Source of the DNA: a virus
Virus record (IMG/VR): IMGVR_UViG_3300042691_030495
Length of the DNA stretch: 64,000 nt
Reading direction: 5' to 3' (one strand)
This document shows, in pieces, positions 1-64,000 of the stretch. The notes beneath the pieces are model-generated. The model saw only the letters and a program-made list of their open reading frames with translations. It did no database searches and was not told the origin of the DNA. How positions within the stretch are numbered: the first letter of the stretch is position 1; every line of letters begins with the position of its first letter. Position numbers and translations under genes: made by a program.

Positions 1-1
1 G

Positions 2-79
2 GTCAAGTACGGTGAGAAGCCAGACATTCTCAAAGGTAAGTTTAAGCCTCGCGCGTTTAAGCAGAAAGTTGCAAAGTAG
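2..79 (+). CDS. 3' end of a basic hypothetical protein (truncated by window edge)
   Basis: Open frame VKYGEKPDILKGKFKPRAFKQKVAK ending TAG at 77-79. Confidence 0.5.
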   Translation, partial: VKYGEKPDILKGKFKPRAFKQKVAK

Positions 80-85
80 CTCTAC

Positions 86-114
86 TTGCGCATACAACCA
101 GACTGTGATAGGAT
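86..114 (+). promoter_or_regulatory. sigma70/SigA-type promoter, probably leaderless
   Basis: TTGCGC (86-91), 17 bp spacer with TGTG, TAGGAT (109-114); ATG 6 nt downstream with no SD. Confidence 0.6.
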
Positions 115-120
115 ATAGCC

Positions 121-297
121 ATGAACTTAGATAACAATTTTGCTTGGCTAGTCCTACTAGCAGTAGTCGCGATACTCTACTACCCAGTAGCGAAAAGACT
201 TTACAGAAGATGGAAGCGGGCGCGTTTTTTAAAACAAGATCCGGCTCCACTTCTAGGTGTTGTCTTTCCGCCTTCAGACAAAAAGGATGAATACTAA
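121..297 (+). CDS. small membrane protein (58 aa, not in ORF track)
   Basis: MNLDNNFAWLVLLAVVAILYYPVAKRLYRRWKR...: one TM segment then a basic patch; abuts next ATG. Confidence 0.65.
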   Translation: MNLDNNFAWLVLLAVVAILYYPVAKRLYRRWKRARFLKQDPAPLLGVVFPPSDKKDEY

Positions 298-462
298 ATG
301 CGTTTACTACTAGCGCTAAGAGAAATTAACTGGCTTGCGGTGCTTGCTTTGCTTGCATCACTAGTGGCGGTTATTTTTACCTACGTAACTAACCCACCGC
401 TTACAGGTCCAACGATTGCACTAGCTGCAATCGCCCTAGCTAAGCTGTCCGAAAGAGACTAA
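298..462 (+). CDS. small membrane protein (54 aa, not in ORF track)
   Basis: MRLLLALREINWLAVLALLASLVAVIFTYV...TIALAAIALAKLSERD; two hydrophobic segments; TAA-ATG junction. Confidence 0.65.
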   Translation: MRLLLALREINWLAVLALLASLVAVIFTYVTNPPLTGPTIALAAIALAKLSERD

Positions 463-467
463 AAATA

Positions 468-635
468 ATGGACGCCCTTACTGTAATGACAATCGTTGTA
501 GCGGTGCTTTTAGTTCTCGGATTTATTTTCTGGGTTTTTCTAGGAGTTGTGATTTTTTTGGGCGCGGCCACCATGGGAGACGTGCACGACGATTTTCCAA
601 CCGAAAAAGATTTTGAAAATAGGAAAACTAAATGA
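468..635 (+). CDS. small membrane protein (55 aa, not in ORF track)
   Basis: MDALTVMTIVVAVLLVLGFIFWVFLGVVIFLGAA...; ATGA overlap with next gene. Confidence 0.65.
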   Translation: MDALTVMTIVVAVLLVLGFIFWVFLGVVIFLGAATMGDVHDDFPTEKDFENRKTK

Positions 636-919
636 TGTACTCAACGAAAAAAATACTCACGGTTGATGGGTCGGACGAATTAAGAGACGTCCTCCCTTTA
701 AGCGGGGTATTCGACATGCTCGACTGCGAAGTAGAGCTACTGTGCCCGCCTACTGCCCCTACGTCCGAAATAGAGAAGATGGTTCACATCATTGAGTCTA
801 TGATCAACGTAACTGATGTCAGGGTAACCGGCATCCCACGCTCAGAAGAAGAGCGAAGCTATACGGTAACAATTAGTAACGTACCAATCGAAGTTGCAAA
901 AGGAAAACTAAGAGGATAG
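632..919 (+). CDS. hypothetical protein
   Basis: ORF in tightly packed operon. Confidence 0.7.
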   Translation: MMYSTKKILTVDGSDELRDVLPLSGVFDMLDCEVELLCPPTAPTSEIEKMVHIIESMINVTDVRVTGIPRSEEERSYTVTISNVPIEVAKGKLRG

Positions 920-932
920 AGTAACCACCATA

Positions 933-1490
933 ATGACGAATACAAAATACATAAAAAAGAACCAGCAGGTTCCAACTCACATTGCAGAGTTTTTTAAGAC
1001 CAGCCCTGCTCCGGAGCTTCGAGACCAGTTGATCCGCACCCTTTGCGACAATCACTGGACATACGAAGCTGTTGCTGCTGCGTGTGACATTACACGAGAG
1101 CGCGTCCGCCAGATATACAGCTCGGAGCCTACGCAGAAAAATGTAAGACTTCCGTTTGACATTCCGGAGCCACCGCTAAAGCCTGAACGCTCTAAGCCGG
1201 TTTACATTGAGCCAGCCCCTGAAACACTAAAGCGCTTGCTTGATCTACAGCCTTACGCTCAGCTAGTTAGATCAAATGGAAAGGCTTATCGCGAAGAAGC
1301 CGAGGAGTACACCAAGCTTCTTAACTACGCTCACACCGTTGAGGGTGTAACTCTTTATCGACTAGCAAAGCGTCTTGGCGTAACACACGGTGCACTACGT
1401 TTTCGTCTTGTACGTTACGGTTACAAAAAACCAGTAACTGCAACTTCGAAAGTTTACACTCCGATCCTAAAAGAAAATAGGTTGAAGTAG
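933..1490 (+). CDS. helix-turn-helix DNA-binding protein (two HTHs, sigma70 region 4-like)
   Basis: WTYEAVAAACDITRERVRQI and VTLYRLAKRLGVTHGALRFRL. Confidence 0.75.
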   Translation: MTNTKYIKKNQQVPTHIAEFFKTSPAPELRDQLIRTLCDNHWTYEAVAAACDITRERVRQIYSSEPTQKNVRLPFDIPEPPLKPERSKPVYIEPAPETLKRLLDLQPYAQLVRSNGKAYREEAEEYTKLLNYAHTVEGVTLYRLAKRLGVTHGALRFRLVRYGYKKPVTATSKVYTPILKENRLK

Positions 1491-1508
1491 CAGAGTTATA
1501 ATATAAGT

Positions 1509-1611
1509 GGCGAAAGCCCTAGCTAGATAAACCGAAGACAATCCAATAGGAGGTCGGAAAACGTATCTAGATTTGCGGGTCCTACTTTTTTGGTAGGGCC
1601 CGCAACTCTTT
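1509..1611 (+). ncRNA. candidate structured small RNA
   Basis: TATAAT at 1497-1502; 5' GGC-GAAA-GCC hairpin; CTAGATA/TATCTAG stem enclosing CCGA/TCGG and TCC/GGA; ends in terminator hairpin; no ORF. Confidence 0.5.
1573..1611 (+). terminator. intrinsic terminator
   Basis: TTGCGGGTCCTAC-7nt-GTAGGGCCCGCAA followed by CTCTTT. Confidence 0.75.
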
Positions 1612-1628
1612 AACCGGGTGCGCTGTGT

Positions 1629-1636
1629 GGTAAACT
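1629..1636 (+). promoter_or_regulatory. GGTAAACT late-type -10 element
   Basis: Same GGTAA[AT][AC]T motif lies upstream of several structural transcription units. Confidence 0.55.
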
Positions 1637-1682
1637 TCAAGTATCGGGGAATCGACTCTCTACCGAAGAAAGCTCACAGCTA

Positions 1683-3080
<1,398 letters not shown>

Positions 3081-3103
3081 TAAATCCTGTACACTAGTAC
3101 CTT

Positions 3104-4513
3104 ATGGGTAAAAGTATTATGGAACAGCTCGCTCTCCTTCCAGAGGAGGAGCGACTAGAGGCTCTTGCTGACATCGATCCAGACTCTCTGATCTGGGACT
3201 GGTCCGTTTGGGCGCGTCCAGAGCAGCTAGCCCCGCCCGGTACCGATTGGAATATCTGGCTTGTTATGGCAGGCCGTGGTTTTGGTAAGACTCGCCTAGC
3301 AGCAGAATGGGTCCGCGAACAGGCCAAATACACGACTACCGGCCAACGCCGATTCGCACTTGTTGCCCGTACCGCAGCCGACGTCCGTGACGTTATCGTT
3401 GAAGGTGAGTCCGGAATCATCAATATCACCCCTCCAAGCGAGCGTCCACTATACGAGCCTTCGAAGCGTCGTCTAACTTGGCCCAACGGAAACACCGCCA
3501 CACTTTTTACCGCTGACGAACCTGACGGTCTCCGTGGTCCGCAGTTCACTCACGCCTGGGGCGATGAAATTGCAGCTTGGCGTCAGACTCCAGATGCCGC
3601 AGGTATGACCGCCTTCGATAACCTTCGAGTTGGTACTCGTCTTGGTGCAACCCCGCAGATGGTTGTTACCACAACCCCCAAGCGAGTTCCACTTCTTTAC
3701 AAACTTATCGAAGAGTCCAGAACCGACAAAGGTAACGTAATTATTACCAAGGGATCTACCATGGACAATGCTGGAAACCTTTCCAACTCATATCTTGACA
3801 CCATTACCGGCGTTTACGAAGGTACCGCCTTGGCTCGCCAGGAGCTTTACGGTGAGATGCTCGAGGATCTCGAAGGCTCTATGTGGAATGAAGAGATGGT
3901 TGAAGAAGCTAGACATGCTATGTATCCATTCTCTACTCCTCTAAGAGTTATCGGCGTTGACCCTTCTGTTGCTGAAAACCCTCGCGACGAATGTGGAATT
4001 GTTGTAGTAGCGTCTACTGCAGATCACGATCTCTACAAGCGCGAAGCATGGGTTCTAGAAGACGCTTCTGTTCACGGCTCTCCAGATACTTGGGCTCGTA
4101 AAGTTGTTGAGATGGCACGCAAGTGGGGGTGCCCTGTTGTAGCCGAAGTAAACCAAGGTGGCGCACTAGTTCGAAACGCTATTCTTTCAATCGACCCGAG
4201 CATTAAAGTTCTAGAGGTCCACTCTAAGCAAGGTAAACAGCTTCGTGCAGAGCCAATTGTTCTTGCCTACGAGCAAAAGCGCGTCCACCATGTTGGATAC
4301 CTACAGGACCTAGAGTCTCAGATGTACTCGTGGATTCCAGGCGAAGGAAAATCTCCTGACCGGATTGACGCACTTGTCCACGCTTTAACCGCGCTACTAA
4401 TTAAACCACCGCCTGGCTTTAGCGGAGGAAAGATACGCGCAAAATCTGTGGCAGACAGAAGACTTCCAAAAAGCTCAATAACTGACCGAGTAAATATCTT
4501 TAGAGTCCGCTAA
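3104..4513 (+). CDS. terL: terminase large subunit
   Basis: Walker A AGRGFGKT, LRGPQF..AWGDE, nuclease VIGVDPS and SPDRIDA. Confidence 0.95.
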   Translation: MGKSIMEQLALLPEEERLEALADIDPDSLIWDWSVWARPEQLAPPGTDWNIWLVMAGRGFGKTRLAAEWVREQAKYTTTGQRRFALVARTAADVRDVIVEGESGIINITPPSERPLYEPSKRRLTWPNGNTATLFTADEPDGLRGPQFTHAWGDEIAAWRQTPDAAGMTAFDNLRVGTRLGATPQMVVTTTPKRVPLLYKLIEESRTDKGNVIITKGSTMDNAGNLSNSYLDTITGVYEGTALARQELYGEMLEDLEGSMWNEEMVEEARHAMYPFSTPLRVIGVDPSVAENPRDECGIVVVASTADHDLYKREAWVLEDASVHGSPDTWARKVVEMARKWGCPVVAEVNQGGALVRNAILSIDPSIKVLEVHSKQGKQLRAEPIVLAYEQKRVHHVGYLQDLESQMYSWIPGEGKSPDRIDALVHALTALLIKPPPGFSGGKIRAKSVADRRLPKSSITDRVNIFRVR

Positions 4514-4878
4514 TGAAGGTGCTTGCTGATATATTTCCAGCGCACCTAGCAGTAGTTGCCCCCGGGATTTTTGAAGATGTCTATGACCTAAGATCTAATC
4601 CACCGACTGAAGATGCCTTTTATCGGAGTACTACCAGGGTTGTTGTTACGGACGAGGCGGTATTTGTTGCTCAGGATGGTCCAAGCGGTGCTCAGATCAT
4701 ATTTCAAGAGAGATATGACCTATTCCTAAAAGCAGCAGACGCAAAAAGCGACTATAGAATCATAACTAAGTCTGGAAAAATGCTAGCATTTCAAAAAGAC
4801 ACCAACTGCGGCTGCGGATCCCGCCTTCGGGGTTGGAACGCGTATAAAACTATCTCTTCAATAAAGGATTCGATATGA
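4513..4878 (+). CDS. hypothetical protein (CGCG motif)
   Basis: Coupled to terL; NCGCGSRL. Confidence 0.75.
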   Translation: MKVLADIFPAHLAVVAPGIFEDVYDLRSNPPTEDAFYRSTTRVVVTDEAVFVAQDGPSGAQIIFQERYDLFLKAADAKSDYRIITKSGKMLAFQKDTNCGCGSRLRGWNAYKTISSIKDSI

Positions 4879-5162
4879 CACTTGACATTCTAACCTACGT
4901 TATCTTAGTTTTGGCTGCCTACCGAGTCACCCGATTGATTACAACAGATACTATTTTGGAAGGCTTCCGCAACTGGGTCTGGAGTAGACAAGACCCGGGA
5001 ACTAAGATAGGCTATCTAATAAGCTGTAATTGGTGTACCGGATTTTGGGTGTCTTTGGCATTCATTCTGGCACATCTTTTAGTGCCTAATGCCACGTTTG
5101 TGGTATCATTAGTGTTATCGACATCTGCCCTAGTAGGTATTATTTCTTCAAAGGCTGAGTAA
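4875..5162 (+). CDS. DUF1360-like membrane protein
   Basis: LAAYRVTRLITTDTI...YLISCNWCTGFW signature. Confidence 0.75.
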   Translation: MTLDILTYVILVLAAYRVTRLITTDTILEGFRNWVWSRQDPGTKIGYLISCNWCTGFWVSLAFILAHLLVPNATFVVSLVLSTSALVGIISSKAE

Positions 5163-5174
5163 CAGGGAGACCCC

Positions 5175-6926
5175 TTGGGAATTTTCAATAAGAACAGCAA
5201 AAACACACGTAGAGAATCTACTAACAGTCGCTTTAGGGCTTCGGTGCCTCGCACTGCGACCCCTGTTGCTCCAGGCATCTCTGTAGATTCTTTCGGTTTG
5301 GTTTATGCAGAGCCCGCGGCCTACAACACCCCTAGAGCTTTAACTGCAGCAGCAGCCCAGATAAAAATTGGTGACAAAACAGAGGCAGAGCAGTTTAAAG
5401 CTCGTAGACAGTCCGCTTCTTCGTCCTGGCAGACAGAAGCTTGGGAGTACTACGACGCGATTGGCGAAATTAAGTACGCTTTTAATCTTGTTGCTGCAGT
5501 TGTATCCCGTATTCGAATCTACGCAGCATCTGTAGACAACCCAGCCGAGGCTCCTGTTCCTGTAAATATCTCAGCGAACATAGATCCTCAGCTAGCAAGA
5601 GCCGCTGAGCGCGCATTGGCAAGACTTAACTCAGCATACGGTGGTCAGGCAGGTCTTTTGAAAGACGCTGCTCTAAATCTTCAGGTTACTGGAGAGTGCT
5701 ACCTAGTTCAGGTTCCAGAACGTGTTGGCACTGGTCTTCCAGAGAGCTGGGACATGAGATCTGTAGATGAACTACAGCTAGACTCCAGAGGAAACTATGT
5801 CATTAGCCCAATTCGCGATGTTTCAGGATCTTCTTCCAACCAAACTTCAAAAAGTGCGATAAAACTTCCTAAGGACGCGTTTATTGGACGCATTTGGAAG
5901 TCTCACCCTCGTTACTCACTAGAGTCAGACTCATCGCTGCGCGGTCTACTCGATCTTTGCGCTGAACTTCTACTTCTTAACCGCACCTTCCGTGCAACTG
6001 CACGTTCACGCTTGAACGCTGGTGCTCTCTACTTGCCAGACGGACTGTCAGTAGCATCTTCTCCGGATCCAGACTACCCATACGATGAAGATGGCGAATA
6101 CAACGAGCAGTATAACGCCGAGGAAGCTGCTGACGACTTCGAAGATCAACTAATCGACGCGATGACCACTCCGATTAAGGACGAAGACTCCGCGAGCGCC
6201 GTTGTCCCACTTATCATTCGTGGACCTGCAGAACTTGGCGACAAGATCAAGCAGTTTAAGTTCGAGCGTTCGTTTGACGCCAGCCTTGTGCAGCGTGCTG
6301 ACCGAGTCCTTGAGAGAATCATGCAGGGTCTAGACGTCCCTAAGGATGTTGTAACAGGTCTTGCAAATGTTAAGTATTCAAACGCTCTACAGATTGACGA
6401 AGCACTCTACAAGGCTCACATCGAACCTCTAATGCTTCTTATTGTTGACGCTTTGACTGTTGTTTACTTGCGTCCATACCTAATTGCAAACGGCTATGAC
6501 GAAGAAGCTGTAGCCAAGATTCAGGTTTGGTATGACCCAAGTCAGGTAGCAACCAGAAATGACAGAGCTACCGACGCAGACAGCGGATTCGACAAGATGG
6601 CAGTCTCCTACAACACATGGAGACGCGCGCACGGATTCTCAGATGCAGACGCACCTAGCCCAGCAGAACTTGCACTACGCCTTGTAATTGAGAAGGGTAT
6701 GATCACCCCTGAGCTAACTCAAAGCATGCTAGAAGCGGTTGCGCCTGAACTTAAAGATCTTATTAACGCAGCAAGTCAAGCCAGCTCTGTAGCTCCTATG
6801 CCACCAGAGATTGAGCAATTGCTAGCTGGACAGCCAGTGGCTCCTGGAGCAGAGGCACCTACCGAAGAGCCTGCAGCAGAAGCCCCGGGTCTTGCAGAAC
6901 CAGTAGCTCCTCAAGAAGGGCAGTAA
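5175..6926 (+). CDS. portal protein
   Basis: Position after terL, size, WQTEAWEYYDAIGEIKYA and RSRLNAGALYLP motifs typical of actinophage portals; GGGAG SD before TTG. Confidence 0.85.
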   Translation: MGIFNKNSKNTRRESTNSRFRASVPRTATPVAPGISVDSFGLVYAEPAAYNTPRALTAAAAQIKIGDKTEAEQFKARRQSASSSWQTEAWEYYDAIGEIKYAFNLVAAVVSRIRIYAASVDNPAEAPVPVNISANIDPQLARAAERALARLNSAYGGQAGLLKDAALNLQVTGECYLVQVPERVGTGLPESWDMRSVDELQLDSRGNYVISPIRDVSGSSSNQTSKSAIKLPKDAFIGRIWKSHPRYSLESDSSLRGLLDLCAELLLLNRTFRATARSRLNAGALYLPDGLSVASSPDPDYPYDEDGEYNEQYNAEEAADDFEDQLIDAMTTPIKDEDSASAVVPLIIRGPAELGDKIKQFKFERSFDASLVQRADRVLERIMQGLDVPKDVVTGLANVKYSNALQIDEALYKAHIEPLMLLIVDALTVVYLRPYLIANGYDEEAVAKIQVWYDPSQVATRNDRATDADSGFDKMAVSYNTWRRAHGFSDADAPSPAELALRLVIEKGMITPELTQSMLEAVAPELKDLINAASQASSVAPMPPEIEQLLAGQPVAPGAEAPTEEPAAEAPGLAEPVAPQEGQ

Positions 6927-6928
6927 TA

Positions 6929-7384
6929 GTGGACCAGCCATCTAGCGTAGATCTTGCAAAGAAACTTGCTCATCTACTGTCTGACGTAGTTTCTCTGTCT
7001 TTTATTTCTCAGGGGCACCACTGGAACATTAAAGGTTTTAACTTTTATCAGTTCCACGCGTTCTTTGCAGAAATATACGAAGACACTTCTTCAGCGATTG
7101 ATCCTCTTGCAGAAAACATTAGAAAGCTAGGATTCAATGCCCCCTATCTTCTAACTGACTTTTCCGAGATGACCTGCATCAACCAAGAACGAATTGACGG
7201 AGACGCCATTGAGTCTATTAATTCTTTAGTTAGTGCAAACAGTATTGTAACTAACTGCTACGCAGATGCTTTTGAGCTTGCAGAAAACTGCAACCAACCA
7301 GGCATTGCAGACTTCCTTGCTGGAAGACATGAGATGCACCAGAAGTGGCAGTGGCAGTTAGAGTCAACTTTAGGGATTAGATAA
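6929..7384 (+). CDS. dps: Dps / ferritin-like DNA-protection protein
   Basis: HHWNIKGFNFYQFHAFFAEIYE...IDPLAENIRKLG and HQKWQWQL ferroxidase-centre motifs. Confidence 0.9.
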   Translation: MDQPSSVDLAKKLAHLLSDVVSLSFISQGHHWNIKGFNFYQFHAFFAEIYEDTSSAIDPLAENIRKLGFNAPYLLTDFSEMTCINQERIDGDAIESINSLVSANSIVTNCYADAFELAENCNQPGIADFLAGRHEMHQKWQWQLESTLGIR

Positions 7385-8076
7385 TGTCTTCGTATTTAGA
7401 GTCTGCTTTTGGTGGAAACTCAAATATCTCGGGATACTCTTTAGTCCCAGAAGAGCAAGAGTTTGCTGACGCAATCCTAAAGGTTGCCAAAAAGTACGGA
7501 AAGTTTAACGACGACAACAGCGGTGTTTGGGTTGGGTACACTCCTGCCTCAGAGAATGAGGAGAACGCTCAGATTGGCGTTAAGTGTGGCAACTGTGTCT
7601 TCTTCATGGGCGGAAATGCCTGCCAGATCCTAGCTGAAGCAGTGGAGGAGAACGGCCTATGCCGTCTTGCTGTATTGCCAGATGGCGCAGTCACTGCTAC
7701 AGCTGGCTCAAAGCCTGCTCCGAAAAAAGATCAAATCAAAGGATCTAAAAAGAACCCTAAAGGTTCGGCCGACGATGGCAAGAGCGTAACTTTCAACGAA
7801 ACCATAATTACGTCCCTCAAGAACAAGGTAGAAAGCCACAACGAAAAGGCAGAAGCTGGCAGAAAAGCAACTCTTCCAACTCTAAAAGCTGTATACCGCA
7901 GGGGTGCTGGAGCTTTCTCTACATCTCACAGGCCTGACCAGAATCGCAACTCTTGGGCTATGGCCAGAGTGAACGCATACCTGCACTTACTAAAAACCGG
8001 ATCTCCTAAAAACTCAAAGTACACAACAGATAATGACCTGCTACCAAAGGGTCACCCAAAGTCAACAAAGAAATAA
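7384..8076 (+). CDS. two-domain head-associated protein: HiPIP-like 4-Cys domain plus basic phage domain
   Basis: KCGNCVFF..C..G.C pattern; C-terminal VYRRGAGAFSTSHRP..WAMARVNAYL..DLLPKGHP. Confidence 0.65.
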   Translation: MSSYLESAFGGNSNISGYSLVPEEQEFADAILKVAKKYGKFNDDNSGVWVGYTPASENEENAQIGVKCGNCVFFMGGNACQILAEAVEENGLCRLAVLPDGAVTATAGSKPAPKKDQIKGSKKNPKGSADDGKSVTFNETIITSLKNKVESHNEKAEAGRKATLPTLKAVYRRGAGAFSTSHRPDQNRNSWAMARVNAYLHLLKTGSPKNSKYTTDNDLLPKGHPKSTKK

Positions 8077-8078
8077 AA

Positions 8079-8099
8079 TACCGCATAATGCGGTAAACT
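8079..8099 (+). promoter_or_regulatory. palindrome overlapping GGTAAACT -10 element
   Basis: TACCGCAT-A-ATGCGGTA (8079-8095); GGTAAACT 8092-8099. Confidence 0.55.
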
Positions 8100-8149
8100 T
8101 CTAGTAATATACTTTTAGCAAATACTCCTTTGCTCAGAAAGGCACCCAC

Positions 8150-11100
8150 GTGAGCCAAGCGTTCGATTCCCTACTCGCTAAGATCGAGAACTACTACTCT
8201 GACGCGGATTACACCGTTCAAGACGCCGAGCACCTGTCTCGCATCGCTATCTCCGAATACGCTTCGACTCAGAATGCTCTAGTAGCTTCGGCTCGTCAAC
8301 TTTCCAATAATTCAGTACAAAAAATTATTGACCTAACAATTAATAAGCACATAACTGCAGACCCAAGCGAGTGGATGCTCTTCGCAGCAAATGCCGTAGA
8401 CAACGTAATTAACTACTCACAGCGCGGTGTACTAGCTTCTGGTCTTTCAGACTTTACAGACTTTTTACCAGTAGGTCACCCGTCAAGAACTAACCGCGGG
8501 GCTATGACCGCCTCTGCACTAAACCAGGCCACCGCGCTTTGGACTGCTGCAGACCCTCGCATTGCTTCTGACGAAGCTAGATACGACACATACAAAGCAT
8601 ACGCAAGCCAGCCAGGATCAGTTGAAGCAGACTACGCAGCGTATAAACTTTCAGCACTAGTTGCAGCAGGTTATGTTCCAGAAGACATTAGTCTTCCGAT
8701 CACTGCAGCGTTCAGAATGAGCTTTGCAATGCGCTCCGCAATGTCTAAGGCACTTGCTGCTGTACGTCGTCGCCACCGCGATGGTAGATTCGCTGAAGAG
8801 TTTGGACGTCTAAAGGGATTCTTTAGCCGTGGAGACGGAAGCATTTTCTCTGAAAACGGAAGAATTGTTGGCGCTGAGCGTGGGACCAACAACTTTGAGG
8901 TAGAGTTCAGCGGATCCGACGAGATTCCAGATGGTATCTACACCATCGATGCAGCTAAGACAGATTCCGTTAAAGCTGTTCTATCTAAGCGCGCACTGAA
9001 AGGCGTTAAAGGAAAGCGCAGTATTGCAGTGCCGACTCAGGCAGAGCGAGACGCTGCTATTCCTCTAGACGAGTTTATAAAAACTAAAAAAGATGCACCA
9101 GAGGGTTGGACTAAGAACGAAGATGGATCTTTTACATCTAAGACAGGTCAGACACTACGTCAGGTAGACACTCGCCCTGAAGGTGACTACATGTTTGAAG
9201 GTGCTGGCGAAAGTGGTGCCGAAGATCCTAACGAACCGTTCTTTGAGTTAACTGACAGAGACGGCGAAATAATCGGTGTTGCTCAGGACTGGGCCGGCGC
9301 AAACAAAATTGCACTTACCTACGATGCTTTTGAAGAAGACAGCAAGCCAGAACCAGAAGAGCCAGGTCTCGACCAAGACGCTCCTGCCTCTGATCAAGAG
9401 GATCCTACAGCCATTGGAAAACCGGAAGACCCTAGAGCAGCTGCAATAGAAGATTTAGTATCCAACCTTGACTCTGCTGAAGCAAGAAGAGAATTTGAGC
9501 GCATGGAGCGGAGAGATGGCTCTTGGCTTGACTCAGAGCAGCCATCAATAGACGCGTATGGACCTGACGATAAGAATCTGAACTGGAATGCTGAGTACGA
9601 CAAAACTACTAAGGACCTTATAGAAAAGATTTTTAGTGACCCAGCAGTTGTCGAAGCTCGTAATGATAGGCCACTAGCTAAAACGCAAGAGGGCGACCCT
9701 GAGGACTGGGAATTAGACAATTGGTACCAAGAAGTCGGCGCTGCAATTTCATGGGCAGCAAAAAAGTACGCAGAAGAAGCTGCACCGGGCCTCGACCAAG
9801 ATGCTCCTCGAAGCTTAAATGAGCCAGAAGACTCCGCTGTTGACATCGGTCCAGACCTAGAGAGAACTGACAGCGGAGATTTAGAGTACTACTCTGACAC
9901 TGCTGGTGCTGACATCTCTAAAGTTGGAGACAAGTGGCAGCTCGTCAAGAGCGGGTTTGAGGATATTGAACAGCACCCACGCGGTGTCTACCAGTATGAA
10001 GACACTAAGATGTTTGACTCCGAGCAAGAAGCCATAGCTGAAGCACAAAAGTGGATTGATTTAGGTAAGTCTTCTGACTTCTACGACTTTATGTATAACG
10101 ACTGGTTTGATGGCCAAGCAGATGGCCTAGACCAGGATGCCAAAAACCCTAACTGGTTTGAAGACGCTATTGACTTTGATGCCATAGACAATCAGGATAG
10201 CTGGAAAGACCTAGGCGGAGGCTCCAGAGAGTACACCTCACCAGACGGAAAACTAAAACTAACTTTTGAACCAGACGGCGACTCGGACGGTGAGGGTGGA
10301 CTTGTAGACGCCTCCGGAATTACTGTTGAGTACGATGGTCAATCTGTTGGCAGCTTTAAGGCAACCGAGCGCGACCTCACGTCTCCAGGAGAAGTTGCAG
10401 ACGCCCTTAGCCGTACTTTAGCTGAAGCTAATTTTAATCCTAACGATTTAATAAAATTTGATGATTTTGGAAATTACGGCTTCGAGCGAGAGAGCGGTCT
10501 TGGCACAGTTTCTATCTCTAAAAAGTACGACCCAAACACTAAGAAACTCCAGTGGGAAGTAACTAAAGAAGCTCGCGACCTTATTGATGAGAACGTTGAG
10601 CACTCTTTCTTTGAGCAAAAAAAGTTTGACTCCTTAGATGACGCAAGAGCTTTCGCTGAAGAGTTTGCTCAGATTCTTAACGATGACGACAAATTCTCCA
10701 AATTCCTAAACGATGACTGGGCAGACAGAGACTACGACTACGGCTTTGACCAAGCAGGCGGATCTACGACAGATACCGTAAAGCAGCTTGCTGACGGATA
10801 CAACATCACTCCTCGTGTAGAAATAGTTTACAATTCGAACACCAAGCAGTATGAGCGTTCAGTAAACTCGAACGAGTTTGAAGCAGACGGTGACTTCTAC
10901 GACTTTGGTTCGGCAGTAGTTAACCTGTCTGAATATGCTCCAGGTAAATGGGTAGCAACTATCTTCTATGGAGATAGGGATGGCAGTGGCCAGGATACCC
11001 TTGAACTTGAGCAAGACTTCAACAGCCCCGAGGAAGCCTTCGAGTGGGTAGCTAACGGATTTGGTAAAGGGTTTGACAACTCTCAGGTTGCGGAAGGTGT

Positions 11101-13591
11101 ATTAGAACGTCAAGACCTAGATGAGATGGCTAGCTTCCTGCAGAACCCTAAGTACAAGGATGCTCACGACGAAGTCCGTGATGTTTACGATGAGCTCAAC
11201 TCAAAGTACTTTGAGCAGGCTCCTGGATCAGGAGAGATCGAGGCCACAGAAGGCGGAAATGCTTCCTACAAAGGACCAGATGGATCTACTGGATCTATAA
11301 AGTCCGACGGCTCCGGCACCTGGGAAGGCTCCTTCACAGACGCTGAGGGAGAAGTCTCCACCAGAAAGTTTAAAGCAGAAGATAAAGCTGCTGCTTGGCT
11401 ACAGAAAAAAGTAGACGACTCTAAATTAGCTGCGTTTAAGAAAGAAAATGGCGGGCTATCTCCAAAGCAGCTCGAGCCAGCTACCTCTAAGCAGTATGAC
11501 CTACTGCAGGAACTTTTTGACGAGCGCGACGAGATTGATTCTCTAACTTCTGACGCCATCAAAGATGCTCTAGACAACCGCAACCTTTCTAAGTCTCAGA
11601 TTTCTGCCCTATTTGGCGATCTTCAGAAGAAGCCGTTCAAGCCAGGAGTAGACTCCACTAAGCCAACCGACAGAATGTTGAACTCTCTACAGGGCTACCT
11701 GACTACAAAGCAGATTTCTCCAGAAGAGCTAGACGACATCCTCAGTCAGCTTGAGGCAGGACTAGACCGCCCTGGCATCGAGGCCTTGACAAACAAGCTA
11801 CGTCGTAAGCCAGATAACGCTGACGCAGCTGGCCTTGACCAAGATGTTAACTCCAAGATTGACCCCACTATGCCTGACTCAGCAGTAGGTGCTGATGATG
11901 ACATTAAGCAAGAAATTGAAGACGCTATTGAGCGCGCCCGTAGCGATCACGAGCGCCTATTTGACGAAATAAATGCAAAAGAAGAAGACGGAGAGATAAC
12001 TCCGGAAGAGGCAGAGTCCCAGCGGGATGAGCTAGAGCAGGGCTTGGAGCAGTTCCAGTGGGCTGCCCGTAGACGCTACTACGATTATCTTTGGGAGACC
12101 GGAGAGTTCAACGAAGCGTACAACGATGTTCTAGAAGCATGGAACTCGCAGAGTTTCCGCGATGAGGAAAGAGATAGAGCTTCACTATTTGACGAAGAAA
12201 ACGAAGAGGATGAGGGATTAGACCAAGACGCTCCAACCAAGCCTCTCACCGAAAAGCAGCTAGAGCCAGCTTCTGACGCTCAGTACAACTACCTACAGAG
12301 TCTTGTTGAATCCAAGATGAATGTAGACGCTGACACTGCCGCCGCTGTTGCTGAAGCAGCTACTAACAAGAACCTAAGCAAGGCTCAGGCCGGTGCTCTT
12401 ATTGGCAAGCTCCGTGTTCTAGATGACAAAGAAAATCTTGGTCAGTACGGCAAGCCTTCTCAAAAGATGATTGACTCGGTTAATCGCGACGTCTACGCTA
12501 AGGGACTTTCCGAAGAAGACAGAAACGAGATTTTAAAAGATCTTGACAGCTTGTCTAAGGCTGATGTCTCAAGCATCATAAGCCAGCTCAAGGAGATGCC
12601 AAACGTTCCTGGAGGTCTCGACAACTACATCAAGTCTTTAGTTGAAGATGGAGATCTTGAGGCACTTAAGAGACTAAGAGCTGACGTTAGAAATGAAGAC
12701 TCCTTCTCTGTATTAGACAAAGCTATAGCTGATGTCGAGGCCGGAAACACTCCTGGACTAGATCAGGCTGCTCCTTCAGCTCCGGCTTCAGGACCTCTCT
12801 ATGACAGGGACGAAGCTTCGAACCTACTAGACGAGATAAAAGCGGCTGAAGACGCTGGTGAAATTGGTAGCACCTTCTTGCCAACAGACTCTCTTAAGGA
12901 TTTTGACCCTGAAGACATCGGAGATGCGGCTAGCATGTATGTCGAGTTAGACGATGCTATCGGCAATGTTGGAGAGGGCAGCTTAAGACAGAAGCTAGAG
13001 CAGTTTGCTGAAAAACTACTCAGCAGCATCCAGTCTAGGCTTGGCCCAGTTGAGTCCGCTAAGCGCGACAGCGATGATATCGGAAGCGAATTAGAGTTTG
13101 ATCGCACTTCTAGAAGAGCTAACGATCTTGTTGAGTTCTACTACCCCTCAGAAGGTATCGCTTTTGACCAGCTAAATGAGCCAGGAAACAGCAATGTTGG
13201 AGACAACAGAGGCGGCGGCTGGGAAGCACGAGTTGCTCTAGACGAAGATGAAGAAGAGGAAACTTGGGTTGCAACCTTAACCTCTCCCGAAAACGACAGC
13301 CAAAACGAGCAAAGAAGTTTTGACAACCAAGAAGACGCGGCTCGCTGGGCAGCAGAAAACTTAGAGTCTAATAATAACGAGCTTTTGCCATCAGAATTAG
13401 ATGAGTTTTTGAGTGGACAAATCTTCTCGACTTATGCTGACAACCCTCAGGCGCTAATCTCTAAGCTGAACGACATAGCTGAGTGGTTCCGAGGAACCCG
13501 TAGAGGCGACGGAGAAGACGTAGCTAGGGGAATCCTAGAATACGTAGATCGACTAGAAAACCTTCTTGGAGACTCTGCCCCAAAAGCGTAG
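8150..13591 (+). CDS. giant acidic polyvalent protein / putative polyprotein with repeated G[LF]DQ linkers
   Basis: 1813 aa, AGAAAGG SD, 7 G[LF]DQ plus one YFEQ motif separating small domains; in head module. Confidence 0.85.
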   Translation: MSQAFDSLLAKIENYYSDADYTVQDAEHLSRIAISEYASTQNALVASARQLSNNSVQKIIDLTINKHITADPSEWMLFAANAVDNVINYSQRGVLASGLSDFTDFLPVGHPSRTNRGAMTASALNQATALWTAADPRIASDEARYDTYKAYASQPGSVEADYAAYKLSALVAAGYVPEDISLPITAAFRMSFAMRSAMSKALAAVRRRHRDGRFAEEFGRLKGFFSRGDGSIFSENGRIVGAERGTNNFEVEFSGSDEIPDGIYTIDAAKTDSVKAVLSKRALKGVKGKRSIAVPTQAERDAAIPLDEFIKTKKDAPEGWTKNEDGSFTSKTGQTLRQVDTRPEGDYMFEGAGESGAEDPNEPFFELTDRDGEIIGVAQDWAGANKIALTYDAFEEDSKPEPEEPGLDQDAPASDQEDPTAIGKPEDPRAAAIEDLVSNLDSAEARREFERMERRDGSWLDSEQPSIDAYGPDDKNLNWNAEYDKTTKDLIEKIFSDPAVVEARNDRPLAKTQEGDPEDWELDNWYQEVGAAISWAAKKYAEEAAPGLDQDAPRSLNEPEDSAVDIGPDLERTDSGDLEYYSDTAGADISKVGDKWQLVKSGFEDIEQHPRGVYQYEDTKMFDSEQEAIAEAQKWIDLGKSSDFYDFMYNDWFDGQADGLDQDAKNPNWFEDAIDFDAIDNQDSWKDLGGGSREYTSPDGKLKLTFEPDGDSDGEGGLVDASGITVEYDGQSVGSFKATERDLTSPGEVADALSRTLAEANFNPNDLIKFDDFGNYGFERESGLGTVSISKKYDPNTKKLQWEVTKEARDLIDENVEHSFFEQKKFDSLDDARAFAEEFAQILNDDDKFSKFLNDDWADRDYDYGFDQAGGSTTDTVKQLADGYNITPRVEIVYNSNTKQYERSVNSNEFEADGDFYDFGSAVVNLSEYAPGKWVATIFYGDRDGSGQDTLELEQDFNSPEEAFEWVANGFGKGFDNSQVAEGVLERQDLDEMASFLQNPKYKDAHDEVRDVYDELNSKYFEQAPGSGEIEATEGGNASYKGPDGSTGSIKSDGSGTWEGSFTDAEGEVSTRKFKAEDKAAAWLQKKVDDSKLAAFKKENGGLSPKQLEPATSKQYDLLQELFDERDEIDSLTSDAIKDALDNRNLSKSQISALFGDLQKKPFKPGVDSTKPTDRMLNSLQGYLTTKQISPEELDDILSQLEAGLDRPGIEALTNKLRRKPDNADAAGLDQDVNSKIDPTMPDSAVGADDDIKQEIEDAIERARSDHERLFDEINAKEEDGEITPEEAESQRDELEQGLEQFQWAARRRYYDYLWETGEFNEAYNDVLEAWNSQSFRDEERDRASLFDEENEEDEGLDQDAPTKPLTEKQLEPASDAQYNYLQSLVESKMNVDADTAAAVAEAATNKNLSKAQAGALIGKLRVLDDKENLGQYGKPSQKMIDSVNRDVYAKGLSEEDRNEILKDLDSLSKADVSSIISQLKEMPNVPGGLDNYIKSLVEDGDLEALKRLRADVRNEDSFSVLDKAIADVEAGNTPGLDQAAPSAPASGPLYDRDEASNLLDEIKAAEDAGEIGSTFLPTDSLKDFDPEDIGDAASMYVELDDAIGNVGEGSLRQKLEQFAEKLLSSIQSRLGPVESAKRDSDDIGSELEFDRTSRRANDLVEFYYPSEGIAFDQLNEPGNSNVGDNRGGGWEARVALDEDEEEETWVATLTSPENDSQNEQRSFDNQEDAARWAAENLESNNNELLPSELDEFLSGQIFSTYADNPQALISKLNDIAEWFRGTRRGDGEDVARGILEYVDRLENLLGDSAPKA

Positions 13592-13608
13592 CCCCCAGCG
13601 AGGGGGCT
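13579..13608 (+). other. programmed -1 ribosomal frameshift signal
   Basis: C CCA AAA heptamer in correct phase (13579-13585), hairpin AGCCCCC-AGCGA-GGGGGCT (13590-13608), -1 frame open to 15897 and encodes GLDQDA. Confidence 0.8.
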
Positions 13609-15897
13609 GACAGTGGTGTTGGTCTAGATCAAGATGCCGCGGCTATTGACAGAATTAACAAGGTTCTAGCTAAGTATCGCCCTGAGCCAGCGCCAAGCAA
13701 CTCTGTACGTCCTGCGGTAGCAGTGGGCGAGCCAGGATCTAAAGCTAACCCACTCAAGCTAGATGACGAGCAGCTACAAGAAAAAACTACACAGGTCACT
13801 AAAACCAACCTAGCTGCTTCAATTTCAGTTCTTTCTGAACTATATGACGCTTTTGATAATGTTAAAAAATTCGCATTTTGGCGAAGAAAATGGGACCGCA
13901 ACGCTACTAGGCCTATACCAGTAAACCCTGGTACTGGAGCCTACTACAAAGGTCCCAACGTGTTTGCTTTAGAAGAGGCAGCGGCTAAGAACGGATTTAG
14001 CGACCCTCGTTGGATGACCGCTCAGCAAATACTAAATATGGGTGGGTCAGTTCCTAGCGGTACCAAAGGTACACAAATCCTAGTCCCTCAGGTTTTGGTT
14101 ACTGATGTCAAAGGCAAAGTTGTAGAGCTGTATGAGTTTATGAAGGTTACTGTTTTTAATGGCGACCAGGTCGATGGAATCCCGTCATATAACCAAGATG
14201 ACAACAAATCATATACTCCAGAAGAAGCTGCGAATATTCTTTTAGACCGCCTACGCGAAGCCTCTGAGATCAGAGACACCGGACAACCAAATGTATTTGG
14301 GATTCAGCTTGATGAAGATCAAAATCCTCGATGGATGCCAAACTACGGTTCTTTTCAGCCTGAAAAAATACGACTACCGCTTAGAGCAAATTTTGAGGAT
14401 GACGAAGAGTGGTTTAACACTCTAGCTCACGAACTTATCCACTCTACGGGTAAACTTAACCGACTTGATAGAAAAGAACTAGATAAAGCTTTTGAAGGTG
14501 ATGACTCAAGTAGGGCGGAGGAAGAGCTTACTGCAGAGCTAGGTGCCATGATTTTAAGTCGAATGTTTGGAATAGGTTCTGATTCTAAAAACTCTACAGC
14601 ATACTTACTTAACCACTTAAAAAATGTTAAAGAGCAAGATCGCAACAACGCTGTAACCGCTGCAGTGTCTAGAGCACAGGTTGCGGTTGAGTACTTACTG
14701 GGGAATGATGTTTTGCCTCAGTGGGACCCACTAAAGACTAAGGTCTTCCCAACCATACAGTCTGAAAGATTAGATGTCACTACTCCAAAAGCTTCAAGCT
14801 TAAACCCAGACCCAACTCCTGACTTTGTTGATGCCCAGTTAGCTGGCTTTGATCAGGCAGTAGGAGAGGAGTCAGTCGACCAGGGTAAGTCAATATCAAA
14901 CAGCAAAGACGCCAAAGAAAAAGTTCTGTCTAGCCTGTTAGAAAAAATTAAAGAAGGTAAGACTCCTTGGCGTAAACCGTTTAAAGAAGGATCAAACTTT
15001 GCAGGAGCAGACTTACCTAGAAACCCAGCATCAAAGCATATCTACAATGGCATAAACGCGATGGTTCTAAGACTAAACCAGCAGCTTTCTGGATATGACG
15101 ACCCTCGTTGGATGACATACAAGCAAGCTCAGGATCTCGGTGGAAACGTTAGAAAAGGCGAGAAGGGTGTTCCAATTCTTATACCTTTCAAGCAGGTTCG
15201 CAAAGAGAAAGATTCTGCAACTGGACAAGAAGTAGTTACCGGTAGCTTTATAAGATTTGGAACCGGAACAGTCTTTAACGTCTCTCAGATTGATGGCATT
15301 ACTCTTCCTACTGCTAAAGAAGAGGCAGGAGAACCAAAGACTCCTCTAGAGGCTCAAGAATTTATTTTAGAGCGCTACAAAAAGTCTATGGAAGCTAAAG
15401 GTCTAAAGACACCAGAAGTTGAGTACACCTACATTGGAGAGTACGGGAACCACGCTTCTTCTCCAAACTGGAGTCCTTCTCTAGATAGAATTACACTTCC
15501 AACCAAGGAGCAGTTCAACAGTCCAGAAGACATGTTTGACACTATTGCCCACGAGCTAGCCCACAGCACGGGACACAAGGATCGCCTAGATAGGACAGAA
15601 CTTACCAGCAAGTATGGATCTGATAGCGCCGCTCGCGGCCAAGAGGAGCTCATAGCTGAGATAGCAGCTGCTATTTTGGCGAGCATGTTTGGAGTCAATA
15701 GCGACTTTGATAACACTGCAGCTTACGTAAAGAGCTGGCTTGCAGCCCTAAAGGATGACCCTAACATGGTTACCCTATCCTCCTCAGAAGCCCAGAAGGT
15801 AGTAGACTACATACTAGGCATGGATCTAGGAGACTGGAGTCCAATAGAAGGCTACAAATCTACAGTTACTAAAAAAGATGGAGACTCAGATGAGTGA
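13585..15897 (+). CDS. ardC: tandem ArdC (ssDNA-binding plus zincin MPTase) modules, probably C-terminal part of frameshift fusion
   Basis: Two copies of W-R-[RK]..P.NP....Y.G.N..DPRWMT..Q...GG.V..G.KG plus HELIH/HELAH and EEL.AE; GTG at 13723 lacks an SD. Confidence 0.85.
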   Translation, partial: SVAPSEGADSGVGLDQDAAAIDRINKVLAKYRPEPAPSNSVRPAVAVGEPGSKANPLKLDDEQLQEKTTQVTKTNLAASISVLSELYDAFDNVKKFAFWRRKWDRNATRPIPVNPGTGAYYKGPNVFALEEAAAKNGFSDPRWMTAQQILNMGGSVPSGTKGTQILVPQVLVTDVKGKVVELYEFMKVTVFNGDQVDGIPSYNQDDNKSYTPEEAANILLDRLREASEIRDTGQPNVFGIQLDEDQNPRWMPNYGSFQPEKIRLPLRANFEDDEEWFNTLAHELIHSTGKLNRLDRKELDKAFEGDDSSRAEEELTAELGAMILSRMFGIGSDSKNSTAYLLNHLKNVKEQDRNNAVTAAVSRAQVAVEYLLGNDVLPQWDPLKTKVFPTIQSERLDVTTPKASSLNPDPTPDFVDAQLAGFDQAVGEESVDQGKSISNSKDAKEKVLSSLLEKIKEGKTPWRKPFKEGSNFAGADLPRNPASKHIYNGINAMVLRLNQQLSGYDDPRWMTYKQAQDLGGNVRKGEKGVPILIPFKQVRKEKDSATGQEVVTGSFIRFGTGTVFNVSQIDGITLPTAKEEAGEPKTPLEAQEFILERYKKSMEAKGLKTPEVEYTYIGEYGNHASSPNWSPSLDRITLPTKEQFNSPEDMFDTIAHELAHSTGHKDRLDRTELTSKYGSDSAARGQEELIAEIAAAILASMFGVNSDFDNTAAYVKSWLAALKDDPNMVTLSSSEAQKVVDYILGMDLGDWSPIEGYKSTVTKKDGDSDE

Positions 15898-16057
15898 AAA
15901 GAAACCAGACATCCTAGGTGGTTACACTGAAAATGATCCAGAATACTGGGCACTTTTAGCAAAGATCATAGGGAACCCTGTGCCAGAGTACGAAGACGAC
16001 AGCGAGTTCGTTGACGAAAATGGCGTTGTCATAAAAGACATAAAGCCCGCTGAATAA
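15890..16057 (+). CDS. small acidic protein (55 aa, not in ORF track)
   Basis: GGAG SD, overlaps ardC stop; MSEKKPDILGGYTENDPEYWALLAKIIGNPVPEYEDDSEFVDENGVVIKDIKPAE. Confidence 0.65.
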   Translation: MSEKKPDILGGYTENDPEYWALLAKIIGNPVPEYEDDSEFVDENGVVIKDIKPAE

Positions 16058-16076
16058 ATCACTTATAAAAATAACG

Positions 16077-16084
16077 GGTAATAT
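16077..16084 (+). promoter_or_regulatory. GGTAATAT late-type -10 element
   Basis: Motif variant 32 nt upstream of protease gene. Confidence 0.5.
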
Positions 16085-16115
16085 TGACCTAGGGTCTACA
16101 ATCTATAGGATTTGA

Positions 16116-19100
16116 ATGAATAACCTAATTGGCCGCTCTGGCAGCTTGTCTCTCTATGCTAATAACGAGCATGGAGTGATTATTGACTCCTCCATCGGAG
16201 CAGTTGTTGCTAGTGGTGCTGCTTCTGACGTTTACTTCCTTGAGAGCTGGGATCTTCCGACTGATCCGGGGGCTAAAGCTGAAATTCTATTAGCTGAAAA
16301 AGCCTTGAGCGCTCTTGAAGAAAAAGCTATTGTTGCTGCCGCCGACAGAATGTACACAATTCCGAAAACTGTACAGGCTGAAGCTAAGAAAGCTTTAGAG
16401 TGGCGCAAAGAAGAGAACCGTGGGGGAACTCCTGTAGGTCTTAACACTGCTCGCACTCTTGCAAAAGGCGGTCAGATTGGCATTCGTAAGATTCGCCACA
16501 TTGCAAAATACTTCCCTCGTCATGAGGTAGACAAAAAAGGCAAGGGCTGGAAGCCTGGCCAAGAAAACTATCCATCTAACGGACGCATCGCGTGGGCACT
16601 CTGGGGTGGAGATGCAGCATGGCGCTGGGCACGCACAATTGTAGAGCGTGAAAACAAAAAGCCTGTAACTTCAGGGGGCTACTACCCAGGGCAGACAAAC
16701 TTCGAAACAAGCTCGGAAGATATAAATCCATTTAAATACGCTAACGATCTTGACATGCACTACGGACCTGAATTTTTAGTCAGAGTCTGCTTAGACGGTT
16801 CCGGAATGGATCGCCTATACATGGTTGACATCGACGGATCGATTTACGTGTGGGACGACTCTAACTGGGACAACATGGGACATGTCGATGGTGATGTGTG
16901 GACATACGATCGTATGCTAGATGATGTTTACGATACTCAGGAAAAAACTCACGTAATTATCGACCCTCAGTCGGCTCTGCAAATAGCAGCACGCATGGCT
17001 GTAGATCCTGGTTGCAAAGTAACTATGTATGAGCTTGACCAGGATGAAGCAGCTCTTACTATGTCAGGGCTTCAGGATGAAGACTGGGACTTTATAGACC
17101 AAGTAATTGTTGCAGCCGGTACAGCTGACCCAACGACATCCCAGGCAGATAAAGATGGTGACGGAGTACTAGACTCTGATTTCTTATCTGAAAAAGCAGA
17201 AAACCAACCTAGAGATGCACGCGGTCAATTTGCTGCTGCAGGTTCTAGGGTTATTGTTGGTGGCGACGCCCAGCGCGGGTCAGGTGTTATTACAAAAGTA
17301 GACAGCAAGACCGGAATGGTTTCCGTTCGACTTGACAGCGGAAAAGAAATTGAAGTAGACGCTAAGTACACCGAAGGCGAAAAAGGCTTTGTTGGCCCTA
17401 GAGCCGTACCTAAGACCGTAGCCCCATTAGACCTTTCTGGAATTATTGGAGAATCTAGAACTCCAATTAACATGCCTAATGCTCACCTTCCTGGAACGCT
17501 ACCTCCGATGTCCAGTAGAGACATTGACAACATGCTTTACAACTGGCCTAAGTACGTATCTGACATGCGCAGTTCCTACAAGCCAGCAGACGCAGCAGAC
17601 AAAGAACGAGTAAAAAAGACCTGGGGACTTGAAAAGTTTGCAGGAGAAAACTCTATTGTTGCCGCAGCGGAAACAGAAAAGACGCTAACTCCAGCTACCT
17701 CAGATGTTCCACCTAAATACCTAGCAATAGTTACAGAGGAAAATCCTCAGGACGTAGTAGATCTAGTTGCACTGGTTCCAGCCAGTGCTACCTCTACCGA
17801 GCCTATTGCCTACACTAGAGATGGTGACAAGTGGGTCCGCGACGATCAGACCATGGCTGACCTCCGCTCTTCAACAAAGCCGCCTGTTATTGAGCTAGAC
17901 AAAGAGTCTCTAAATGATGTGCTTACTCAAATGTCTGAAACCGAAAAAGCCCCAACAAAGGGCATAGAAGAGTTTTCTACATTAAAAAATATTAATGCTA
18001 TCTTTGATGCTTTTGTTGCAGCTGGCGGTTTAGACCGTAACCGAGGAAACGCGGAAGAGCTTCGCCGTTACTGGACTTCAGGTAAGGGTGCAGCCAAGAT
18101 CCGTTGGGGAACCCCGGGGGACTGGACTAGATGTGTTCGTCAGCTTTCTAAGTACATGGGACCTAGAGCTAAGGGTTACTGCCAGCTCAGACATAAGGAT
18201 GCCACGGGAGTATATACAGGCAGTAGGCTAAACCCCGGAAGAGAAAACTCTATGGAATCCCAGATGTTTTCGTCCTTAGAAGATTTTAACCAGAAAGTTA
18301 TAGCCCACTCTGAGCTTGTAGCTAGGGCCGCGCACGCTAAAGAAAGATTTGCTGTAACTGCAGGAGCAACTCCAATGATGGACTCTGGCGCTAGGTTTAC
18401 TATCCCTCTTTTGATACCAGAGGAGCTAGAGTCTGGCGATGGAAGAAAGTTCAAGAAGGACTCAATAACACTTAGAGAACTTCCGCTACCTTTGCTATGG
18501 CAAATTAAGACTGGAGAAGGTCACGCCGGATCTGTAGTTGTTGGTCGGATTGACTACATAGAGAGAACCGAGAACGGATTAGGCAACGCCTATGGAGTTT
18601 TTGACACTGGAGCTTACGGAAAAGAAGCTGAACGTCTAGTTAGGAATGGATTCCTACGTGGAGTCTCCGCCGACCTAGATCAGTTTGAGGCTAAAGAAGA
18701 TAAGAAGCCTAAGCCTGAAGGTTCTGCGGAACTAGAAGACGAGGGAGAGATCGGCAAAGACAAACTCACGGTCAATAGGGCACGCGTAATGGCTGCTACA
18801 ATTGTAGCAAAGCCTGCATTCCAGGAATGCACTATTTCTATTGACGAATCAGGCTACCAGGAGGAAGAAAACATGCCCCTAACCGACGGTCTCTATGAGG
18901 AGACAATTGACTCTACCGTCGTGCCGCTAGTTGCCTCAGGATTTTTAGATTCAGAGATTCCTGTAGTTCCACCACAGGACTGGTTCGAAAACCCTAATCT
19001 AACTAAGCCAACCCCTCTAACTGTAGACCCAAGCGGTCGCATTTATGGTCACATTGCAGCATGGCACGTAAACCACATTGGTATGCCTCGCTCGACTCGT

Positions 19101-20675
19101 CCACCTCGCTCTAAGAGCAAGTACTCCTACTTCCACACTGGTGTTGTTCGCACAGACGCTGGTAAGGATATTCCAGTCGGACAGCTAACTCTTGCAGGCG
19201 GCCACGCAGATTTAACTGCTAGCGCATCTCAGGCTGCTAAGCACTACGACGACACCGCTTCAGCAATTGCTGACGTTTGCGCCGGAGAAGACGAGTACGG
19301 AATCTACGTATGCGGTTCACTACGCCCAGGCGCAACCGAAATGCAGATTCGTGCACTACGCGCTTCTGCTCCTTCAGGCGACTGGAGACCAATCAACGGC
19401 TCACTTGAGCTAGTTGCAGTTTGCCAAGTTAACGTCCCAGGATTCCCTATTGCTCGTGCACTTGTTGCATCTGGCAAGGTTATGGCTTTGGTTGCTGCTG
19501 GCGCTAGCTTCTTTGCAATTATGAAGAGCGAGCACGTAGAGCACTTTGTAACTAGAGCAGAGCGTCTATCTCAGCTAGCTGCTTCAACTCCAGACTTAAA
19601 GTCTAGAGTTAAGAAAGCCAAAAAAGAAGCCAAGACTTATGCAATAACCGCTGCGGCTAAAAAGGTTGAGACCATGCGTGAGCGGGCACTTATTGCTGCT
19701 GCTGCAGCCGAGCTTTCAAAGATTAGCGAATTGCAGCGTAAACATCTTGCAGTATCTGGCAAAGCACTTCCAGATGGCTCATACCCGATTCGCAACGTAG
19801 AAGATCTAAAGAATGCAATACAGGCTTACGGAAGATCAAATCCAGAAGATCGCAAAGCGGTTAGAGCTCACATTCGCAAGCGCGCAGAAGCTTTAGGTAA
19901 AACTGACCTAGTTCCAGAAAACTGGAAGGCTGCTGCCATTGTAGATGTGCAGAGCTCCGCAGAAAAGATGCGCTCAGTTATTGCAGCTGTCAACGCAAAG
20001 CTTACTGAGTTTGCTGAAGTCGACGAGATCACTGACGCTGACCTAGAAAAGCTTAAGGACGCTAAAACAGAAGCTGACAAGCAGACCGAAGAAGAAATTC
20101 AGCAGGCAGAAGACGTCCGCACTGGAAAGACTACTGCAGAAGATAAGTTTGATGAGGATGGCCGCACAAAATTTACGCCAAAGACTCAGCCTCGCGATGC
20201 TAAAGGTAAGTACCGCAAGGTCTTGGCTAGATTAAAGCAGAACCTAGGAGTAGCCGGTCTACAGAAGGCACTACTTAAGGTTCAAGAAGCCGAAAACCTA
20301 GAGTTTTCCGGTAACTACACCAAGTCGGCTGCTGCCAGCTCAGAGCTTTTGGACATGATTGACAGATTGGACACTAAGGCGCTAAACCCAGAGGCCTTGG
20401 AGAACGTTCGACTAACTGCCGCAGAGCTAGGCAAGACTATTGCCAACCTGCCCCTGCCTTTTGGCAAGGAATCATCAAAATTAAGATTTAGCGATTTACC
20501 GTCTGGACTCAAGGATCTCATCGAAAAGATGATTACTCGGGTCGAGGCCAAAATCGGTAAAGAAGACGCGGCCGTCGCCACTAAAGGCCTGCAGTCCTAT
20601 ATGTCTGGAGCAGATGTCTACTCCCAGGGTGAAATTCAGTCTGAGATGAGCAAGCTACTCCGACTCCTTACCTAA
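16116..20675 (+). CDS. multidomain capsid maturation protease
   Basis: HK97/assemblin-like domain (SGDGRKF..LPLPLLWQ..GH..VVGRID..GVSAD..IVAKPAF), second related domain (GHIAAW..SGDWR..VNVPGFP), IAWALWGGD domain, KIRWGTPGD..RC domain, DGSYPI (DUF6582-like) domain. Confidence 0.8.
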   Translation: MNNLIGRSGSLSLYANNEHGVIIDSSIGAVVASGAASDVYFLESWDLPTDPGAKAEILLAEKALSALEEKAIVAAADRMYTIPKTVQAEAKKALEWRKEENRGGTPVGLNTARTLAKGGQIGIRKIRHIAKYFPRHEVDKKGKGWKPGQENYPSNGRIAWALWGGDAAWRWARTIVERENKKPVTSGGYYPGQTNFETSSEDINPFKYANDLDMHYGPEFLVRVCLDGSGMDRLYMVDIDGSIYVWDDSNWDNMGHVDGDVWTYDRMLDDVYDTQEKTHVIIDPQSALQIAARMAVDPGCKVTMYELDQDEAALTMSGLQDEDWDFIDQVIVAAGTADPTTSQADKDGDGVLDSDFLSEKAENQPRDARGQFAAAGSRVIVGGDAQRGSGVITKVDSKTGMVSVRLDSGKEIEVDAKYTEGEKGFVGPRAVPKTVAPLDLSGIIGESRTPINMPNAHLPGTLPPMSSRDIDNMLYNWPKYVSDMRSSYKPADAADKERVKKTWGLEKFAGENSIVAAAETEKTLTPATSDVPPKYLAIVTEENPQDVVDLVALVPASATSTEPIAYTRDGDKWVRDDQTMADLRSSTKPPVIELDKESLNDVLTQMSETEKAPTKGIEEFSTLKNINAIFDAFVAAGGLDRNRGNAEELRRYWTSGKGAAKIRWGTPGDWTRCVRQLSKYMGPRAKGYCQLRHKDATGVYTGSRLNPGRENSMESQMFSSLEDFNQKVIAHSELVARAAHAKERFAVTAGATPMMDSGARFTIPLLIPEELESGDGRKFKKDSITLRELPLPLLWQIKTGEGHAGSVVVGRIDYIERTENGLGNAYGVFDTGAYGKEAERLVRNGFLRGVSADLDQFEAKEDKKPKPEGSAELEDEGEIGKDKLTVNRARVMAATIVAKPAFQECTISIDESGYQEEENMPLTDGLYEETIDSTVVPLVASGFLDSEIPVVPPQDWFENPNLTKPTPLTVDPSGRIYGHIAAWHVNHIGMPRSTRPPRSKSKYSYFHTGVVRTDAGKDIPVGQLTLAGGHADLTASASQAAKHYDDTASAIADVCAGEDEYGIYVCGSLRPGATEMQIRALRASAPSGDWRPINGSLELVAVCQVNVPGFPIARALVASGKVMALVAAGASFFAIMKSEHVEHFVTRAERLSQLAASTPDLKSRVKKAKKEAKTYAITAAAKKVETMRERALIAAAAAELSKISELQRKHLAVSGKALPDGSYPIRNVEDLKNAIQAYGRSNPEDRKAVRAHIRKRAEALGKTDLVPENWKAAAIVDVQSSAEKMRSVIAAVNAKLTEFAEVDEITDADLEKLKDAKTEADKQTEEEIQQAEDVRTGKTTAEDKFDEDGRTKFTPKTQPRDAKGKYRKVLARLKQNLGVAGLQKALLKVQEAENLEFSGNYTKSAAASSELLDMIDRLDTKALNPEALENVRLTAAELGKTIANLPLPFGKESSKLRFSDLPSGLKDLIEKMITRVEAKIGKEDAAVATKGLQSYMSGADVYSQGEIQSEMSKLLRLLT

Positions 20676-20682
20676 AAAGTAA

Positions 20683-20690
20683 GGTAAAAT
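20683..20690 (+). promoter_or_regulatory. GGTAAAAT late-type -10 element for capsid operon
   Basis: Motif precedes a ~100-nt structured leader with AGGAGG SD. Confidence 0.6.
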
Positions 20691-20796
20691 TAGTGGTGGG
20701 TCGAGCGCCTCACGCTTTATGCGAAGAGTCCCTCAACCTTGACTATGATCACGGACGCTAAACTGACGTCCAAAACTAACTGGCCTAGGAGGTACA

Positions 20797-22791
20797 GTGT
20801 ACGACCAAATTAAAACTCAGCTGGACACCATCGCTGAGCTTAGCGACGAACAAGTCGCAGAGCTTCAGTCAGATGTTGTTTCGCAGTTTGAACTGGTTGA
20901 GGGTGAAGATCCTACTCCTGAGACAGTTGATGCTATGACGTCGCTAGCCGATTCTCTTGACATGATTCGTGGCGAGCTTTCTCGCCGTGAGTCATTGGCT
21001 GCAGAGCTTGCAGCAAAGGCCGCTGAAGCCGTTGCTCGTGTTAAGGGCCAGGCTGACGACGCAGGAGAGGAAATGGCTATGACCGAAGACGAGCCTATGG
21101 AGGACGAAACTCCTATGGAGGACGCCCCTATGGAGGAAGCACCAGCTTCTGAACCAGAGGCCGAAGTCGAGGTAGAGGCAAAAGAAGAAGACAAAGAAGA
21201 TGAGGATGAGGCCATGAAGGCTTCAGCTGAAATTTCTGAGGACGCTCCCGAGCTTGTTACCGAAAGCCCAGTCGAAGCAGAAGCTTCTTCAGAAGAAGTT
21301 GCAGAAATTGCAACTTCAGAAGAAGTTGTTGCTGAAGCATCAACCAATCAGGAAGACGGTTCTGAACTATCAACAACCGAAGAAACCGCAGTAGAAACTG
21401 CAGAACTAGCAACTGAAGTTGCTGAAGGTTCTGAAGCTTCAACTGAAGAAAATATCGAATCATCAATCGCTCTTGTAGAAGAGCAGGAAGAGCAGGCCCC
21501 AGTGACCGCCGCAGCCGAACAGCCTTTCGAGGCCCCAGCTGACCGTCAGCCTGTTGTTCAGGTAACCGAAGCTCCAGTGGCAATCACCGCTGGCGCAGAT
21601 ATTCCTGGCTACACCGCTGGCAGCACAATCAACGACATGTACGAGGTAGCCCAGGCTATGGAGAAGCGCATCCACTCGCTTCGTCGTGTCAACGGAGGAG
21701 ACGGAGAGCAGCACATTGTTGCATCTGTAACCACCTCGTTCCCAGAGGAGCGCGTCCTCTCAACCGATGCAGAGTCTAACTCGATCAAGATCAACGCTGT
21801 TTCAAGCCAGGCACTTGTTGCTTCTGGTGGACACGCAGCGCCTCTAGAGGTCAAGTACGACATCTACGCAATCGGTTCTACCACTAACCGCCCAGTACGT
21901 GACTCATTGCCACGTTTCCAGGCAGACCGCGGTGGTATCCGTTACGTAACCCCACCAAGCTTTGCTGCTGGTTCATATGCTGACGCTGTTGGCGTTTGGA
22001 CTGCTGCTGTAGACGCTGACCCAGAGGCTGCTGTAAAGGCAAGCCTAACTGTTTCAGCTGCTGCAGAGCTTACTGCTACCACTGACGCTGTAACCCTACA
22101 GCTACAGTTCGGTAACCTTATGACTCGCGCTTACCCAGAGTTGATTGCTCGCCACAACGAGCTAGCTCTAGTACAGCACGCACGTGAGGCTGAGCAGTAC
22201 GTAATTAGCAAGATTGAGGCCGGCTCTACCGCTGTTACTTCTGGAACCCTAATCGGTTTTGGTCGCGACTTCCTAGTGTCAGTCCGCAAGGCAGCTGTTG
22301 CTTACCGTTCCCGTCACCGCATTGCTCAGAGCACTACTCTGACCGCAATTGTTCCTGACTGGATCTACGACGCAATGGCAGCTGACCTAGCTCTAGCTAT
22401 GCCAGGAGACGGTACTCTGTCTGTTGGCCGTGGCGAGATCGAGGGCTACCTAGCACAGCTAAACGTGAACCTAGTTGCATCACCTGACATGACCGTTTAC
22501 GGTTCTCAGGGTACTGCTGCACTTCTAGAGTTCCCAGACAGCTTCAAGTGGTACCTATTCGCTGAGGGAACATTCTTGTTCCTTGACGGTGGTTCACTAG
22601 ACCTAGGTATCATCCGCGACAGCTCCCTTGTTGGAACCAACGACTACAAGATGTTCGTTGAGACCTTCGAAGGTGTTGCAAAGGTTGGTATCGAGGCACT
22701 TGTTGTCACCCAGACCGTTAACGTTAACGGTGTGGCTGCTGCTCTACGCGACACCACTGGTGGCGCAACCGCAGCTGCAATCGAGGTCTAA
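20797..22791 (+). CDS. major capsid protein (hexamer-type) with N-terminal acidic scaffold region
   Basis: AGGAGG SD; ~340-aa E-rich leader ending ALVASGG followed by ~320-aa capsid domain (LPRFQADRGGI, LDLGIIRDS, NDYKMFVETFEG); highly biased codons. Confidence 0.85.
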   Translation: MYDQIKTQLDTIAELSDEQVAELQSDVVSQFELVEGEDPTPETVDAMTSLADSLDMIRGELSRRESLAAELAAKAAEAVARVKGQADDAGEEMAMTEDEPMEDETPMEDAPMEEAPASEPEAEVEVEAKEEDKEDEDEAMKASAEISEDAPELVTESPVEAEASSEEVAEIATSEEVVAEASTNQEDGSELSTTEETAVETAELATEVAEGSEASTEENIESSIALVEEQEEQAPVTAAAEQPFEAPADRQPVVQVTEAPVAITAGADIPGYTAGSTINDMYEVAQAMEKRIHSLRRVNGGDGEQHIVASVTTSFPEERVLSTDAESNSIKINAVSSQALVASGGHAAPLEVKYDIYAIGSTTNRPVRDSLPRFQADRGGIRYVTPPSFAAGSYADAVGVWTAAVDADPEAAVKASLTVSAAAELTATTDAVTLQLQFGNLMTRAYPELIARHNELALVQHAREAEQYVISKIEAGSTAVTSGTLIGFGRDFLVSVRKAAVAYRSRHRIAQSTTLTAIVPDWIYDAMAADLALAMPGDGTLSVGRGEIEGYLAQLNVNLVASPDMTVYGSQGTAALLEFPDSFKWYLFAEGTFLFLDGGSLDLGIIRDSSLVGTNDYKMFVETFEGVAKVGIEALVVTQTVNVNGVAAALRDTTGGATAAAIEV

Positions 22792-22814
22792 ACCCCGATA
22801 GCAAATCTCGTAGC

Positions 22815-22840
22815 GGGGGAGGTCAGCAATGGCCTCCCCC
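22815..22840 (+). terminator. GC-rich hairpin without U-tract (attenuator or mRNA-stabilising)
   Basis: GGGGGAGGTCA-GCAA-TGGCCTCCCCC. Confidence 0.6.
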
Positions 22841-22879
22841 AATACAGAAAAATATAAGACTTAACTTAAAGGATTTTAA

Positions 22880-23755
22880 ATGGCTTTCACAAAGACTGGT
22901 GTTGTAACAGCACCGAAGATTGTGCCATCGGCTTTTGGCCTACTCGCCGTAGTTAAGCCAGAAAATGGTCCTAATGAGGATCAGTGGATCCGAGGATTCT
23001 CCCAGGAATGGGAAACAACACTTTATTCAGCAACTAACTGGGACGACTCTGACTCTTCCGATGGTGAAGTAGTAGCTGCTGGAACACCAACTTACTACAC
23101 AGAGATCAAGCCTTTCTTCATTGAAGCAGAAGAGCTCCGCTCAACTCTAGGATTTAACGGCCTTGACCGTATCGAGCGTCTAAAGAGACAGATCGAAGGC
23201 GTCACCCAGCACGCTATGGAAGTAGAGCTTTGGGATGGTGCTGTCCGCAAGGGAGAGAGCCACGCAAACTTAGCTCTTTCGGATGCATCTGCCACTATTC
23301 TTAATGGCGGAACCGCACTTTCACCTCGCCGTGCACTTGCTCTTTTAGAGTACTCAATCGGTCAGGCTTCAGACGGCGGTGAGCAGGGAGTGATTCACGT
23401 AACTCGTGACGTTGCAGCACTGCTTTCTAGTAACTCAAACATGATTTTCCACGAGACTGAAGTAGACCACCTGCAGACTATGGGTGGCACTCCAGTTATC
23501 GTTGGTTCTGGTTACACAGGTACTGGACCAGACGGTGCAACTGGCGCAAGCGCGTCAGCCACCAACAAATGGATTTACGCCACCGGCACCGTTCGCACTT
23601 ACGTGGGCGATGTCGATGTAGTAAACGACAATCTAGCGCAAGCATATGATGTGTCGGGAAATCAAAATGACATGCGTCTCAAGGCAATCCGCCCAGCTGC
23701 GGTTTACTTTGACACATCCATCCACCTCGCTGTTCGAGTCGATCTAACAGCCTAA
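22880..23755 (+). CDS. second capsid protein (pentamer-type, as in cluster B mycobacteriophages)
   Basis: Follows MCP; FGLL, VE..LWDG, G.IH, T.GTPV..G.GY, WIYATG.V motifs. Confidence 0.7.
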   Translation: MAFTKTGVVTAPKIVPSAFGLLAVVKPENGPNEDQWIRGFSQEWETTLYSATNWDDSDSSDGEVVAAGTPTYYTEIKPFFIEAEELRSTLGFNGLDRIERLKRQIEGVTQHAMEVELWDGAVRKGESHANLALSDASATILNGGTALSPRRALALLEYSIGQASDGGEQGVIHVTRDVAALLSSNSNMIFHETEVDHLQTMGGTPVIVGSGYTGTGPDGATGASASATNKWIYATGTVRTYVGDVDVVNDNLAQAYDVSGNQNDMRLKAIRPAAVYFDTSIHLAVRVDLTA

Positions 23756-23777
23756 GAAACATAAGGAGAATAGCTAA

Positions 23778-24884
23778 ATGGCTACTCAAGAATATGCTGC
23801 CAGCATTCAGGGTGTGTCAATCCGTGTCACCCGCCTAGATTCTGCCGGCAACCTACTAACTGGTCCAGCTGACAGTTACACAACCTCTGCTTTCATGCGT
23901 ATCTCGTTTACACCTGAGTACGAAGAAGGCGACGAGATCACCGAAAAAGGCGCTAATGGCGTTGTTTGCGTAACCTACAAGGCTCCAGACACCCTAAAGC
24001 GTATCACCATGGAACTTGCTATTTGTGAGCCAGACCCAGAGCTATCCGCTCTGATCTCTGGTGGTCTACTTCTTCGCAAGGATCTAGGAAGCGCTGGATC
24101 TCCTAACCACAAGTCAATTGGTTGGGCTGCTCCTGGTGTTGGTGACGACCCTGCTGGTAACGGTGTTGCCATCGAAGCTTGGTCTCACGCAGTTAAGGAC
24201 GGAAAGCGCGCAGGCGTTCTTCCTTACTTCCACTGGATCTTCCCATACGTGAAGATGCGTCAGTCTGGTGACCGCGTCATCGAAAACGGTCTACTAGCTA
24301 ACACCTTCGAAGGTTACGGTCTAGGAAACTCTTCATTCCAGGCAGGCATTGACGGCCGTTGGGAGTTCCCAGTTGCTGCAGAGCGTCCATACGCTTATGC
24401 ACGTTCTGAGTGGGCACCTACTGGTCTAAACGGCTTCTACAGCTGGACTGATGGAACTGGACCTGTTGTATTCACTTCAGCTACAGCTAAGCAGCCTACA
24501 GCGATCACTATTGATTCAGCAGCTACAACAGTAACTGACACTAAGTCAACCATTACCTTCAGCGCTGCCCCTGGTATCGCAGTTGGAGATGAGATTTACG
24601 TTCAGAACCTAGGTACTCTATTCAACGGTACTTGGACAGTTGCAAGCATCTCTGGATCATCGGTTAGCTTTGTGAACGCTGCCGTCACCGCAGATACTAC
24701 TGGTGTAGTCGGTTCTGGAGCTCGTGTAACTGTATCTGACAGTGTCACCGAGACCTACCCAGCACCTACTCCAACTACTACCGCTCAAATTGGTACTGGT
24801 GGAAACACCTTCAACGTTCCAGGTAACGTCAACTACAACGCTGACGTAGCGATCGACAACATCATCGCTTCGAACGAGAACTAA
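23778..24884 (+). CDS. major tail protein with C-terminal accessory domain
   Basis: IRVTRLD..G, EITEKGANG..C, C.PDP, YFHWIFP; AAGGAG SD; biased codons. Confidence 0.8.
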   Translation: MATQEYAASIQGVSIRVTRLDSAGNLLTGPADSYTTSAFMRISFTPEYEEGDEITEKGANGVVCVTYKAPDTLKRITMELAICEPDPELSALISGGLLLRKDLGSAGSPNHKSIGWAAPGVGDDPAGNGVAIEAWSHAVKDGKRAGVLPYFHWIFPYVKMRQSGDRVIENGLLANTFEGYGLGNSSFQAGIDGRWEFPVAAERPYAYARSEWAPTGLNGFYSWTDGTGPVVFTSATAKQPTAITIDSAATTVTDTKSTITFSAAPGIAVGDEIYVQNLGTLFNGTWTVASISGSSVSFVNAAVTADTTGVVGSGARVTVSDSVTETYPAPTPTTTAQIGTGGNTFNVPGNVNYNADVAIDNIIASNEN

Positions 24885-24895
24885 ATAGTTTAAAG

Positions 24896-24936
24896 ACGGG
24901 TGGTAGCTTGAGCAACTAGCTTAGGCTACCGCCCGT
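24896..24936 (+). terminator. long hairpin after major tail gene
   Basis: ACGGGTGGTAGCTTGAGC-AACTA-GCTTAGGCTACCGCCCGT (18-bp stem with G-U pairs). Confidence 0.6.
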
Positions 24937-24958
24937 TAAACTTATCTAAGAGGTAAAG

Positions 24959-26077
24959 ATGACCAACAACTTGTGGATTCAGCCCGAAGAGATGGGCGAC
25001 TATTCGTATACTGAGTATACGTTAGAGGCTGCTAAGACCGCGTCATACCTGCTTTGGGCAATGTCAGGCCGTAAGTATACTGGCGAAACTACTGTAACCG
25101 AGCGTTATACCTGTACCCTACGCAATAACCGTATGGGCCCATCAACTAAGACCAACTCTCCAGTTCTTTTTGGTGGAGACGTTTACAATATTCCCTCTGG
25201 CGACTACGATGAGTATTCAGAGCTGACTTCTGACGGCATGTCCCCTGACTCACGAATCAAACTTCGTGGTCGTCCAGTAACTAAAATTCACGCTATAAGA
25301 AACAGGCTTGGGGACATTTTAGATCCGTCAAGCTACTACCTTGTAGACCACTCAACCATTCACATCAAGGCCGGAACCCCTTGGACCCCATGTAACACCG
25401 AGGTTACATACTCCTACGGAACTCCTGTGCCAATTGCTGGAAAGATGGCTGCCCGTAAACTTGCTATCGAGTTTGCCAGACTTTGGTCAGGCGATGAGGC
25501 TTGTGAGCTTCCTCAGCGTGTAACCTCTGTATCACGCCAGGGCGTTTCTTACACAATCCTCGACAACCAAGAGTTTATTGACGAGCTCCGCACAGGGCTA
25601 TACGAAATTGACTTATTCCTTAAGGTTGCTAACCCAGACAACGCTCGCCGCAAGTCCAAGGTATTCTCTGTCGACACACCACGTGCAAGAAGGTACACAC
25701 CGAAAACTGTTGTTATGACACCAAGCGCCCAGTATGACTTGACTTTAGTAAAAGGTGAACCAGCTACTTGGTCTTCCGTTGGTCTCACAGCTGTTGACCT
25801 TGACAACTTCTTCCCGGACACTGGATGGACCCCTGTGATAACACTAAGAAGCTACTCTGGATCCAGAGCAGTTGACTTAGATAATTCAGATTTTAGTTTG
25901 AATTCTGGAGCTCAGACAATAACGTTTACAGTCCCATACGACAAAGCGCTTAGGGCTCTTGGGATGGTAGATCCTGGAACCTGGACCCTATACGCAACTA
26001 AAACAATAAGCAATGTCCCAAATATAATAGAACTTGCGTCTGGAAACCTTCAGATCAAGATGTATCCAACTGAGTAA
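24959..26077 (+). CDS. head-to-tail adaptor with C-terminal extension
   Basis: ASYLLWAMSGR, CELPQRVTSVSRQGVS, TGLYEIDLFL..NP motifs of actinophage adaptors. Confidence 0.75.
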   Translation: MTNNLWIQPEEMGDYSYTEYTLEAAKTASYLLWAMSGRKYTGETTVTERYTCTLRNNRMGPSTKTNSPVLFGGDVYNIPSGDYDEYSELTSDGMSPDSRIKLRGRPVTKIHAIRNRLGDILDPSSYYLVDHSTIHIKAGTPWTPCNTEVTYSYGTPVPIAGKMAARKLAIEFARLWSGDEACELPQRVTSVSRQGVSYTILDNQEFIDELRTGLYEIDLFLKVANPDNARRKSKVFSVDTPRARRYTPKTVVMTPSAQYDLTLVKGEPATWSSVGLTAVDLDNFFPDTGWTPVITLRSYSGSRAVDLDNSDFSLNSGAQTITFTVPYDKALRALGMVDPGTWTLYATKTISNVPNIIELASGNLQIKMYPTE

Positions 26078-26090
26078 GAAAGAGCAAATA

Positions 26091-26258
26091 ATGGCACAGA
26101 TGATGACAAACTTTACCGCCGCAGATATGCCTGGCGCTAATGTTAAGAAGGCAGCTCCAGCTCCTAGAGCAAAGGCTCCTAAGGTTGAAGCACCTGTAGT
26201 AGAAGAAACTGTTGTAGAGGCTCCAGTAGTAGAAGAGTCTGCTCCAGTAGAGGAGTAA
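26091..26258 (+). CDS. small low-complexity protein (55 aa)
   Basis: ATG 26091 after GAAAGAG; KAP/EAPVVEE repeats. Confidence 0.6.
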   Translation: MAQMMTNFTAADMPGANVKKAAPAPRAKAPKVEAPVVEETVVEAPVVEESAPVEE

Positions 26259-26262
26259 TCTA

Positions 26263-26766
26263 ATGACCTATATCGATGGTTCCGGTGTCTTAGAGGATGC
26301 AACAAACCTCAGAGACATGATGGACGGCATAGTTGAGCGTGTGGAGACTGTGTTCCAGTCATACAACGTTAACCTACCGAACCGTCGATACTGGACTATC
26401 GGACAGCCTGCGATTGACTGCGAACAAGTTGTAGTTTCGTTTATTCAAATGTACTTAGGTGCACCTGGAGATGAAGCAAGCTCTCCGCAGAGATGTAACG
26501 TACCTAGAAGCGCTGTTGTCACTATATCTATCGCCAGAGCCGTGCCTATAGTTGGACCAAACGGTCGTCCGCCATCTCCTGAAAAAATACAAGAAGCTTC
26601 TGCTGTATCAGCGATTGATGCCTGGGTTCTTATGGATGCCGTAAGACTTTTTGATATGTGGGACGGCAGTGGTTATGGTGTTGGTGTTATTGCAACTGTA
26701 GATATAACTCCTCCCGAGGGTGGTTTTCAGACAGTAAACATGAACTTAACTTTGGCGGTTCCATAA
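26263..26766 (+). CDS. tail terminator/neck protein (putative)
   Basis: Position; PAIDC..P.GG motifs. Confidence 0.55.
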   Translation: MTYIDGSGVLEDATNLRDMMDGIVERVETVFQSYNVNLPNRRYWTIGQPAIDCEQVVVSFIQMYLGAPGDEASSPQRCNVPRSAVVTISIARAVPIVGPNGRPPSPEKIQEASAVSAIDAWVLMDAVRLFDMWDGSGYGVGVIATVDITPPEGGFQTVNMNLTLAVP

Positions 26767-26767
26767 A

Positions 26768-27286
26768 ATGCCACTAGGCGGCTTCATACCAGACAGTCCC
26801 TGGATTTATTACGCCAACAAATTTAATAATCACGTAAGAAAGTATGGCAAAGGGGCTGTCGGCTCTCCGGGGACTGCTTTTACTTTTGCAGTGGGTGGTG
26901 TAGTAATCTACAAAGCTGCGCTCCACAAAGAACTTAACACTAGCTCTGGTGGTCTATGGAAGACACTAGAAATTCGGGGTAACAAAGCTGTAAAGGGTGC
27001 TAAGCGCATGGTTGGTGTAAAAACCGGCAGGCTTAGGGCCTCTATTCACATGCGGCATACTGGAAATGCTACCGGTCAATATCTTTGGATTGGGTCTCAA
27101 GTCAACTACGCATATATGCACCACCAGGGTACTCGTCCTCATTTAATCTCTCCTAAAGCTGGAGGAAAAGTACTTAGATTTTCGAGTAAAGGGAGACTTG
27201 TAGTTACTCCGGGGCCAGTAATGCATCCAGGCACTAGACCTAATCCATACCTTTCAGCGCAGCTTCGCCACTTTGCGTTCCGATAA
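26768..27286 (+). CDS. HK97 gp10-like tail completion protein
   Basis: VKTGRLRASI, YA..H.GTRPH.I, V.HPGT..NPYL. Confidence 0.7.
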   Translation: MPLGGFIPDSPWIYYANKFNNHVRKYGKGAVGSPGTAFTFAVGGVVIYKAALHKELNTSSGGLWKTLEIRGNKAVKGAKRMVGVKTGRLRASIHMRHTGNATGQYLWIGSQVNYAYMHHQGTRPHLISPKAGGKVLRFSSKGRLVVTPGPVMHPGTRPNPYLSAQLRHFAFR

Positions 27287-27301
27287 GCCTACAAACAATA
27301 G

Positions 27302-27309
27302 GGTAAAAT
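27302..27309 (+). promoter_or_regulatory. GGTAAAAT late-type -10 element
   Basis: Upstream of tail assembly chaperone. Confidence 0.55.
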
Positions 27310-27373
27310 AGTAACAGTAAGCTATGTTGCTTATAAATGACTAAAGAAAAAAAGAAAGAAAGAAGATATAAAA

Positions 27374-27712
27374 ATGGCAAAATTTAAAGATTTTGGTGCT
27401 GGAAAATCTCCAGAAAATACTGAAGCTATCTCGTTTAAACTTTACGAAGAAGAGTTCTTCTGCGTTCCAAGTCTACAGGGTCGAGTTATGTTATCCCTAG
27501 TTAAAGACTCTGCGAGCGAAAACCCAGCGGTTGCCGCTGAAACAATTGATAACTTTTTCAATCAAGCATTGACTGACGAGAGCCTAGAGCGTTTTAATGC
27601 TCTTACTCTTGACAAAGACAGAATTGTAACAACCGAAACTCTAGGAGAGATTGTCGGTTGGCTACTAGAGGAGTACTCTGGACGCCCGGAAGCGCAGCCA
27701 GAGGTCTCCTAA
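27374..27712 (+). CDS. tail assembly chaperone
   Basis: Two genes before tape measure; ends WLLEEYSGRP as in actinophage TACs. Confidence 0.75.
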   Translation: MAKFKDFGAGKSPENTEAISFKLYEEEFFCVPSLQGRVMLSLVKDSASENPAVAAETIDNFFNQALTDESLERFNALTLDKDRIVTTETLGEIVGWLLEEYSGRPEAQPEVS

Positions 27713-28095
27713 GTTGGGCGATTGATCTCTGGCCTTATGTAAATGGTAAAGCTCTCTTTAATGGCCTCAGGCTACAAGACATGGATGCAGCTGAAATGCT
27801 GGACATCATTCATTTCATGTTTGAGGACGACATGAGATATTCCACAGCAGAAGAGGTTCAAGCCCAGAGCAAGTTTAGGACAAACTTTTACCGGCTTTAC
27901 GGCAAAGAGTATAAGTATGGCTCTGACAGTAGTGCAGGCACCACTTATGGAGGCAGAACATATGTTCCTGCTGGAGGAGTGGATGAGTTTGACCCAAGCC
28001 CCGTTGATGCACGTAAGCCATACGTTGCACCAACAAAGTTCAACCCAGAATCGGCTAATCCGTTTGGATCAGTCTTAGACGCACCACTCGGATAA
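27685..28095 (+). CDS. tail assembly chaperone second (-1) frame; start uncertain
   Basis: Overlapping -1 frame ORF directly before tape measure. Confidence 0.6.
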   Translation, partial: PGSAARGLLSWAIDLWPYVNGKALFNGLRLQDMDAAEMLDIIHFMFEDDMRYSTAEEVQAQSKFRTNFYRLYGKEYKYGSDSSAGTTYGGRTYVPAGGVDEFDPSPVDARKPYVAPTKFNPESANPFGSVLDAPLG

Positions 28096-28112
28096 GTTAA
28101 AGAGGTGACACC

Positions 28113-30956
28113 GTGGCAGTAGTAGGCGAAGCGCACATACTCGTACGCGCTATTACTACCGGTGTTAACCGAGACATCCAGCGCGCGTTCCGAGGTCTTT
28201 CCGGTGAGGGTGGCTCTGCTCGAAGAAGCGGTGAAAGCCTAGGAGCTGCTTTTTCTAGAGGATTCAACTCTAATGTAAATGGAAACATATTTTCTAGAAT
28301 AACTGAAGGCCTGAATAACATGGCACCGGCTGCAGAAGGTGCTAGACGAAGGTTTCAGTCGTTAGTACGAACTGGATACACACTGGGAACGGCTATTTCT
28401 AGCGTTGTAGGTGGAATTGCTGCCGTAGTTAGCGGATTGTTCTCCCTAGTCGGAGCTGGTGCTGCAGCTTCGGTATCTATTGTGGGACTAGTGGGTGCTT
28501 TTGTCAGCCTCCGAATAGGTATGTTTGCGGCATCCTTTGCCTTAAAAGGAATCAGTGCTGCTGTAGGTAGGGCAACCAGCGCTCAGTCTGGTATGGGACA
28601 AACTTTAGCTGAAGTAAATAAGCAGTTTAAAGAGCTTAGACGTAGCGCTGAGTCCGCTGCTATGAGCGAAAAGCGTGCCGGCCTCGAGCTTGAAAAAGCA
28701 CGCAATAACCTTCTTAGAATGCAAGACCTGCCGCCAAACAATATGGCACGTCGAGAGGCAGAGCTTGCTCTTGAGGAAGCCGAGCTAAACTACCGTCAGG
28801 CTAAAGAGCGTAGCAAAGACCTTAACGACGAACTCTCTAAGGGCAAAGAAGGCCTGATGGCCACTGCCGGCGTTGATCCGTACGCTGGCCTAACAAAGAG
28901 TCAAAAAGAGTTTGCTCAACTACTAGTAAGACTTAAGCCCAAGCTAGATGAGCTCAGAGAAGCAGTAGCTAAAGGATTCTTACCGCTACTCGGTGAGCAG
29001 CTAGAAAGATTGGCAAATGGCCCGTTCTTTGACACTATAAAGAAGGGCCTTGCTGGTGTCGCGGACTCTTTAGGTATTGCTGCAAGAAACTTTACTGACT
29101 TTTTAGTTAAGCAAATTAACTTAGACAAGTTAGACACCGTTTTTGCCAACTCTAAGCCAACTATTGAAGCCTTCGGGACTATTCTAGGTAAAGTTTTTGA
29201 CGGCTTCCTCTCCGTTCTAGTGTTCGCTGATCCACTAGTTAAGCAGTTTGTAGCTTTCTTAGATAGAAACTTAACTAAGTTTAGCGACTTTATGAATGCG
29301 CCAGAAAATAAGGCAGAAATTGAAGGATTTTTTGCAACTGTAAGCCAACTAGCTACCGACTTTGCAGATATATTTGGAAATATTTTTGGTGGCTTTGGGA
29401 AGATAATTAAAGCTAATATTGGCCCTGGATCTGGCGGTCAAATTCTAATCGACTACCTGAAAGAGGCAACGGCAAGCTTCAAAAACTTAGAGGAAATAGA
29501 TGGCAAGCCGCTAAGAGAGTTTTTTGCTGGAGCCGCTGAAAATGCTAAGGCTGTAATAGATTCTGTCGGAACGCTTCTAGGTGAGATATTCAAACTTGCT
29601 GATGATCCAGCAATTAAAGAGACGTTTGATATTCTCAAGGAAGGCGCTGCTCCTTTAGGAGAAATTCTAGGTAAGTACATAGCAGCTGGTCCGTCTTTTG
29701 CAAGGCTTGTTGTAACTCTTACAAACATTTCAAACTCGCTGACTGACACAAAATCGATAGAAACATTTTTTAACGTTTTAAATGGTATAGCTACTGTAAT
29801 TGAAAAAGCTCTAGGCAACGAAACCGTTCAAAAAATTCTAGCTGTTACTGGACAAATTTTTGCGTTCTTCTCGGCTCTAGGTTTGGCACTGTCTACTGCT
29901 CAATTCTTTGGGTCCGTAGTCAATGGAGTATTCCAATCCGTTTTGGGGCCACTTGGGACACTACTTACAAAAACTAAGCAGTATTTTGCATTCTTAACTT
30001 ACTCAAATAACGCCTTTGCAAGTGCGTTTGGTAGAGTCGGATCATTCTTAATGAAGAGCCCTATTTTAATTGCAATAGGACTACTTATAGCTGCTTTTGT
30101 ATACTTATACAACACCAGCGATTCATTTAGACAGTTTATAGACACCACCCTCAAAGGCGTACTGGACTCTCTTGGCGAATCCTTCAATAAAATTATGGAA
30201 GCAATTCAGCCTTTAATTGATGTTGTAGTGAATCAGCTACTTCCTAGCTTAATGGAAGGTCTTCAGCCAATATTGGAGGCTATAATCGCTGGTCTAGGGC
30301 TTTTTGCTACTTTTGTTGGTAAAGTTTTGGTTGCCGCGGTAGAAACTGTCATGCCAATAATTATGGCGTTAGTTGATATTTTAATGCCAATAATTGACAT
30401 CTTTATGCAACTAATCAGGCTTGTTGGAGAGTTTGCAAAAGCTCTTATAACAGGCGACTGGAGTTCGTTCGGTAAAATATTTATGGACGTTCTCAGGAAG
30501 ATTGTCCAAGGACTGGCTGATCTTCTTGTGGGTGCCGGTAATGCACTCGTTGACTTCCTAAACTGGCTTGTTAGATCATTCTTTAACGGCATCGGTGGAG
30601 GACTAGCTGACCTCATTAAAACTTTCAGCGGTGGAACAATAAACCTGAAATCCAACCCACCTCAGATACCAAGATTTGGGAAAATTGTAGTTCCTGCATT
30701 TGCTGATGGAGGAGTTGTTCAGGCAAGCCAGGGCGGAACTTTAGCTATGGTTGCAGAAGCTGGAAGACCAGAAAGAATTGAACCTCTAGATGCAAATGGG
30801 CTATCTCTTCGAGACAAAGCTTTAATAGCTGCTCTAAGTGGTAAGGGAGCCGGAGCCACAATAAATGTCTACCCATCCCCAGGCATGGATGAGAGAGAGC
30901 TGTCAGAGCTGGTCTCTCGTAGGCTTGCTTTTGAGATTCGTAAAGGAGCCTTCTAA
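28113..30956 (+). CDS. tape measure protein
   Basis: 947 aa helical, hydrophobic segments, C-terminal FADGG..AEAGRPE motif. Confidence 0.9.
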   Translation: MAVVGEAHILVRAITTGVNRDIQRAFRGLSGEGGSARRSGESLGAAFSRGFNSNVNGNIFSRITEGLNNMAPAAEGARRRFQSLVRTGYTLGTAISSVVGGIAAVVSGLFSLVGAGAAASVSIVGLVGAFVSLRIGMFAASFALKGISAAVGRATSAQSGMGQTLAEVNKQFKELRRSAESAAMSEKRAGLELEKARNNLLRMQDLPPNNMARREAELALEEAELNYRQAKERSKDLNDELSKGKEGLMATAGVDPYAGLTKSQKEFAQLLVRLKPKLDELREAVAKGFLPLLGEQLERLANGPFFDTIKKGLAGVADSLGIAARNFTDFLVKQINLDKLDTVFANSKPTIEAFGTILGKVFDGFLSVLVFADPLVKQFVAFLDRNLTKFSDFMNAPENKAEIEGFFATVSQLATDFADIFGNIFGGFGKIIKANIGPGSGGQILIDYLKEATASFKNLEEIDGKPLREFFAGAAENAKAVIDSVGTLLGEIFKLADDPAIKETFDILKEGAAPLGEILGKYIAAGPSFARLVVTLTNISNSLTDTKSIETFFNVLNGIATVIEKALGNETVQKILAVTGQIFAFFSALGLALSTAQFFGSVVNGVFQSVLGPLGTLLTKTKQYFAFLTYSNNAFASAFGRVGSFLMKSPILIAIGLLIAAFVYLYNTSDSFRQFIDTTLKGVLDSLGESFNKIMEAIQPLIDVVVNQLLPSLMEGLQPILEAIIAGLGLFATFVGKVLVAAVETVMPIIMALVDILMPIIDIFMQLIRLVGEFAKALITGDWSSFGKIFMDVLRKIVQGLADLLVGAGNALVDFLNWLVRSFFNGIGGGLADLIKTFSGGTINLKSNPPQIPRFGKIVVPAFADGGVVQASQGGTLAMVAEAGRPERIEPLDANGLSLRDKALIAALSGKGAGATINVYPSPGMDERELSELVSRRLAFEIRKGAF

Positions 30957-32176
30957 TGTCAGAGTATGACTCAAGTATCAACTTAAATCCGGTAGCTCAA
31001 TCTGAAGAGAATAAGCTTGTAAATAAAGCTCTAACCAAACTTCCAATTCCTCATTTTTCTGGACTAAAACTAAAAGCAGACATTAAAATTGGAAGTTTAG
31101 TTTTAAACACCATAGATGAAGAAACTGGTGTTGTTTGGGTTTGTACTGACATCCAAGGATGGTGGACTCTCCCGGATCCAGAACTCCCTGATCTGCCACG
31201 CGGTTGGGGTGACGGCTCATACGATGCCAAGGGCCGCTGGGCAAGTAGGATTTTGACACTAAACGGAAGCTTTTTAACCCAAGACCCGGATCAAGTTGAA
31301 GCAGCTAGAGCAAAACTCTTAGATGCTATTTCTCTGGTCTATCGAGGAGACTGGCTAGTAGTCAACGAAACTCCAGTCACAAAAGGCACGTTTGTTCGAC
31401 TTAGCGGTAGGCCTGAAATTGACACGGTGAGCGCTAGAGGTAGAACTAACTTCTCTATCGGTCTAAAAGCAGCTGACCCTATAAAGTATGAGTACATCGA
31501 AGAAAACTCTGATGGCTACAATATTGTCACACTAACCGCAGATTCGAACGGTGATGCCAGTGCAACAATAACAAATGCTGGAAACATAGCTGTTCCAATT
31601 ATTATTGAGCTATCTAAGGGATTCAATGTTTCAACTCCTGGCCCGGATGCGGGAGCAACCCTTATTCCTATTGAGTTTTATCAAAGAACCGAAGGCGCAA
31701 TTACACTACAATTTGCCTCTGCTCCCCCATTTAACGAAGGGGATACCGTTTACTTGGATGACGTACACCCAACTATGGATGGCTATCAGGTAGTTAACGT
31801 GGTTGATGGTGATATATTACAAATAACTAGCCCTGGAGCTAACATACCTATCGCTCCGGCGGGCAGTGGTGCCTCTATCTCTGCTTCGTCTGGCCCAAAT
31901 CAAGCCACTATCACAAACTCCACCAGTGACCAAGCTATAACTATTATTGATGGAACTTCCTCTACTAATCAATTAGAAATAGACACGTACAATAGAGAAG
32001 TTTTAGAAGTGGAGTATTTGGCTGATCAAGTTGTTAACGTTGAAAACGGTAGAGCTAAAGTTTCTATTCTTATTGATTGGATATATCTAGAGCCCGGAAC
32101 TAATAATATAGAATTAACTAATTTCCCAGCCAGCAGCATTTGTAAGATCTACTATAGATCCGGCTGGATAGGTTAG
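30956..32176 (+). CDS. distal tail (Dit-like) minor tail protein
   Basis: After TMP; GWW..P, R..GDG, AADPIKY, NAGN....II, LEPGTN.I, YRSGW. Confidence 0.75.
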   Translation: MSEYDSSINLNPVAQSEENKLVNKALTKLPIPHFSGLKLKADIKIGSLVLNTIDEETGVVWVCTDIQGWWTLPDPELPDLPRGWGDGSYDAKGRWASRILTLNGSFLTQDPDQVEAARAKLLDAISLVYRGDWLVVNETPVTKGTFVRLSGRPEIDTVSARGRTNFSIGLKAADPIKYEYIEENSDGYNIVTLTADSNGDASATITNAGNIAVPIIIELSKGFNVSTPGPDAGATLIPIEFYQRTEGAITLQFASAPPFNEGDTVYLDDVHPTMDGYQVVNVVDGDILQITSPGANIPIAPAGSGASISASSGPNQATITNSTSDQAITIIDGTSSTNQLEIDTYNREVLEVEYLADQVVNVENGRAKVSILIDWIYLEPGTNNIELTNFPASSICKIYYRSGWIG

Positions 32177-32207
32177 ACTTAGACTAACGAAAGACATATA
32201 ATCAACA

Positions 32208-34310
32208 ATGACACCAACTTTTCAAGACAGAGATTTAGTAGCAGACTATCGATATTTCGTAGTCGACCTACTCAGCAATGAGCTGCTTGCAGAAATACCT
32301 TTTAGAGGCGTGTCCTACTCTAGATCCCTCCGCGAGGCAGGCAGTTTTTCAGGCTCTATTGCAGTAACCCAGGAAACTATCAACTTAAGTCTCTATGAGA
32401 ACACCTTGCCTGGTAAGACTGCGCTGTATGTTGTTAGAGATGGCCTCTGCGTATGGGGTGGAATTATCTGGACCAGATCGTACAACATTGTAGAAAAAAC
32501 TTTAGAAATAAGTGGTTCAGAGTTTACTAGCTATCTATATAAAAGAATACTTTGGAAAACTTGGAGCAATGCATACTCGGCTAGCATAGTAGTTTCAGGC
32601 GGAAGAGCCGATGTGACTCTAGACTTTGCCCAATACGACTTCAAGCCAGGAGAACCTGTATGGATTGACTGGGGGCCGGACAGAGTTCCTTATACGGGAT
32701 ACTACACTCCACTAGCTTCTCCGGCACCAGGGCTTACAGGAGATGATCGATCAACTTTTAGTGTGTCAGCAACATACGTTAACGCTAAGGGCCAAACAAA
32801 AACTATACCCAACATAACTGTGGGTGAAGACGAAGAAGATACAAGCGATAGGGCAACTGTAGAAGTTAGACAAGATACGTATAACTATGTTCGTGATCTT
32901 CTAACCGAACTTACTTCTGATTTATTTGACTTTGATTTTCCTAATGATGAGATACGTCCTGGAATAGATGTTTTCAATGAAATAGAAACTTACTCCAGAT
33001 CTGGAAATGTTGCATCTATTAGTACTAAAGAGCCTCACAAGCTTGTGCCTGGGCAAAAACTCTCTATCACTGATGTCGGCTCAGGATTTGATGACGCTGA
33101 GGCTGTGGTTATCTCTGCCCCGACTAACTATACGTTTACATACGCTAATACCGGAAGCACTGTAGCCCTCACAACTGCTGCAGAAAGATCTGTAGATATC
33201 TCCAATTTCCAAAGAACAAATGGAATCACTACTATAACAACGGAGTCTGCTCACGGGTTTGAAGTTGGGGACATCGTCTACATTGACGAGCTTAACTCTT
33301 CTATAGACGGCTACCACACCATATACACGATAAACACTCCAACTACCAGCAACTTTCAAATCGTTAATCCTGGAAATAAAATAGCTTTTAGCTCTGCTGG
33401 AAATCCGTTAGCAAACGCTACTGTTGCTCCGGCTATAACCTATGCCACATGGGGGGAGTACACAGATAACGGAGACATTGGCTTAACTTACTCTACAGAC
33501 TTGCCTAGTCAAACCCTTAGTCAAAATGAGTTAATTAGAGGATTTAAACTAGAGTCTATCGGGGAAATTTTAGAAAAGTATTCTAATGTTCCAGATGGTT
33601 TTGAGTACCGAATTGACTGTAGCTACAATGCAACTACTAATAAGTTTAATCGCACTTTTGTGTTTCTTCCTATTTTTCCAACAAGCCTGAAATACTACAT
33701 AGATAGTTTGCCGGGCGGAGTATTGCCTCCCGGAGAGTTTGCCCCGGTTAGCGCATATGGCGCTGATCAAGTTGTTTTTGAGTACCCAGGCAACATACTC
33801 GATGCGAGTCTGGAGGAGAATGCTCAGGACGCAGCCACTCGTTTTTGGGTTCAGGGAGATGACTCAACTCTCAGCTCTGAAGCTAGCCAACCGTATGCTG
33901 GAGCTGCCGATGTGGAACTACTTCTTCGAGGCTGGCCTATTCTTGAAGAGGTAGAAAAAGTAGACAATGTTGCTGAAGAGAACACGCTTCACACCTACGC
34001 AGAACGTTTTCTAGCTGAGGCCAGACCCCCAATTAGCAACTTTTCTATTTCTGTAAATGGTTCACTAAATCCACAGTTGGGGTCATACAACCCGGGTGAT
34101 TGGTGCTCTATTATAATTAATGATGACTTTGTTAGATTGAGGCTATCAAGCTACATAGAGTTAAATGACGGAACTGGACGAGAAGTGCTACTGCGTAAAA
34201 TTGACGCATATGACGTTAGTGTGCCGGACAATCCGTCATTTCCAGAGCAGGTAACACTACAACTAGTGACTGAAGCGGAGGTGGACAAGTTTGGCAATCA
34301 GACGTCGTAG
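32208..34310 (+). CDS. minor tail / baseplate hub protein (ReqiPepy6 gp37-like)
   Basis: YSRSL..AGSFSG, VVRDG..VWGGIIW, FEYPGNI, GWP.LE; inserted HG..G beta modules. Confidence 0.75.
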   Translation: MTPTFQDRDLVADYRYFVVDLLSNELLAEIPFRGVSYSRSLREAGSFSGSIAVTQETINLSLYENTLPGKTALYVVRDGLCVWGGIIWTRSYNIVEKTLEISGSEFTSYLYKRILWKTWSNAYSASIVVSGGRADVTLDFAQYDFKPGEPVWIDWGPDRVPYTGYYTPLASPAPGLTGDDRSTFSVSATYVNAKGQTKTIPNITVGEDEEDTSDRATVEVRQDTYNYVRDLLTELTSDLFDFDFPNDEIRPGIDVFNEIETYSRSGNVASISTKEPHKLVPGQKLSITDVGSGFDDAEAVVISAPTNYTFTYANTGSTVALTTAAERSVDISNFQRTNGITTITTESAHGFEVGDIVYIDELNSSIDGYHTIYTINTPTTSNFQIVNPGNKIAFSSAGNPLANATVAPAITYATWGEYTDNGDIGLTYSTDLPSQTLSQNELIRGFKLESIGEILEKYSNVPDGFEYRIDCSYNATTNKFNRTFVFLPIFPTSLKYYIDSLPGGVLPPGEFAPVSAYGADQVVFEYPGNILDASLEENAQDAATRFWVQGDDSTLSSEASQPYAGAADVELLLRGWPILEEVEKVDNVAEENTLHTYAERFLAEARPPISNFSISVNGSLNPQLGSYNPGDWCSIIINDDFVRLRLSSYIELNDGTGREVLLRKIDAYDVSVPDNPSFPEQVTLQLVTEAEVDKFGNQTS

Positions 34311-37176
34311 AAAGACACTTACTAATCTTTTAAGCACTATGGAGCGCAGGGTTACTGCGGTCGAACTTCGTCCTATAAACCTACTCCCCGCTAGTCAGAT
34401 TCCTGGCGAAAATGATGACTTAGATCCAGGACCTGACACTGTTGTTGGGTTAGATGCTCCTAACCAATACAAAAAAGTTGTAGGAGGCTACTACTACAGT
34501 TCTCAAATTACTGGAGTCTCTAAGCCAAGAATTGAGCTCTACTTTGAGGCGGATCCAGGACTTCAGGACGACCTCACGGTTAGAGTGAGCGGTGTCCACA
34601 ACATAGTACATAGCGGAAACAATGTAGCTATTACCGCATCCGGAGATTTTAGGACAATAAACTCTGACAGACCCCCCTATGAAAATCGCGCTTCATACAG
34701 TGGACAAAGAGACACTCCCGATGCAGAAACTATAGCTGCTACAGTCCTATATAACCCAGACTCCGGGACCCAGTATGGCGTGAAAAAAGAAGTAGTCTAT
34801 AGGGCCAGAATATCTACACTAGAAGCCACCACTACTACAGCAAAAATAGTTTTTACGTCAACTAATCCTTTCAAGGTTGGCGATGTTATATACGTAGACG
34901 TACGACCAGACGATGGACCGTTTTTTGGTCTCGATGGGCTACACAAAGTAGCAAGCGTTGGATCTAACTTTATAACTTACAGCTTTTCTTCATCACTAGA
35001 AGAACCTGTAAACGTAGCTTCTGTGACAGATGAGTTGTACGTTCACGCCGTAGCTCAGGCGGCAATTAGAGACGGTGCTACTTGGATCTCTCCAGACAAC
35101 GTTGTGTATGTGTGGAAAGACATCAGATGGGTTTTGTTTAGCAGCTCTTCTCCTATCACCGAAGACGGGGTTGCCCCAAACCCGGTGACTAATTTAGCAG
35201 CTACTGACGAGAACGATACTCCAGACGGCAGCTCTAATGGGCTAAGCAGAGTGACTCTGACTTGGGACGCTCCTACTGAAAATTCTGATGGATCAAACTT
35301 AGATGACTTAATAGGGTATACGATTTGGTCTAAACAGTACCCGAACCAAGAGTGGGACAAAACTGATTTTACTGGGTCTGAGACCACCTGGAGTAAAGGT
35401 GGATTCCAACAGGGTAAAAAAGCCTACTTTAAGGTCTTTGCTCGTGACAGTGGCGGGCTCCTATCCTCCGGAGTAGACCTAGAGCACACTACTAGCATTT
35501 CGGTTCCAACTGTATCAAAACCTGCAGCTCCAGTAGCTACAACCTATCTTGGAACAATAAAAATTGCCTACGATGACTTAACTGCTACTGGCCTTGTGCA
35601 GGCAGGTACAGCAAAAGAAATTCAAGTATATTTCTCTGATATAGATGGGTTTACCCCGGACGAAAATACTTATTATGGAAAGTTTCCTGCAAATGCTGGA
35701 AGCTACATAATTATTCCTGGCACCGAGCTGGTTGACAATACTGATTACTACATCAAAATCATTGTTCGAGATATTTATGGAAATATAACCCCCCCTTCCG
35801 ATCAAGTGGCGATCAGGGCTCAGCTAAAAAATATCGTAACTTTTGACATGATTGATGTTGGTACACTGACTGCTCAAGCCATTATTGGTCTACAGATAAG
35901 TACTAGTGCAAATGCTTCTACAAATGGAGGAATTGTTCTAACTAAGGACTTTCTTGCGGCCTACGACCCATCTGGTGCTCAAACTTTTAGAATCGATGCT
36001 GCTGATGGGTCGGTGTCCATTGGTGCCTATCTAGGTAGAAGCGAAGCAGCGGGATTTTTAACGATAGCTAGCGCTGACTTAAAATATGCAACAATCCTTA
36101 CTGCCAACGGAATTTCAATTACTGCTAACACTGCTAAAGACACGGCTGACGACGCAGTGGAGGCTGCTGGCACAGCAAACGAAAAGCTCAACGACATTAC
36201 CGAAATCAGCGCCGGTGTAGTTAGAATACGAAAAGCCAAGGCAATACAAGCGTTAAATAGCACCAGCGCCACTCTTTCTAATAACACTACAGAGATTGAT
36301 GGCGGTATAATTCGGACCGGCACTATTCTTGCAGGCCAAATTGGAGCCGGTAACCTTCCAGTAGGGGTGATTTATGCTGGAACAATTAATGCAGATAAAG
36401 TAACTGCAGGTACTTTGACTGGAAGTACAGTCAGAACTGCCAGTTCTGGCACGAGAGTCGTTATGTCCTCTACAAATAACAGATTTGATGTGTATGAGGG
36501 GACCACCCTGGTTGGGTCTATTGATGGTATTCAAAATACTGGTACCACTGGTATTCAGATGTTTGCCAGCATTGGCAGCGCTAGGATTCTTTGTAGCGAA
36601 GATGGTACCTTTATTAGTGCCAGCTCTTCCAGAAGACTAAGTCTGTCAAATACTGGTGCTTTTGCTTTTGTATCTAATACCAGCTTTGAAGTAGACTCTC
36701 TGGCTCATTCTTCTGGTAAAGCTTATGTTTTTGCAAACTCTAGTGGATTTTTGACTTCAACCACAAGTACAACTGGAGTCTCTGATGCTAGGGTAAAGAC
36801 CGACGTATCTGATTCTGATTTAGGATTAAAATTTATCTCTGATCTTAAACCTGTAAAATTTAAGTGGATCGATGGAGAGAATAGTCAAGAAGTCCACAGA
36901 ACAAAATATCAGTATGGTCTGTTGGCTCAGAGCGTAAAAGAGTCTCTTGAGTCACGCGGCTTATATCAAGATACTGCTATAGTGCAGCCTGAACCTGACG
37001 TACAGTCTTTTAAAAAGGCTTATCCAGACATTGCAGGAGAGCTAGACGAGAATCCACTCTTAGGTTTAGATTATATTCAACTAACACCGGTACTTATAAA
37101 GGCAGTACAAGAGATGTCTAGTAAAATAGATGCCCTAGAACTAGAACTAAAACTACTAAAAGATGGAGATAAATAA
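34291..37176 (+). CDS. tail spike/fibre with FN3 domains and C-terminal S74-type intramolecular chaperone
   Basis: VTLTWDAP FN3; SDARVK..L.PV.F.W..YGLLAQ..DY..L.P.LIKAVQE. Confidence 0.8.
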   Translation: MAIRRRRKTLTNLLSTMERRVTAVELRPINLLPASQIPGENDDLDPGPDTVVGLDAPNQYKKVVGGYYYSSQITGVSKPRIELYFEADPGLQDDLTVRVSGVHNIVHSGNNVAITASGDFRTINSDRPPYENRASYSGQRDTPDAETIAATVLYNPDSGTQYGVKKEVVYRARISTLEATTTTAKIVFTSTNPFKVGDVIYVDVRPDDGPFFGLDGLHKVASVGSNFITYSFSSSLEEPVNVASVTDELYVHAVAQAAIRDGATWISPDNVVYVWKDIRWVLFSSSSPITEDGVAPNPVTNLAATDENDTPDGSSNGLSRVTLTWDAPTENSDGSNLDDLIGYTIWSKQYPNQEWDKTDFTGSETTWSKGGFQQGKKAYFKVFARDSGGLLSSGVDLEHTTSISVPTVSKPAAPVATTYLGTIKIAYDDLTATGLVQAGTAKEIQVYFSDIDGFTPDENTYYGKFPANAGSYIIIPGTELVDNTDYYIKIIVRDIYGNITPPSDQVAIRAQLKNIVTFDMIDVGTLTAQAIIGLQISTSANASTNGGIVLTKDFLAAYDPSGAQTFRIDAADGSVSIGAYLGRSEAAGFLTIASADLKYATILTANGISITANTAKDTADDAVEAAGTANEKLNDITEISAGVVRIRKAKAIQALNSTSATLSNNTTEIDGGIIRTGTILAGQIGAGNLPVGVIYAGTINADKVTAGTLTGSTVRTASSGTRVVMSSTNNRFDVYEGTTLVGSIDGIQNTGTTGIQMFASIGSARILCSEDGTFISASSSRRLSLSNTGAFAFVSNTSFEVDSLAHSSGKAYVFANSSGFLTSTTSTTGVSDARVKTDVSDSDLGLKFISDLKPVKFKWIDGENSQEVHRTKYQYGLLAQSVKESLESRGLYQDTAIVQPEPDVQSFKKAYPDIAGELDENPLLGLDYIQLTPVLIKAVQEMSSKIDALELELKLLKDGDK

Positions 37177-37178
37177 AT

Positions 37179-37508
37179 ATGGAACCCAACGTCGTATACA
37201 CGATAGAAATGACGACTAATACTATACGTAGCTTTCCTAGAATTTTTAGGGTTGTATCCATTAACGGCACCGAGATACACAGGCAACTTGTAAGCTTTGA
37301 AGAAGTTCAAGCAATAAACCCGGGGCTTGGTGTTGAATATGCAGAACTATATAAAACATATTTAGAAGATTTTGTTGCTTCTGTAGACACGTCTTTAGGC
37401 TTTTTAGGCCTCACGGAGGCAGATCTTTCTGATTTTGCTTCTGGTATTAACTATGCCGCTTCAGTTTCTGCTGTACCCGCGTTCCAACCACCGGCAGTAA
37501 CCGAATAG
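37179..37508 (+). CDS. hypothetical protein
   Basis: GGAG SD, follows tail fibre. Confidence 0.65.
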   Translation: MEPNVVYTIEMTTNTIRSFPRIFRVVSINGTEIHRQLVSFEEVQAINPGLGVEYAELYKTYLEDFVASVDTSLGFLGLTEADLSDFASGINYAASVSAVPAFQPPAVTE

Positions 37509-37518
37509 TAAATATCAA

Positions 37519-37989
37519 ATGTTTGAGGTAAAAGATAGAAATAGAACTTTACAATTTAATGGAGTTCTTTTAGCTAAGTCTACCTCGGAAAGCAGAAATT
37601 CTCTTCGTTGGATCGAGTTTGAGCTTTACAGAACTGAAAGCGGATCCTACATTCTTTCAAGAATAGGGGTTTCCTTAGTTTTTCACGGTGCTGCCTGCCC
37701 GCTGGTAGACAGATACAGTCTGCAAGAGGCGTCAGCATCCAGTCTTTCCCCAAAAGCAGTGCCCTGCCCAGACTGTGATCCGGACGATAGTATTGAGCTG
37801 ATATTCCCAGAAAAATACCGCTACTGGGCTCAGGTCTCGGAAAAGCCTGAAGCTGTACTTGATGCTTTATATAAATATGACAATAACGATGCTAAATACC
37901 TAACCTCCGTGGCGCAGCGCTTATTGGAAGAGGCCTCTAAACTTGACTCTGACATTGCAAACGTATACAATTACGAGATAATCCCTTAG
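37519..37989 (+). CDS. conserved actinophage hypothetical protein
   Basis: RWIEFELYRTESGSY, H..C..CPDC. Confidence 0.7.
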   Translation: MFEVKDRNRTLQFNGVLLAKSTSESRNSLRWIEFELYRTESGSYILSRIGVSLVFHGAACPLVDRYSLQEASASSLSPKAVPCPDCDPDDSIELIFPEKYRYWAQVSEKPEAVLDALYKYDNNDAKYLTSVAQRLLEEASKLDSDIANVYNYEIIP

Positions 37990-38020
37990 GGGCAAACTAA
38001 CACCGAACGAAACGACAAAA

Positions 38021-39847
38021 ATGACATCAGGACTAGAGGGAGTTCAGCTAAACCTAGTCAACAGCGTTGATGAGGCTCAAAAGTTTCTGTCCTGGTTGGG
38101 GCAGAGTCGACCGCATAATGCTATTGCTATTGACACTGAAACCGGAGAGCTTCCTGGCAAGCCCCGCGCTCATGCGCTCTCTCCTTGGCACGGCCGCCTG
38201 CGTCTAGTTCAAGTTGGCGACGCTATGACCGGTTGGTCAATCCCCTGGGATCAGTGGAAGGGCGTCTTCTACGAAGCGATGGAAAAATTTGATGGCCCTA
38301 TTGTCTGCCACAATGTCGCCTTCGAAGCCAGATGGTTTGACATTCAATCTGAGTGGTCTATACCTTGGCACCGTGCACACGACACAATGATTATGGCTCA
38401 GCTGCTCGACCCTCTGGGTTCTGGAGCACTGAAAAAGCTAACTCAGCAGTATATAGATCCTCAGGCTGCACGACTTCAAAGTGTTTTGGATGAGGGTCTT
38501 ATGGACAACGGTTGGACTTGGGGATCTGTTCCAGTAATGTTTGAGCCCTACTGGGCCTATGGCGCTTTAGACCCTGTTCTTACGATGCGGCTTTGGGAGA
38601 AGTTCTGGCCTAAATTTGCACCTGGAGCTTCTTACAGCATCCCGTACGAATTAGAAATGAATACTCGTCGAATAGTTACTCGTATGGAGCTAAATGGGGC
38701 ACGCGTAGACTTAGCGTATTCGCAGAAAAAATATGATGAACTTCTTGGCTATACAGATCAAGTAAAAGACTGGGCTAAATCTGCCTACAACGGTCTATCT
38801 ATTGGAAGTAACCAACAACTAGTTCAGCAGTTTGAAGAGTTAGGCGCTGAGATTACGGAGCGCACGGAGACCGGTCAAAAGTCTGCTTCGGCGGACCAGC
38901 TAAAATTCTTAGTGATCAATGGCACCCCTGAGATTAAGCAACTTGCAGAGACGGCACTTAAGTATAGAAAAGCTGGAAAACTTGCAAGCACGTATTTCTT
39001 AAACTTCTTAAATGACAACGTAGATGGCTTTGTTCACCCATCTGTAAAGACTATGGGTGCTCGTACCGGACGTATGTCAATTCAAAACCCTGCTCTGCAA
39101 ACTCTACCTAAGGGTGACGACACAGTGCGCAGAGCGTTCCTACCAAAAGATGATGACCACGTAATTGTAACTTCCGACCTTGACCAGGTTGAGTTTAGAA
39201 TGTTTGCATCCTTGTCTAAAGATCCAAACCTAATTCAGCTTTTTAATCTTGCAGATGCAACTGGATCGGATCCGTTTACGGAAATTGGTAGAGAGATATA
39301 CCAAGATCCAGGTATGCAAAAATCAGACAAGCGACGTGCACTAATTAAGGGAGTAGTGTACGGACGTCTTTACGGCGCTGGTGTTGCTAAGCAGGCTTTG
39401 ACCGCCGGTGTTCCGGAAGAGCAGATGCGTGCGGTGTCTAATGCTTTTGATAAAAGATTCCCAGGGATGCAAAGATTCCAACGCGAGATAGAAGATCAAG
39501 GGATGCGCAAGCTTCAGTCAGAAGGCCAGGGGTATGTCAATACTTGGACTGGTAGAAGAATCCCCTGTGACGACGATCGTGTCTATACTCTTGTTAACTA
39601 TCTGATTCAAGGTGGTGCTGCAGAAGTCTTTAAGTCAAATCTTATAAAACTTGACCAAGCCGATCTGACTGAATATTTGATTGTGCCTGTTCACGATGAA
39701 ATTGTTCTGAACGCTCCTAGAGGTGAAGCAGAGGAGATAAAGAAGATTGTTAAGCAGTGCATGACAACGGCAGGCCAGCTTTGGAAGGTCCCTCTTACCG
39801 CTGATGTTGACGGTCCTCTAGAAAACTGGGGCTCAAAATATGCGTAA
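38021..39847 (+). CDS. polA: DNA polymerase family A
   Basis: Exo IAIDTETG, TGRMS..NP.LQ, motif A DLDQVEFR, motif B KGVVYGRLYG, motif C VHDE. Confidence 0.95.
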   Translation: MTSGLEGVQLNLVNSVDEAQKFLSWLGQSRPHNAIAIDTETGELPGKPRAHALSPWHGRLRLVQVGDAMTGWSIPWDQWKGVFYEAMEKFDGPIVCHNVAFEARWFDIQSEWSIPWHRAHDTMIMAQLLDPLGSGALKKLTQQYIDPQAARLQSVLDEGLMDNGWTWGSVPVMFEPYWAYGALDPVLTMRLWEKFWPKFAPGASYSIPYELEMNTRRIVTRMELNGARVDLAYSQKKYDELLGYTDQVKDWAKSAYNGLSIGSNQQLVQQFEELGAEITERTETGQKSASADQLKFLVINGTPEIKQLAETALKYRKAGKLASTYFLNFLNDNVDGFVHPSVKTMGARTGRMSIQNPALQTLPKGDDTVRRAFLPKDDDHVIVTSDLDQVEFRMFASLSKDPNLIQLFNLADATGSDPFTEIGREIYQDPGMQKSDKRRALIKGVVYGRLYGAGVAKQALTAGVPEEQMRAVSNAFDKRFPGMQRFQREIEDQGMRKLQSEGQGYVNTWTGRRIPCDDDRVYTLVNYLIQGGAAEVFKSNLIKLDQADLTEYLIVPVHDEIVLNAPRGEAEEIKKIVKQCMTTAGQLWKVPLTADVDGPLENWGSKYA

Positions 39848-39944
39848 AAAACGTAATATTGGCTACCCTTGCAGGAGACATCGAGTCAGGTTTACTGGCA
39901 GCTATTGCCCCCAGTGCTACCTAGAGAGGCAGGCAAAAAGATGA
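39840..39944 (+). CDS. 34-aa basic zinc-finger microprotein (not in ORF track)
   Basis: MRKKRNIGYPCRRHRVRFTGSYCPQCYLERQAKR; overlaps polA stop and ATGA-coupled to next gene. Confidence 0.6.
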   Translation: MRKKRNIGYPCRRHRVRFTGSYCPQCYLERQAKR

Positions 39945-40408
39945 CTAAATACGTGCTATCCGTAGACCCTGGGAAGGCCACTGGAATGGCCCTATTTAGC
40001 CTCCAGACGGGCCAGGAGCCCGTTTTAGAGTGGTCTGGGGAGTTCCAACAGCATGAATATGCAGAGCCTATACGGGCCGTTTTGAGCAACCCGGAGATGG
40101 CTGAAAACCTGTCTATAGTGTGCGAGCGCTTCACCATAAATGCCCAGACCTTGCGTAATTCTCAGTCGCCCTATAGCCTAGAGCAGATAGGGATTTTAAA
40201 GCAGTGCATGTTAGACGCTGGCCGGCAGCCAGAGGATATAGTTTTTCAGGCTCCTGCTGATGCCAAGGCCATGTTCCCGAACGAGGCTTTAAAGTTTCTA
40301 GAGTATTGGCACCGTGGAGGAGAGGGTCACGCATTAGATGCTATTCGACACGCTCTACTAAGACTTGTAAAACTTGGCTGGAAACCAATAAAGTTGCTAG
40401 AAAGATAG
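39941..40408 (+). CDS. RuvC-like Holliday junction resolvase
   Basis: VLSVDPGKATG, IVCERF, HALDAIRH; start corrected to ATG 39941. Confidence 0.75.
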   Translation: MTKYVLSVDPGKATGMALFSLQTGQEPVLEWSGEFQQHEYAEPIRAVLSNPEMAENLSIVCERFTINAQTLRNSQSPYSLEQIGILKQCMLDAGRQPEDIVFQAPADAKAMFPNEALKFLEYWHRGGEGHALDAIRHALLRLVKLGWKPIKLLER

Positions 40409-40425
40409 GTATTATCAAAAAACAG

Positions 40426-40454
40426 TTGCACGAAACATTTTTTTCTGATAATAT
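40426..40454 (+). promoter_or_regulatory. SigA-type promoter
   Basis: TTGCAC-17bp(TG)-TAATAT upstream of helicase; GGAGG SD. Confidence 0.65.
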
Positions 40455-40484
40455 ATAAATACGAAATGACGAGATGGAGGCCTA

Positions 40485-42302
40485 GTGCCTGTTTATGTTG
40501 AACTTGATGAGTCCGCTGATCATATCCAAATTAACGCTGAGTGGCGACTAAAGGAGATATGTAGAGCGCTTCCTGGTTCTGCTTGGAGTGCTAAAGATCA
40601 AGTTTGGCGTATTCCTGTATCGTGGACTGGCTGCTTAGCCTTACGATCTACTTTTAAAGATGAGCTGACTATTGGTCCTCGGCTAGCCGCCTGGGCTAAG
40701 AGTGAGAGAGAATCTCGAATAGACCCAAGTAATCTTCTTAGGGACATAGAAGAGCAGTCTGAGGGAGACGCCGATCTTTTCCCACATCAGAGAGCTGGTG
40801 TAGATTTTCTTGTTAAGTCTCGTAGAGCGCTCCTTGCAGATGAGCCCGGACTAGGTAAAACCGCTCAGGCTATTCGAGCTCTAAAGAAGATGTTTGATGC
40901 CGGAGACGAAGTTTTCCCTGCGCTCATTGTTTGCCCAAACACCCTAAAGAGTAACTGGGAACGAGAGTTCGATAGGTGGTGGCCCGGAGTAAACGTTTCT
41001 GTTGTTAAGGGCAGTGCCACGCAGAGGCGAAAAGCTTTTGAGGAAAAAGCCGATGTCTATGTAATTAACTGGGAGTCATTGCGAACTCACTCTAAGTTGC
41101 TTTCTTATGGGTCTATAGCACTTGCTAGATGTGAAGACTGCGGTGGGCACGACTCACGAGTCACCCTAGCCAGGTGTGAGGTGCACCCTCGTGAGCTAAA
41201 CCTTATTGACTTTAGGTCCGTAGTTGCTGATGAGATTCACAGATCTAAGGACCCCAAAAGCAAGCAGACTAGAGCGCTTTGGGCCGCAACAGGTACCGCA
41301 GATATTAGGTATGCACTTACTGGAACCCCCATTGCTAATGACGTAGTTGACTTGTGGCCCATCCTTCATTGGCTAGATCCTAGAGAGTGGCCGAGCAAAA
41401 CCAAGTGGATTGACCGATACGTAAACACCATGATAAACGCCTTCGGCGGAATGATGGTTATCGGCCTAAAGCCAGCCATGACAGATGAGTTCTATGCTGG
41501 CATCAATCCTCGTATGCGTCGCATGTTGAAAGCCAAGGTTCTGCCTTGGCTACCTAAGGTTATGACCGAGCGCCGTGACGTCGAGATGGGCGCTAAGCAG
41601 CTCAAGGCTTATAAGCAGATGCTAGAAAACATGATTGCCATGCTGGGAGCCGACGAAGACTCCGGTCTTACTGGAGATGCTTTAGTTGCCCCCAACCCAC
41701 TGACTCAAACGTTACGTCTGCTTCAGTTTGCTAGCGCCTATGCCCAGATAGAGGTTTCTGAGTCTGGAGAAGAAAAAGTAATATTGTCAGACCCGTCCTG
41801 TAAAGTCGATGCTCTTATGGATGACATGGAAAATGGCGATTTTGGGGACGACTCTGTAGCTGTTTGCGCGGTATCTAGGCAGCTTATCGAGCTACTAAGT
41901 GCCCGACTAACAAAAGAAGGGATATCCCACGGTCTTATTACTGGTGCTCAAGACGCCGATGAGAGACAAAAATCTATTGATGACTTCCAGAACGGTAAGA
42001 CTAAGTGGATCCTTTTCACTGCCCAGGCGGGTGGTGTTGGAGTTACCTTGACAAAGGCACGTCGTCTTGTTATGCTTCAAAGACCATGGTCTCTTGTCGA
42101 CTATCGTCAGGCTCTAGATAGAGTTCACCGAATCGGCTCTGAGATCCATGACTCAATTATTATCACCGATTACGTTACAGAAGGCAGCATAGAAGAAAGA
42201 GTTATCGAAGCTCTAGATGTTAAGTCAGACAACTTCGACGAAATAGTTAAAGATAGAGCAAAACTACTTGAGATGCTAAAGAACGGAATGCCGAATACAT
42301 AA
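40485..42302 (+). CDS. SNF2-family DNA helicase
   Basis: LADEPGLGKT, DEIH, LTGTP, GVGVTL, QALDRVHRIG; Cys/His insertion. Confidence 0.92.
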   Translation: MPVYVELDESADHIQINAEWRLKEICRALPGSAWSAKDQVWRIPVSWTGCLALRSTFKDELTIGPRLAAWAKSERESRIDPSNLLRDIEEQSEGDADLFPHQRAGVDFLVKSRRALLADEPGLGKTAQAIRALKKMFDAGDEVFPALIVCPNTLKSNWEREFDRWWPGVNVSVVKGSATQRRKAFEEKADVYVINWESLRTHSKLLSYGSIALARCEDCGGHDSRVTLARCEVHPRELNLIDFRSVVADEIHRSKDPKSKQTRALWAATGTADIRYALTGTPIANDVVDLWPILHWLDPREWPSKTKWIDRYVNTMINAFGGMMVIGLKPAMTDEFYAGINPRMRRMLKAKVLPWLPKVMTERRDVEMGAKQLKAYKQMLENMIAMLGADEDSGLTGDALVAPNPLTQTLRLLQFASAYAQIEVSESGEEKVILSDPSCKVDALMDDMENGDFGDDSVAVCAVSRQLIELLSARLTKEGISHGLITGAQDADERQKSIDDFQNGKTKWILFTAQAGGVGVTLTKARRLVMLQRPWSLVDYRQALDRVHRIGSEIHDSIIITDYVTEGSIEERVIEALDVKSDNFDEIVKDRAKLLEMLKNGMPNT

Positions 42303-43240
42303 TGACAACTACAGAACCAATCAGAATCTCTAACTCAGAGATTCAAACATTCAAAGACTGCCGACGTCGTTGGTGGCTAACTTACTACCGCCGGTTGCGT
42401 CCTAAGATGCAAGACTTTACTGGTGCTCTCGCTTTGGGGTCTCGCATTCACGAAGCCCTGGATCGTTATTACTCGACCGGCCAGCCCTTACTGGATGCAC
42501 ACGCTGATTTAGTGAAGGAAGACCTAAAGAAACTCACTGACGAGTACCGTGACACAAGCAGCTTGGAAACTGAAGCAGAGCTGGGACGCGTGATGCTAGA
42601 AGGCTACCTAGAGTGGGTAGAGCTTGAGGGCATTGATGCTGAGCTTGAGATGATCTCTACAGAAGAAATTCTTGAGCGTCCAATGATGGATGGCAAGGTT
42701 ATTCTTCAGGGAAAGATTGATATGCGCGTCCGTCGTAAGATCGACGGGGCTCGCATGATTCGTGACTTCAAAACTGTTGGTGGATCCTTCTCTGACTTTG
42801 GTGCTATGGCTCACATGAATGAGCAGGTCAAGACTTACATGCTTCTGGACGAAGTTCAGAGTGCAGAAGATGGCAATAGAACTGACGGTGCTATCTTCAC
42901 AATGCTTCGTAAAGTAAAGCGCGGTGCTTATGCTAAGCCACCGTTCTACGATCAGATTGAAGTACGCCACAACAGATTTACATTAAGAGCTTTTCTAGAG
43001 CAACTAGAAGGCACACTCGAAGACATGCTACGCGTCCGCGACGCGTTGGATGCTGGAGAGAGCCACTACAAAAATGCATACCCTACTCCAAGTAAGGACT
43101 GCAAGTGGAAGTGCCAATTCTTCGCTACTTGCCCGCTATTCGACGACGGTTCCGCCGCCGAAGCAGCAATTAGTGATGCGTTCGTGGTCGCCGACCCGTA
43201 CGGTTATTATCAATCAAGTGAACAGAAAGGAAGTGAGTAA
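42302..43240 (+). CDS. Cas4/RecB-like PD-(D/E)XK exonuclease
   Basis: C near N-terminus, GKID, DFKT, C.W.CQF...C Fe-S cysteines. Confidence 0.85.
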   Translation: MTTTEPIRISNSEIQTFKDCRRRWWLTYYRRLRPKMQDFTGALALGSRIHEALDRYYSTGQPLLDAHADLVKEDLKKLTDEYRDTSSLETEAELGRVMLEGYLEWVELEGIDAELEMISTEEILERPMMDGKVILQGKIDMRVRRKIDGARMIRDFKTVGGSFSDFGAMAHMNEQVKTYMLLDEVQSAEDGNRTDGAIFTMLRKVKRGAYAKPPFYDQIEVRHNRFTLRAFLEQLEGTLEDMLRVRDALDAGESHYKNAYPTPSKDCKWKCQFFATCPLFDDGSAAEAAISDAFVVADPYGYYQSSEQKGSE

Positions 43241-44004
43241 TGAGTAATGCAGTTGATCGCAGTTTAACAATTATGGTTTATGGCGAATCAAAGGTTGGCA
43301 AGTCCAGCTTTGCTGTAACAGCTCCATACCCACGCCTAATGCTTGATGTTGAGGGAGGCCATCGCTTCCTACCAATCAATGTTAAGTACTGGGACCCTTT
43401 GACTGAAGAACCTCCACAGGCAGACGGGACTTGGGACACTGTTGTGGTCCAGGTCCGTGACTACGATGTAGTCATTAAAGCTTTCCAGTGGCTTCAGTCA
43501 GGTAAGCACCAGTTCAAGTCCTTGATCATCGACTCAATCTCTGAGTTGCAGGTCAAGTGCATGGACAATATTGCAGGGACCGAACAAATGAAGATGCAGC
43601 AGTGGGGCGAGCTACTTCGCCACATGGGTGCACTACTTCGTGACCTTCGTGACCTAACAATGCACCCAACTCAGCCTCTTGAGGCTGTAGTGCTGACTGC
43701 TATGGCTCGTAAGGGTCAGGATGGCGTATACCGTCCTTATCTGCAGGGTCAGCTAGCAATTCAGGCCCCGTATTTCTACGACATCCTGGGAGCTATCACG
43801 GTAGAAACTATGCCAAACCCAGATCCACTTCAGCCTCCTTATCAGGTGCGTCGCATGTATGTTGAGCGCACACCTGAGTATGAAGCCGGAGAACGTGTTC
43901 AGGGTCGTCTAGGGAAAATCGTAGAGCAGGGCGATCTCGGCGTAGAACGCATGCTCGACATGGTCTTCGGAGCGAAGGCTACAACAAGTAAGAAATCAAG
44001 TTAA
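43240..44004 (+). CDS. AAA_24 / Sak4-like ATPase recombinase
   Basis: YGESKVGKS, LDVEGG, IIDSISE. Confidence 0.8.
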   Translation: MSNAVDRSLTIMVYGESKVGKSSFAVTAPYPRLMLDVEGGHRFLPINVKYWDPLTEEPPQADGTWDTVVVQVRDYDVVIKAFQWLQSGKHQFKSLIIDSISELQVKCMDNIAGTEQMKMQQWGELLRHMGALLRDLRDLTMHPTQPLEAVVLTAMARKGQDGVYRPYLQGQLAIQAPYFYDILGAITVETMPNPDPLQPPYQVRRMYVERTPEYEAGERVQGRLGKIVEQGDLGVERMLDMVFGAKATTSKKSS

Positions 44005-44012
44005 GGAAGTAA

Positions 44013-44543
44013 ATGAGTACAATTAACTGGGCAGACCTCGTTCAAAAAGCGGGCGATGCTGGAGGAAGCACAAACTACGAACCACTACCAGATGGTGATT
44101 ACGAGCTGAAGGTGATTCAAGCCGAAGCTACTATGACCAAGACTGGCAAGGTCATGTTTAAGGTAACTAACGAGGTGCAAGGCGGTCCGTTCGCTAAGCG
44201 TCGCGTTTGGGATCAGCTAGTTGTCACAACCGACAACCCTAAGGCTATGAACATGTTCTTCATGAAGGCTAGCGCGATGGGACTAGGACGTACCTTCTGG
44301 GATGCAAACCCTAGCAATGCTCAGGTTGAGCAGGCACTAAACGGTAGAACCTTCCGTGCAACCCTTGGAAAGCGCACCTACAATGGCACAGAAAGTAACG
44401 AAATCAAGCGTTACTTCCCAAACCAGGGCGCTGTTGCAACTCCTTCAGCTACAACTGCTGGAGCTGCAGTTCCACCACCACCACCAGCACCACCAGCAGC
44501 ACCAGCACCATCTTCACCAATAACTGCTGAAGAGCCGTTCTAA
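44013..44543 (+). CDS. single-stranded DNA-binding protein (DUF669-like)
   Basis: PLPDGDY, NEIK, Pro-rich tail ending EEPF; follows Sak4-like gene. Confidence 0.8.
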   Translation: MSTINWADLVQKAGDAGGSTNYEPLPDGDYELKVIQAEATMTKTGKVMFKVTNEVQGGPFAKRRVWDQLVVTTDNPKAMNMFFMKASAMGLGRTFWDANPSNAQVEQALNGRTFRATLGKRTYNGTESNEIKRYFPNQGAVATPSATTAGAAVPPPPPAPPAAPAPSSPITAEEPF

Positions 44544-44554
44544 ATAAATAGCTA

Positions 44555-44584
44555 GGCGGGGCATCTTATTGGTGCCCCGCTTTT
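44555..44584 (+). terminator. intrinsic terminator
   Basis: GCGGGGCATC-TTATT-GGTGCCCCGC-TTTT. Confidence 0.8.
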
Positions 44585-44601
44585 GCTAGCTAAGGATTGA
44601 C

Positions 44602-45603
44602 ATGAAAGTTTTATTTACAGGGATGGCATCATCTCACTGCCATCCACGAGAAAATGTAAGTTTTTTTGGCACTCTTGCAGAAGCTGTAGGGGAGTTTGCT
44701 GAAGTTACTTGGGCCACCCCTAAGATTTCTTGGACTAAGTCCGATCTTGAGAAGTTTGACTTTATATTTTTAGGTTTTATACCACCCACAGCCATGAGCG
44801 CTAATAAAATCTATGGCGCTATGCACGTTTTAGGTTTAATGTTTGACTCACCGAAGCTTCGTCTTGTCGCTGATAGCCAACAGATTTGGCAATATAAAAA
44901 CAGCATAAACCACATTAAAAAAGATGTTTCTAGACTCTTTGATCGTTTTTACTCAAAAAGAGCTGAATACAAACGTGCAAAAGATTCTTTAAAATACACT
45001 AAGATAGAGGTTGCAGCCGAAAAACTTGACTCTAGTGTGTGGCCTATAACTTATTATCCTGCCCTACCTTGGACCGAATCTGCTGTTGCTGCAAGATCTT
45101 TAGGGTTCAGCCTAGAAAAAAGACTTGTTGGTCTAAATCTTGACTCTATGTTAATAAACCCGGAACCCATCGATATGTCAGAGAAAGCCCCGTTTTGGTC
45201 TGTAGTGCCTAGTGACGGAAAATGGCTTAAAAAGGTGGACCCATTTATTTTTCGTCCTCTAATTCAGACAGTAGTTCACGACGAGACTTCACTAAAGACA
45301 ATAAAAGACTCTCTAGGGCTACTAGTTCCACCTCAGGATAGGAATCTTGGGACTTGGTGGAACTATCGATATATACAGGCTCTTAACTCAAACACACCAA
45401 TTGTCACAGACTGGACAACTATTAGGGACTTTGATCCTTCCTGGTCCTATCTTGCTTACCAGATTGAAGAAATGTCACCACTAGAGAGGCTGTCGGTGGC
45501 AAAAAACCAGTTGGAATCATACCGTAGTTCCATAAAAACTAAAAATCAGTCAATTGATAGCCTTAGAGAGGCTATACTAGACTTAAGCTTAGAGAGGATA
45601 TAA
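44602..45603 (+). CDS. putative GT-B fold glycosyltransferase
   Basis: N-terminal MKVLFTG beta strand; C-terminal WWNYRYIQALNSNTPIVTD resembling GT-B donor-binding region. Confidence 0.5.
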   Translation: MKVLFTGMASSHCHPRENVSFFGTLAEAVGEFAEVTWATPKISWTKSDLEKFDFIFLGFIPPTAMSANKIYGAMHVLGLMFDSPKLRLVADSQQIWQYKNSINHIKKDVSRLFDRFYSKRAEYKRAKDSLKYTKIEVAAEKLDSSVWPITYYPALPWTESAVAARSLGFSLEKRLVGLNLDSMLINPEPIDMSEKAPFWSVVPSDGKWLKKVDPFIFRPLIQTVVHDETSLKTIKDSLGLLVPPQDRNLGTWWNYRYIQALNSNTPIVTDWTTIRDFDPSWSYLAYQIEEMSPLERLSVAKNQLESYRSSIKTKNQSIDSLREAILDLSLERI

Positions 45604-46041
45604 ATGCCAGAATTAAACCATGAATGGATAAAACAGCAGCTAGAGACTGCCAAAGTTAAGGTCGGGTCAGGTAAAGCGATACTCAAGCTGCTAAGCACTT
45701 GGGAAGAGCTGCCAGCGCTGTCTCCAGCCATCCTTAAAGAAGTTTTAGAGGTGTTCCCAAAACTAGTTTTAGGTGAGCCGTTGACTCAAGAGCAGTCTGA
45801 AGATAATTACTACTGGATTGATCTACAACCGGGAAGTATTACTGTTGGAGACATTGTTAGAGTCAAGCAAGATGCATTTTTAGAGAAGCTAGGCACTATC
45901 CACAATGGAAGACGCGGAGTAGTAGTTGGCGTTAGATATGGTGACGTAATTTTTAACGACACTGACGGCAAAAACCCGCCACTTAAGGGCGTTCACTACT
46001 CCCCATACAAGCTAGAAAAACGACTTAGAAAAGCTAACTAA
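45604..46041 (+). CDS. hypothetical protein with SH3/KOW-like C-terminus
   Basis: VGDIVRVK..NGRRGVVVGV. Confidence 0.7.
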   Translation: MPELNHEWIKQQLETAKVKVGSGKAILKLLSTWEELPALSPAILKEVLEVFPKLVLGEPLTQEQSEDNYYWIDLQPGSITVGDIVRVKQDAFLEKLGTIHNGRRGVVVGVRYGDVIFNDTDGKNPPLKGVHYSPYKLEKRLRKAN

Positions 46042-46289
46042 TGAGAACAAGTTTTGAGCTTAAAATTGCAGCTAAAAACATAACTGAAGCAAAAGAACTT
46101 GCAATTAGGGAAGTAGGATCTTTTCTTGAGATACCCGATAATGATGTTTTAGACGAAGTTAGTCTAGAGCTTAAAGTCTCATATCCAGAGGGAAAAACTT
46201 TAACTGAAATTGAAGAAAATATGGATAGCCCTAAACTTGTCGTCACAGTATACGGGTCAGTAAAACAGAGTGTTGTAAAGCCTTTTTAG
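46041..46289 (+). CDS. hypothetical protein
   Basis: Coupled ORF. Confidence 0.65.
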   Translation: MRTSFELKIAAKNITEAKELAIREVGSFLEIPDNDVLDEVSLELKVSYPEGKTLTEIEENMDSPKLVVTVYGSVKQSVVKPF

Positions 46290-46295
46290 GCTTAC

Positions 46296-46324
46296 TTGAC
46301 TTTTTTCTTGACATTAGGTATATT
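46296..46324 (+). promoter_or_regulatory. SigA-type promoter
   Basis: TTGACT-17bp-TATATT; AAGGAG SD downstream. Confidence 0.7.
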
Positions 46325-46352
46325 CTAAATAGCTTTTTGAAAGGAGCTATTT

Positions 46353-46841
46353 ATGCAAACATTTGTTCCCGTTACTAACTCGTTTGAAGACATAGCAAAG
46401 GTGCTAGACAACAAACGCCTCAATAAGCAAGCCTTAGAGGGTTGGCAAATTCTTATGAATCTACTACAGCTTGATCCGCAAGGGCAACATAGGGTTTCTA
46501 AGGGTTGGTCAAATCACCCGGCTGTAAAAATGTGGAAAGGTCATGAGACCGCACTCTACTTATATATCCAAGCTATGGTTGCAGAGTGGAAACAGCGTGG
46601 CTACAAATCTACTATTGGCGACAAAGCAAAAGCTACTATGTCCACTGCTCTAAATCTAGGACTACTGCCTGAAACAGCTTGCAATCCTCGGTGGATATCT
46701 TCTAGTGAACTATTTTCTCAAGTAGCCTCTAGTCATAGGTTAGCGTTGCTTAATAAAGATTACGAGTGGTATTCTCAGTTTAAGTGGCCCGAAGATTGTG
46801 GGGTTAGGCCAGAAACCTACGAATATGTCTGGCCAGTTTAA
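46353..46841 (+). CDS. pyrimidine dimer DNA glycosylase / endonuclease V family (MSMEG_6728-like)
   Basis: MQTF.P, LD.KRL.KQ..E, HPAVKMW.G, SHR..LL.KD..WY. Confidence 0.85.
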   Translation: MQTFVPVTNSFEDIAKVLDNKRLNKQALEGWQILMNLLQLDPQGQHRVSKGWSNHPAVKMWKGHETALYLYIQAMVAEWKQRGYKSTIGDKAKATMSTALNLGLLPETACNPRWISSSELFSQVASSHRLALLNKDYEWYSQFKWPEDCGVRPETYEYVWPV

Positions 46842-46889
46842 TTTGTAGTATACGGTATAGTATGTAGCACTCAGATCTAGAATTGTAGT

Positions 46890-47237
46890 ATGAAAGATTC
46901 TAGAATCGGCGAGTGCCTTTGGTCCATCTGGGAGGGTGAAGGCTACCGTCCTGAACTTCCCTATGCCATCGTCTACTACACTGAAGACCACGTTGATCTA
47001 GAAGAAGAAGTTGTACGCAAAGCTTTGGCTTCTTCTATTCAAAGAGATGGTATTGTCTACTCTCTTGCTCAGGCATACGGAGCTATAGATGCTGGCTTTG
47101 TGTCTCAGGGGTGGGTAGGAACCTCTAGTGGCGCAATGTACGAAGAAGTTTGCGCTGAAGACGGGCTAGACTCCTCTGGTTCTGCTTTAGACAAAGTAGT
47201 ATCTGTAACTTTTGTCGAGGTGCCGGAGCTTGTTTAG
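46890..47237 (+). CDS. hypothetical protein, probably leaderless
   Basis: TAGAAT (46878-46883) 6 nt before ATG. Confidence 0.7.
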   Translation: MKDSRIGECLWSIWEGEGYRPELPYAIVYYTEDHVDLEEEVVRKALASSIQRDGIVYSLAQAYGAIDAGFVSQGWVGTSSGAMYEEVCAEDGLDSSGSALDKVVSVTFVEVPELV

Positions 47238-47706
47238 TTCAGAAGATTGGCATGAAGACGCGGAGTGCGCTAAGCCTAAAAATGCAGAATTTATAGATAA
47301 TTTTTTTGCAAATAAACCAGCACAGCAATATCAGGCAAAAAAACTTTGTGGTATTTGCCCAGTCAGACGAGAGTGCGCTCAGTGGGCTCTCAATGAGAAA
47401 CAGCTTTGGGGTATTTGGGGTGGACTAGATTACAAAGACATTAGACGAACTCTTTCAGTCAACTGGGAGGGTCAAGAAATGCGTCACAAAAGATTCCCGT
47501 TATGCCCGGGCTGCAAAGCAAAAACAAAATACTTAGAAAGCTCTACAGTTGATCGGCCAGACGGAGGGCGATGGTCCACTATGAGAGTAGTAACCTGCAC
47601 TAAATGTAAATTTACTTGGCAAAGTCGCACAAGTGCTAATGCAGTAGACGCTTATTTTGCTTTAGAGGCTAAGAAGCAACAGCAGCACGATAGTAAATCA
47701 GATTAG
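47230..47706 (+). CDS. whiB: WhiB family transcription factor with C-terminal zinc ribbon
   Basis: W...AEC..FF..AK.LC..CPVR.EC..WAL..WGIWGG; CPGC...CTKC; TTG start after GAGG (47212 alternative). Confidence 0.9.
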   Translation: MFSSEDWHEDAECAKPKNAEFIDNFFANKPAQQYQAKKLCGICPVRRECAQWALNEKQLWGIWGGLDYKDIRRTLSVNWEGQEMRHKRFPLCPGCKAKTKYLESSTVDRPDGGRWSTMRVVTCTKCKFTWQSRTSANAVDAYFALEAKKQQQHDSKSD

Positions 47707-48736
47707 TTAGCAATCTTTGATCGCTCTGAGACAGATCCACAGCTTTCTCTCCAAACTGTAGTGCAGCATCATATTGCTTTAAATTGTACGCAGCGATAGC
47801 AGCTAAGTCGTATGGGACTGACCCCCAGGCAAACTCTTCGCAGAGGTAGTCTAGAGGCTTCTCTTCTATCTCGATAGCCTTCTTAGCAAACTCTAAGCAC
47901 GGTTCCCAGAGCTCTTTGGTGTAGTAGGTCTGAGCTAGCTCAACTAGAGGCTCCCGTCTTCCAGGTGCCTGAGCTATCGCTTTTAGTAGCCAGCTTTCGG
48001 CATCTTCTAGATCTATCTTTGCTATATACCTTAGGGATGCTGCCCGCTCTGGTGCCCAGGTAGCCCTCCTAAGCTCCAAATGCCTCTTAAACTCCTCCAG
48101 CGCCTCCTGGAAGCGTCCATAAAAGTACAGCTCTCTGGCGTAGTAGAAGGCATTTCTATCGTCTTCTGGGTCCTCCTGGACCGCCTGAGCTAGTAGTGGT
48201 AAGTACTGAGATCTAGGCTTAGAGTCGTCCGCATGGTGATGTATCTCGAGCCCGACCCAGGACTGGGTCTCTTTAGTTTCTCCATATGGGACCAGCACCT
48301 CATGAACTGGGTGCTTCCACTTATATCCAAATCTGGAGTGAATCTTATCTCCGCCGTACTGAAGCCCGGGGATAGTCTTTTCTGCATCTTTCCAGTTCCA
48401 GGTGTACTGGTATCTAGGTCTAGTGGTTTTTTCAGCTAGGGCTTTTTCTAGCTGAGATCTCCAACCAGGGAGCAGAACTTCGTCCATGTCTAAAGCAATG
48501 CAGTAGTCTATGTCTGCCGGTATTGCGGCTAAAGATGCGTTCCTAGCCATATCAAAGCGCCAGGGTTTAACTAAAACATTGATTACATTTATGCCTAACG
48601 ACTTAGCAAGCTCTACGGTTTTGTCAGTTGATCCAGTGTCCGCAATTAGTAAATAGTCTGCTTCTTTGGCACTGTCCCACCACGGCTGCACAAACTGCTC
48701 TTCGTTTAACGCAATTGTGTATACTGCTACTTTCAT
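47669..48736 (-). CDS. GT2 glycosyltransferase with TPR repeats
   Basis: IALNEE, ADTGSTD, F..ARN, LDMDE, VHE; C-terminal TPRs. Confidence 0.9.
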   Translation of the reverse strand: MKVAVYTIALNEEQFVQPWWDSAKEADYLLIADTGSTDKTVELAKSLGINVINVLVKPWRFDMARNASLAAIPADIDYCIALDMDEVLLPGWRSQLEKALAEKTTRPRYQYTWNWKDAEKTIPGLQYGGDKIHSRFGYKWKHPVHEVLVPYGETKETQSWVGLEIHHHADDSKPRSQYLPLLAQAVQEDPEDDRNAFYYARELYFYGRFQEALEEFKRHLELRRATWAPERAASLRYIAKIDLEDAESWLLKAIAQAPGRREPLVELAQTYYTKELWEPCLEFAKKAIEIEEKPLDYLCEEFAWGSVPYDLAAIAAYNLKQYDAALQFGEKAVDLSQSDQRLLTNLIYYRAAVAS

Positions 48737-48738
48737 GG

Positions 48739-49962
48739 CTACCTAACAGCTAAAACGCTTATAAATTCTCTTGGCTCAAAGTCTCCGCCAAGAACCATAG
48801 TGAGAAGTCCTGGCTTTGACTCCATTCCAGCACGATCACGGAACCATTCGCTTCCGGGGTCTGTGGTTGGAGCCTGAACCCAAAGACGAGTTCCAATGTC
48901 CATAGTTCTAAAGTTGTGGAAGTGTCCTGACACCCAGACGTCTGCCAAACCAAGAGCAGTCTGTCCTGCCGCCTGCTGAGAGATATAACGAAGTGTGTTG
49001 TTCTGTCCAGCCTGGTGTCCGTGGAACAGTCCAAGCATAGTTCCTTTAACATCTACAGTTAGTGTCTGATGCCCAACAGATGGGTACCTAAACTCGATGT
49101 GCTGCAGTGCAGGATTTTCTGCGCAGATGTCTTGAACTGCGGACGCAATTTCTACGTTCCATCCGTCTGACGGATCTGTCACAACTTGCCTAGTTGCTTC
49201 GTCGTGGTTTCCATTTATAACTGGAACAATCATGTGCTCTGCTAGAGGTGCTAAAGCTTTAATCTGAGCTAGAAGCAATCTTCTAGCAACTCGTACCTGT
49301 TCGGTTATTCCGAGGTCGGAGGCTGCTTGTCCTTGGAGTCTTCCGTTTTGGCTGGTAATTCCCTCCACGTGATCGCCCGGTAACGCCAGACAAATTGTTC
49401 CAAGAGAAAGGCCCATCTTTTTATAAGCTTCAAATCTATGCACCGCCGATTCTGTTAGTTGGAGAATTCGACCTATTGATTGAGCCGTACCCTCGCCGTT
49501 TGCTTTTTTACCTATTTGTTGATCGCTTGGGACTACTGTAAATGCACCGTTTCCAGTTGATGTTTTTACACCTTTTGCTGGACGCCACTTTTTCATTTCA
49601 TCTAAAAGCTGCTCTACATCTAAAGAGTCTAAACCAACTGAAGATGATGGTATTAGGTTGACTCGTACTGATTCTAAATATTCACCATCAAACTTTTGCC
49701 ACTTACCTCTACGAAGAGAAGAGACCGCCCACTCTGCCGGATCTAAACCAAAATCTTTTATAACTTCATTTGCATCGAAGTTGGAGCCTTCTGCACGAGG
49801 CGATGAAATTAGATAGCCACCCTTGCCGCTATCTATGTCCATTCTTGGACGCCAGTCTTCGGGGACTCCGAGCTTCTTATAGTCAGACCCCGAGGTCCCA
49901 GGATTACGTAGCTCTTCTAATTTGTCAGCTAAGCTCAACTTATTTTTCCTAATCGTCGGCAA
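48739..49962 (-). CDS. calcineurin-like metallophosphoesterase
   Basis: SDQQIGK, GDHVEG, GNHDE, HGHQ, GHFH motifs. Confidence 0.85.
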   Translation of the reverse strand: MPTIRKNKLSLADKLEELRNPGTSGSDYKKLGVPEDWRPRMDIDSGKGGYLISSPRAEGSNFDANEVIKDFGLDPAEWAVSSLRRGKWQKFDGEYLESVRVNLIPSSSVGLDSLDVEQLLDEMKKWRPAKGVKTSTGNGAFTVVPSDQQIGKKANGEGTAQSIGRILQLTESAVHRFEAYKKMGLSLGTICLALPGDHVEGITSQNGRLQGQAASDLGITEQVRVARRLLLAQIKALAPLAEHMIVPVINGNHDEATRQVVTDPSDGWNVEIASAVQDICAENPALQHIEFRYPSVGHQTLTVDVKGTMLGLFHGHQAGQNNTLRYISQQAAGQTALGLADVWVSGHFHNFRTMDIGTRLWVQAPTTDPGSEWFRDRAGMESKPGLLTMVLGGDFEPREFISVLAVR

Positions 49963-50216
49963 GAGCAGTTGCCCCCGCGGTGTCTACTTATGGCACTTGC
50001 ACTTACGTCATAGCCTTCACTCCTCAGGAGGTCAGCTAGTGTTTGATGGGGAATGTACCTATGGTCTTCGCGATTAGTGAGATTAATTACTTCAGCTAGG
50101 GCGTCTCTATCTTTTTTAGATAGCCCCTGATCAGAGGTGATAGAGGCGAACTTACAAGTAGTGAGGTCGCTTATATACTTCTGAGAGGCGGTAGCTAGCT
50201 TGTCTGCTAATGGCAT
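49935..50216 (-). CDS. small HTH/metal-binding protein
   Basis: LADLLRSEGYDVSASAISRHRGGNCSC. Confidence 0.7.
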   Translation of the reverse strand: MPLADKLATASQKYISDLTTCKFASITSDQGLSKKDRDALAEVINLTNREDHRYIPHQTLADLLRSEGYDVSASAISRHRGGNCSCRRLGKIS

Positions 50217-50267
50217 AATTTCTCCTAGGGTTAAACCTTAGGTTTATGCTACTACATGTTTTGTAGT

Positions 50268-50648
50268 TTAGCTAGCTTTTTTTGACTTAGACACGCGCTT
50301 TTTTAAAAGAGGTTTTTCAGCAGGTGGAAGGATGTCTGCTGGCACAGAATTAGGTACAGAAGAGTTGTGTAGCCCGAGGGTGAGATTCTTGATAAACTCG
50401 ATCTCTGTTGAGACCTTTACAACATGCTTTTCGATGTTATTGACTCGATCGGCAAGAGAGCTGCCCCCGTTTTCCCACAGCTGATGCTCAACTTTATCTA
50501 GTCTATCTGATATAGTTCTACCGTTCTTGTCTACACCGATAGCGGCGTCTATTCGCTTAGCAAGCTTGTATGATGAAAAGACTGCACCAAAGATTACGGT
50601 TAAGGCACCAAAAATGCTTGCAACTGTTAGAATAATATCTGTAGCCAT
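50268..50648 (-). CDS. membrane-anchored coiled-coil protein (DUF2746-like, possibly lysis-associated)
   Basis: N-terminal TM; ENGGSSLADRV motif. Confidence 0.65.
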   Translation of the reverse strand: MATDIILTVASIFGALTVIFGAVFSSYKLAKRIDAAIGVDKNGRTISDRLDKVEHQLWENGGSSLADRVNNIEKHVVKVSTEIEFIKNLTLGLHNSSVPNSVPADILPPAEKPLLKKRVSKSKKAS

Positions 50649-50702
50649 AGACTATACTAAATTCCTATGAGGTTTGAGCACAATTAGATTTGTGCTTTAA
50701 CT

Positions 50703-50710
50703 ATTTTACC
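50703..50710 (-). promoter_or_regulatory. GGTAAAAT late-type -10 element
   Basis: ATTTTACC on + strand, 55 nt upstream of 50648. Confidence 0.55.
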
Positions 50711-50781
50711 CTAGTATGGTTTCTGCTATTTAAATGCTTATGCTAGCCATTAAATTGGTGGCAAAATTCTTCGGTTTTGAT

Positions 50782-50809
50782 TTGCATTCGAACCTATTCT
50801 GTGTATGAT
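50782..50809 (+). promoter_or_regulatory. SigA-type promoter for primase
   Basis: TTGCAT-16bp(TGTG)-TATGAT. Confidence 0.6.
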
Positions 50810-50845
50810 GTTCTTACTGGTGTTTTTAATGACGTAGAGGTTTTT

Positions 50846-53548
50846 ATGGGAGAAGTAGATTCTGCTGCTGGCGGCAGATTAGGTAGCGGTGCCGCTTGGT
50901 ACGCCAGTAAAGGGTGGAAAATTCTTCCAGTCCACGGTGTTGTCGGGGGCAAATGTACTTGTGGTAAAAGTCATCCAGAAATAAAAGATGCAGGAAAACA
51001 CCCAGCCATACACGCTTGGCACACCGAAGCCACTTCAGATCCAGACAAAATTGCTTCTTGGTGGGAATCTAATCCAGATTACAATATTGGCGTTTTTGCT
51101 AGAGAGTCTGGATTTTTAGTAATTGATGTTGATCCACGAAATGGTGGGGACACATCTTTTCTTAAACTTGAAGAGCTTGCTAAAGGAGAGCTTCCTCCAA
51201 CTGTAGAAGCAATTACTGGACTATACGCCGGTGAGCGCGGTATTGGTGAGGTTCGCGGTAGACACCTTATTTATAAATGCAACCCGAATGAAAAGTTTAT
51301 TTCTAACTTTAAAAAAGTTGGTCTTGACGGCATCGACGTAAAGCACAATGGCTACATTCTTCTTGCACCGTCGCGCCACTTTTCTGGTGTTAACTACCAG
51401 TGGAAGCCAGGTCACTCTCCAGCACAAATTGAAATCGCCGAGGCACCAGAAGAACTTCTCGCGGTAATTAGACAGACAAGTCTTAGAAGTGCGTCGGGGG
51501 GATCTACTCGTCTTAAGAAAGGCGACTGGAGCGCCTTTGGAGAATTAGAGTATGCCGGTGAAAAAGTTGATATCGATAAAATTATGGAAGAGGGCTTCCA
51601 AGAGGGAAATCGAGCTGTAGGGATATACCACCTAGCATGCGCTCTAGCCAACAGGTACGGAACTGATGATGTATCTAGAAACTTTATTGAGACAACTTTA
51701 ATCAGGCTTAACGCTGAAAAGATTAGTCCTCCAATGCATCTAGAGGGTCCAAACTCTCTGCTTATGCACGTCCACCGTGCAATTGACTTTGTTAGAGACA
51801 ACCCAATCATTGACTTAAAGTGGGCGGGACTTTCCGAACATTGGAGAAAAACTAACGGTCAGACTTGGGCTGAAAAGTCTCAGCTAGAAGGCGTAGCATC
51901 TAAGCCGGCCATAACCCAGAAGGGCGAGACTGATCCGTTAGAAATAGAAGCTGAACTTATTCCTACAGATAGTTCTCCTAAAAAGGTAACAAACTCTTCT
52001 TCTGTTGGTGATCGAATGTCTGCTCTTGTTCGGAGTGGAATGTCAGTGACTGACGCAATAGGTGGCGGAAATATGCAGCTGCCAGAAGATCAAGATGCTG
52101 TAGATGCTGAAGACGGAGGTACTCCCGGGAACCGAAGCTTTACTGATGTTGGAAATAGCCGAAGACTTGTAGATACCTATCAATCAGCAATTAAATATAC
52201 TCCTGGCTTAGGCTGGTTCCACTGGGATGGTAACTATTGGGAGCCTGACCTGGAGAGCCTAAAGCTTCAAGAAATGGCCAAAAGAATTGCACCAGTTATT
52301 GCTGGAGAAGTTAGTAACTACGACATTCAAGACCCTAAAATAAATGAGCTTATAAACTGGGCAAAACAGGCAAAATCTAATACTCGTATCTCAAACATGA
52401 TTAAAAGCGCCGTGTCTGACAAACGAGTTGTTGTTCCTGTAGAACAGTGGGACGGCGATAGTCACCTACTTGGAGTTAGCAACGGTGTAGTAGATCTTAG
52501 AAGTGGCGAACTTTTAACTGGTAGACCAGATCTGTATATAACTAGAAGAGCTCCTGTTGCCTACAATCCAGGACTTAGGAACGTTCGTTTCGAGCAGTTC
52601 TTAGACTTTGCAACCAAAGGCGACAAAGAGTTTCAAGATTGGCTACAGAGGGCAGTGGGGTACACGCTCACTGGGCTAAACAATCAAGATGCTTTGTTCC
52701 TTGTTTACGGACCTCCAGGGTCCGGTAAAACAACATTTGTTGAGACTATAGTAAATGCCCTAGGAACCAAAGGCTATTCTTGGACTCTAGATCCAAGCGT
52801 GTTGGCTGCTGGAGACGGTCAGGCAAATAGGACAGATGAGTATCACATGGCGGAGCTTAGGGGCCGCCGTATGATTTGGGTAGATGAACTTCCAGAATCA
52901 GAGCGTCTCAAGGAAAACCAAGTCAAGAAGATGACTGGTTCTGGAACACTTCAAGGTCGATCTCCTGGAGAGCGTCCATTCCAGTTTACGTCTCAGGGCA
53001 AGCTCTGGATCACAACTAACCACAGGCCAATCATTAATGACGATGCTATGTGGCGAAGACTTAGGCCAATCCCCCTAACTAGCATCCCGGAAAATCCTGA
53101 CACAGAGCTACGTCCATATCTATCAGATCCTGATGGTGGATTGCCTGCAGTCCTAGCCTGGGCAGTTGATGGTGCGATCAAATATCTAAATTCTTCTGCT
53201 AAAGACCCCCTTGGCTGGTGCTCTGTCGTAAGAGATGCTGCTGACATTTATCGCAAAAATGAAGATAGAATTGGTCTATTCTTCGAAGAAGAGACTAAAA
53301 AGTCTGAAGGTGCGTCTATTCCTATGGGTGAGCTATACAGTCTCTATAGACAGTGGAGTGATAAACGAGGAGAACGAGCTATGACTCAGATAGCGTTCCA
53401 CCGTAAAATTGACGATAGGGCCATGGGATTAGTTGGTCAGGGAGCTAAAGCAGCTCTTCACGGCTACTCGACGTTCCCTAGGTTAGTTGCTGAACCTGAA
53501 GTGATTGACTGGTCTGGAATGGCTAGACACTCTAGCGGTGCGTTTTAG
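50846..53548 (+). CDS. bifunctional primase/polymerase with D5/P4-type SF3 helicase
   Basis: CTCG..GKHP, NIG, VIDVDPRNGG, GRH; D5_N; GPPGSGKTT; start corrected to ATG 50846 after GAGG. Confidence 0.92.
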   Translation: MGEVDSAAGGRLGSGAAWYASKGWKILPVHGVVGGKCTCGKSHPEIKDAGKHPAIHAWHTEATSDPDKIASWWESNPDYNIGVFARESGFLVIDVDPRNGGDTSFLKLEELAKGELPPTVEAITGLYAGERGIGEVRGRHLIYKCNPNEKFISNFKKVGLDGIDVKHNGYILLAPSRHFSGVNYQWKPGHSPAQIEIAEAPEELLAVIRQTSLRSASGGSTRLKKGDWSAFGELEYAGEKVDIDKIMEEGFQEGNRAVGIYHLACALANRYGTDDVSRNFIETTLIRLNAEKISPPMHLEGPNSLLMHVHRAIDFVRDNPIIDLKWAGLSEHWRKTNGQTWAEKSQLEGVASKPAITQKGETDPLEIEAELIPTDSSPKKVTNSSSVGDRMSALVRSGMSVTDAIGGGNMQLPEDQDAVDAEDGGTPGNRSFTDVGNSRRLVDTYQSAIKYTPGLGWFHWDGNYWEPDLESLKLQEMAKRIAPVIAGEVSNYDIQDPKINELINWAKQAKSNTRISNMIKSAVSDKRVVVPVEQWDGDSHLLGVSNGVVDLRSGELLTGRPDLYITRRAPVAYNPGLRNVRFEQFLDFATKGDKEFQDWLQRAVGYTLTGLNNQDALFLVYGPPGSGKTTFVETIVNALGTKGYSWTLDPSVLAAGDGQANRTDEYHMAELRGRRMIWVDELPESERLKENQVKKMTGSGTLQGRSPGERPFQFTSQGKLWITTNHRPIINDDAMWRRLRPIPLTSIPENPDTELRPYLSDPDGGLPAVLAWAVDGAIKYLNSSAKDPLGWCSVVRDAADIYRKNEDRIGLFFEEETKKSEGASIPMGELYSLYRQWSDKRGERAMTQIAFHRKIDDRAMGLVGQGAKAALHGYSTFPRLVAEPEVIDWSGMARHSSGAF

Positions 53549-53565
53549 TAAAAGAGGTATATACT

Positions 53566-54357
53566 ATGGAAAAAGAATCACAAATATTAGATAGAAAGTC
53601 TATCGCTATTTGCACTGCGCTGCCCGGTGGAAGTGTAGATGTTCAGTATATGAAGAGTATTACTGAGCTTGTATCTTCTCTAGAAGAACAGGGATATAGT
53701 CCGTACACCATTAGCTCCATGGATCCTATTTCTACGTCTAAAGCAAAAAACTTCCTAATAAGTGTGGCACTAAAGGAGCCAAATTTGCATGGAGTGCTTT
53801 TAGTCTCTCCTGACCAAAGTTTTGACCCTAAAGATGTAGTAGATATGATTAAAAGTGGTAAAAACGTCATAGCTGCAGCCTCTCCAACTAAATATGTAAA
53901 TTGGGATCAAGTGAGAAGCGCTGCTTTAATGGGACGCGACAACTTGGAGTTGTATTCTGGATCTTTTTCTTTAGAGTTTCTCCCGGGGGACGAAATTAAT
54001 TTTTCTTTAAACACCCCATTTAAAGTTAAGACAATATCTTCTAATTTGATGTACATATCAAAAGAGTCTTTAGAGAAGTTAAAGTCTTTATGTAGCTCTT
54101 ATATAAATAGCTCAATGTCTAGTGAAGACAAAGAAGAGGTGTGTGAGTACTTCTACACCTCAAAAAACGATGAAAATATTTTAATTTTTGAAGACTTTAA
54201 TTTTTGCAATAATTGGAGATCGTTAGGTGAAGACGTTTGGGTTGCTCCATGGGTGAAAGTACAACAGTCTGGATCTTTTAGATTTGTTGGTAGTTTTTCT
54301 CATTCTTTAGAGCTGTCTTCACGTGTTAGTGAGATAACTAAAGCTAACCGAGATTAG
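53566..54357 (+). CDS. degenerate GT-A-like glycosyltransferase
   Basis: EDFNFCNNWRSLGEDVWVAPW matches phage GT-A C-terminus; canonical DxD not evident. Confidence 0.55.
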   Translation: MEKESQILDRKSIAICTALPGGSVDVQYMKSITELVSSLEEQGYSPYTISSMDPISTSKAKNFLISVALKEPNLHGVLLVSPDQSFDPKDVVDMIKSGKNVIAAASPTKYVNWDQVRSAALMGRDNLELYSGSFSLEFLPGDEINFSLNTPFKVKTISSNLMYISKESLEKLKSLCSSYINSSMSSEDKEEVCEYFYTSKNDENILIFEDFNFCNNWRSLGEDVWVAPWVKVQQSGSFRFVGSFSHSLELSSRVSEITKANRD

Positions 54358-54384
54358 TAGTCTTATAAGTTAAATTACTGCTAA

Positions 54385-56055
54385 TTAGGCTGTCGGATCG
54401 GCCCATACTGAGCCATTCCACACCTTTGCCGGAGCCTCTACCCAAGTGGAGCCATTCCACACCTTAAACGGAGCCTGAACCCAAGTGGATCCATTCCAAA
54501 CCTTGCCAGCTCCTCCAGGCTCAACAGTTATGACAAGAGACCCGGTAAATATAGACTCGCTGGATGCGTTAGTGGCGCTAACAGTAAAAGTGTAAGTTCC
54601 TACGGTAGTAGGCGTTCCAGATATTTCTCCAGAAACGGTGTCTAACTCTACTCCATCAGGTAAAGCTCCGCTTTGTATCGCGTAACTTACAGCGTTAGTT
54701 GCAGAAACTCCATCTAAATAGGACTGTCCAACTTTAACTGTTGCTGTAGCTAAAGTATTGTCTGTCCAAACAGCTAGCGCTGCTTTAGGAGTGAACGTAA
54801 AGCTTTGAGATATAAAATCTCCATCAGAGTTAGCTGCGTTTATTGTAAAAGAAAAACTTGAAGTCGATGTAGGTGTTCCACTAACTACTCCACCAGCTAG
54901 TAGCTGTATGCCGTTTTGAGGCAACCCGGTGGCAGTATATGTTGAAGCGCTGCTTGCAGCTACAGAATCAGAGTACGCGACTCCAATTCTTAGATCCGTA
55001 CTTAATACATTGTCTGTCCACACACAGAGAGGCTGTTTTCTGTTTATAGTAAAAGTATTTGAACGTGTGGTTCCGCCAGCACCAGTGGCATCTACTCTAA
55101 AGGTGAATGCCTGTGACACTCCAGCCGTGGGGACTCCTGAGAGAACTCCAGATGAAGATAGGAGTACTCCTCCCGGTAGAGTCCCGCTTCCTAGGGAGTA
55201 TCCTGTAGAAAATGTATCATTGGCAGACAAAGTCCTGCTATACGCTGACCCTACTCTGGCAATATCGTTTACTGATGTAGTGTTCCAAGATGGAGGAGAG
55301 TCTGTTGTGTCACTAACAATGACTGATCTTTGAGAGCTTCCTACAGCATTAGTTGCATAAACTCTAAAGTACCAAGTTGCATATGCTCCAACACCAATAT
55401 CTATTGATGTATTAGTAGTTGTTGTTGTAAAAACTTGACCAGCATCAAACCCGGGGAATGTAGTGTATTCTATTGTGTAGCTCGTTATAGCAGTATCACC
55501 ATTACTACTTGGAGCTGTCCAACTAAGAGTTGCAGTAGTAGCAGAGAAGCTAACAGAGGGGGACTGGGGTGCTGTTGGCACCATGTAGTACCCATAGCCA
55601 ACCCAGTAGTTGGTAGATGAAGTATTTCCTATTCTTAGGTCGTCTGTTGTAGTCCCAGTTTCTATAACGTTATTTGTTAGTGAAGAAGTGTTAGATCCAC
55701 TGAGGTGAGCATAAATAGTAATTGTAAAGTTGCCGGTGGGGCTAGTTACTATTGTGTTTGGCAGTCCAGTTAGAGTATGAACAGTTGGAATAAATGTGCC
55801 CTGCGTAGAAGTTGTAGCTGAGATCGATGCAACGTTGGTCTCTATCTGTGAGGATAGCCCTCCTCCAGAAATTGCAAGTCTAAGTCCTCTAGAGTTTATG
55901 TATCCGTTGGCAGCTGCGCGCAGAGCATAAAGCATAATTGGTCTGTTGCCGTTTATGTTTAAAGTTGCGTTTGTGATAGCAGGGATAGTTCTAGTTCTTG
56001 TGTTAAACCCTACTCTGTTTGATCCAAGTAAATCGCCAACGTCCCTAATGGCCAT
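54385..56055 (-). CDS. virion protein with FN3 and three Ig-like (He_PIG) domains
   Basis: LSWTAPSSNG..ITSY FN3; LP.G..L...G.ISGTPT repeats; KVWNGS.W x3 tail. Confidence 0.8.
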   Translation of the reverse strand: MAIRDVGDLLGSNRVGFNTRTRTIPAITNATLNINGNRPIMLYALRAAANGYINSRGLRLAISGGGLSSQIETNVASISATTSTQGTFIPTVHTLTGLPNTIVTSPTGNFTITIYAHLSGSNTSSLTNNVIETGTTTDDLRIGNTSSTNYWVGYGYYMVPTAPQSPSVSFSATTATLSWTAPSSNGDTAITSYTIEYTTFPGFDAGQVFTTTTTNTSIDIGVGAYATWYFRVYATNAVGSSQRSVIVSDTTDSPPSWNTTSVNDIARVGSAYSRTLSANDTFSTGYSLGSGTLPGGVLLSSSGVLSGVPTAGVSQAFTFRVDATGAGGTTRSNTFTINRKQPLCVWTDNVLSTDLRIGVAYSDSVAASSASTYTATGLPQNGIQLLAGGVVSGTPTSTSSFSFTINAANSDGDFISQSFTFTPKAALAVWTDNTLATATVKVGQSYLDGVSATNAVSYAIQSGALPDGVELDTVSGEISGTPTTVGTYTFTVSATNASSESIFTGSLVITVEPGGAGKVWNGSTWVQAPFKVWNGSTWVEAPAKVWNGSVWADPTA

Positions 56056-56058
56056 AAG

Positions 56059-57129
56059 CTATACCTGAATCCAGACATCTCCAACTTGGATGGTGCCCGT
56101 TGGACCAGTTGGTTGTAGACCAACATAAAGTTTTCTATATGTAGCACCGGTAGTGTAGTACACAAAACCTGATGACATGCTTACAACTTGTGTTGCATCA
56201 TCATAAGAAATTGGAAGCGATGCCGCAACAACTCCAGGGCCTCCAGTGTTGCCTTGAGAGCCGGTTGGTCCTGTTGCGCCTGTGGGCCCTGTTTCTCCTC
56301 TTTGGCCGGTAGGTCCAGTGGGGCCTTCAACAGTGGAAGCAGCGCCAGTTGGGCCTGTAGGACCCGTATTCCCGGCGGCACCTGTAGCACCCGTAGGTCC
56401 TTGTCTAGCAGAGAGTGTAACTTTTGGATTAACCAACGATGCTAGCGTTCCACCTGTTTCATTAAAGAAAATAGATATAGAAACTTCATTTCCAGTTAAA
56501 GAAAATATAGTTCCGTCTGCGTAGACAAGAGGGTTAGCATTAGAGATAATTCTAACCGTAGATCCACTCACTAAAGCGCCAACTTCGTTCAAGTCTCCGA
56601 CTAAAGTGTCCCCTACAAAGCTAGCTATTGCTAAAGTTATTCCATCATATCCGACTCCATCTGCACCAGTTGGACCAGTTGGACCAGTCGGTCCAGAAGG
56701 TCCAACTACAGTTGAGTCCGAACCTCTTGCGCCTGTAGGTCCTGTAGGTCCAGTTGGTCCTACAATAGGTCCTACGTTCTGCCAAGCAGATCCATCCCAA
56801 ACATGCAGGTTTCCTGAAATTACATAAGCATCGCCAATGGTATTACCGCTGCTTGGAAGAAGCCCGGTATTAGCTAGTGTTCCAAGTATTGTTACGCCAG
56901 AGCCGTCTCGCCCGCTCGGTCCAGTAGGTCCTGTAGGTCCTGTAAATCCAACTGGGCCGCTGGGACCGGTTGGACCTGGGACTGTTGATGTTGGTCCAGT
57001 AGGCCCCTGCGGTCCTACAGATATGGCTCCAAAAATATCCCAAACGGAACCGTTCCAAATCCAAGCCTTGCCAGAGACAATATACTTATCTCCAACATCT
57101 GGACTATTTGGAAAATTTATATCAACCAT
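56059..57129 (-). CDS. collagen-like fibre protein
   Basis: NFP.SP..W.WNG.VW N-terminus; GPT repeats. Confidence 0.8.
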
Positions 57130-57131
57130 TA

Positions 57132-60115
57132 CTATGCCTGTGCTTCAGTCCAGGAAATACGTCCAAGCAGCTGAGCATTAATAGTTCCAGTATTTGTAAC
57201 CACAATAGTAAGAACGTCCGGCCCGTCAGGGTAAATCTGTTGATTTACTTGAGACACTCCGCCGCTAAGAATAGATGTACCTAAATCTCTAACTAGATCT
57301 AAATCCAAACTTCCAGTTCCAGCTACAAAGTATCCTGCTACTACTTCTCCTCCAAGAATAGGTATATCCCTAGAGCTGTAGTCCGCAATCTGTGCGAGTG
57401 AGGAGTTGGCCTGAGCTCCAGCATTACCGGTAGCGTCAGTCCAAGACTGGCTGGTTGCTGGAACTCCATTTAGAATTGCCCGTACAAGGAAGTTTCCACT
57501 AGTTCTTGCAGATATTCCTAGGCTTCTTAGGGTTAGCTGCATTCTATTGACAACTTCTCTGCCGCCAAACTCGCTAATTAAACCATTATCAACGGATGGA
57601 GCTATTCGTATTGAAAACAATGATCTAGTTATGTTAGGTGCAATTGTTATGCTGTTTCGCTGTCCATAAGTAAAAACTAAGGACTTGTCATCATCATAGC
57701 CACCGTCCATAATTACCGACGTTCCCCAGTGGGAGACTGTTGGAGAGAACTGCGGGTAAGCGTTTTCTACTATTACTGGCGACTGCTCTAGGTACGTAAA
57801 TGCTTGAGGTATGTCGCTCATTGGGGCAAAAATTACTGCAGGAGGATTCAAACTAGTAGCTGCCTTGCTAAAAGTTATAACGCTTCCAGATATTCCAACT
57901 ACAAATGTTCCTTCTGGGAAGCTGTTAGATATTACTCTTTGTCCAATTTGAACGTTTGCTAGGTCAGCTTCATCAAATACTGTTCCTACCGATGACCCCA
58001 CCGCAATTGTTAAATCTACTGATGGGTTTCCGGTCTTTACGCGAGTTAATCCAGTAAATGATGTTGCAGTTTTGTTAGCATAATTCATTAGCTCTACTTT
58101 AGTGCCGTTTCTAACTACCAAAGTTCCTGACTGGTTGAATTCGGCAGTAGAGTCAACATAAAGTGTAGTATCTGATGTAGTTAAGTTTGCAGATATTTTT
58201 GTATACACTGGTATGGTGTTTGTTTCGTATCTTCCTGGCAAGTTACCAGAACGCATGTAAGCTTCTAGATTTACGTTATTGTTTGCTTCTTTGTGTACAT
58301 ATGTGACTTCACCATCGGTTGTTCTAAGGCCCCAGCGGACGGCACCAGCACCATACCAAGAGTAGTCAATAAAGAACATTTGCATTCTGTTTAAGTCTAA
58401 ATTGTAGCCAGAATACCCGGTGCCATCTACTTTATCTATATTCCACTGATCTTGAGGAATTTTCTTGTTAACTGTCTTAGAAACTATAACATTTGTAGCT
58501 GACAGTCCTCGGTAGGACGGAGAAATGGTAAGACTTGTATCACTTTCAATGCTTAAAACTTTGTACGATTGTCCTCTAAGGACTATGTAATCTCCTGGAT
58601 TTAATTGATTAGTAAAGCTTGTCGGAAAGTCTGGTCCAGACTGTGCTACGGTGTTTCCCCCATTAGTGACAGTTACCCTACCAGAAATCTGATACGTGGA
58701 GCTTCTTTGTACGGCATATAATTTTTTACCATCGTATTCAAAAAATATTCCATTTTGCTCATCAAAAAGACCAACTCTAACAACAGATCCAGTCCACTGA
58801 CTTACCGTAATGTAATATCGTCCAGTTGCGTTTGGTGGTAGAGGTAGGGTTGTCTTTACTGTAAATCTATTATATGTAAGAACTGAGTCCACTAAATAAG
58901 TACCGTTGTAGTCAGTAGTATCTGAGTTAATGATGTTTATCTGTACACCTGGAACCAGATTGTGTTGTTCTTTTGTTTGAATTGTAATTGTGTCACCATC
59001 GGCGGACAGCTCATCTAGTTGAAAAGATGGCTTAAGTAGGCTACCGGAGCTATACTGAATTCCTTTACCTGACTGGTAACGGAAGTAACGTCTAGTTTGT
59101 CTAATTGCCTGCTGATTATTAGAATTTCCATTTGTTGAAAATATTACTCCACCATCAAAAGGCCTGTGGGCAAATGTCCCCTGAGGCCTAACATAAAGTT
59201 TTGCAGTGCCACCTATTGTTCCTGTTGGCTCAGCGTCTGCGTAGAATACTATAGTTGTTGGATTTAATACTGTTGAGACTGTCCATGAGCCGTTTGGTGC
59301 GTTAGTATCGGCGGTTGTTCCGGTTAGTGCGATATTGTTTCCAATTGACAGACCGTGTGGGACACTAGTTACAACAGTAACTTTTGTTCCAGTATATGTT
59401 ACAGTTGGATTGGTTCCTATTGGTGCTGAAGCGAAAGGCTGAGCTATAAAAATAGAGGTTTTATTGCTGTCAACTAAAGATGTTATAGATGTACTGTTTT
59501 CTGCAGTGGCATAGTATGTAAACTGAGATGTTCCTCCACCACCTTCAATTAGGTACGTTCCATCTGCTGGCTTAACTAAAGTATCTACAATAGTTATAAT
59601 TGATCCGTCTGGCGGAGCGTAACCGGAGATTGCGGTTCCGCTCTGATCTCCGGCAGCAACGACGCTAGAGTTTGCTACTGAAAACGTTGTGGCAGACCCT
59701 ACTTCTACAATTTGATATAAACCAGTATATGCAGCAGTAACACCTGAAATGCTGACATATTCTCCAATAGTAAAACCATGATCAGCGCTAGTTGTATAAG
59801 TTACGTATCCCGTAGCTGGAGTTGCTAAGCTTATAGCTGTTACAGTTTTTGTGTTAGGTGTGAGAGTTACGGTTACAGTTTTAGACCCTGCTGGCATGGA
59901 AATAGAGGCAACATTTTTGATCGGGATAGCTGAGTTAAATGCAAATGGTCTGTTGTTGGTCATTGCCAACGCTTCCCACTTGGTACCCTGAATACCATAC
60001 TCGAAGTCGGTATCAATAAGAGCTTGTGGGGTGGACACCCTAAATTTTGCTACTGGATCAGTAAACTCTTGAGAAGGAGTAAAAGCTTGGTCAAAATTTG
60101 ATAAAAATTGTGGCA

Positions 60116-60116
<1 letters not shown>
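57132..60116 (-). CDS. large virion structural protein
   Basis: [40 protein letters not shown]; start corrected to ATG overlapping upstream TAA. Confidence 0.75.
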
Positions 60117-61715
<1,599 letters not shown>

Positions 61716-61728
61716 TAGATCTAGCTAT

Positions 61729-61736
61729 ATTTTACC
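61729..61736 (-). promoter_or_regulatory. GGTAAAAT late-type -10 element
   Basis: ATTTTACC on + strand, 42 nt upstream of collagen gene. Confidence 0.55.
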
Positions 61737-61789
61737 ATAGGACAGCCTTAGGCAGGCTAAGACTACATAGGCCTAGTTGTGCCTATTTT

Positions 61790-62122
61790 CTATTGATTTG
61801 TTTGTTTCCATGACGTGGTATCTTCATCCCACTCATAGTCATTCTCGTCTTGTGGTTCTTCAACTGGTGGATTCCAAGTTAAGCTGTCTTGATCTAAAAC
61901 CCAAGAAGGGTACACGTTGGGAGAAAAAACAACATTATTTACGCTGTCATACACTCCAGCTTTTTCACTAAAACTTGGGCTAATTCGGCTACTAGAAATG
62001 TCCACCCAAGGGCCATCGCCAAAATTGCTAAAAAGCCAGTCAGTGGGAGTTTCAATGGTTTCCTCTACTTCAACCACCCGTGAGATATATTTATCATTGT
62101 CTATCTTTGCCCAAATTGACAT
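61790..62122 (-). CDS. conserved phage hypothetical (fibre-associated)
   Basis: YPSWVLD....W.PP..P....Y.WDE....W; AGGAG SD. Confidence 0.7.
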   Translation of the reverse strand: MSIWAKIDNDKYISRVVEVEETIETPTDWLFSNFGDGPWVDISSSRISPSFSEKAGVYDSVNNVVFSPNVYPSWVLDQDSLTWNPPVEEPQDENDYEWDEDTTSWKQTNQ

Positions 62123-62129
62123 TTTTCTC

Positions 62130-62605
62130 CTAATACTTCAAAACTATAGAGTGAAGGGTTACAAATCCAGCATCGGAGTTTGTTACATAAAGTCGTATTT
62201 TTCCATTACCCGCGCCAGTAACTGGAATTGTATGAGTTCTTATGCTGTAGTTTGCATCACTAGGGTTTCCAAGTGAAAATCCGTCATAGCCGCCAGAACT
62301 TCTTGCCCAACCGAAACTTGCATAAAAATGAGGAGGGCTTACTCCAGAAGCTGAAACTTGAATTTGTATAAACTTAGCACCAATCATATTTATATTGTTG
62401 TTAGTTTCTAAAACTCCATCACACCAGTACGGAGCCCGTAAGCCTACAGTTGTAGAGGTAGTAGACATTATAGAATTTACAGTTCCTCCGGTATAGAAGT
62501 TATACCATCCACCAGTTACACTATTTGTCGGAGTGGTAGAGGCATTAAACACTACAAAGTCAGAGTACAGCGTTGAACCTAATAGTCCGCTCAAAGGCCC
62601 TGCCA

Positions 62606-62606
<1 letters not shown>
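62130..62606 (-). CDS. hypothetical virion protein
   Basis: Start corrected to MAGPLSGLLG, coupled to upstream stop. Confidence 0.6.

Positions 62607-64000
<1,394 letters not shown>

What the first reader, a model, noticed from the sequence alone, without database searches (positions are those of the whole stretch)
8150..15897. Putative capsid-packaged polyprotein cut at repeated G-[LF]-D-Q linkers
Seen: the motif occurs at 9365, 9788, 10124, 10742 (GFDQ), 11207 (YFEQ variant), 11831, 12215, 12755, 13621 and 14845 (GFDQ). It is followed by D or A and mostly sits in Pro/Ala/acidic linkers between apparent domains; one copy lies exactly between the two ArdC modules. Codons differ synonymously (GGT CTC GAC CAA, GGC CTA GAC CAG, GGA TTA GAC CAA...), so conservation is at protein level. 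Cutting after Q gives pieces of about 409, 141, 112, 206, 155, 208, 128, 180, 289, 408 and 346 aa. Known: head-module polyvalent proteins and packaged anti-restriction proteins (P1 DarA/DarB, T4 internal proteins) exist. Inference: one gene delivers ~11 small, mostly very acidic effectors (DNA-mimic or anti-defence candidates) into the capsid and releases them by site-specific proteolysis, like an RNA-virus polyprotein.
Basis: partly seen in the sequence, partly recalled or inferred. Interest (0 to 1): 0.93.

Follow-up and report, generated by a model that had tools for sequence, protein, structure and literature searches.

The report
Motif-punctuated phage head cargo polyprotein
An uncultured phage of actinobacteria strings about eleven acidic protein modules together with one short conserved tag (Gly-Leu/Phe-Asp-Gln), and a programmed ribosomal frameshift adds two ArdC anti-restriction/zinc-protease units to the string; the tag is most likely a protease cutting signal, but no cut has been measured.

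Summary
G-[LF]-D-Q occurs 9 times, plus one YFEQ variant, at exactly the stated coordinates. It occurs nowhere else on the + strand of the window (0.1 copies expected).

One correction: this is not a single ORF. ORF1 stops at 13589-13591. ORF2, which carries the two ArdC units, is in the -1 frame and has no conserved start codon. It is joined to ORF1 by a -1 frameshift signal (C_CCA_AAA plus a GC hairpin) that is conserved in 9 independent contigs.

- All 8 sites that were modelled, and site 1 again in a second model, lie in disordered coil between folded modules.
- In 50 homologues the modules are gained, lost and duplicated exactly at the tag.
- The tag is lineage-specific: G[LF]DQ, GLGQ, DLDQ or GFxQ, with up to 17 copies per protein. 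Q is invariant.
- The tag is absent from the capsid, portal and protease proteins. It is also absent from related giant proteins that lack ArdC.

Best reading: a head-module cargo polyprotein made in two forms, as in Gag/Gag-Pol, and cut at the tag. The cutter is most likely its own ArdC-type zincin; the prohead protease is the main rival. Cleavage, packaging and module function are all inferred, not shown.

This scan has already noted analogous polyproteins in other actinophage genomes, with a different tag (LSSG).

The parts
8150..13591 (+). ORF1, 1813 aa: constant N-terminal module, 7 variable acidic modules and a constant C-terminal module. Ends in TAG.
   Evidence: 50 homologues
8150..9376 (+). 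Constant N-terminal module (409 aa, folded, no known fold). Candidate capsid-targeting or anchoring domain. Shared with giant proteins of relatives that lack the motif.
9365..9376 (+). junction tag 1, GLDQ
9788..9799 (+). junction tag 2, GLDQ
10124..10135 (+). junction tag 3, GLDQ (G and Q invariant in 24 homologues)
10742..10753 (+). junction tag 4, GFDQ
11207..11218 (+). Degenerate tag YFEQ, at the position where P0005 has GLDQ
11831..11842 (+). junction tag 5, GLDQ
12215..12226 (+). junction tag 6, GLDQ
12755..12766 (+). junction tag 7, GLDQ
12767..13585 (+). Constant C-terminal module of ORF1, which runs into the frameshift site
13579..13585 (+). Slippery heptamer C_CCA_AAA (X_XXY_YYZ in the ORF1 frame)
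13589..13609 (+). Hairpin: 8 bp with a GCCCCC/GGGGGC core, -15.8 kcal/mol. Contains the ORF1 stop codon.
13585..15897 (+). ORF2 in the -1 frame (770 codons after the slip). It has no conserved start codon or Shine-Dalgarno sequence (SD).
13621..13632 (+). Junction tag 8, GLDQ, 12 codons after the slip site and upstream of any start codon
13633..14856 (+). ArdC unit 1 (ArdcN plus MPTase-PolyVal zincin; HELIH at 14428-14442)
14845..14856 (+). Junction tag 9, GFDQ, between the two ArdC units
14857..15894 (+). ArdC unit 2 (aligns with full-length R388 ArdC 6i89, E 1e-39; HELAH at 15550-15564)
16116..20675 (+). Context: 1519-aa head-maturation-protease protein (rival cutter). It has no linker-type tag.
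20797..22791 (+). Context: major capsid protein. It has no tag.
5175..6926 (+). Context: portal protein

Best explanation
This is a cassette-built cargo polyprotein of an actinobacterial tailed phage, encoded in the head-morphogenesis module. Translation gives two products with the same N-terminus. The first is the 1813-aa ORF1 product: a constant N-terminal module, seven swappable acidic modules and a constant C-terminal module. The second is a 2582-aa fusion made when ribosomes slip back one base at C_CCA_AAA in front of a GC hairpin; it adds two complete ArdC units, each a ssDNA-binding ArdC-N domain plus an HExxH zincin. Every module boundary carries the tag P-G-[LF]-D-Q-[DA]-A-P in a disordered linker. 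The tag is a site-specific processing signal that releases the modules as separate small acidic proteins and two ArdC-sized proteins. On this reading the frameshift sets the ratio of substrate to protease, as in retroviral Gag/Gag-Pol. The shared N-terminal module is inferred to take both forms into the prohead, so that the pieces travel with the DNA into the next host. Shown here: the motif, its linker position, its conservation and lineage-specific variation, the cassette shuffling, the frameshift signal and the ArdC identity. Inferred: cleavage, the identity of the cutter, the scissile bond (Q|D/A or G|L/F), packaging, and the function of the acidic modules. I put cleavage by some protease at about 0.7 and the full statement with the zincin as reader at about 0.42.
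For: Motif statistics and exclusivity. All 8 modelled sites fall in coil segments with pLDDT<50, which cover 28% of the model (chance about 4e-5); site 1 again lies in the disordered tail of a well-folded N-terminal module (pLDDT 81.6). Conservation: G and Q are invariant columns in 24 homologues. The site logo is informative only from P5 to P3', and Q is 100% by construction, because sites were collected with a pattern ending in Q. The tag is lineage-specific: G[LF]DQ, GLGQ, DLDQ/DLNQ and GFxQ, 16-17 copies against 1.05 expected in P0060. Modules are inserted, deleted and duplicated exactly at the tag. Frameshift: a heptamer plus hairpin is conserved in W, L002-L006, L008, L009 and L061 while the proteins diverge to about 38% identity in the N-terminal region. 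The -1 frame is closed upstream. The tag recurs 10-12 codons after the slip. Substitutions favour the third codon position of the -1 frame (51/26/100). ORF2 has no conserved start or SD. Link to the zincin: every tag-bearing lineage checked has ArdC/MPTase downstream via the frameshift or fused in frame (P0059, P0060, P0062). Tags flank each ArdC unit. About 13 distinct related giant proteins without ArdC have no recurrent motif. A separate ArdC-bearing lineage has its own recurrent tag, E-I-D-K-M-A, which also flanks its ArdC. The tag is absent from the capsid, portal and protease proteins in three lineages, whereas characterised prohead proteases use one motif on both shell and cargo proteins (SPN3US AXE, PMC10052503). 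Iyer et al. 2017 predicted MPTase processing of polyvalent proteins (PMC5512222).
Against: No proteomic or biochemical evidence of any cut exists, and all relatives are uncultured. ArdC of R388 and pSa is not known to process itself, and its relatives of the SprT/Spartan type are not sequence-specific. One ArdC-bearing giant protein (L033) shows no recurrent motif. The association between tag and ArdC rests on only 2-3 phylogenetically independent lineages. Precedent in T4, phiKZ and SPN3US favours the prohead protease as the cutter of internal head proteins. Packaging is inferred from gene position alone, and the N-terminal module matches no known capsid-targeting fold. Module A has almost no stand-alone homologues: 1 short protein among 28 clusters. 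There is thus no independent sign that the modules work as free proteins.
Confidence: 0.42

Rival explanations
1. Same polyprotein and same frameshift, but the tag is read by the prohead (S78-like) serine protease encoded in the next gene (16116-20675). It would cut after Gln inside the prohead, as T4 gp21 cuts after L-x-E and phiKZ/SPN3US proteases after A-x-E. The ArdC zincins would then be cargo, not the processing enzyme.
For: All experimentally known processing of internal or ejection head proteins is done by the prohead protease (PMC10052503; established knowledge for T4). The tag has a hydrophobic P3 and a Glu-like P1, resembling the T4 L-x-E motif. The protease gene is adjacent and syntenic in every lineage.
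Against: The tag is absent from the capsid protein, the portal and the protease/scaffold protein in three lineages. The only LDQ conserved in the protease protein lies in the GVSADLDQ strand that aligns with the S78 catalytic-serine region, not in a linker. Relatives such as DSL-LC01 keep the homologous protease and a 70%-identical capsid protein but have no tag in their giant protein. A different conserved motif, ALVAS-GGH, marks the capsid protein in all lineages.
Confidence: 0.22
2. The tag is not cut. It is a short linear docking motif, repeated to give multivalent binding of an intact beads-on-a-string protein to the capsid interior, to the scaffold or to a host target.
For: Short conserved motifs in disordered linkers are typical of docking peptides. 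Lineage-specific variation fits co-evolution with any partner, not only a protease. N4 virion RNA polymerase and plasmid ArdC/TraC1 are delivered uncut (PMC5512222).
Against: The tag stands at every module boundary, including both sides of each ArdC unit, and never inside a module; a GLEQ inside a helix is not conserved as a site. Tag spacing follows module size, not a regular binding register. Information spans P5 to P3' with an invariant Q, as in protease sites. No candidate partner was identified.
Confidence: 0.15
3. The tag is cut by a host protease, as staphylococcal phage 80alpha capsid and scaffold proteins are cut by host Prp. Lineage differences would then track different hosts.
For: The tag varies by lineage. 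There is precedent for host-protease processing of phage head proteins (own knowledge).
Against: The tag always co-occurs with a phage-encoded zincin. No host genome is available to test this.
Confidence: 0.06
4. The motif is a passive linker or a recombination joint that eases cassette exchange, with no reader.
For: Cassette exchange does occur exactly at the tags.
Against: The codons differ synonymously, and DNA similarity around the sites is only 22-38 nt at 63-86% identity, so selection acts on the peptide. A passive linker would not keep G and Q invariant across proteins that have diverged to about 38% identity in the N-terminal region.
Confidence: 0.05

Closest known systems
Polyvalent proteins of phages and conjugative elements (Iyer, Burroughs, Anand, de Souza, Aravind 2017, PMC5512222)
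   Same: A giant multi-module protein in a phage head module, carrying ArdC-N and MPTase-PolyVal zincin domains. Those authors predicted processing by the zincin, and delivery with the DNA.
   Different: No cleavage site was defined for that class. Here a discrete, lineage-tunable junction tag marks every boundary. Most modules are small acidic domains of no known family rather than recognisable enzymes. The zincin units are appended by a -1 frameshift.
Internal/ejection head proteins processed by prohead proteases: T4 IPI-III and Alt (gp21, L-x-E); phiKZ and SPN3US E proteins (gp175/gp245, A-x-E; PMC10052503)
   Same: Proteins encoded in the head module that carry a short motif with a Glu/Gln-type P1; cargo is released inside the capsid.
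   Different: In those systems the same motif also cuts the capsid, portal and scaffold proteins, and mostly removes N-terminal propeptides. Here the tag is confined to one polyprotein, separates about 11 modules, and is absent from the capsid, portal and protease proteins.
Retroviral Gag / Gag-Pol
   Same: A -1 frameshift at an X_XXY_YYZ heptamer plus a downstream structure gives a minor C-terminally extended form. That form carries the protease and shares the N-terminal particle-targeting part. Both forms carry specific cleavage sites between domains.
   Different: This is an analogy only. The protease here is a zincin rather than an aspartic protease, the particle is a dsDNA tailed phage, and neither cleavage nor packaging has been shown.
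Bacterial and phage -1 frameshift sites (dnaX A_AAA_AAG; lambda gpG/GT tail assembly chaperone)
   Same: A heptamer with a lysine codon in the A site, a downstream hairpin, and two products in a fixed ratio.
   Different: Located in a head cargo gene rather than the tail chaperone gene. The extension is 770 aa and carries two anti-restriction units.
ArdC of plasmid R388 (PDB 6i89/6sna; PMC7213743)
   Same: Unit 2 aligns over the whole of ArdC (E 1e-39) with HExxHxTGH intact. If cut at the flanking tags, each unit is ArdC-sized.
   Different: Here there are tandem copies inside a phage polyprotein. Neither anti-restriction activity nor a protease substrate has been tested.
LSSG-type junction tags in other uncultured actinophage polyproteins
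   Same: Swappable modules joined by one short lineage-specific peptide. ArdC or a zinc protease lies nearby, and in one case (e1-5764480) a -1 frameshift leads into an ArdC ORF.
   Different: The tag differs ([LF]-S-S-G against G-[LF]-x-Q). There the tag also marks the tape measure and protease proteins; here it is confined to one gene pair. I did not re-examine those loci.

Membership tests
Polyvalent proteins (Iyer et al. 2017) | Several distinct domains in one polypeptide of a phage or conjugative element | tested here: met
   11 modules separated by disordered linkers; 23 module clusters across 50 homologues
Polyvalent proteins (Iyer et al. 2017) | Hallmark ArdC-N and/or MPTase-PolyVal zincin domain | tested here: met
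   PF08401 2.1e-47 and PF18818 8.5e-49, two copies each; HExxH intact in both
Polyvalent proteins (Iyer et al. 2017) | Phage context with a portal/terminase packaging module | tested here: met
   Order is TerL, portal, ferritin-like, DUF5824, polyprotein, protease protein, capsid protein
Polyvalent proteins (Iyer et al. 2017) | Packaged in the capsid and delivered with the DNA | not testable with these tools
   Needs virion proteomics of a cultured relative
Programmed -1 ribosomal frameshift site | X_XXY_YYZ heptamer phased with the upstream ORF | tested here: met
   C_CCA_AAA at 13579-13585; A_AAA_AAA in L008 and L061
Programmed -1 ribosomal frameshift site | Stable downstream RNA structure a few nucleotides after the heptamer | tested here: met
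   8-bp hairpin, -15.8 kcal/mol, z -2.6, with 3-5 nt spacing. The stem is kept while the loop varies in 9 contigs.
Programmed -1 ribosomal frameshift site | The -1 frame is coding downstream and has no independent start | tested here: met
   Codon-position substitutions 51/26/100. The first in-frame start lies at codon 42-81, is not conserved and has no SD. The -1 frame is closed just upstream.
Programmed -1 ribosomal frameshift site | Frameshift product observed | not testable with these tools
   Needs a reporter assay or proteomics
Prohead-protease-processed internal head proteins (T4 IPs; phiKZ/SPN3US E proteins) | The cleavage motif is shared with the capsid, portal or scaffold substrates of the same protease | tested here: not met
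   No G[LF]DQ, DLDQ or GLGQ in the capsid, portal or linker regions of the protease protein in W, L008 and L009
Prohead-protease-processed internal head proteins (T4 IPs; phiKZ/SPN3US E proteins) | Cleavage shown by neo-termini in virions | not testable with these tools
   No cultured member and no proteome available
Self-processing viral polyprotein | Recurrent conserved junction motif at domain boundaries | tested here: met
Self-processing viral polyprotein | Protease encoded within the same polyprotein | tested here: met
   Two HExxH zincin domains in the frameshift product. Their activity on the tag is untested.
Self-processing viral polyprotein | Cleavage at the motif | not testable with these tools
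   Needs biochemistry or mass spectrometry
ArdC anti-restriction proteins | ArdC-N ssDNA-binding domain followed by an HExxH metalloprotease domain | tested here: met
   Unit 2 aligns with residues 8-284 of 6i89, E 1.4e-39; phrog_7245 3.6e-121
ArdC anti-restriction proteins | Protection against type I restriction | not testable with these tools
   Needs a functional assay

The most novel reading that the evidence does not exclude
A tailed dsDNA phage uses retrovirus-like logic. A -1 frameshift sets the dose of a zincin protease that is co-packaged through a shared N-terminal module. The zincin then cuts a cassette-shuffled cargo polyprotein at a lineage-tunable G-[LF]-x-Q code, releasing a dozen small acidic effectors and ArdC for delivery into the next host. 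The same junction-code principle, with different tags, runs through a whole group of actinobacterial phages.
Probability: 0.33. Interest if true: 0.9.

Novelty: new variant of a known kind. Interest (0 to 1): 0.78.

Why it matters
Processing of polyvalent phage proteins by their own zincin domains was predicted in 2017, but no cleavage site was defined there and I found none described since. This locus offers a defined 7-residue candidate site, present 6-17 times per protein across about 70 homologues, with natural variants (G[LF]DQ, GLGQ, DLDQ, GFxQ). A simple reporter cleavage assay could therefore tell which protease reads the tag. If the zincin reads it, ArdC-type metalloproteases would gain their first defined substrate. 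Phage cargo delivery would also gain a Gag/Gag-Pol-like dosing mechanism. The cassette map shows evolution by module exchange at the tags, which would be a compact way for a phage to vary an injected effector set. The modules themselves belong to no known family and are candidates for new counter-defence proteins.

Tried and rejected
- Complex prediction, ArdC unit 2 plus Zn plus a 44-aa linker peptide: no verdict. This is neither evidence for nor against binding.
- Foldseek of the 1165-aa multi-module model against PDB: only spurious low-TM hits; the model is too long and too flexible.
- Foldseek of the N-terminal module against PDB and BFVD: no match at E<=0.001, so no support for a MuF/gp7-like or any other known targeting fold.
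- Pfam on each module at E<=1: only sub-threshold DUF3072 (module 7) and Sigma70 region 1.1 (module 5). Neither is used as evidence.
- ESM Atlas look-ups of modules 3 and 7: nothing usable.
- Near-length homologue searches of modules 3 and 7: only a fragment of the same protein.
- Exhaustive HMMER search with module 7: 28 clusters, nearly all inside giant proteins, so stand-alone versions are essentially absent.
- 'ELDQDE' and 'ADLDQFE' in the protease protein as possible sites: rejected. The first is not conserved, and the second lies in the catalytic-serine strand.
- GLEQ at 12041: it lies inside a predicted helix and is not a junction.
- Sequencing error as the cause of the frame change: rejected, because the same frame structure and signal occur in 9 independent assemblies.
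- Transcriptional slippage: unlikely, because the A run is only four long in the window's lineage.
- Long DNA repeats as the source of the motif: rejected.
- PDB sequence search of the protease protein: no hit.

Full report
**Setting.** The window is part of an uncultured tailed phage genome; no host genome is held for it.

The region is a head-morphogenesis module. In order it holds:
- large terminase, 3104-4513
- portal, 5175-6926
- a ferritin/Dps-like gene, 6929-7384
- DUF5824, 7384-8076
- the finding, 8150-15897
- a 1519-aa protein with head-maturation-protease homology, 16116-20675
- the major capsid protein, 20797-22791

The nearest GenBank phage is the metagenome-assembled Actinomycetia phage DSL-LC01, whose capsid protein is 70% identical. 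More distant relatives include large Microbacterium, Arthrobacter and Gordonia phages and many Mycobacterium phage records.

**The observation.** A six-frame scan finds G[LF]DQ nine times on the + strand. The tenth listed site, YFEQ at 11207, sits where a 93%-identical homologue has GLDQ, so it is a decayed copy. Shuffling the protein gives 0.1 copies on average. The codons differ between copies. DNA similarity around the sites is only 22-38 nt at 63-86% identity, so the peptide is what is conserved. The piece sizes and their acidity (pI 4.05-5.24) are as stated.

**Correction: two ORFs and a programmed frameshift.** ORF1 ends with TAG at 13589-13591. The last two motif copies and both ArdC units lie in the -1 frame. 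The junction reads GCC CCA AAA GCG TAG:
- C_CCA_AAA is a correctly phased X_XXY_YYZ heptamer.
- It is followed by an 8-bp GC-rich hairpin of -15.8 kcal/mol.
- The heptamer (A_AAA_AAA in two lineages), the spacer and the stem are kept in nine independent contigs, while the loop varies and the proteins diverge to about 38% identity in the N-terminal region.
- The -1 frame is closed a few codons upstream.
- The linker tag recurs 10-12 codons after the slip site.
- Substitutions in that stretch favour the third codon position of the -1 frame (51/26/100).
- ORF2 has no conserved start codon or Shine-Dalgarno sequence.

Two products are therefore expected: 1813 aa, and a 2582-aa fusion.

**Is the tag at domain boundaries?** An AlphaFold2 model of residues 396-1560 (24-sequence alignment, mean pLDDT 62) puts all eight tags in that stretch in coil segments with pLDDT<50, between better-predicted domains. 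Such segments cover 28% of the model, so the chance of all eight falling there is about 4e-5. A second model of the N-terminal 409 residues is confident (pLDDT 81.6) and ends in a disordered tail that carries tag 1. A GLEQ at 12041 lies inside a helix and is not a junction.

**Homologues.**
- Six IMG/VR loci at 69-82% identity and 50 database proteins keep the tag. In each protein the tag is the commonest 4-mer.
- G and Q are invariant alignment columns. Information is confined to P5-P3': P, G, L/F, D, Q, D/A/K, A, P/G.
- The tag changes with lineage:
  - G[LF]DQ in relatives at 64% identity or more
  - GLGQ at about 50%
  - DLDQ/DLNQ/DLGQ at about 38%
  - GFxQ in still more distant giant proteins of 3200-4200 aa, with 16-17 copies against 1.05 expected in P0060 and lineage-specific residues after Q
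- I cut all 50 homologues at the tag and clustered the 395 pieces. The result is a constant N-terminal module, a constant C-terminal module, and between them variable numbers and orders of about 20 cassette types, inserted, lost or duplicated exactly at the tags.

**Who reads the tag?** Two phage proteases are at hand.

The evidence for the ArdC-type zincin (MPTase-PolyVal, HExxH intact in both units) is:
- It is present in every tag-bearing lineage examined, either through the frameshift or fused in frame.
- Tags flank each ArdC unit, so cutting there would give proteins the size of plasmid ArdC.
- About 13 distinct related giant proteins that share the N-terminal module but lack ArdC, DSL-LC01 among them, have no recurrent motif.
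- A separate ArdC-bearing lineage has a different recurrent tag, E-I-D-K-M-A, which also flanks its ArdC.

For the prohead protease (weak Peptidase_S78 signal, strong PHROG hit):
- Precedent favours it.
- Against it, characterised prohead proteases use one motif on both shell and cargo proteins (AXE in SPN3US; PMC10052503). Here the tag is absent from the capsid, portal and protease proteins in three lineages.
- The capsid protein instead carries an invariant ALVAS-GGH.

I therefore favour the zincin. The association rests on few independent lineages, though, and one ArdC-bearing protein (L033) shows no tag. If a zincin is the cutter, the invariant Gly followed by Leu/Phe suggests G|L/F as the scissile bond, because zincins commonly prefer a hydrophobic P1' residue (established knowledge). 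If the serine protease is the cutter, Q|D/A is more likely, by analogy with T4 L-x-E.

**Mechanism proposed.** Both translation products share the N-terminal module, which is inferred to target them to the prohead. The minor frameshift product brings in the zincin. Cutting at the tags frees small acidic proteins and ArdC, which leave with the DNA. This mirrors retroviral Gag/Gag-Pol.
- Shown: the anatomy, the conservation, the cassette exchange and the frameshift signal.
- Inferred: cleavage, the cutter, packaging and function.
- The 'DNA-mimic' idea has no support beyond the acidity of the pieces. The modules have no family, and module A occurs almost only inside such giant proteins.

**Relation to what is known.** The protein meets the tested criteria for a polyvalent protein in the sense of Iyer et al. 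2017 (PMC5512222). Those authors predicted zincin processing but defined no site. New here are the explicit, lineage-tunable junction code, the cassette architecture, and the conserved -1 frameshift that appends the zincin/ArdC units. I found no paper describing this. Within this scan, other agents have described analogous polyproteins in other actinophage genomes with an LSSG-type tag, and in one case a frameshift into ArdC. Those are unchecked AI notes and I did not re-test them. Other first readers noted the frameshift in this genome; I had already found it independently.

**Verdict.** I class it as a new variant of a known kind, interest 0.78.

Noticed in passing
window 6929-7384: A ferritin/Dps-like gene (PF00210, 5e-16) sits inside the head module between the portal and the polyprotein, and is syntenic in all lineages examined (L008, L009, L061). 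Ferritin-like proteins are classic cargo of HK97-fold encapsulins, so it could be packaged in the capsid. Relatives also carry a katG-like peroxidase and a heme oxygenase just upstream of the terminase.
   Followed up: partly
window 15890-16057: A 55-aa acidic ORF whose ATG overlaps the end of the ArdC ORF (GATGAGTGA), which suggests translational coupling. ORFs of 48-57 aa are called at the same place in L008, L009 and L061.
   Followed up: partly
window 16116-20675 and 20797-22791: A possible second motif, [LV]-A-S-G. VASG occurs three times in the protease protein. ALVAS-GGH is invariant in the capsid protein of all lineages, including DSL-LC01. NALVASAR is nearly invariant near the N-terminus of the polyprotein. 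Window-wide enrichment is weak (7 against 3.5 expected). It resembles the LSSG tag noted in other actinophages and may be the prohead protease's own site.
   Followed up: partly
window 20797-21550: The major capsid protein has an N-terminal extension: a conserved stretch of about 90 aa followed by a variable, very acidic low-complexity stretch of about 130-200 aa, before the conserved HK97-like body.
   Followed up: no
L036 and L038 (IMG/VR loci), giant ORFs of 3527 and 3389 aa: A different recurrent junction-like motif, E-I-D-[KR]-M-[AS], occurs 5-6 times in linker-like context. The first copy follows the shared N-terminal module, and copies flank an in-frame ArdC. L026 and L027 have G-x-P-E-F-N-Y three times.
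   Followed up: partly
P0060, P0062, P0068 (3220-4167 aa proteins): 16-17 copies of G-F-x-Q per protein, with lineage-specific residues after Q (for example GFNQ-GER and GFAQ-xAG). P0059, P0060 and P0062 have the zincin HExxHxT fused in frame near the C-terminus, with no frameshift.
   Followed up: partly
L002 12061-12200: The closest IMG/VR relative has an in-frame TGA inside ORF1, after a duplicated module start (GLDQAAKSVSDRDRQL...), and lacks G-L at tag 1. This looks like a recombination scar or an assembly artefact at a cassette junction.
   Followed up: partly
L004 17943-22890: The protease-protein gene is split into two overlapping ORFs, with a duplicated AGGxDxNRGNAE...GYCQLRHKDA segment.
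   Followed up: no
window 1683-3080: A collagen-repeat tail-fibre-like protein is encoded upstream of the terminase, away from the tail genes.
   Followed up: no
window 9800-13585 (modules 2, 3, 4, 5 and 8): Several modules end in a similar helix, F-[DN]-[ST]-x-[ED]-[ED]-A-x-x-[WF], after a small beta-sheet with a YTSPDG-like turn. This suggests one repeated domain family (cluster B in the cassette map) of unknown function.
   Followed up: partly

Follow-up and report, generated by a model that had tools for sequence, protein, structure and literature searches.

Evidence for a programmed -1 ribosomal frameshift that would append ArdC-metallopeptidase units to a giant head-module protein of an actinophage-like siphovirus

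Does the giant gene in the head module of this virus simply end at its stop codon, or do some ribosomes change frame one codon ahead of it and continue into a long open frame encoding ArdC and metallopeptidase domains? The window, by which we mean the whole 64,000-nucleotide stretch of IMG/VR record IMGVR_UViG_3300042691_030495, derives from an actinophage-like siphovirus, and the assembled sequence over the presumptive slip site is CCCCAAAA, which includes two 4-nt homopolymers (CCCC, AAAA). Comparative sequence analysis indicates that the site is very probably a programmed -1 ribosomal frameshift (-1 PRF) at the end of the giant gene, one that would yield a core form and an ArdC-extended form with a common leader.

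Genomic context

The upstream frame of the locus is a single very large gene:

8150-13591, + strand: giant 0-frame ORF, 1813 aa, product ending ...GDSAPKA

Its last codons are GCC CCA AAA GCG TAG, and its product consists of a conserved N-terminal leader of ~400 aa followed by variable modules with G-[LF]-D-Q linkers between them. No Pfam family matched the 1813-aa protein. The leader is 70-73% identical to that of close relatives and 37-39% identical to that of distant ones, and it resembles the N-terminus of a 3289-aa protein of phage DSL-LC01 (33% identity over ~290 aa). An AlphaFold2 model of the conserved 400-aa leader (pLDDT 69.9, pTM 0.42) had no recognisable fold, a Foldseek search of the PDB returning nothing with E < 0.25.

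A reading made from the window's letters alone (hereafter the sequence-only reading) had called this a head-module gene, and synteny bears the label out, the gene order being terminase, portal, Dps, giant gene, protease-like protein, MCP. The MCP is a separate gene (20797-22791, phrog_777), a candidate tape measure gene chosen on size and position lies at 28113-30956, and the frameshift site falls between portal and MCP, ~14 kb ahead of that candidate. The site region had no blastn match among GenBank phages.

The shift signal

Three elements make up the signal at the end of the giant gene:

13579-13585, + strand: slippery heptamer C CCA AAA, in phase (X XXY YYZ) with the 0 frame
13586-13591, + strand: spacer codon GCG and 0-frame stop TAG (13589-13591), the stop forming part of the extended hairpin's 5' arm
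13589-13609, + strand: predicted stimulatory hairpin, arms UAGCCCCC and GGGGGCUG, loop AGCGA

The in-phase heptamer one codon ahead of the TAG is exactly as previously described, and the 7-bp GC hairpin claimed 3' of it is present, growing to 8 bp when a U-G pair is counted; written out it is (U)AGCCCCC / agcga / GGGGGCU(G). On a slip, the P-site codon would change from CCA to CCC while the A-site codon would stay AAA. The C5/G5 core of the hairpin (13592-13596 pairing with 13602-13606) begins 6 nt 3' of the heptamer, and the 30 nt 3' of the heptamer have a predicted fold of -15.8 kcal/mol (the range obtained in folding the 30 nt past the heptamer, likewise predicted, is -12 to -23 kcal/mol). 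In-phase slippery heptamers alone are not rare, the large ORFs of the window having 12 among 8382 codons. The 64 kb window holds a single CCCCC-N5-GGGGG (0.01 expected) and a single copy of the whole 29-nt signal (0 expected). The stem uses the phage's rarest codons for Pro and Gly (CCC, 6% of Pro; GGG, 7% of Gly) in a genome of 46% GC. As a potential upstream SD-like stimulator the window has a GGAG that is not conserved among the aligned relatives, and an Rfam search of 13300-13900 returned no family.

The -1 frame extension

A ribosome that slipped at the heptamer would translate the following features:

13585-15897, + strand: extension translated in the -1 frame past the slip, 770 aa and a stop codon
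13621-13635, + strand: copy of the linker motif in the -1 frame (G-L-D-Q-D), 30 nt past the 0-frame stop and 88 nt ahead of the first possible start
13879-14736, + strand: ArdC-N + zincin metallopeptidase unit 1, with HELIH at 14428-14442
14905-15849, + strand: ArdC-N + zincin metallopeptidase unit 2, with HELAH at 15550-15564

The -1 frame opens at 13528, stays open through the site to 15897 and reads PKSVAPSEGADSGVGLDQDAAA, and its earliest ATG, GTG or TTG is a GTG at 13723 without an SD. The sequence-only reading had both positions right, and its fusion length of ~2582 aa agrees with the computed value (1812 + 770 = 2582 aa). It had also seen the upstream linker motif recur past the joint, which is the G-L-D-Q-D listed above; a six-frame translation of the whole window contains the motif at 9 places, all of them in the giant ORF and the -1 ORF. 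The proposed ArdC/metallopeptidase payload emerged from Pfam as two ArdC-N/MPTase units, with PF08401 (ArdcN, 2.3e-47) and PF18818 (MPTase-PolyVal, 9.1e-49) each matching two stretches of the extension, both above gathering score; the HExxH motifs are intact and an EEL.AE motif lies downstream of HELIH and of HELAH. ArdC units are of an anti-restriction type, though as described in PMC7213743 such function is known only for the plasmid ArdC. A tryptic peptide of the -1 frame, SVAPSEGADSGVGLDQDAAAIDR, is encoded upstream of every possible start.

Conservation among relatives

Conservation of heptamer and hairpin in related genomes had been proposed as a check on the signal; we ran it, and both elements are kept in every relative found by homology. 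Homology of either ORF recovered L003, L004, L005, L006, L007 (=L022), L008, L011, L021, L023 and L024, and all eleven distinct relatives by protein homology have the signal layout at flanking DNA identities of 36-88%, with more found by pattern search. At least 13 distinct sequences of related phages carry the signal and the frame change; they come from independent metagenomes (IMG/VR, JGI, GenBank WGS and TARA). Their common layout is C CCA AAA or A AAA AAA, then GCN, TAG/TAA and CCCCC-N5-GGGGG, with the frame passing from 0 to -1. A degenerate-pattern search of IMG/VR gave no false positives, 11/11 matches having a giant ORF on one side and a long -1 ORF on the other.

Among 13 aligned relatives the heptamer is C CCA AAA in 10 and A AAA AAA in 3 (L007, L023, L028), and it is in phase and followed by GCN and TAG/TAA in every one. 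The hairpin core pairs are C-G in 13/13, the loop is free to vary, and the codons upstream of the heptamer differ. In a covariation test the five core pairs were invariant and control shuffles were not decisive; one compensatory change was seen, G-C to A-U at the sixth pair in L028. Because the core pairs never vary and covariation support is slight, the structural argument rests on their invariance against synonymous drift: outside the stem, the third base is kept at 1/14 invariant four-fold-degenerate residues. The stem thus appears constrained at the RNA level, its synonymous positions being frozen on rare codons; it also encodes a conserved A/T-P-x-x-G peptide, and part of the conservation could be protein-level.

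Conservation of the -1 peptide begins with its very first residue (PKS[VL]AP.EGAEPGLDQDAP...), the 45 codons ahead of GTG 13723 are conserved as protein and include the gene-specific linker motif, and a G-[LF]-D-Q linker follows the joint in most relatives. Relatives have Glu where the window has GTG 13723, and their earliest candidate starts are scattered 59-236 nt past the stop, none with an SD. Over its full length the -1 ORF is 42-68% identical to those of relatives as protein. Across the group the extension measures 770 to about 1600 aa, and the cargo behind the joint also includes ADP-ribosyltransferase and ParB-like domains.

More distant syntenic phages have the same architecture as one ORF: P0005 (2848 aa, L025) and P0006 (3832 aa, L026) carry leader, modules and 2x ArdC-MPTase in a single frame, and the L025 joint has no in-phase heptamer, stop or hairpin. 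Phage DSL-LC01 and Microbacterium phage Cece have a giant gene without ArdC, followed by a gene that is also in the -1 frame; this junction has no heptamer and no hairpin, the next gene having an ordinary ATG and SD, so that the signal is confined to the group that bears the cargo. An MCP tree, examined for whether the frameshift-bearing genomes form one clade, gave a polytomy with the fused form and DSL-LC01. G-[LF]-D-Q linkers are partially linked to the presence of MPTase, the motif being absent from giant proteins without ArdC; L007 has MPTase and no such motif, and L027 has GFAQ instead.

Alternative explanations

If a base had been lost from the CCCC or AAAA run by a sequencing or assembly error, the real gene would be one 2582-aa ORF, a reading that the two homopolymers at the site and the known in-frame fused homologues would accommodate. 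The identical frame break, stop and hairpin are shared, however, by at least 13 distinct sequences, which come from independent metagenomes and have diverged flanks, and a conserved 0-frame stop one codon later would lack a reason. Conservation in independent assemblies serves as the check for which read mapping had been proposed, and we find an error scarcely credible. Decay of the gene, in which a frameshift mutation disabled a C-terminal ArdC part that is now drifting, would account for the frame break as such, but the downstream ORF is intact and conserved, which contradicts it: its 770 aa are open, both HExxH motifs are kept, the Pfam scores are strong, and its protein similarity to relatives runs full length. 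We hold decay to be highly improbable.

Two further explanations concern how the -1 frame is reached. In the first there are two separate genes, the ArdC ORF being initiated by itself at GTG 13723 or some non-canonical codon, with heptamer and hairpin either incidental or serving in another role. Public gene callers do treat the ArdC ORF as a protein of its own, and initiation at GTG 13723 would keep both ArdC units whole. That GTG is not conserved, though, the candidate starts of relatives are scattered and all lack an SD, the pre-GTG codons are conserved as protein with their linker, and the in-phase signal is conserved in all relatives; independent initiation is in our judgement very unlikely. 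Alternatively RNA polymerase might add an A within the A-run, the edited mRNA continuing in the -1 frame. Runs of seven A, a length at which bacterial transcriptional slippage is known, occur in three relatives (L007, L023, L028). Such slippage is among the subjects reviewed in PMC5009743. Most members, including the window, have only four A, and polymerase slippage requires neither the constant X XXY YYZ phase nor a conserved hairpin at dnaX-like spacing, which makes it an unlikely explanation.

The programmed -1 frameshift is supported by the conserved signal, the rare-codon stem, the -1 peptide conserved ahead of any start and the in-frame fused homologues. Sequencing error and independent initiation are both very unlikely because signal, -1 peptide and linker are conserved, there is no conserved start or SD, and fused homologues exist. 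Four features by which -1 PRF is recognised are found here: an in-phase heptamer, a predicted structure 5-9 nt downstream, a long overlapping -1 ORF without its own initiation signal, and conservation beyond coding need.

Proposed mechanism and comparison with known systems

At C CCA AAA, tRNA-Pro would occupy the ribosome's P site and tRNA-Lys its A site while the G+C-rich hairpin, its core 6 nt downstream, opposed unwinding. In some ribosomes both tRNAs would re-pair one base back (CCC AAA) and translation would go on in the -1 frame; others would read GCG and terminate at UAG. The two products would share one N-terminal leader, a 1813-aa 'core' polyprotein and a 2582-aa form adding two ArdC-N (ssDNA-binding) + zincin-metallopeptidase units, the long form presumably the minor one given the usual behaviour of -1 PRF. 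Both may be packaged by way of their common leader and enter the host together with the DNA, as polyvalent cargo against host defences, packaging being suggested by gene position only, and the G-[LF]-D-Q linkers, one of them right after the joint, may be cut to free the modules.

One known parallel is E. coli dnaX (tau/gamma), a -1 PRF with an upstream SD-like stimulator in which the shift shortens the product. Heptamer, simple stem-loop about 6 nt downstream and nearby stop codon are alike, whereas the window's shift lengthens the product and the SD-like stimulator has no conserved counterpart in its group. The tail assembly chaperone G/GT -1 frameshift, reportedly found by Xu, Hendrix and Duda in 2004 to be conserved in tailed phages, is likewise a conserved -1 PRF in a structural operon that sets a short:long protein ratio; that pair lies immediately upstream of the tape measure gene, whereas the window site is in the head module, and its proteins are unrelated to G/GT. 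Retroviral Gag-Pro-Pol and coronavirus ORF1a/1b are -1 PRF systems of eukaryotic RNA viruses, usually with pseudoknots. As proposed for the window, a long polyprotein receives enzymes, including a peptidase, at lower dose through a -1 extension and shares its N-terminal assembly or targeting part, although self-cleavage by its own peptidase is putative in the window. It is conceivable, if doubtful, that the locus is a Gag-Pro-Pol-like device in a dsDNA phage, in which the low-dose zincin peptidase of the -1 extension would cut both products at their G-[LF]-x-Q linkers, in the capsid or after ejection, and the conserved joint would be a plug-in point for swapped cargo (ArdC/MPTase, ADP-ribosyltransferase, ParB-like).

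The major head gene of Lactobacillus phage A2 ends ACC CCA AAA GCG TAA (read in NC_004112), and Garcia and colleagues are said to have placed its shift, in 2004, at exactly the C CCA AAA heptamer. As cited in PMC5009743 and PMC10885494, a -1 frameshift has been published for this gene (Garcia et al. 2004), and PMC5009743 describes the frameshift-derived extension as an Ig-like domain. A2 gp5A/gp5B and the window thus have in common C CCA AAA GCG plus a stop (TAA in A2, TAG in the window), a head-module gene and a C-terminally extended second product. They differ in downstream structure and in that A2 shifts in a capsid gene, whereas the window gene is a giant non-capsid polyprotein with an enzyme extension (770 to about 1600 aa in the group); with the MCP separate from the shifted gene, the locus falls outside the capsid-protein frameshift class (T7 10A/B, A2 gp5A/B).

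Polyvalent proteins are very large and multidomain, combining ArdC-N, MPTase and ADP-ribosyltransferase, and have been proposed to be packaged, delivered with the DNA and autoprocessed by MPTase (Iyer et al. 2017, PMC5512222). With the shift, the window would likewise have several unrelated effector domains on one polypeptide (leader, unknown modules, 2x(ArdC-N+MPTase)). Those proteins are single polypeptides, however, whereas here the enzyme modules would be reached only by recoding, and the word 'frameshift' is absent from Iyer et al. 2017. The literature that we searched describes no frameshift in phage proteins of the polyvalent or ArdC kind.

Significance

Programmed frameshifts in tailed phages are textbook knowledge for tail chaperones and small capsid decorations. 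The -1 PRF proposed here differs from these: it would set the dose of enzymes (ArdC/MPTase, ADP-ribosyltransferase) carried as cargo by a giant polyvalent protein of the head module. Because the window's cassette matches the end of the A2 major head gene exactly, it suggests that the shift cassette may be portable across Gram-positive phage hosts. The 24-29-nt signature is compact and highly specific, retrieving true cases only (11/11 in IMG/VR), and if the frameshift is real, annotation would be corrected for genes that currently appear as two entries, a 'hypothetical protein' and an 'ArdC' whose start codon is invented. The shift would govern whether enzymes of an anti-defence or toxin-like kind, 770 to about 1600 aa in all, are made, and these phages would then dose their injected cargo by recoding.

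Gene neighbourhood

The window is a tailed-phage structural arm whose genes are laid out as follows:

3104-4513: large terminase
5175-6926: portal
6929-7384: Dps/ferritin-like gene, directly 3' of the portal
7384-8076: DUF5824 protein
8150-13591 (+): giant ORF of 1813 aa (protein P0001), matching no Pfam family
13528-15897: open -1 frame, of which 13585-15897 (770 aa, the extension) would be read after a slip
16116-20675: protein of 1519 aa with matches to PHROGs that carry the annotations portal, virion structural protein and head maturation protease
20797-22791: major capsid protein (MCP)

By capsid protein the closest GenBank phages are the lake metagenome phage DSL-LC01 (70%), with large Microbacterium, Arthrobacter and Gordonia phages also among the nearest; no DNA-level relative of the window was found among GenBank phages. 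The extension is followed, or overlapped at its end, by a small ORF of 48-72 aa in all related loci with called genes, forms fused in one frame included (window ~15890-16060; L024:5155-5352; L025:16489-16707; L026:17507-17683). The homologue of the 1519-aa protein occupies two overlapping frames in locus L003 (10532-12646, 12558-15479) and is unbroken elsewhere. Further downstream, just 5' of a candidate tape measure gene called by size and position only, a putative tail assembly chaperone pair (27374-28095) overlaps in the -1 frame: the first ORF spans 27374-27712 and the -1 frame is open over 27613-28095. The overlap was found to hold no canonical X XXY YYZ heptamer.

Frameshift signal

The giant ORF ends in GCC CCA AAA GCG TAG, which places the slippery heptamer C CCA AAA at 13579-13585 in X XXY YYZ phase, as the sequence-only reading had proposed. 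The GC hairpin it described is also there, at 13589-13609 (UAGCCCCC, loop AGCGA, GGGGGCUG), its C5/G5 core beginning 6 nt 3' of the heptamer, and a slip would indeed yield the predicted fusion of 1812 + 770 = 2582 aa. The heptamer alone is no more than chance, since the window holds 12 in-phase slippery heptamers in 8382 codons. The hairpin core has a single occurrence in the 64 kb, where 0.01 would be expected (genome 46% GC), and the full 29-nt cassette of heptamer, GCN codon, stop and hairpin is unique within the window. No Rfam family covers the site.

As to a separate start for the extension, the -1 frame proved to lack any ATG, GTG or TTG before the GTG at 13723, which itself has no SD. 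Relatives carry Glu at that position, and candidate starts, likewise SD-less, are spread over 59-236 nt 3' of the 0-frame stop. The -1 peptide is alignable among relatives from residue 1 (PKS[VL]AP.EGAEPGLDQDAP.L.RI..IL.KYR...). The linker motif G-[LF]-D-Q-[DA] has 9 occurrences when the whole window is translated in six frames, always within the giant ORF or the -1 ORF, and one copy, at 13621, lies 5' of any start codon.

Conservation and in-frame homologues

Relatives were sought in IMG/VR and metagenomes with the proteins flanking the joint, the signal itself not serving as a query, and longer homologues were traced back to their source contigs. Heptamer and hairpin, whose conservation had been named as a check, are kept in every locus recovered (L003, L004, L005, L006, L007, which is identical to L022, L008, L011, L021, L023 from TARA ocean, and L024): an upstream frame 0 and a downstream frame -1 are joined by C CCA AAA or A AAA AAA, GCN, TAG or TAA, and CCCCC-N5-GGGGG. 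Locus flanks share 36-88% DNA identity, and the cassette is fixed while upstream codons and loop vary freely. A degenerate pattern scan of IMG/VR gave 11 matches, all 11 between a giant ORF and a -1 ORF of 700-1370 codons. A sequencing or assembly error breaking one continuous ORF is contradicted by this shared layout amid diverged flanks, and we exclude it on that ground.

Two more distant phages (L025, L026) carry everything in one frame, in a syntenic locus that runs portal, ferritin fusion, giant gene, small ORF, ~1600-aa protein and, where it extends that far, MCP. P0005 (L025, 2848 aa) has 38% identity to the P0001 leader (its first ~400 aa) and 44% to the ArdC pair, and P0006 (L026, 3832 aa) is similar in its matches. 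The equivalent joint in L025 reads TCG CCC AAG GCA GCA, where no phase-correct heptamer, stop or hairpin was found. The two window ORFs therefore have a single-polypeptide counterpart elsewhere; the frameshifted lineages would have kept a device that also yields a short form.

In both fused relatives the Dps/ferritin-like sequence is part of a 371-aa protein (L025:6739-7854; L026:4101-5216). Alignment of the called L026 gene to P0001 does not start until residue ~224, and the 785 nt in front of this gene (L026:5216-6001) are uncalled; the leader start may be in another frame or missing.

Read in the -1 frame, the stem codes for Ala/Thr-Pro ... x-Gly. It does so with CCC and GGG, which account for 6% of Pro and 7% of Gly codons in the phage and are the same in all relatives. 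Of 14 further residues in the extension that are invariant and four-fold degenerate, only 1 keeps its third base. Covariation is uninformative: all five core pairs are fixed, and the lone compensatory change is G-C to A-U at the sixth pair; the case for the hairpin as a predicted RNA structure thus rests on invariance against synonymous drift.

Cargo, leader and linkers

The ArdC payload claimed for the extension is borne out as two complete units of ArdC-N plus zincin metallopeptidase (MPTase), HExxH intact. Cargo differs among loci.

Cargo behind the joint
Two ArdC-MPTase units: window, L003-L008, L028
Extra ~800 aa with a ParB-like motif (EGNHRV), then two ArdC-MPTase units: L024 (P0003)
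ADP-ribosyltransferase: L023 (contig ends early), L027 (ORF stops after this domain)
ADP-ribosyltransferase plus ArdC-MPTase: L029

Conservation is highest in the leader (70-73% versus 47-63% for the C-terminal modules), and the window and L006 share 90% identity in their capsid proteins, so the cargo part evolves fast, as would be expected of conflict proteins. A short domain (RRRHRDGRFAEEFGRLKGFF ... IPDGIYTI; window 8700-9140, P0001 residues ~182-330) recurs at the N-terminus of Microbacterium phage Cece gp68 and of the giant protein of DSL-LC01. This domain, for which no recognisable fold was found, is a candidate for a leader shared by the giant proteins of the head module across this group of phages.

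In the window (8150-15897), L003, L006 and L008 there are 4-5 G-[LF]-D-Q linkers per 1000 aa. L027 instead carries 9 copies of GFAQ and 3 of GFSQ, and no repeat of this type was found in L007 or L023; the motif seems to change from lineage to lineage. These linkers may be cleavage sites, a proposal only partly supported: the motif was not found in giant homologues without ArdC (DSL-LC01, Cece), yet it is also missing from L007, which has the MPTase, and L027 has GFAQ. A single in-frame TGA in the L006 giant ORF (5746-5748), with coding sequence and GLDQ linkers on both sides, may mark a genuine split or a site of readthrough, or may stem from misassembly.

Known systems and proposed model

The major head gene of Lactobacillus phage A2 ends, as read from its sequence, in ACC CCA AAA GCG TAA, sharing heptamer, spacer codon and adjacent-stop layout with the window. 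The exact A2 frameshift site is reportedly this C CCA AAA heptamer. For that gene a -1 frameshift has been published (cited in PMC5009743, PMC10885494); programmed ribosomal frameshifting (PRF) in phages is otherwise known from tail chaperones and from extensions of capsid or tail proteins, Ig-like domains for example (PMC5009743). The polyvalent-protein paper makes no mention of frameshifting (Iyer et al. 2017, PMC5512222), and our literature search found no report of PRF in phage genes for ArdC or polyvalent proteins. False-positive predictions of PRFect include MuF-like and VIP2 ADP-ribosyltransferase genes, remarked there to exist elsewhere as a single fusion gene.

We consider it highly probable that ribosomes shift at the C CCA AAA site. 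Our comparisons show a conserved -1 PRF cassette with two predicted products, the enzyme cargo being confined to the long one. The long form would be the minor product, since that is the usual outcome of -1 PRF. Because the position of the giant gene matches that of head-internal, MuF-like or polyvalent proteins, short and long products may both be packaged via their common leader, much as packaging and MPTase autoprocessing have been proposed for polyvalent proteins (Iyer et al. 2017, PMC5512222).
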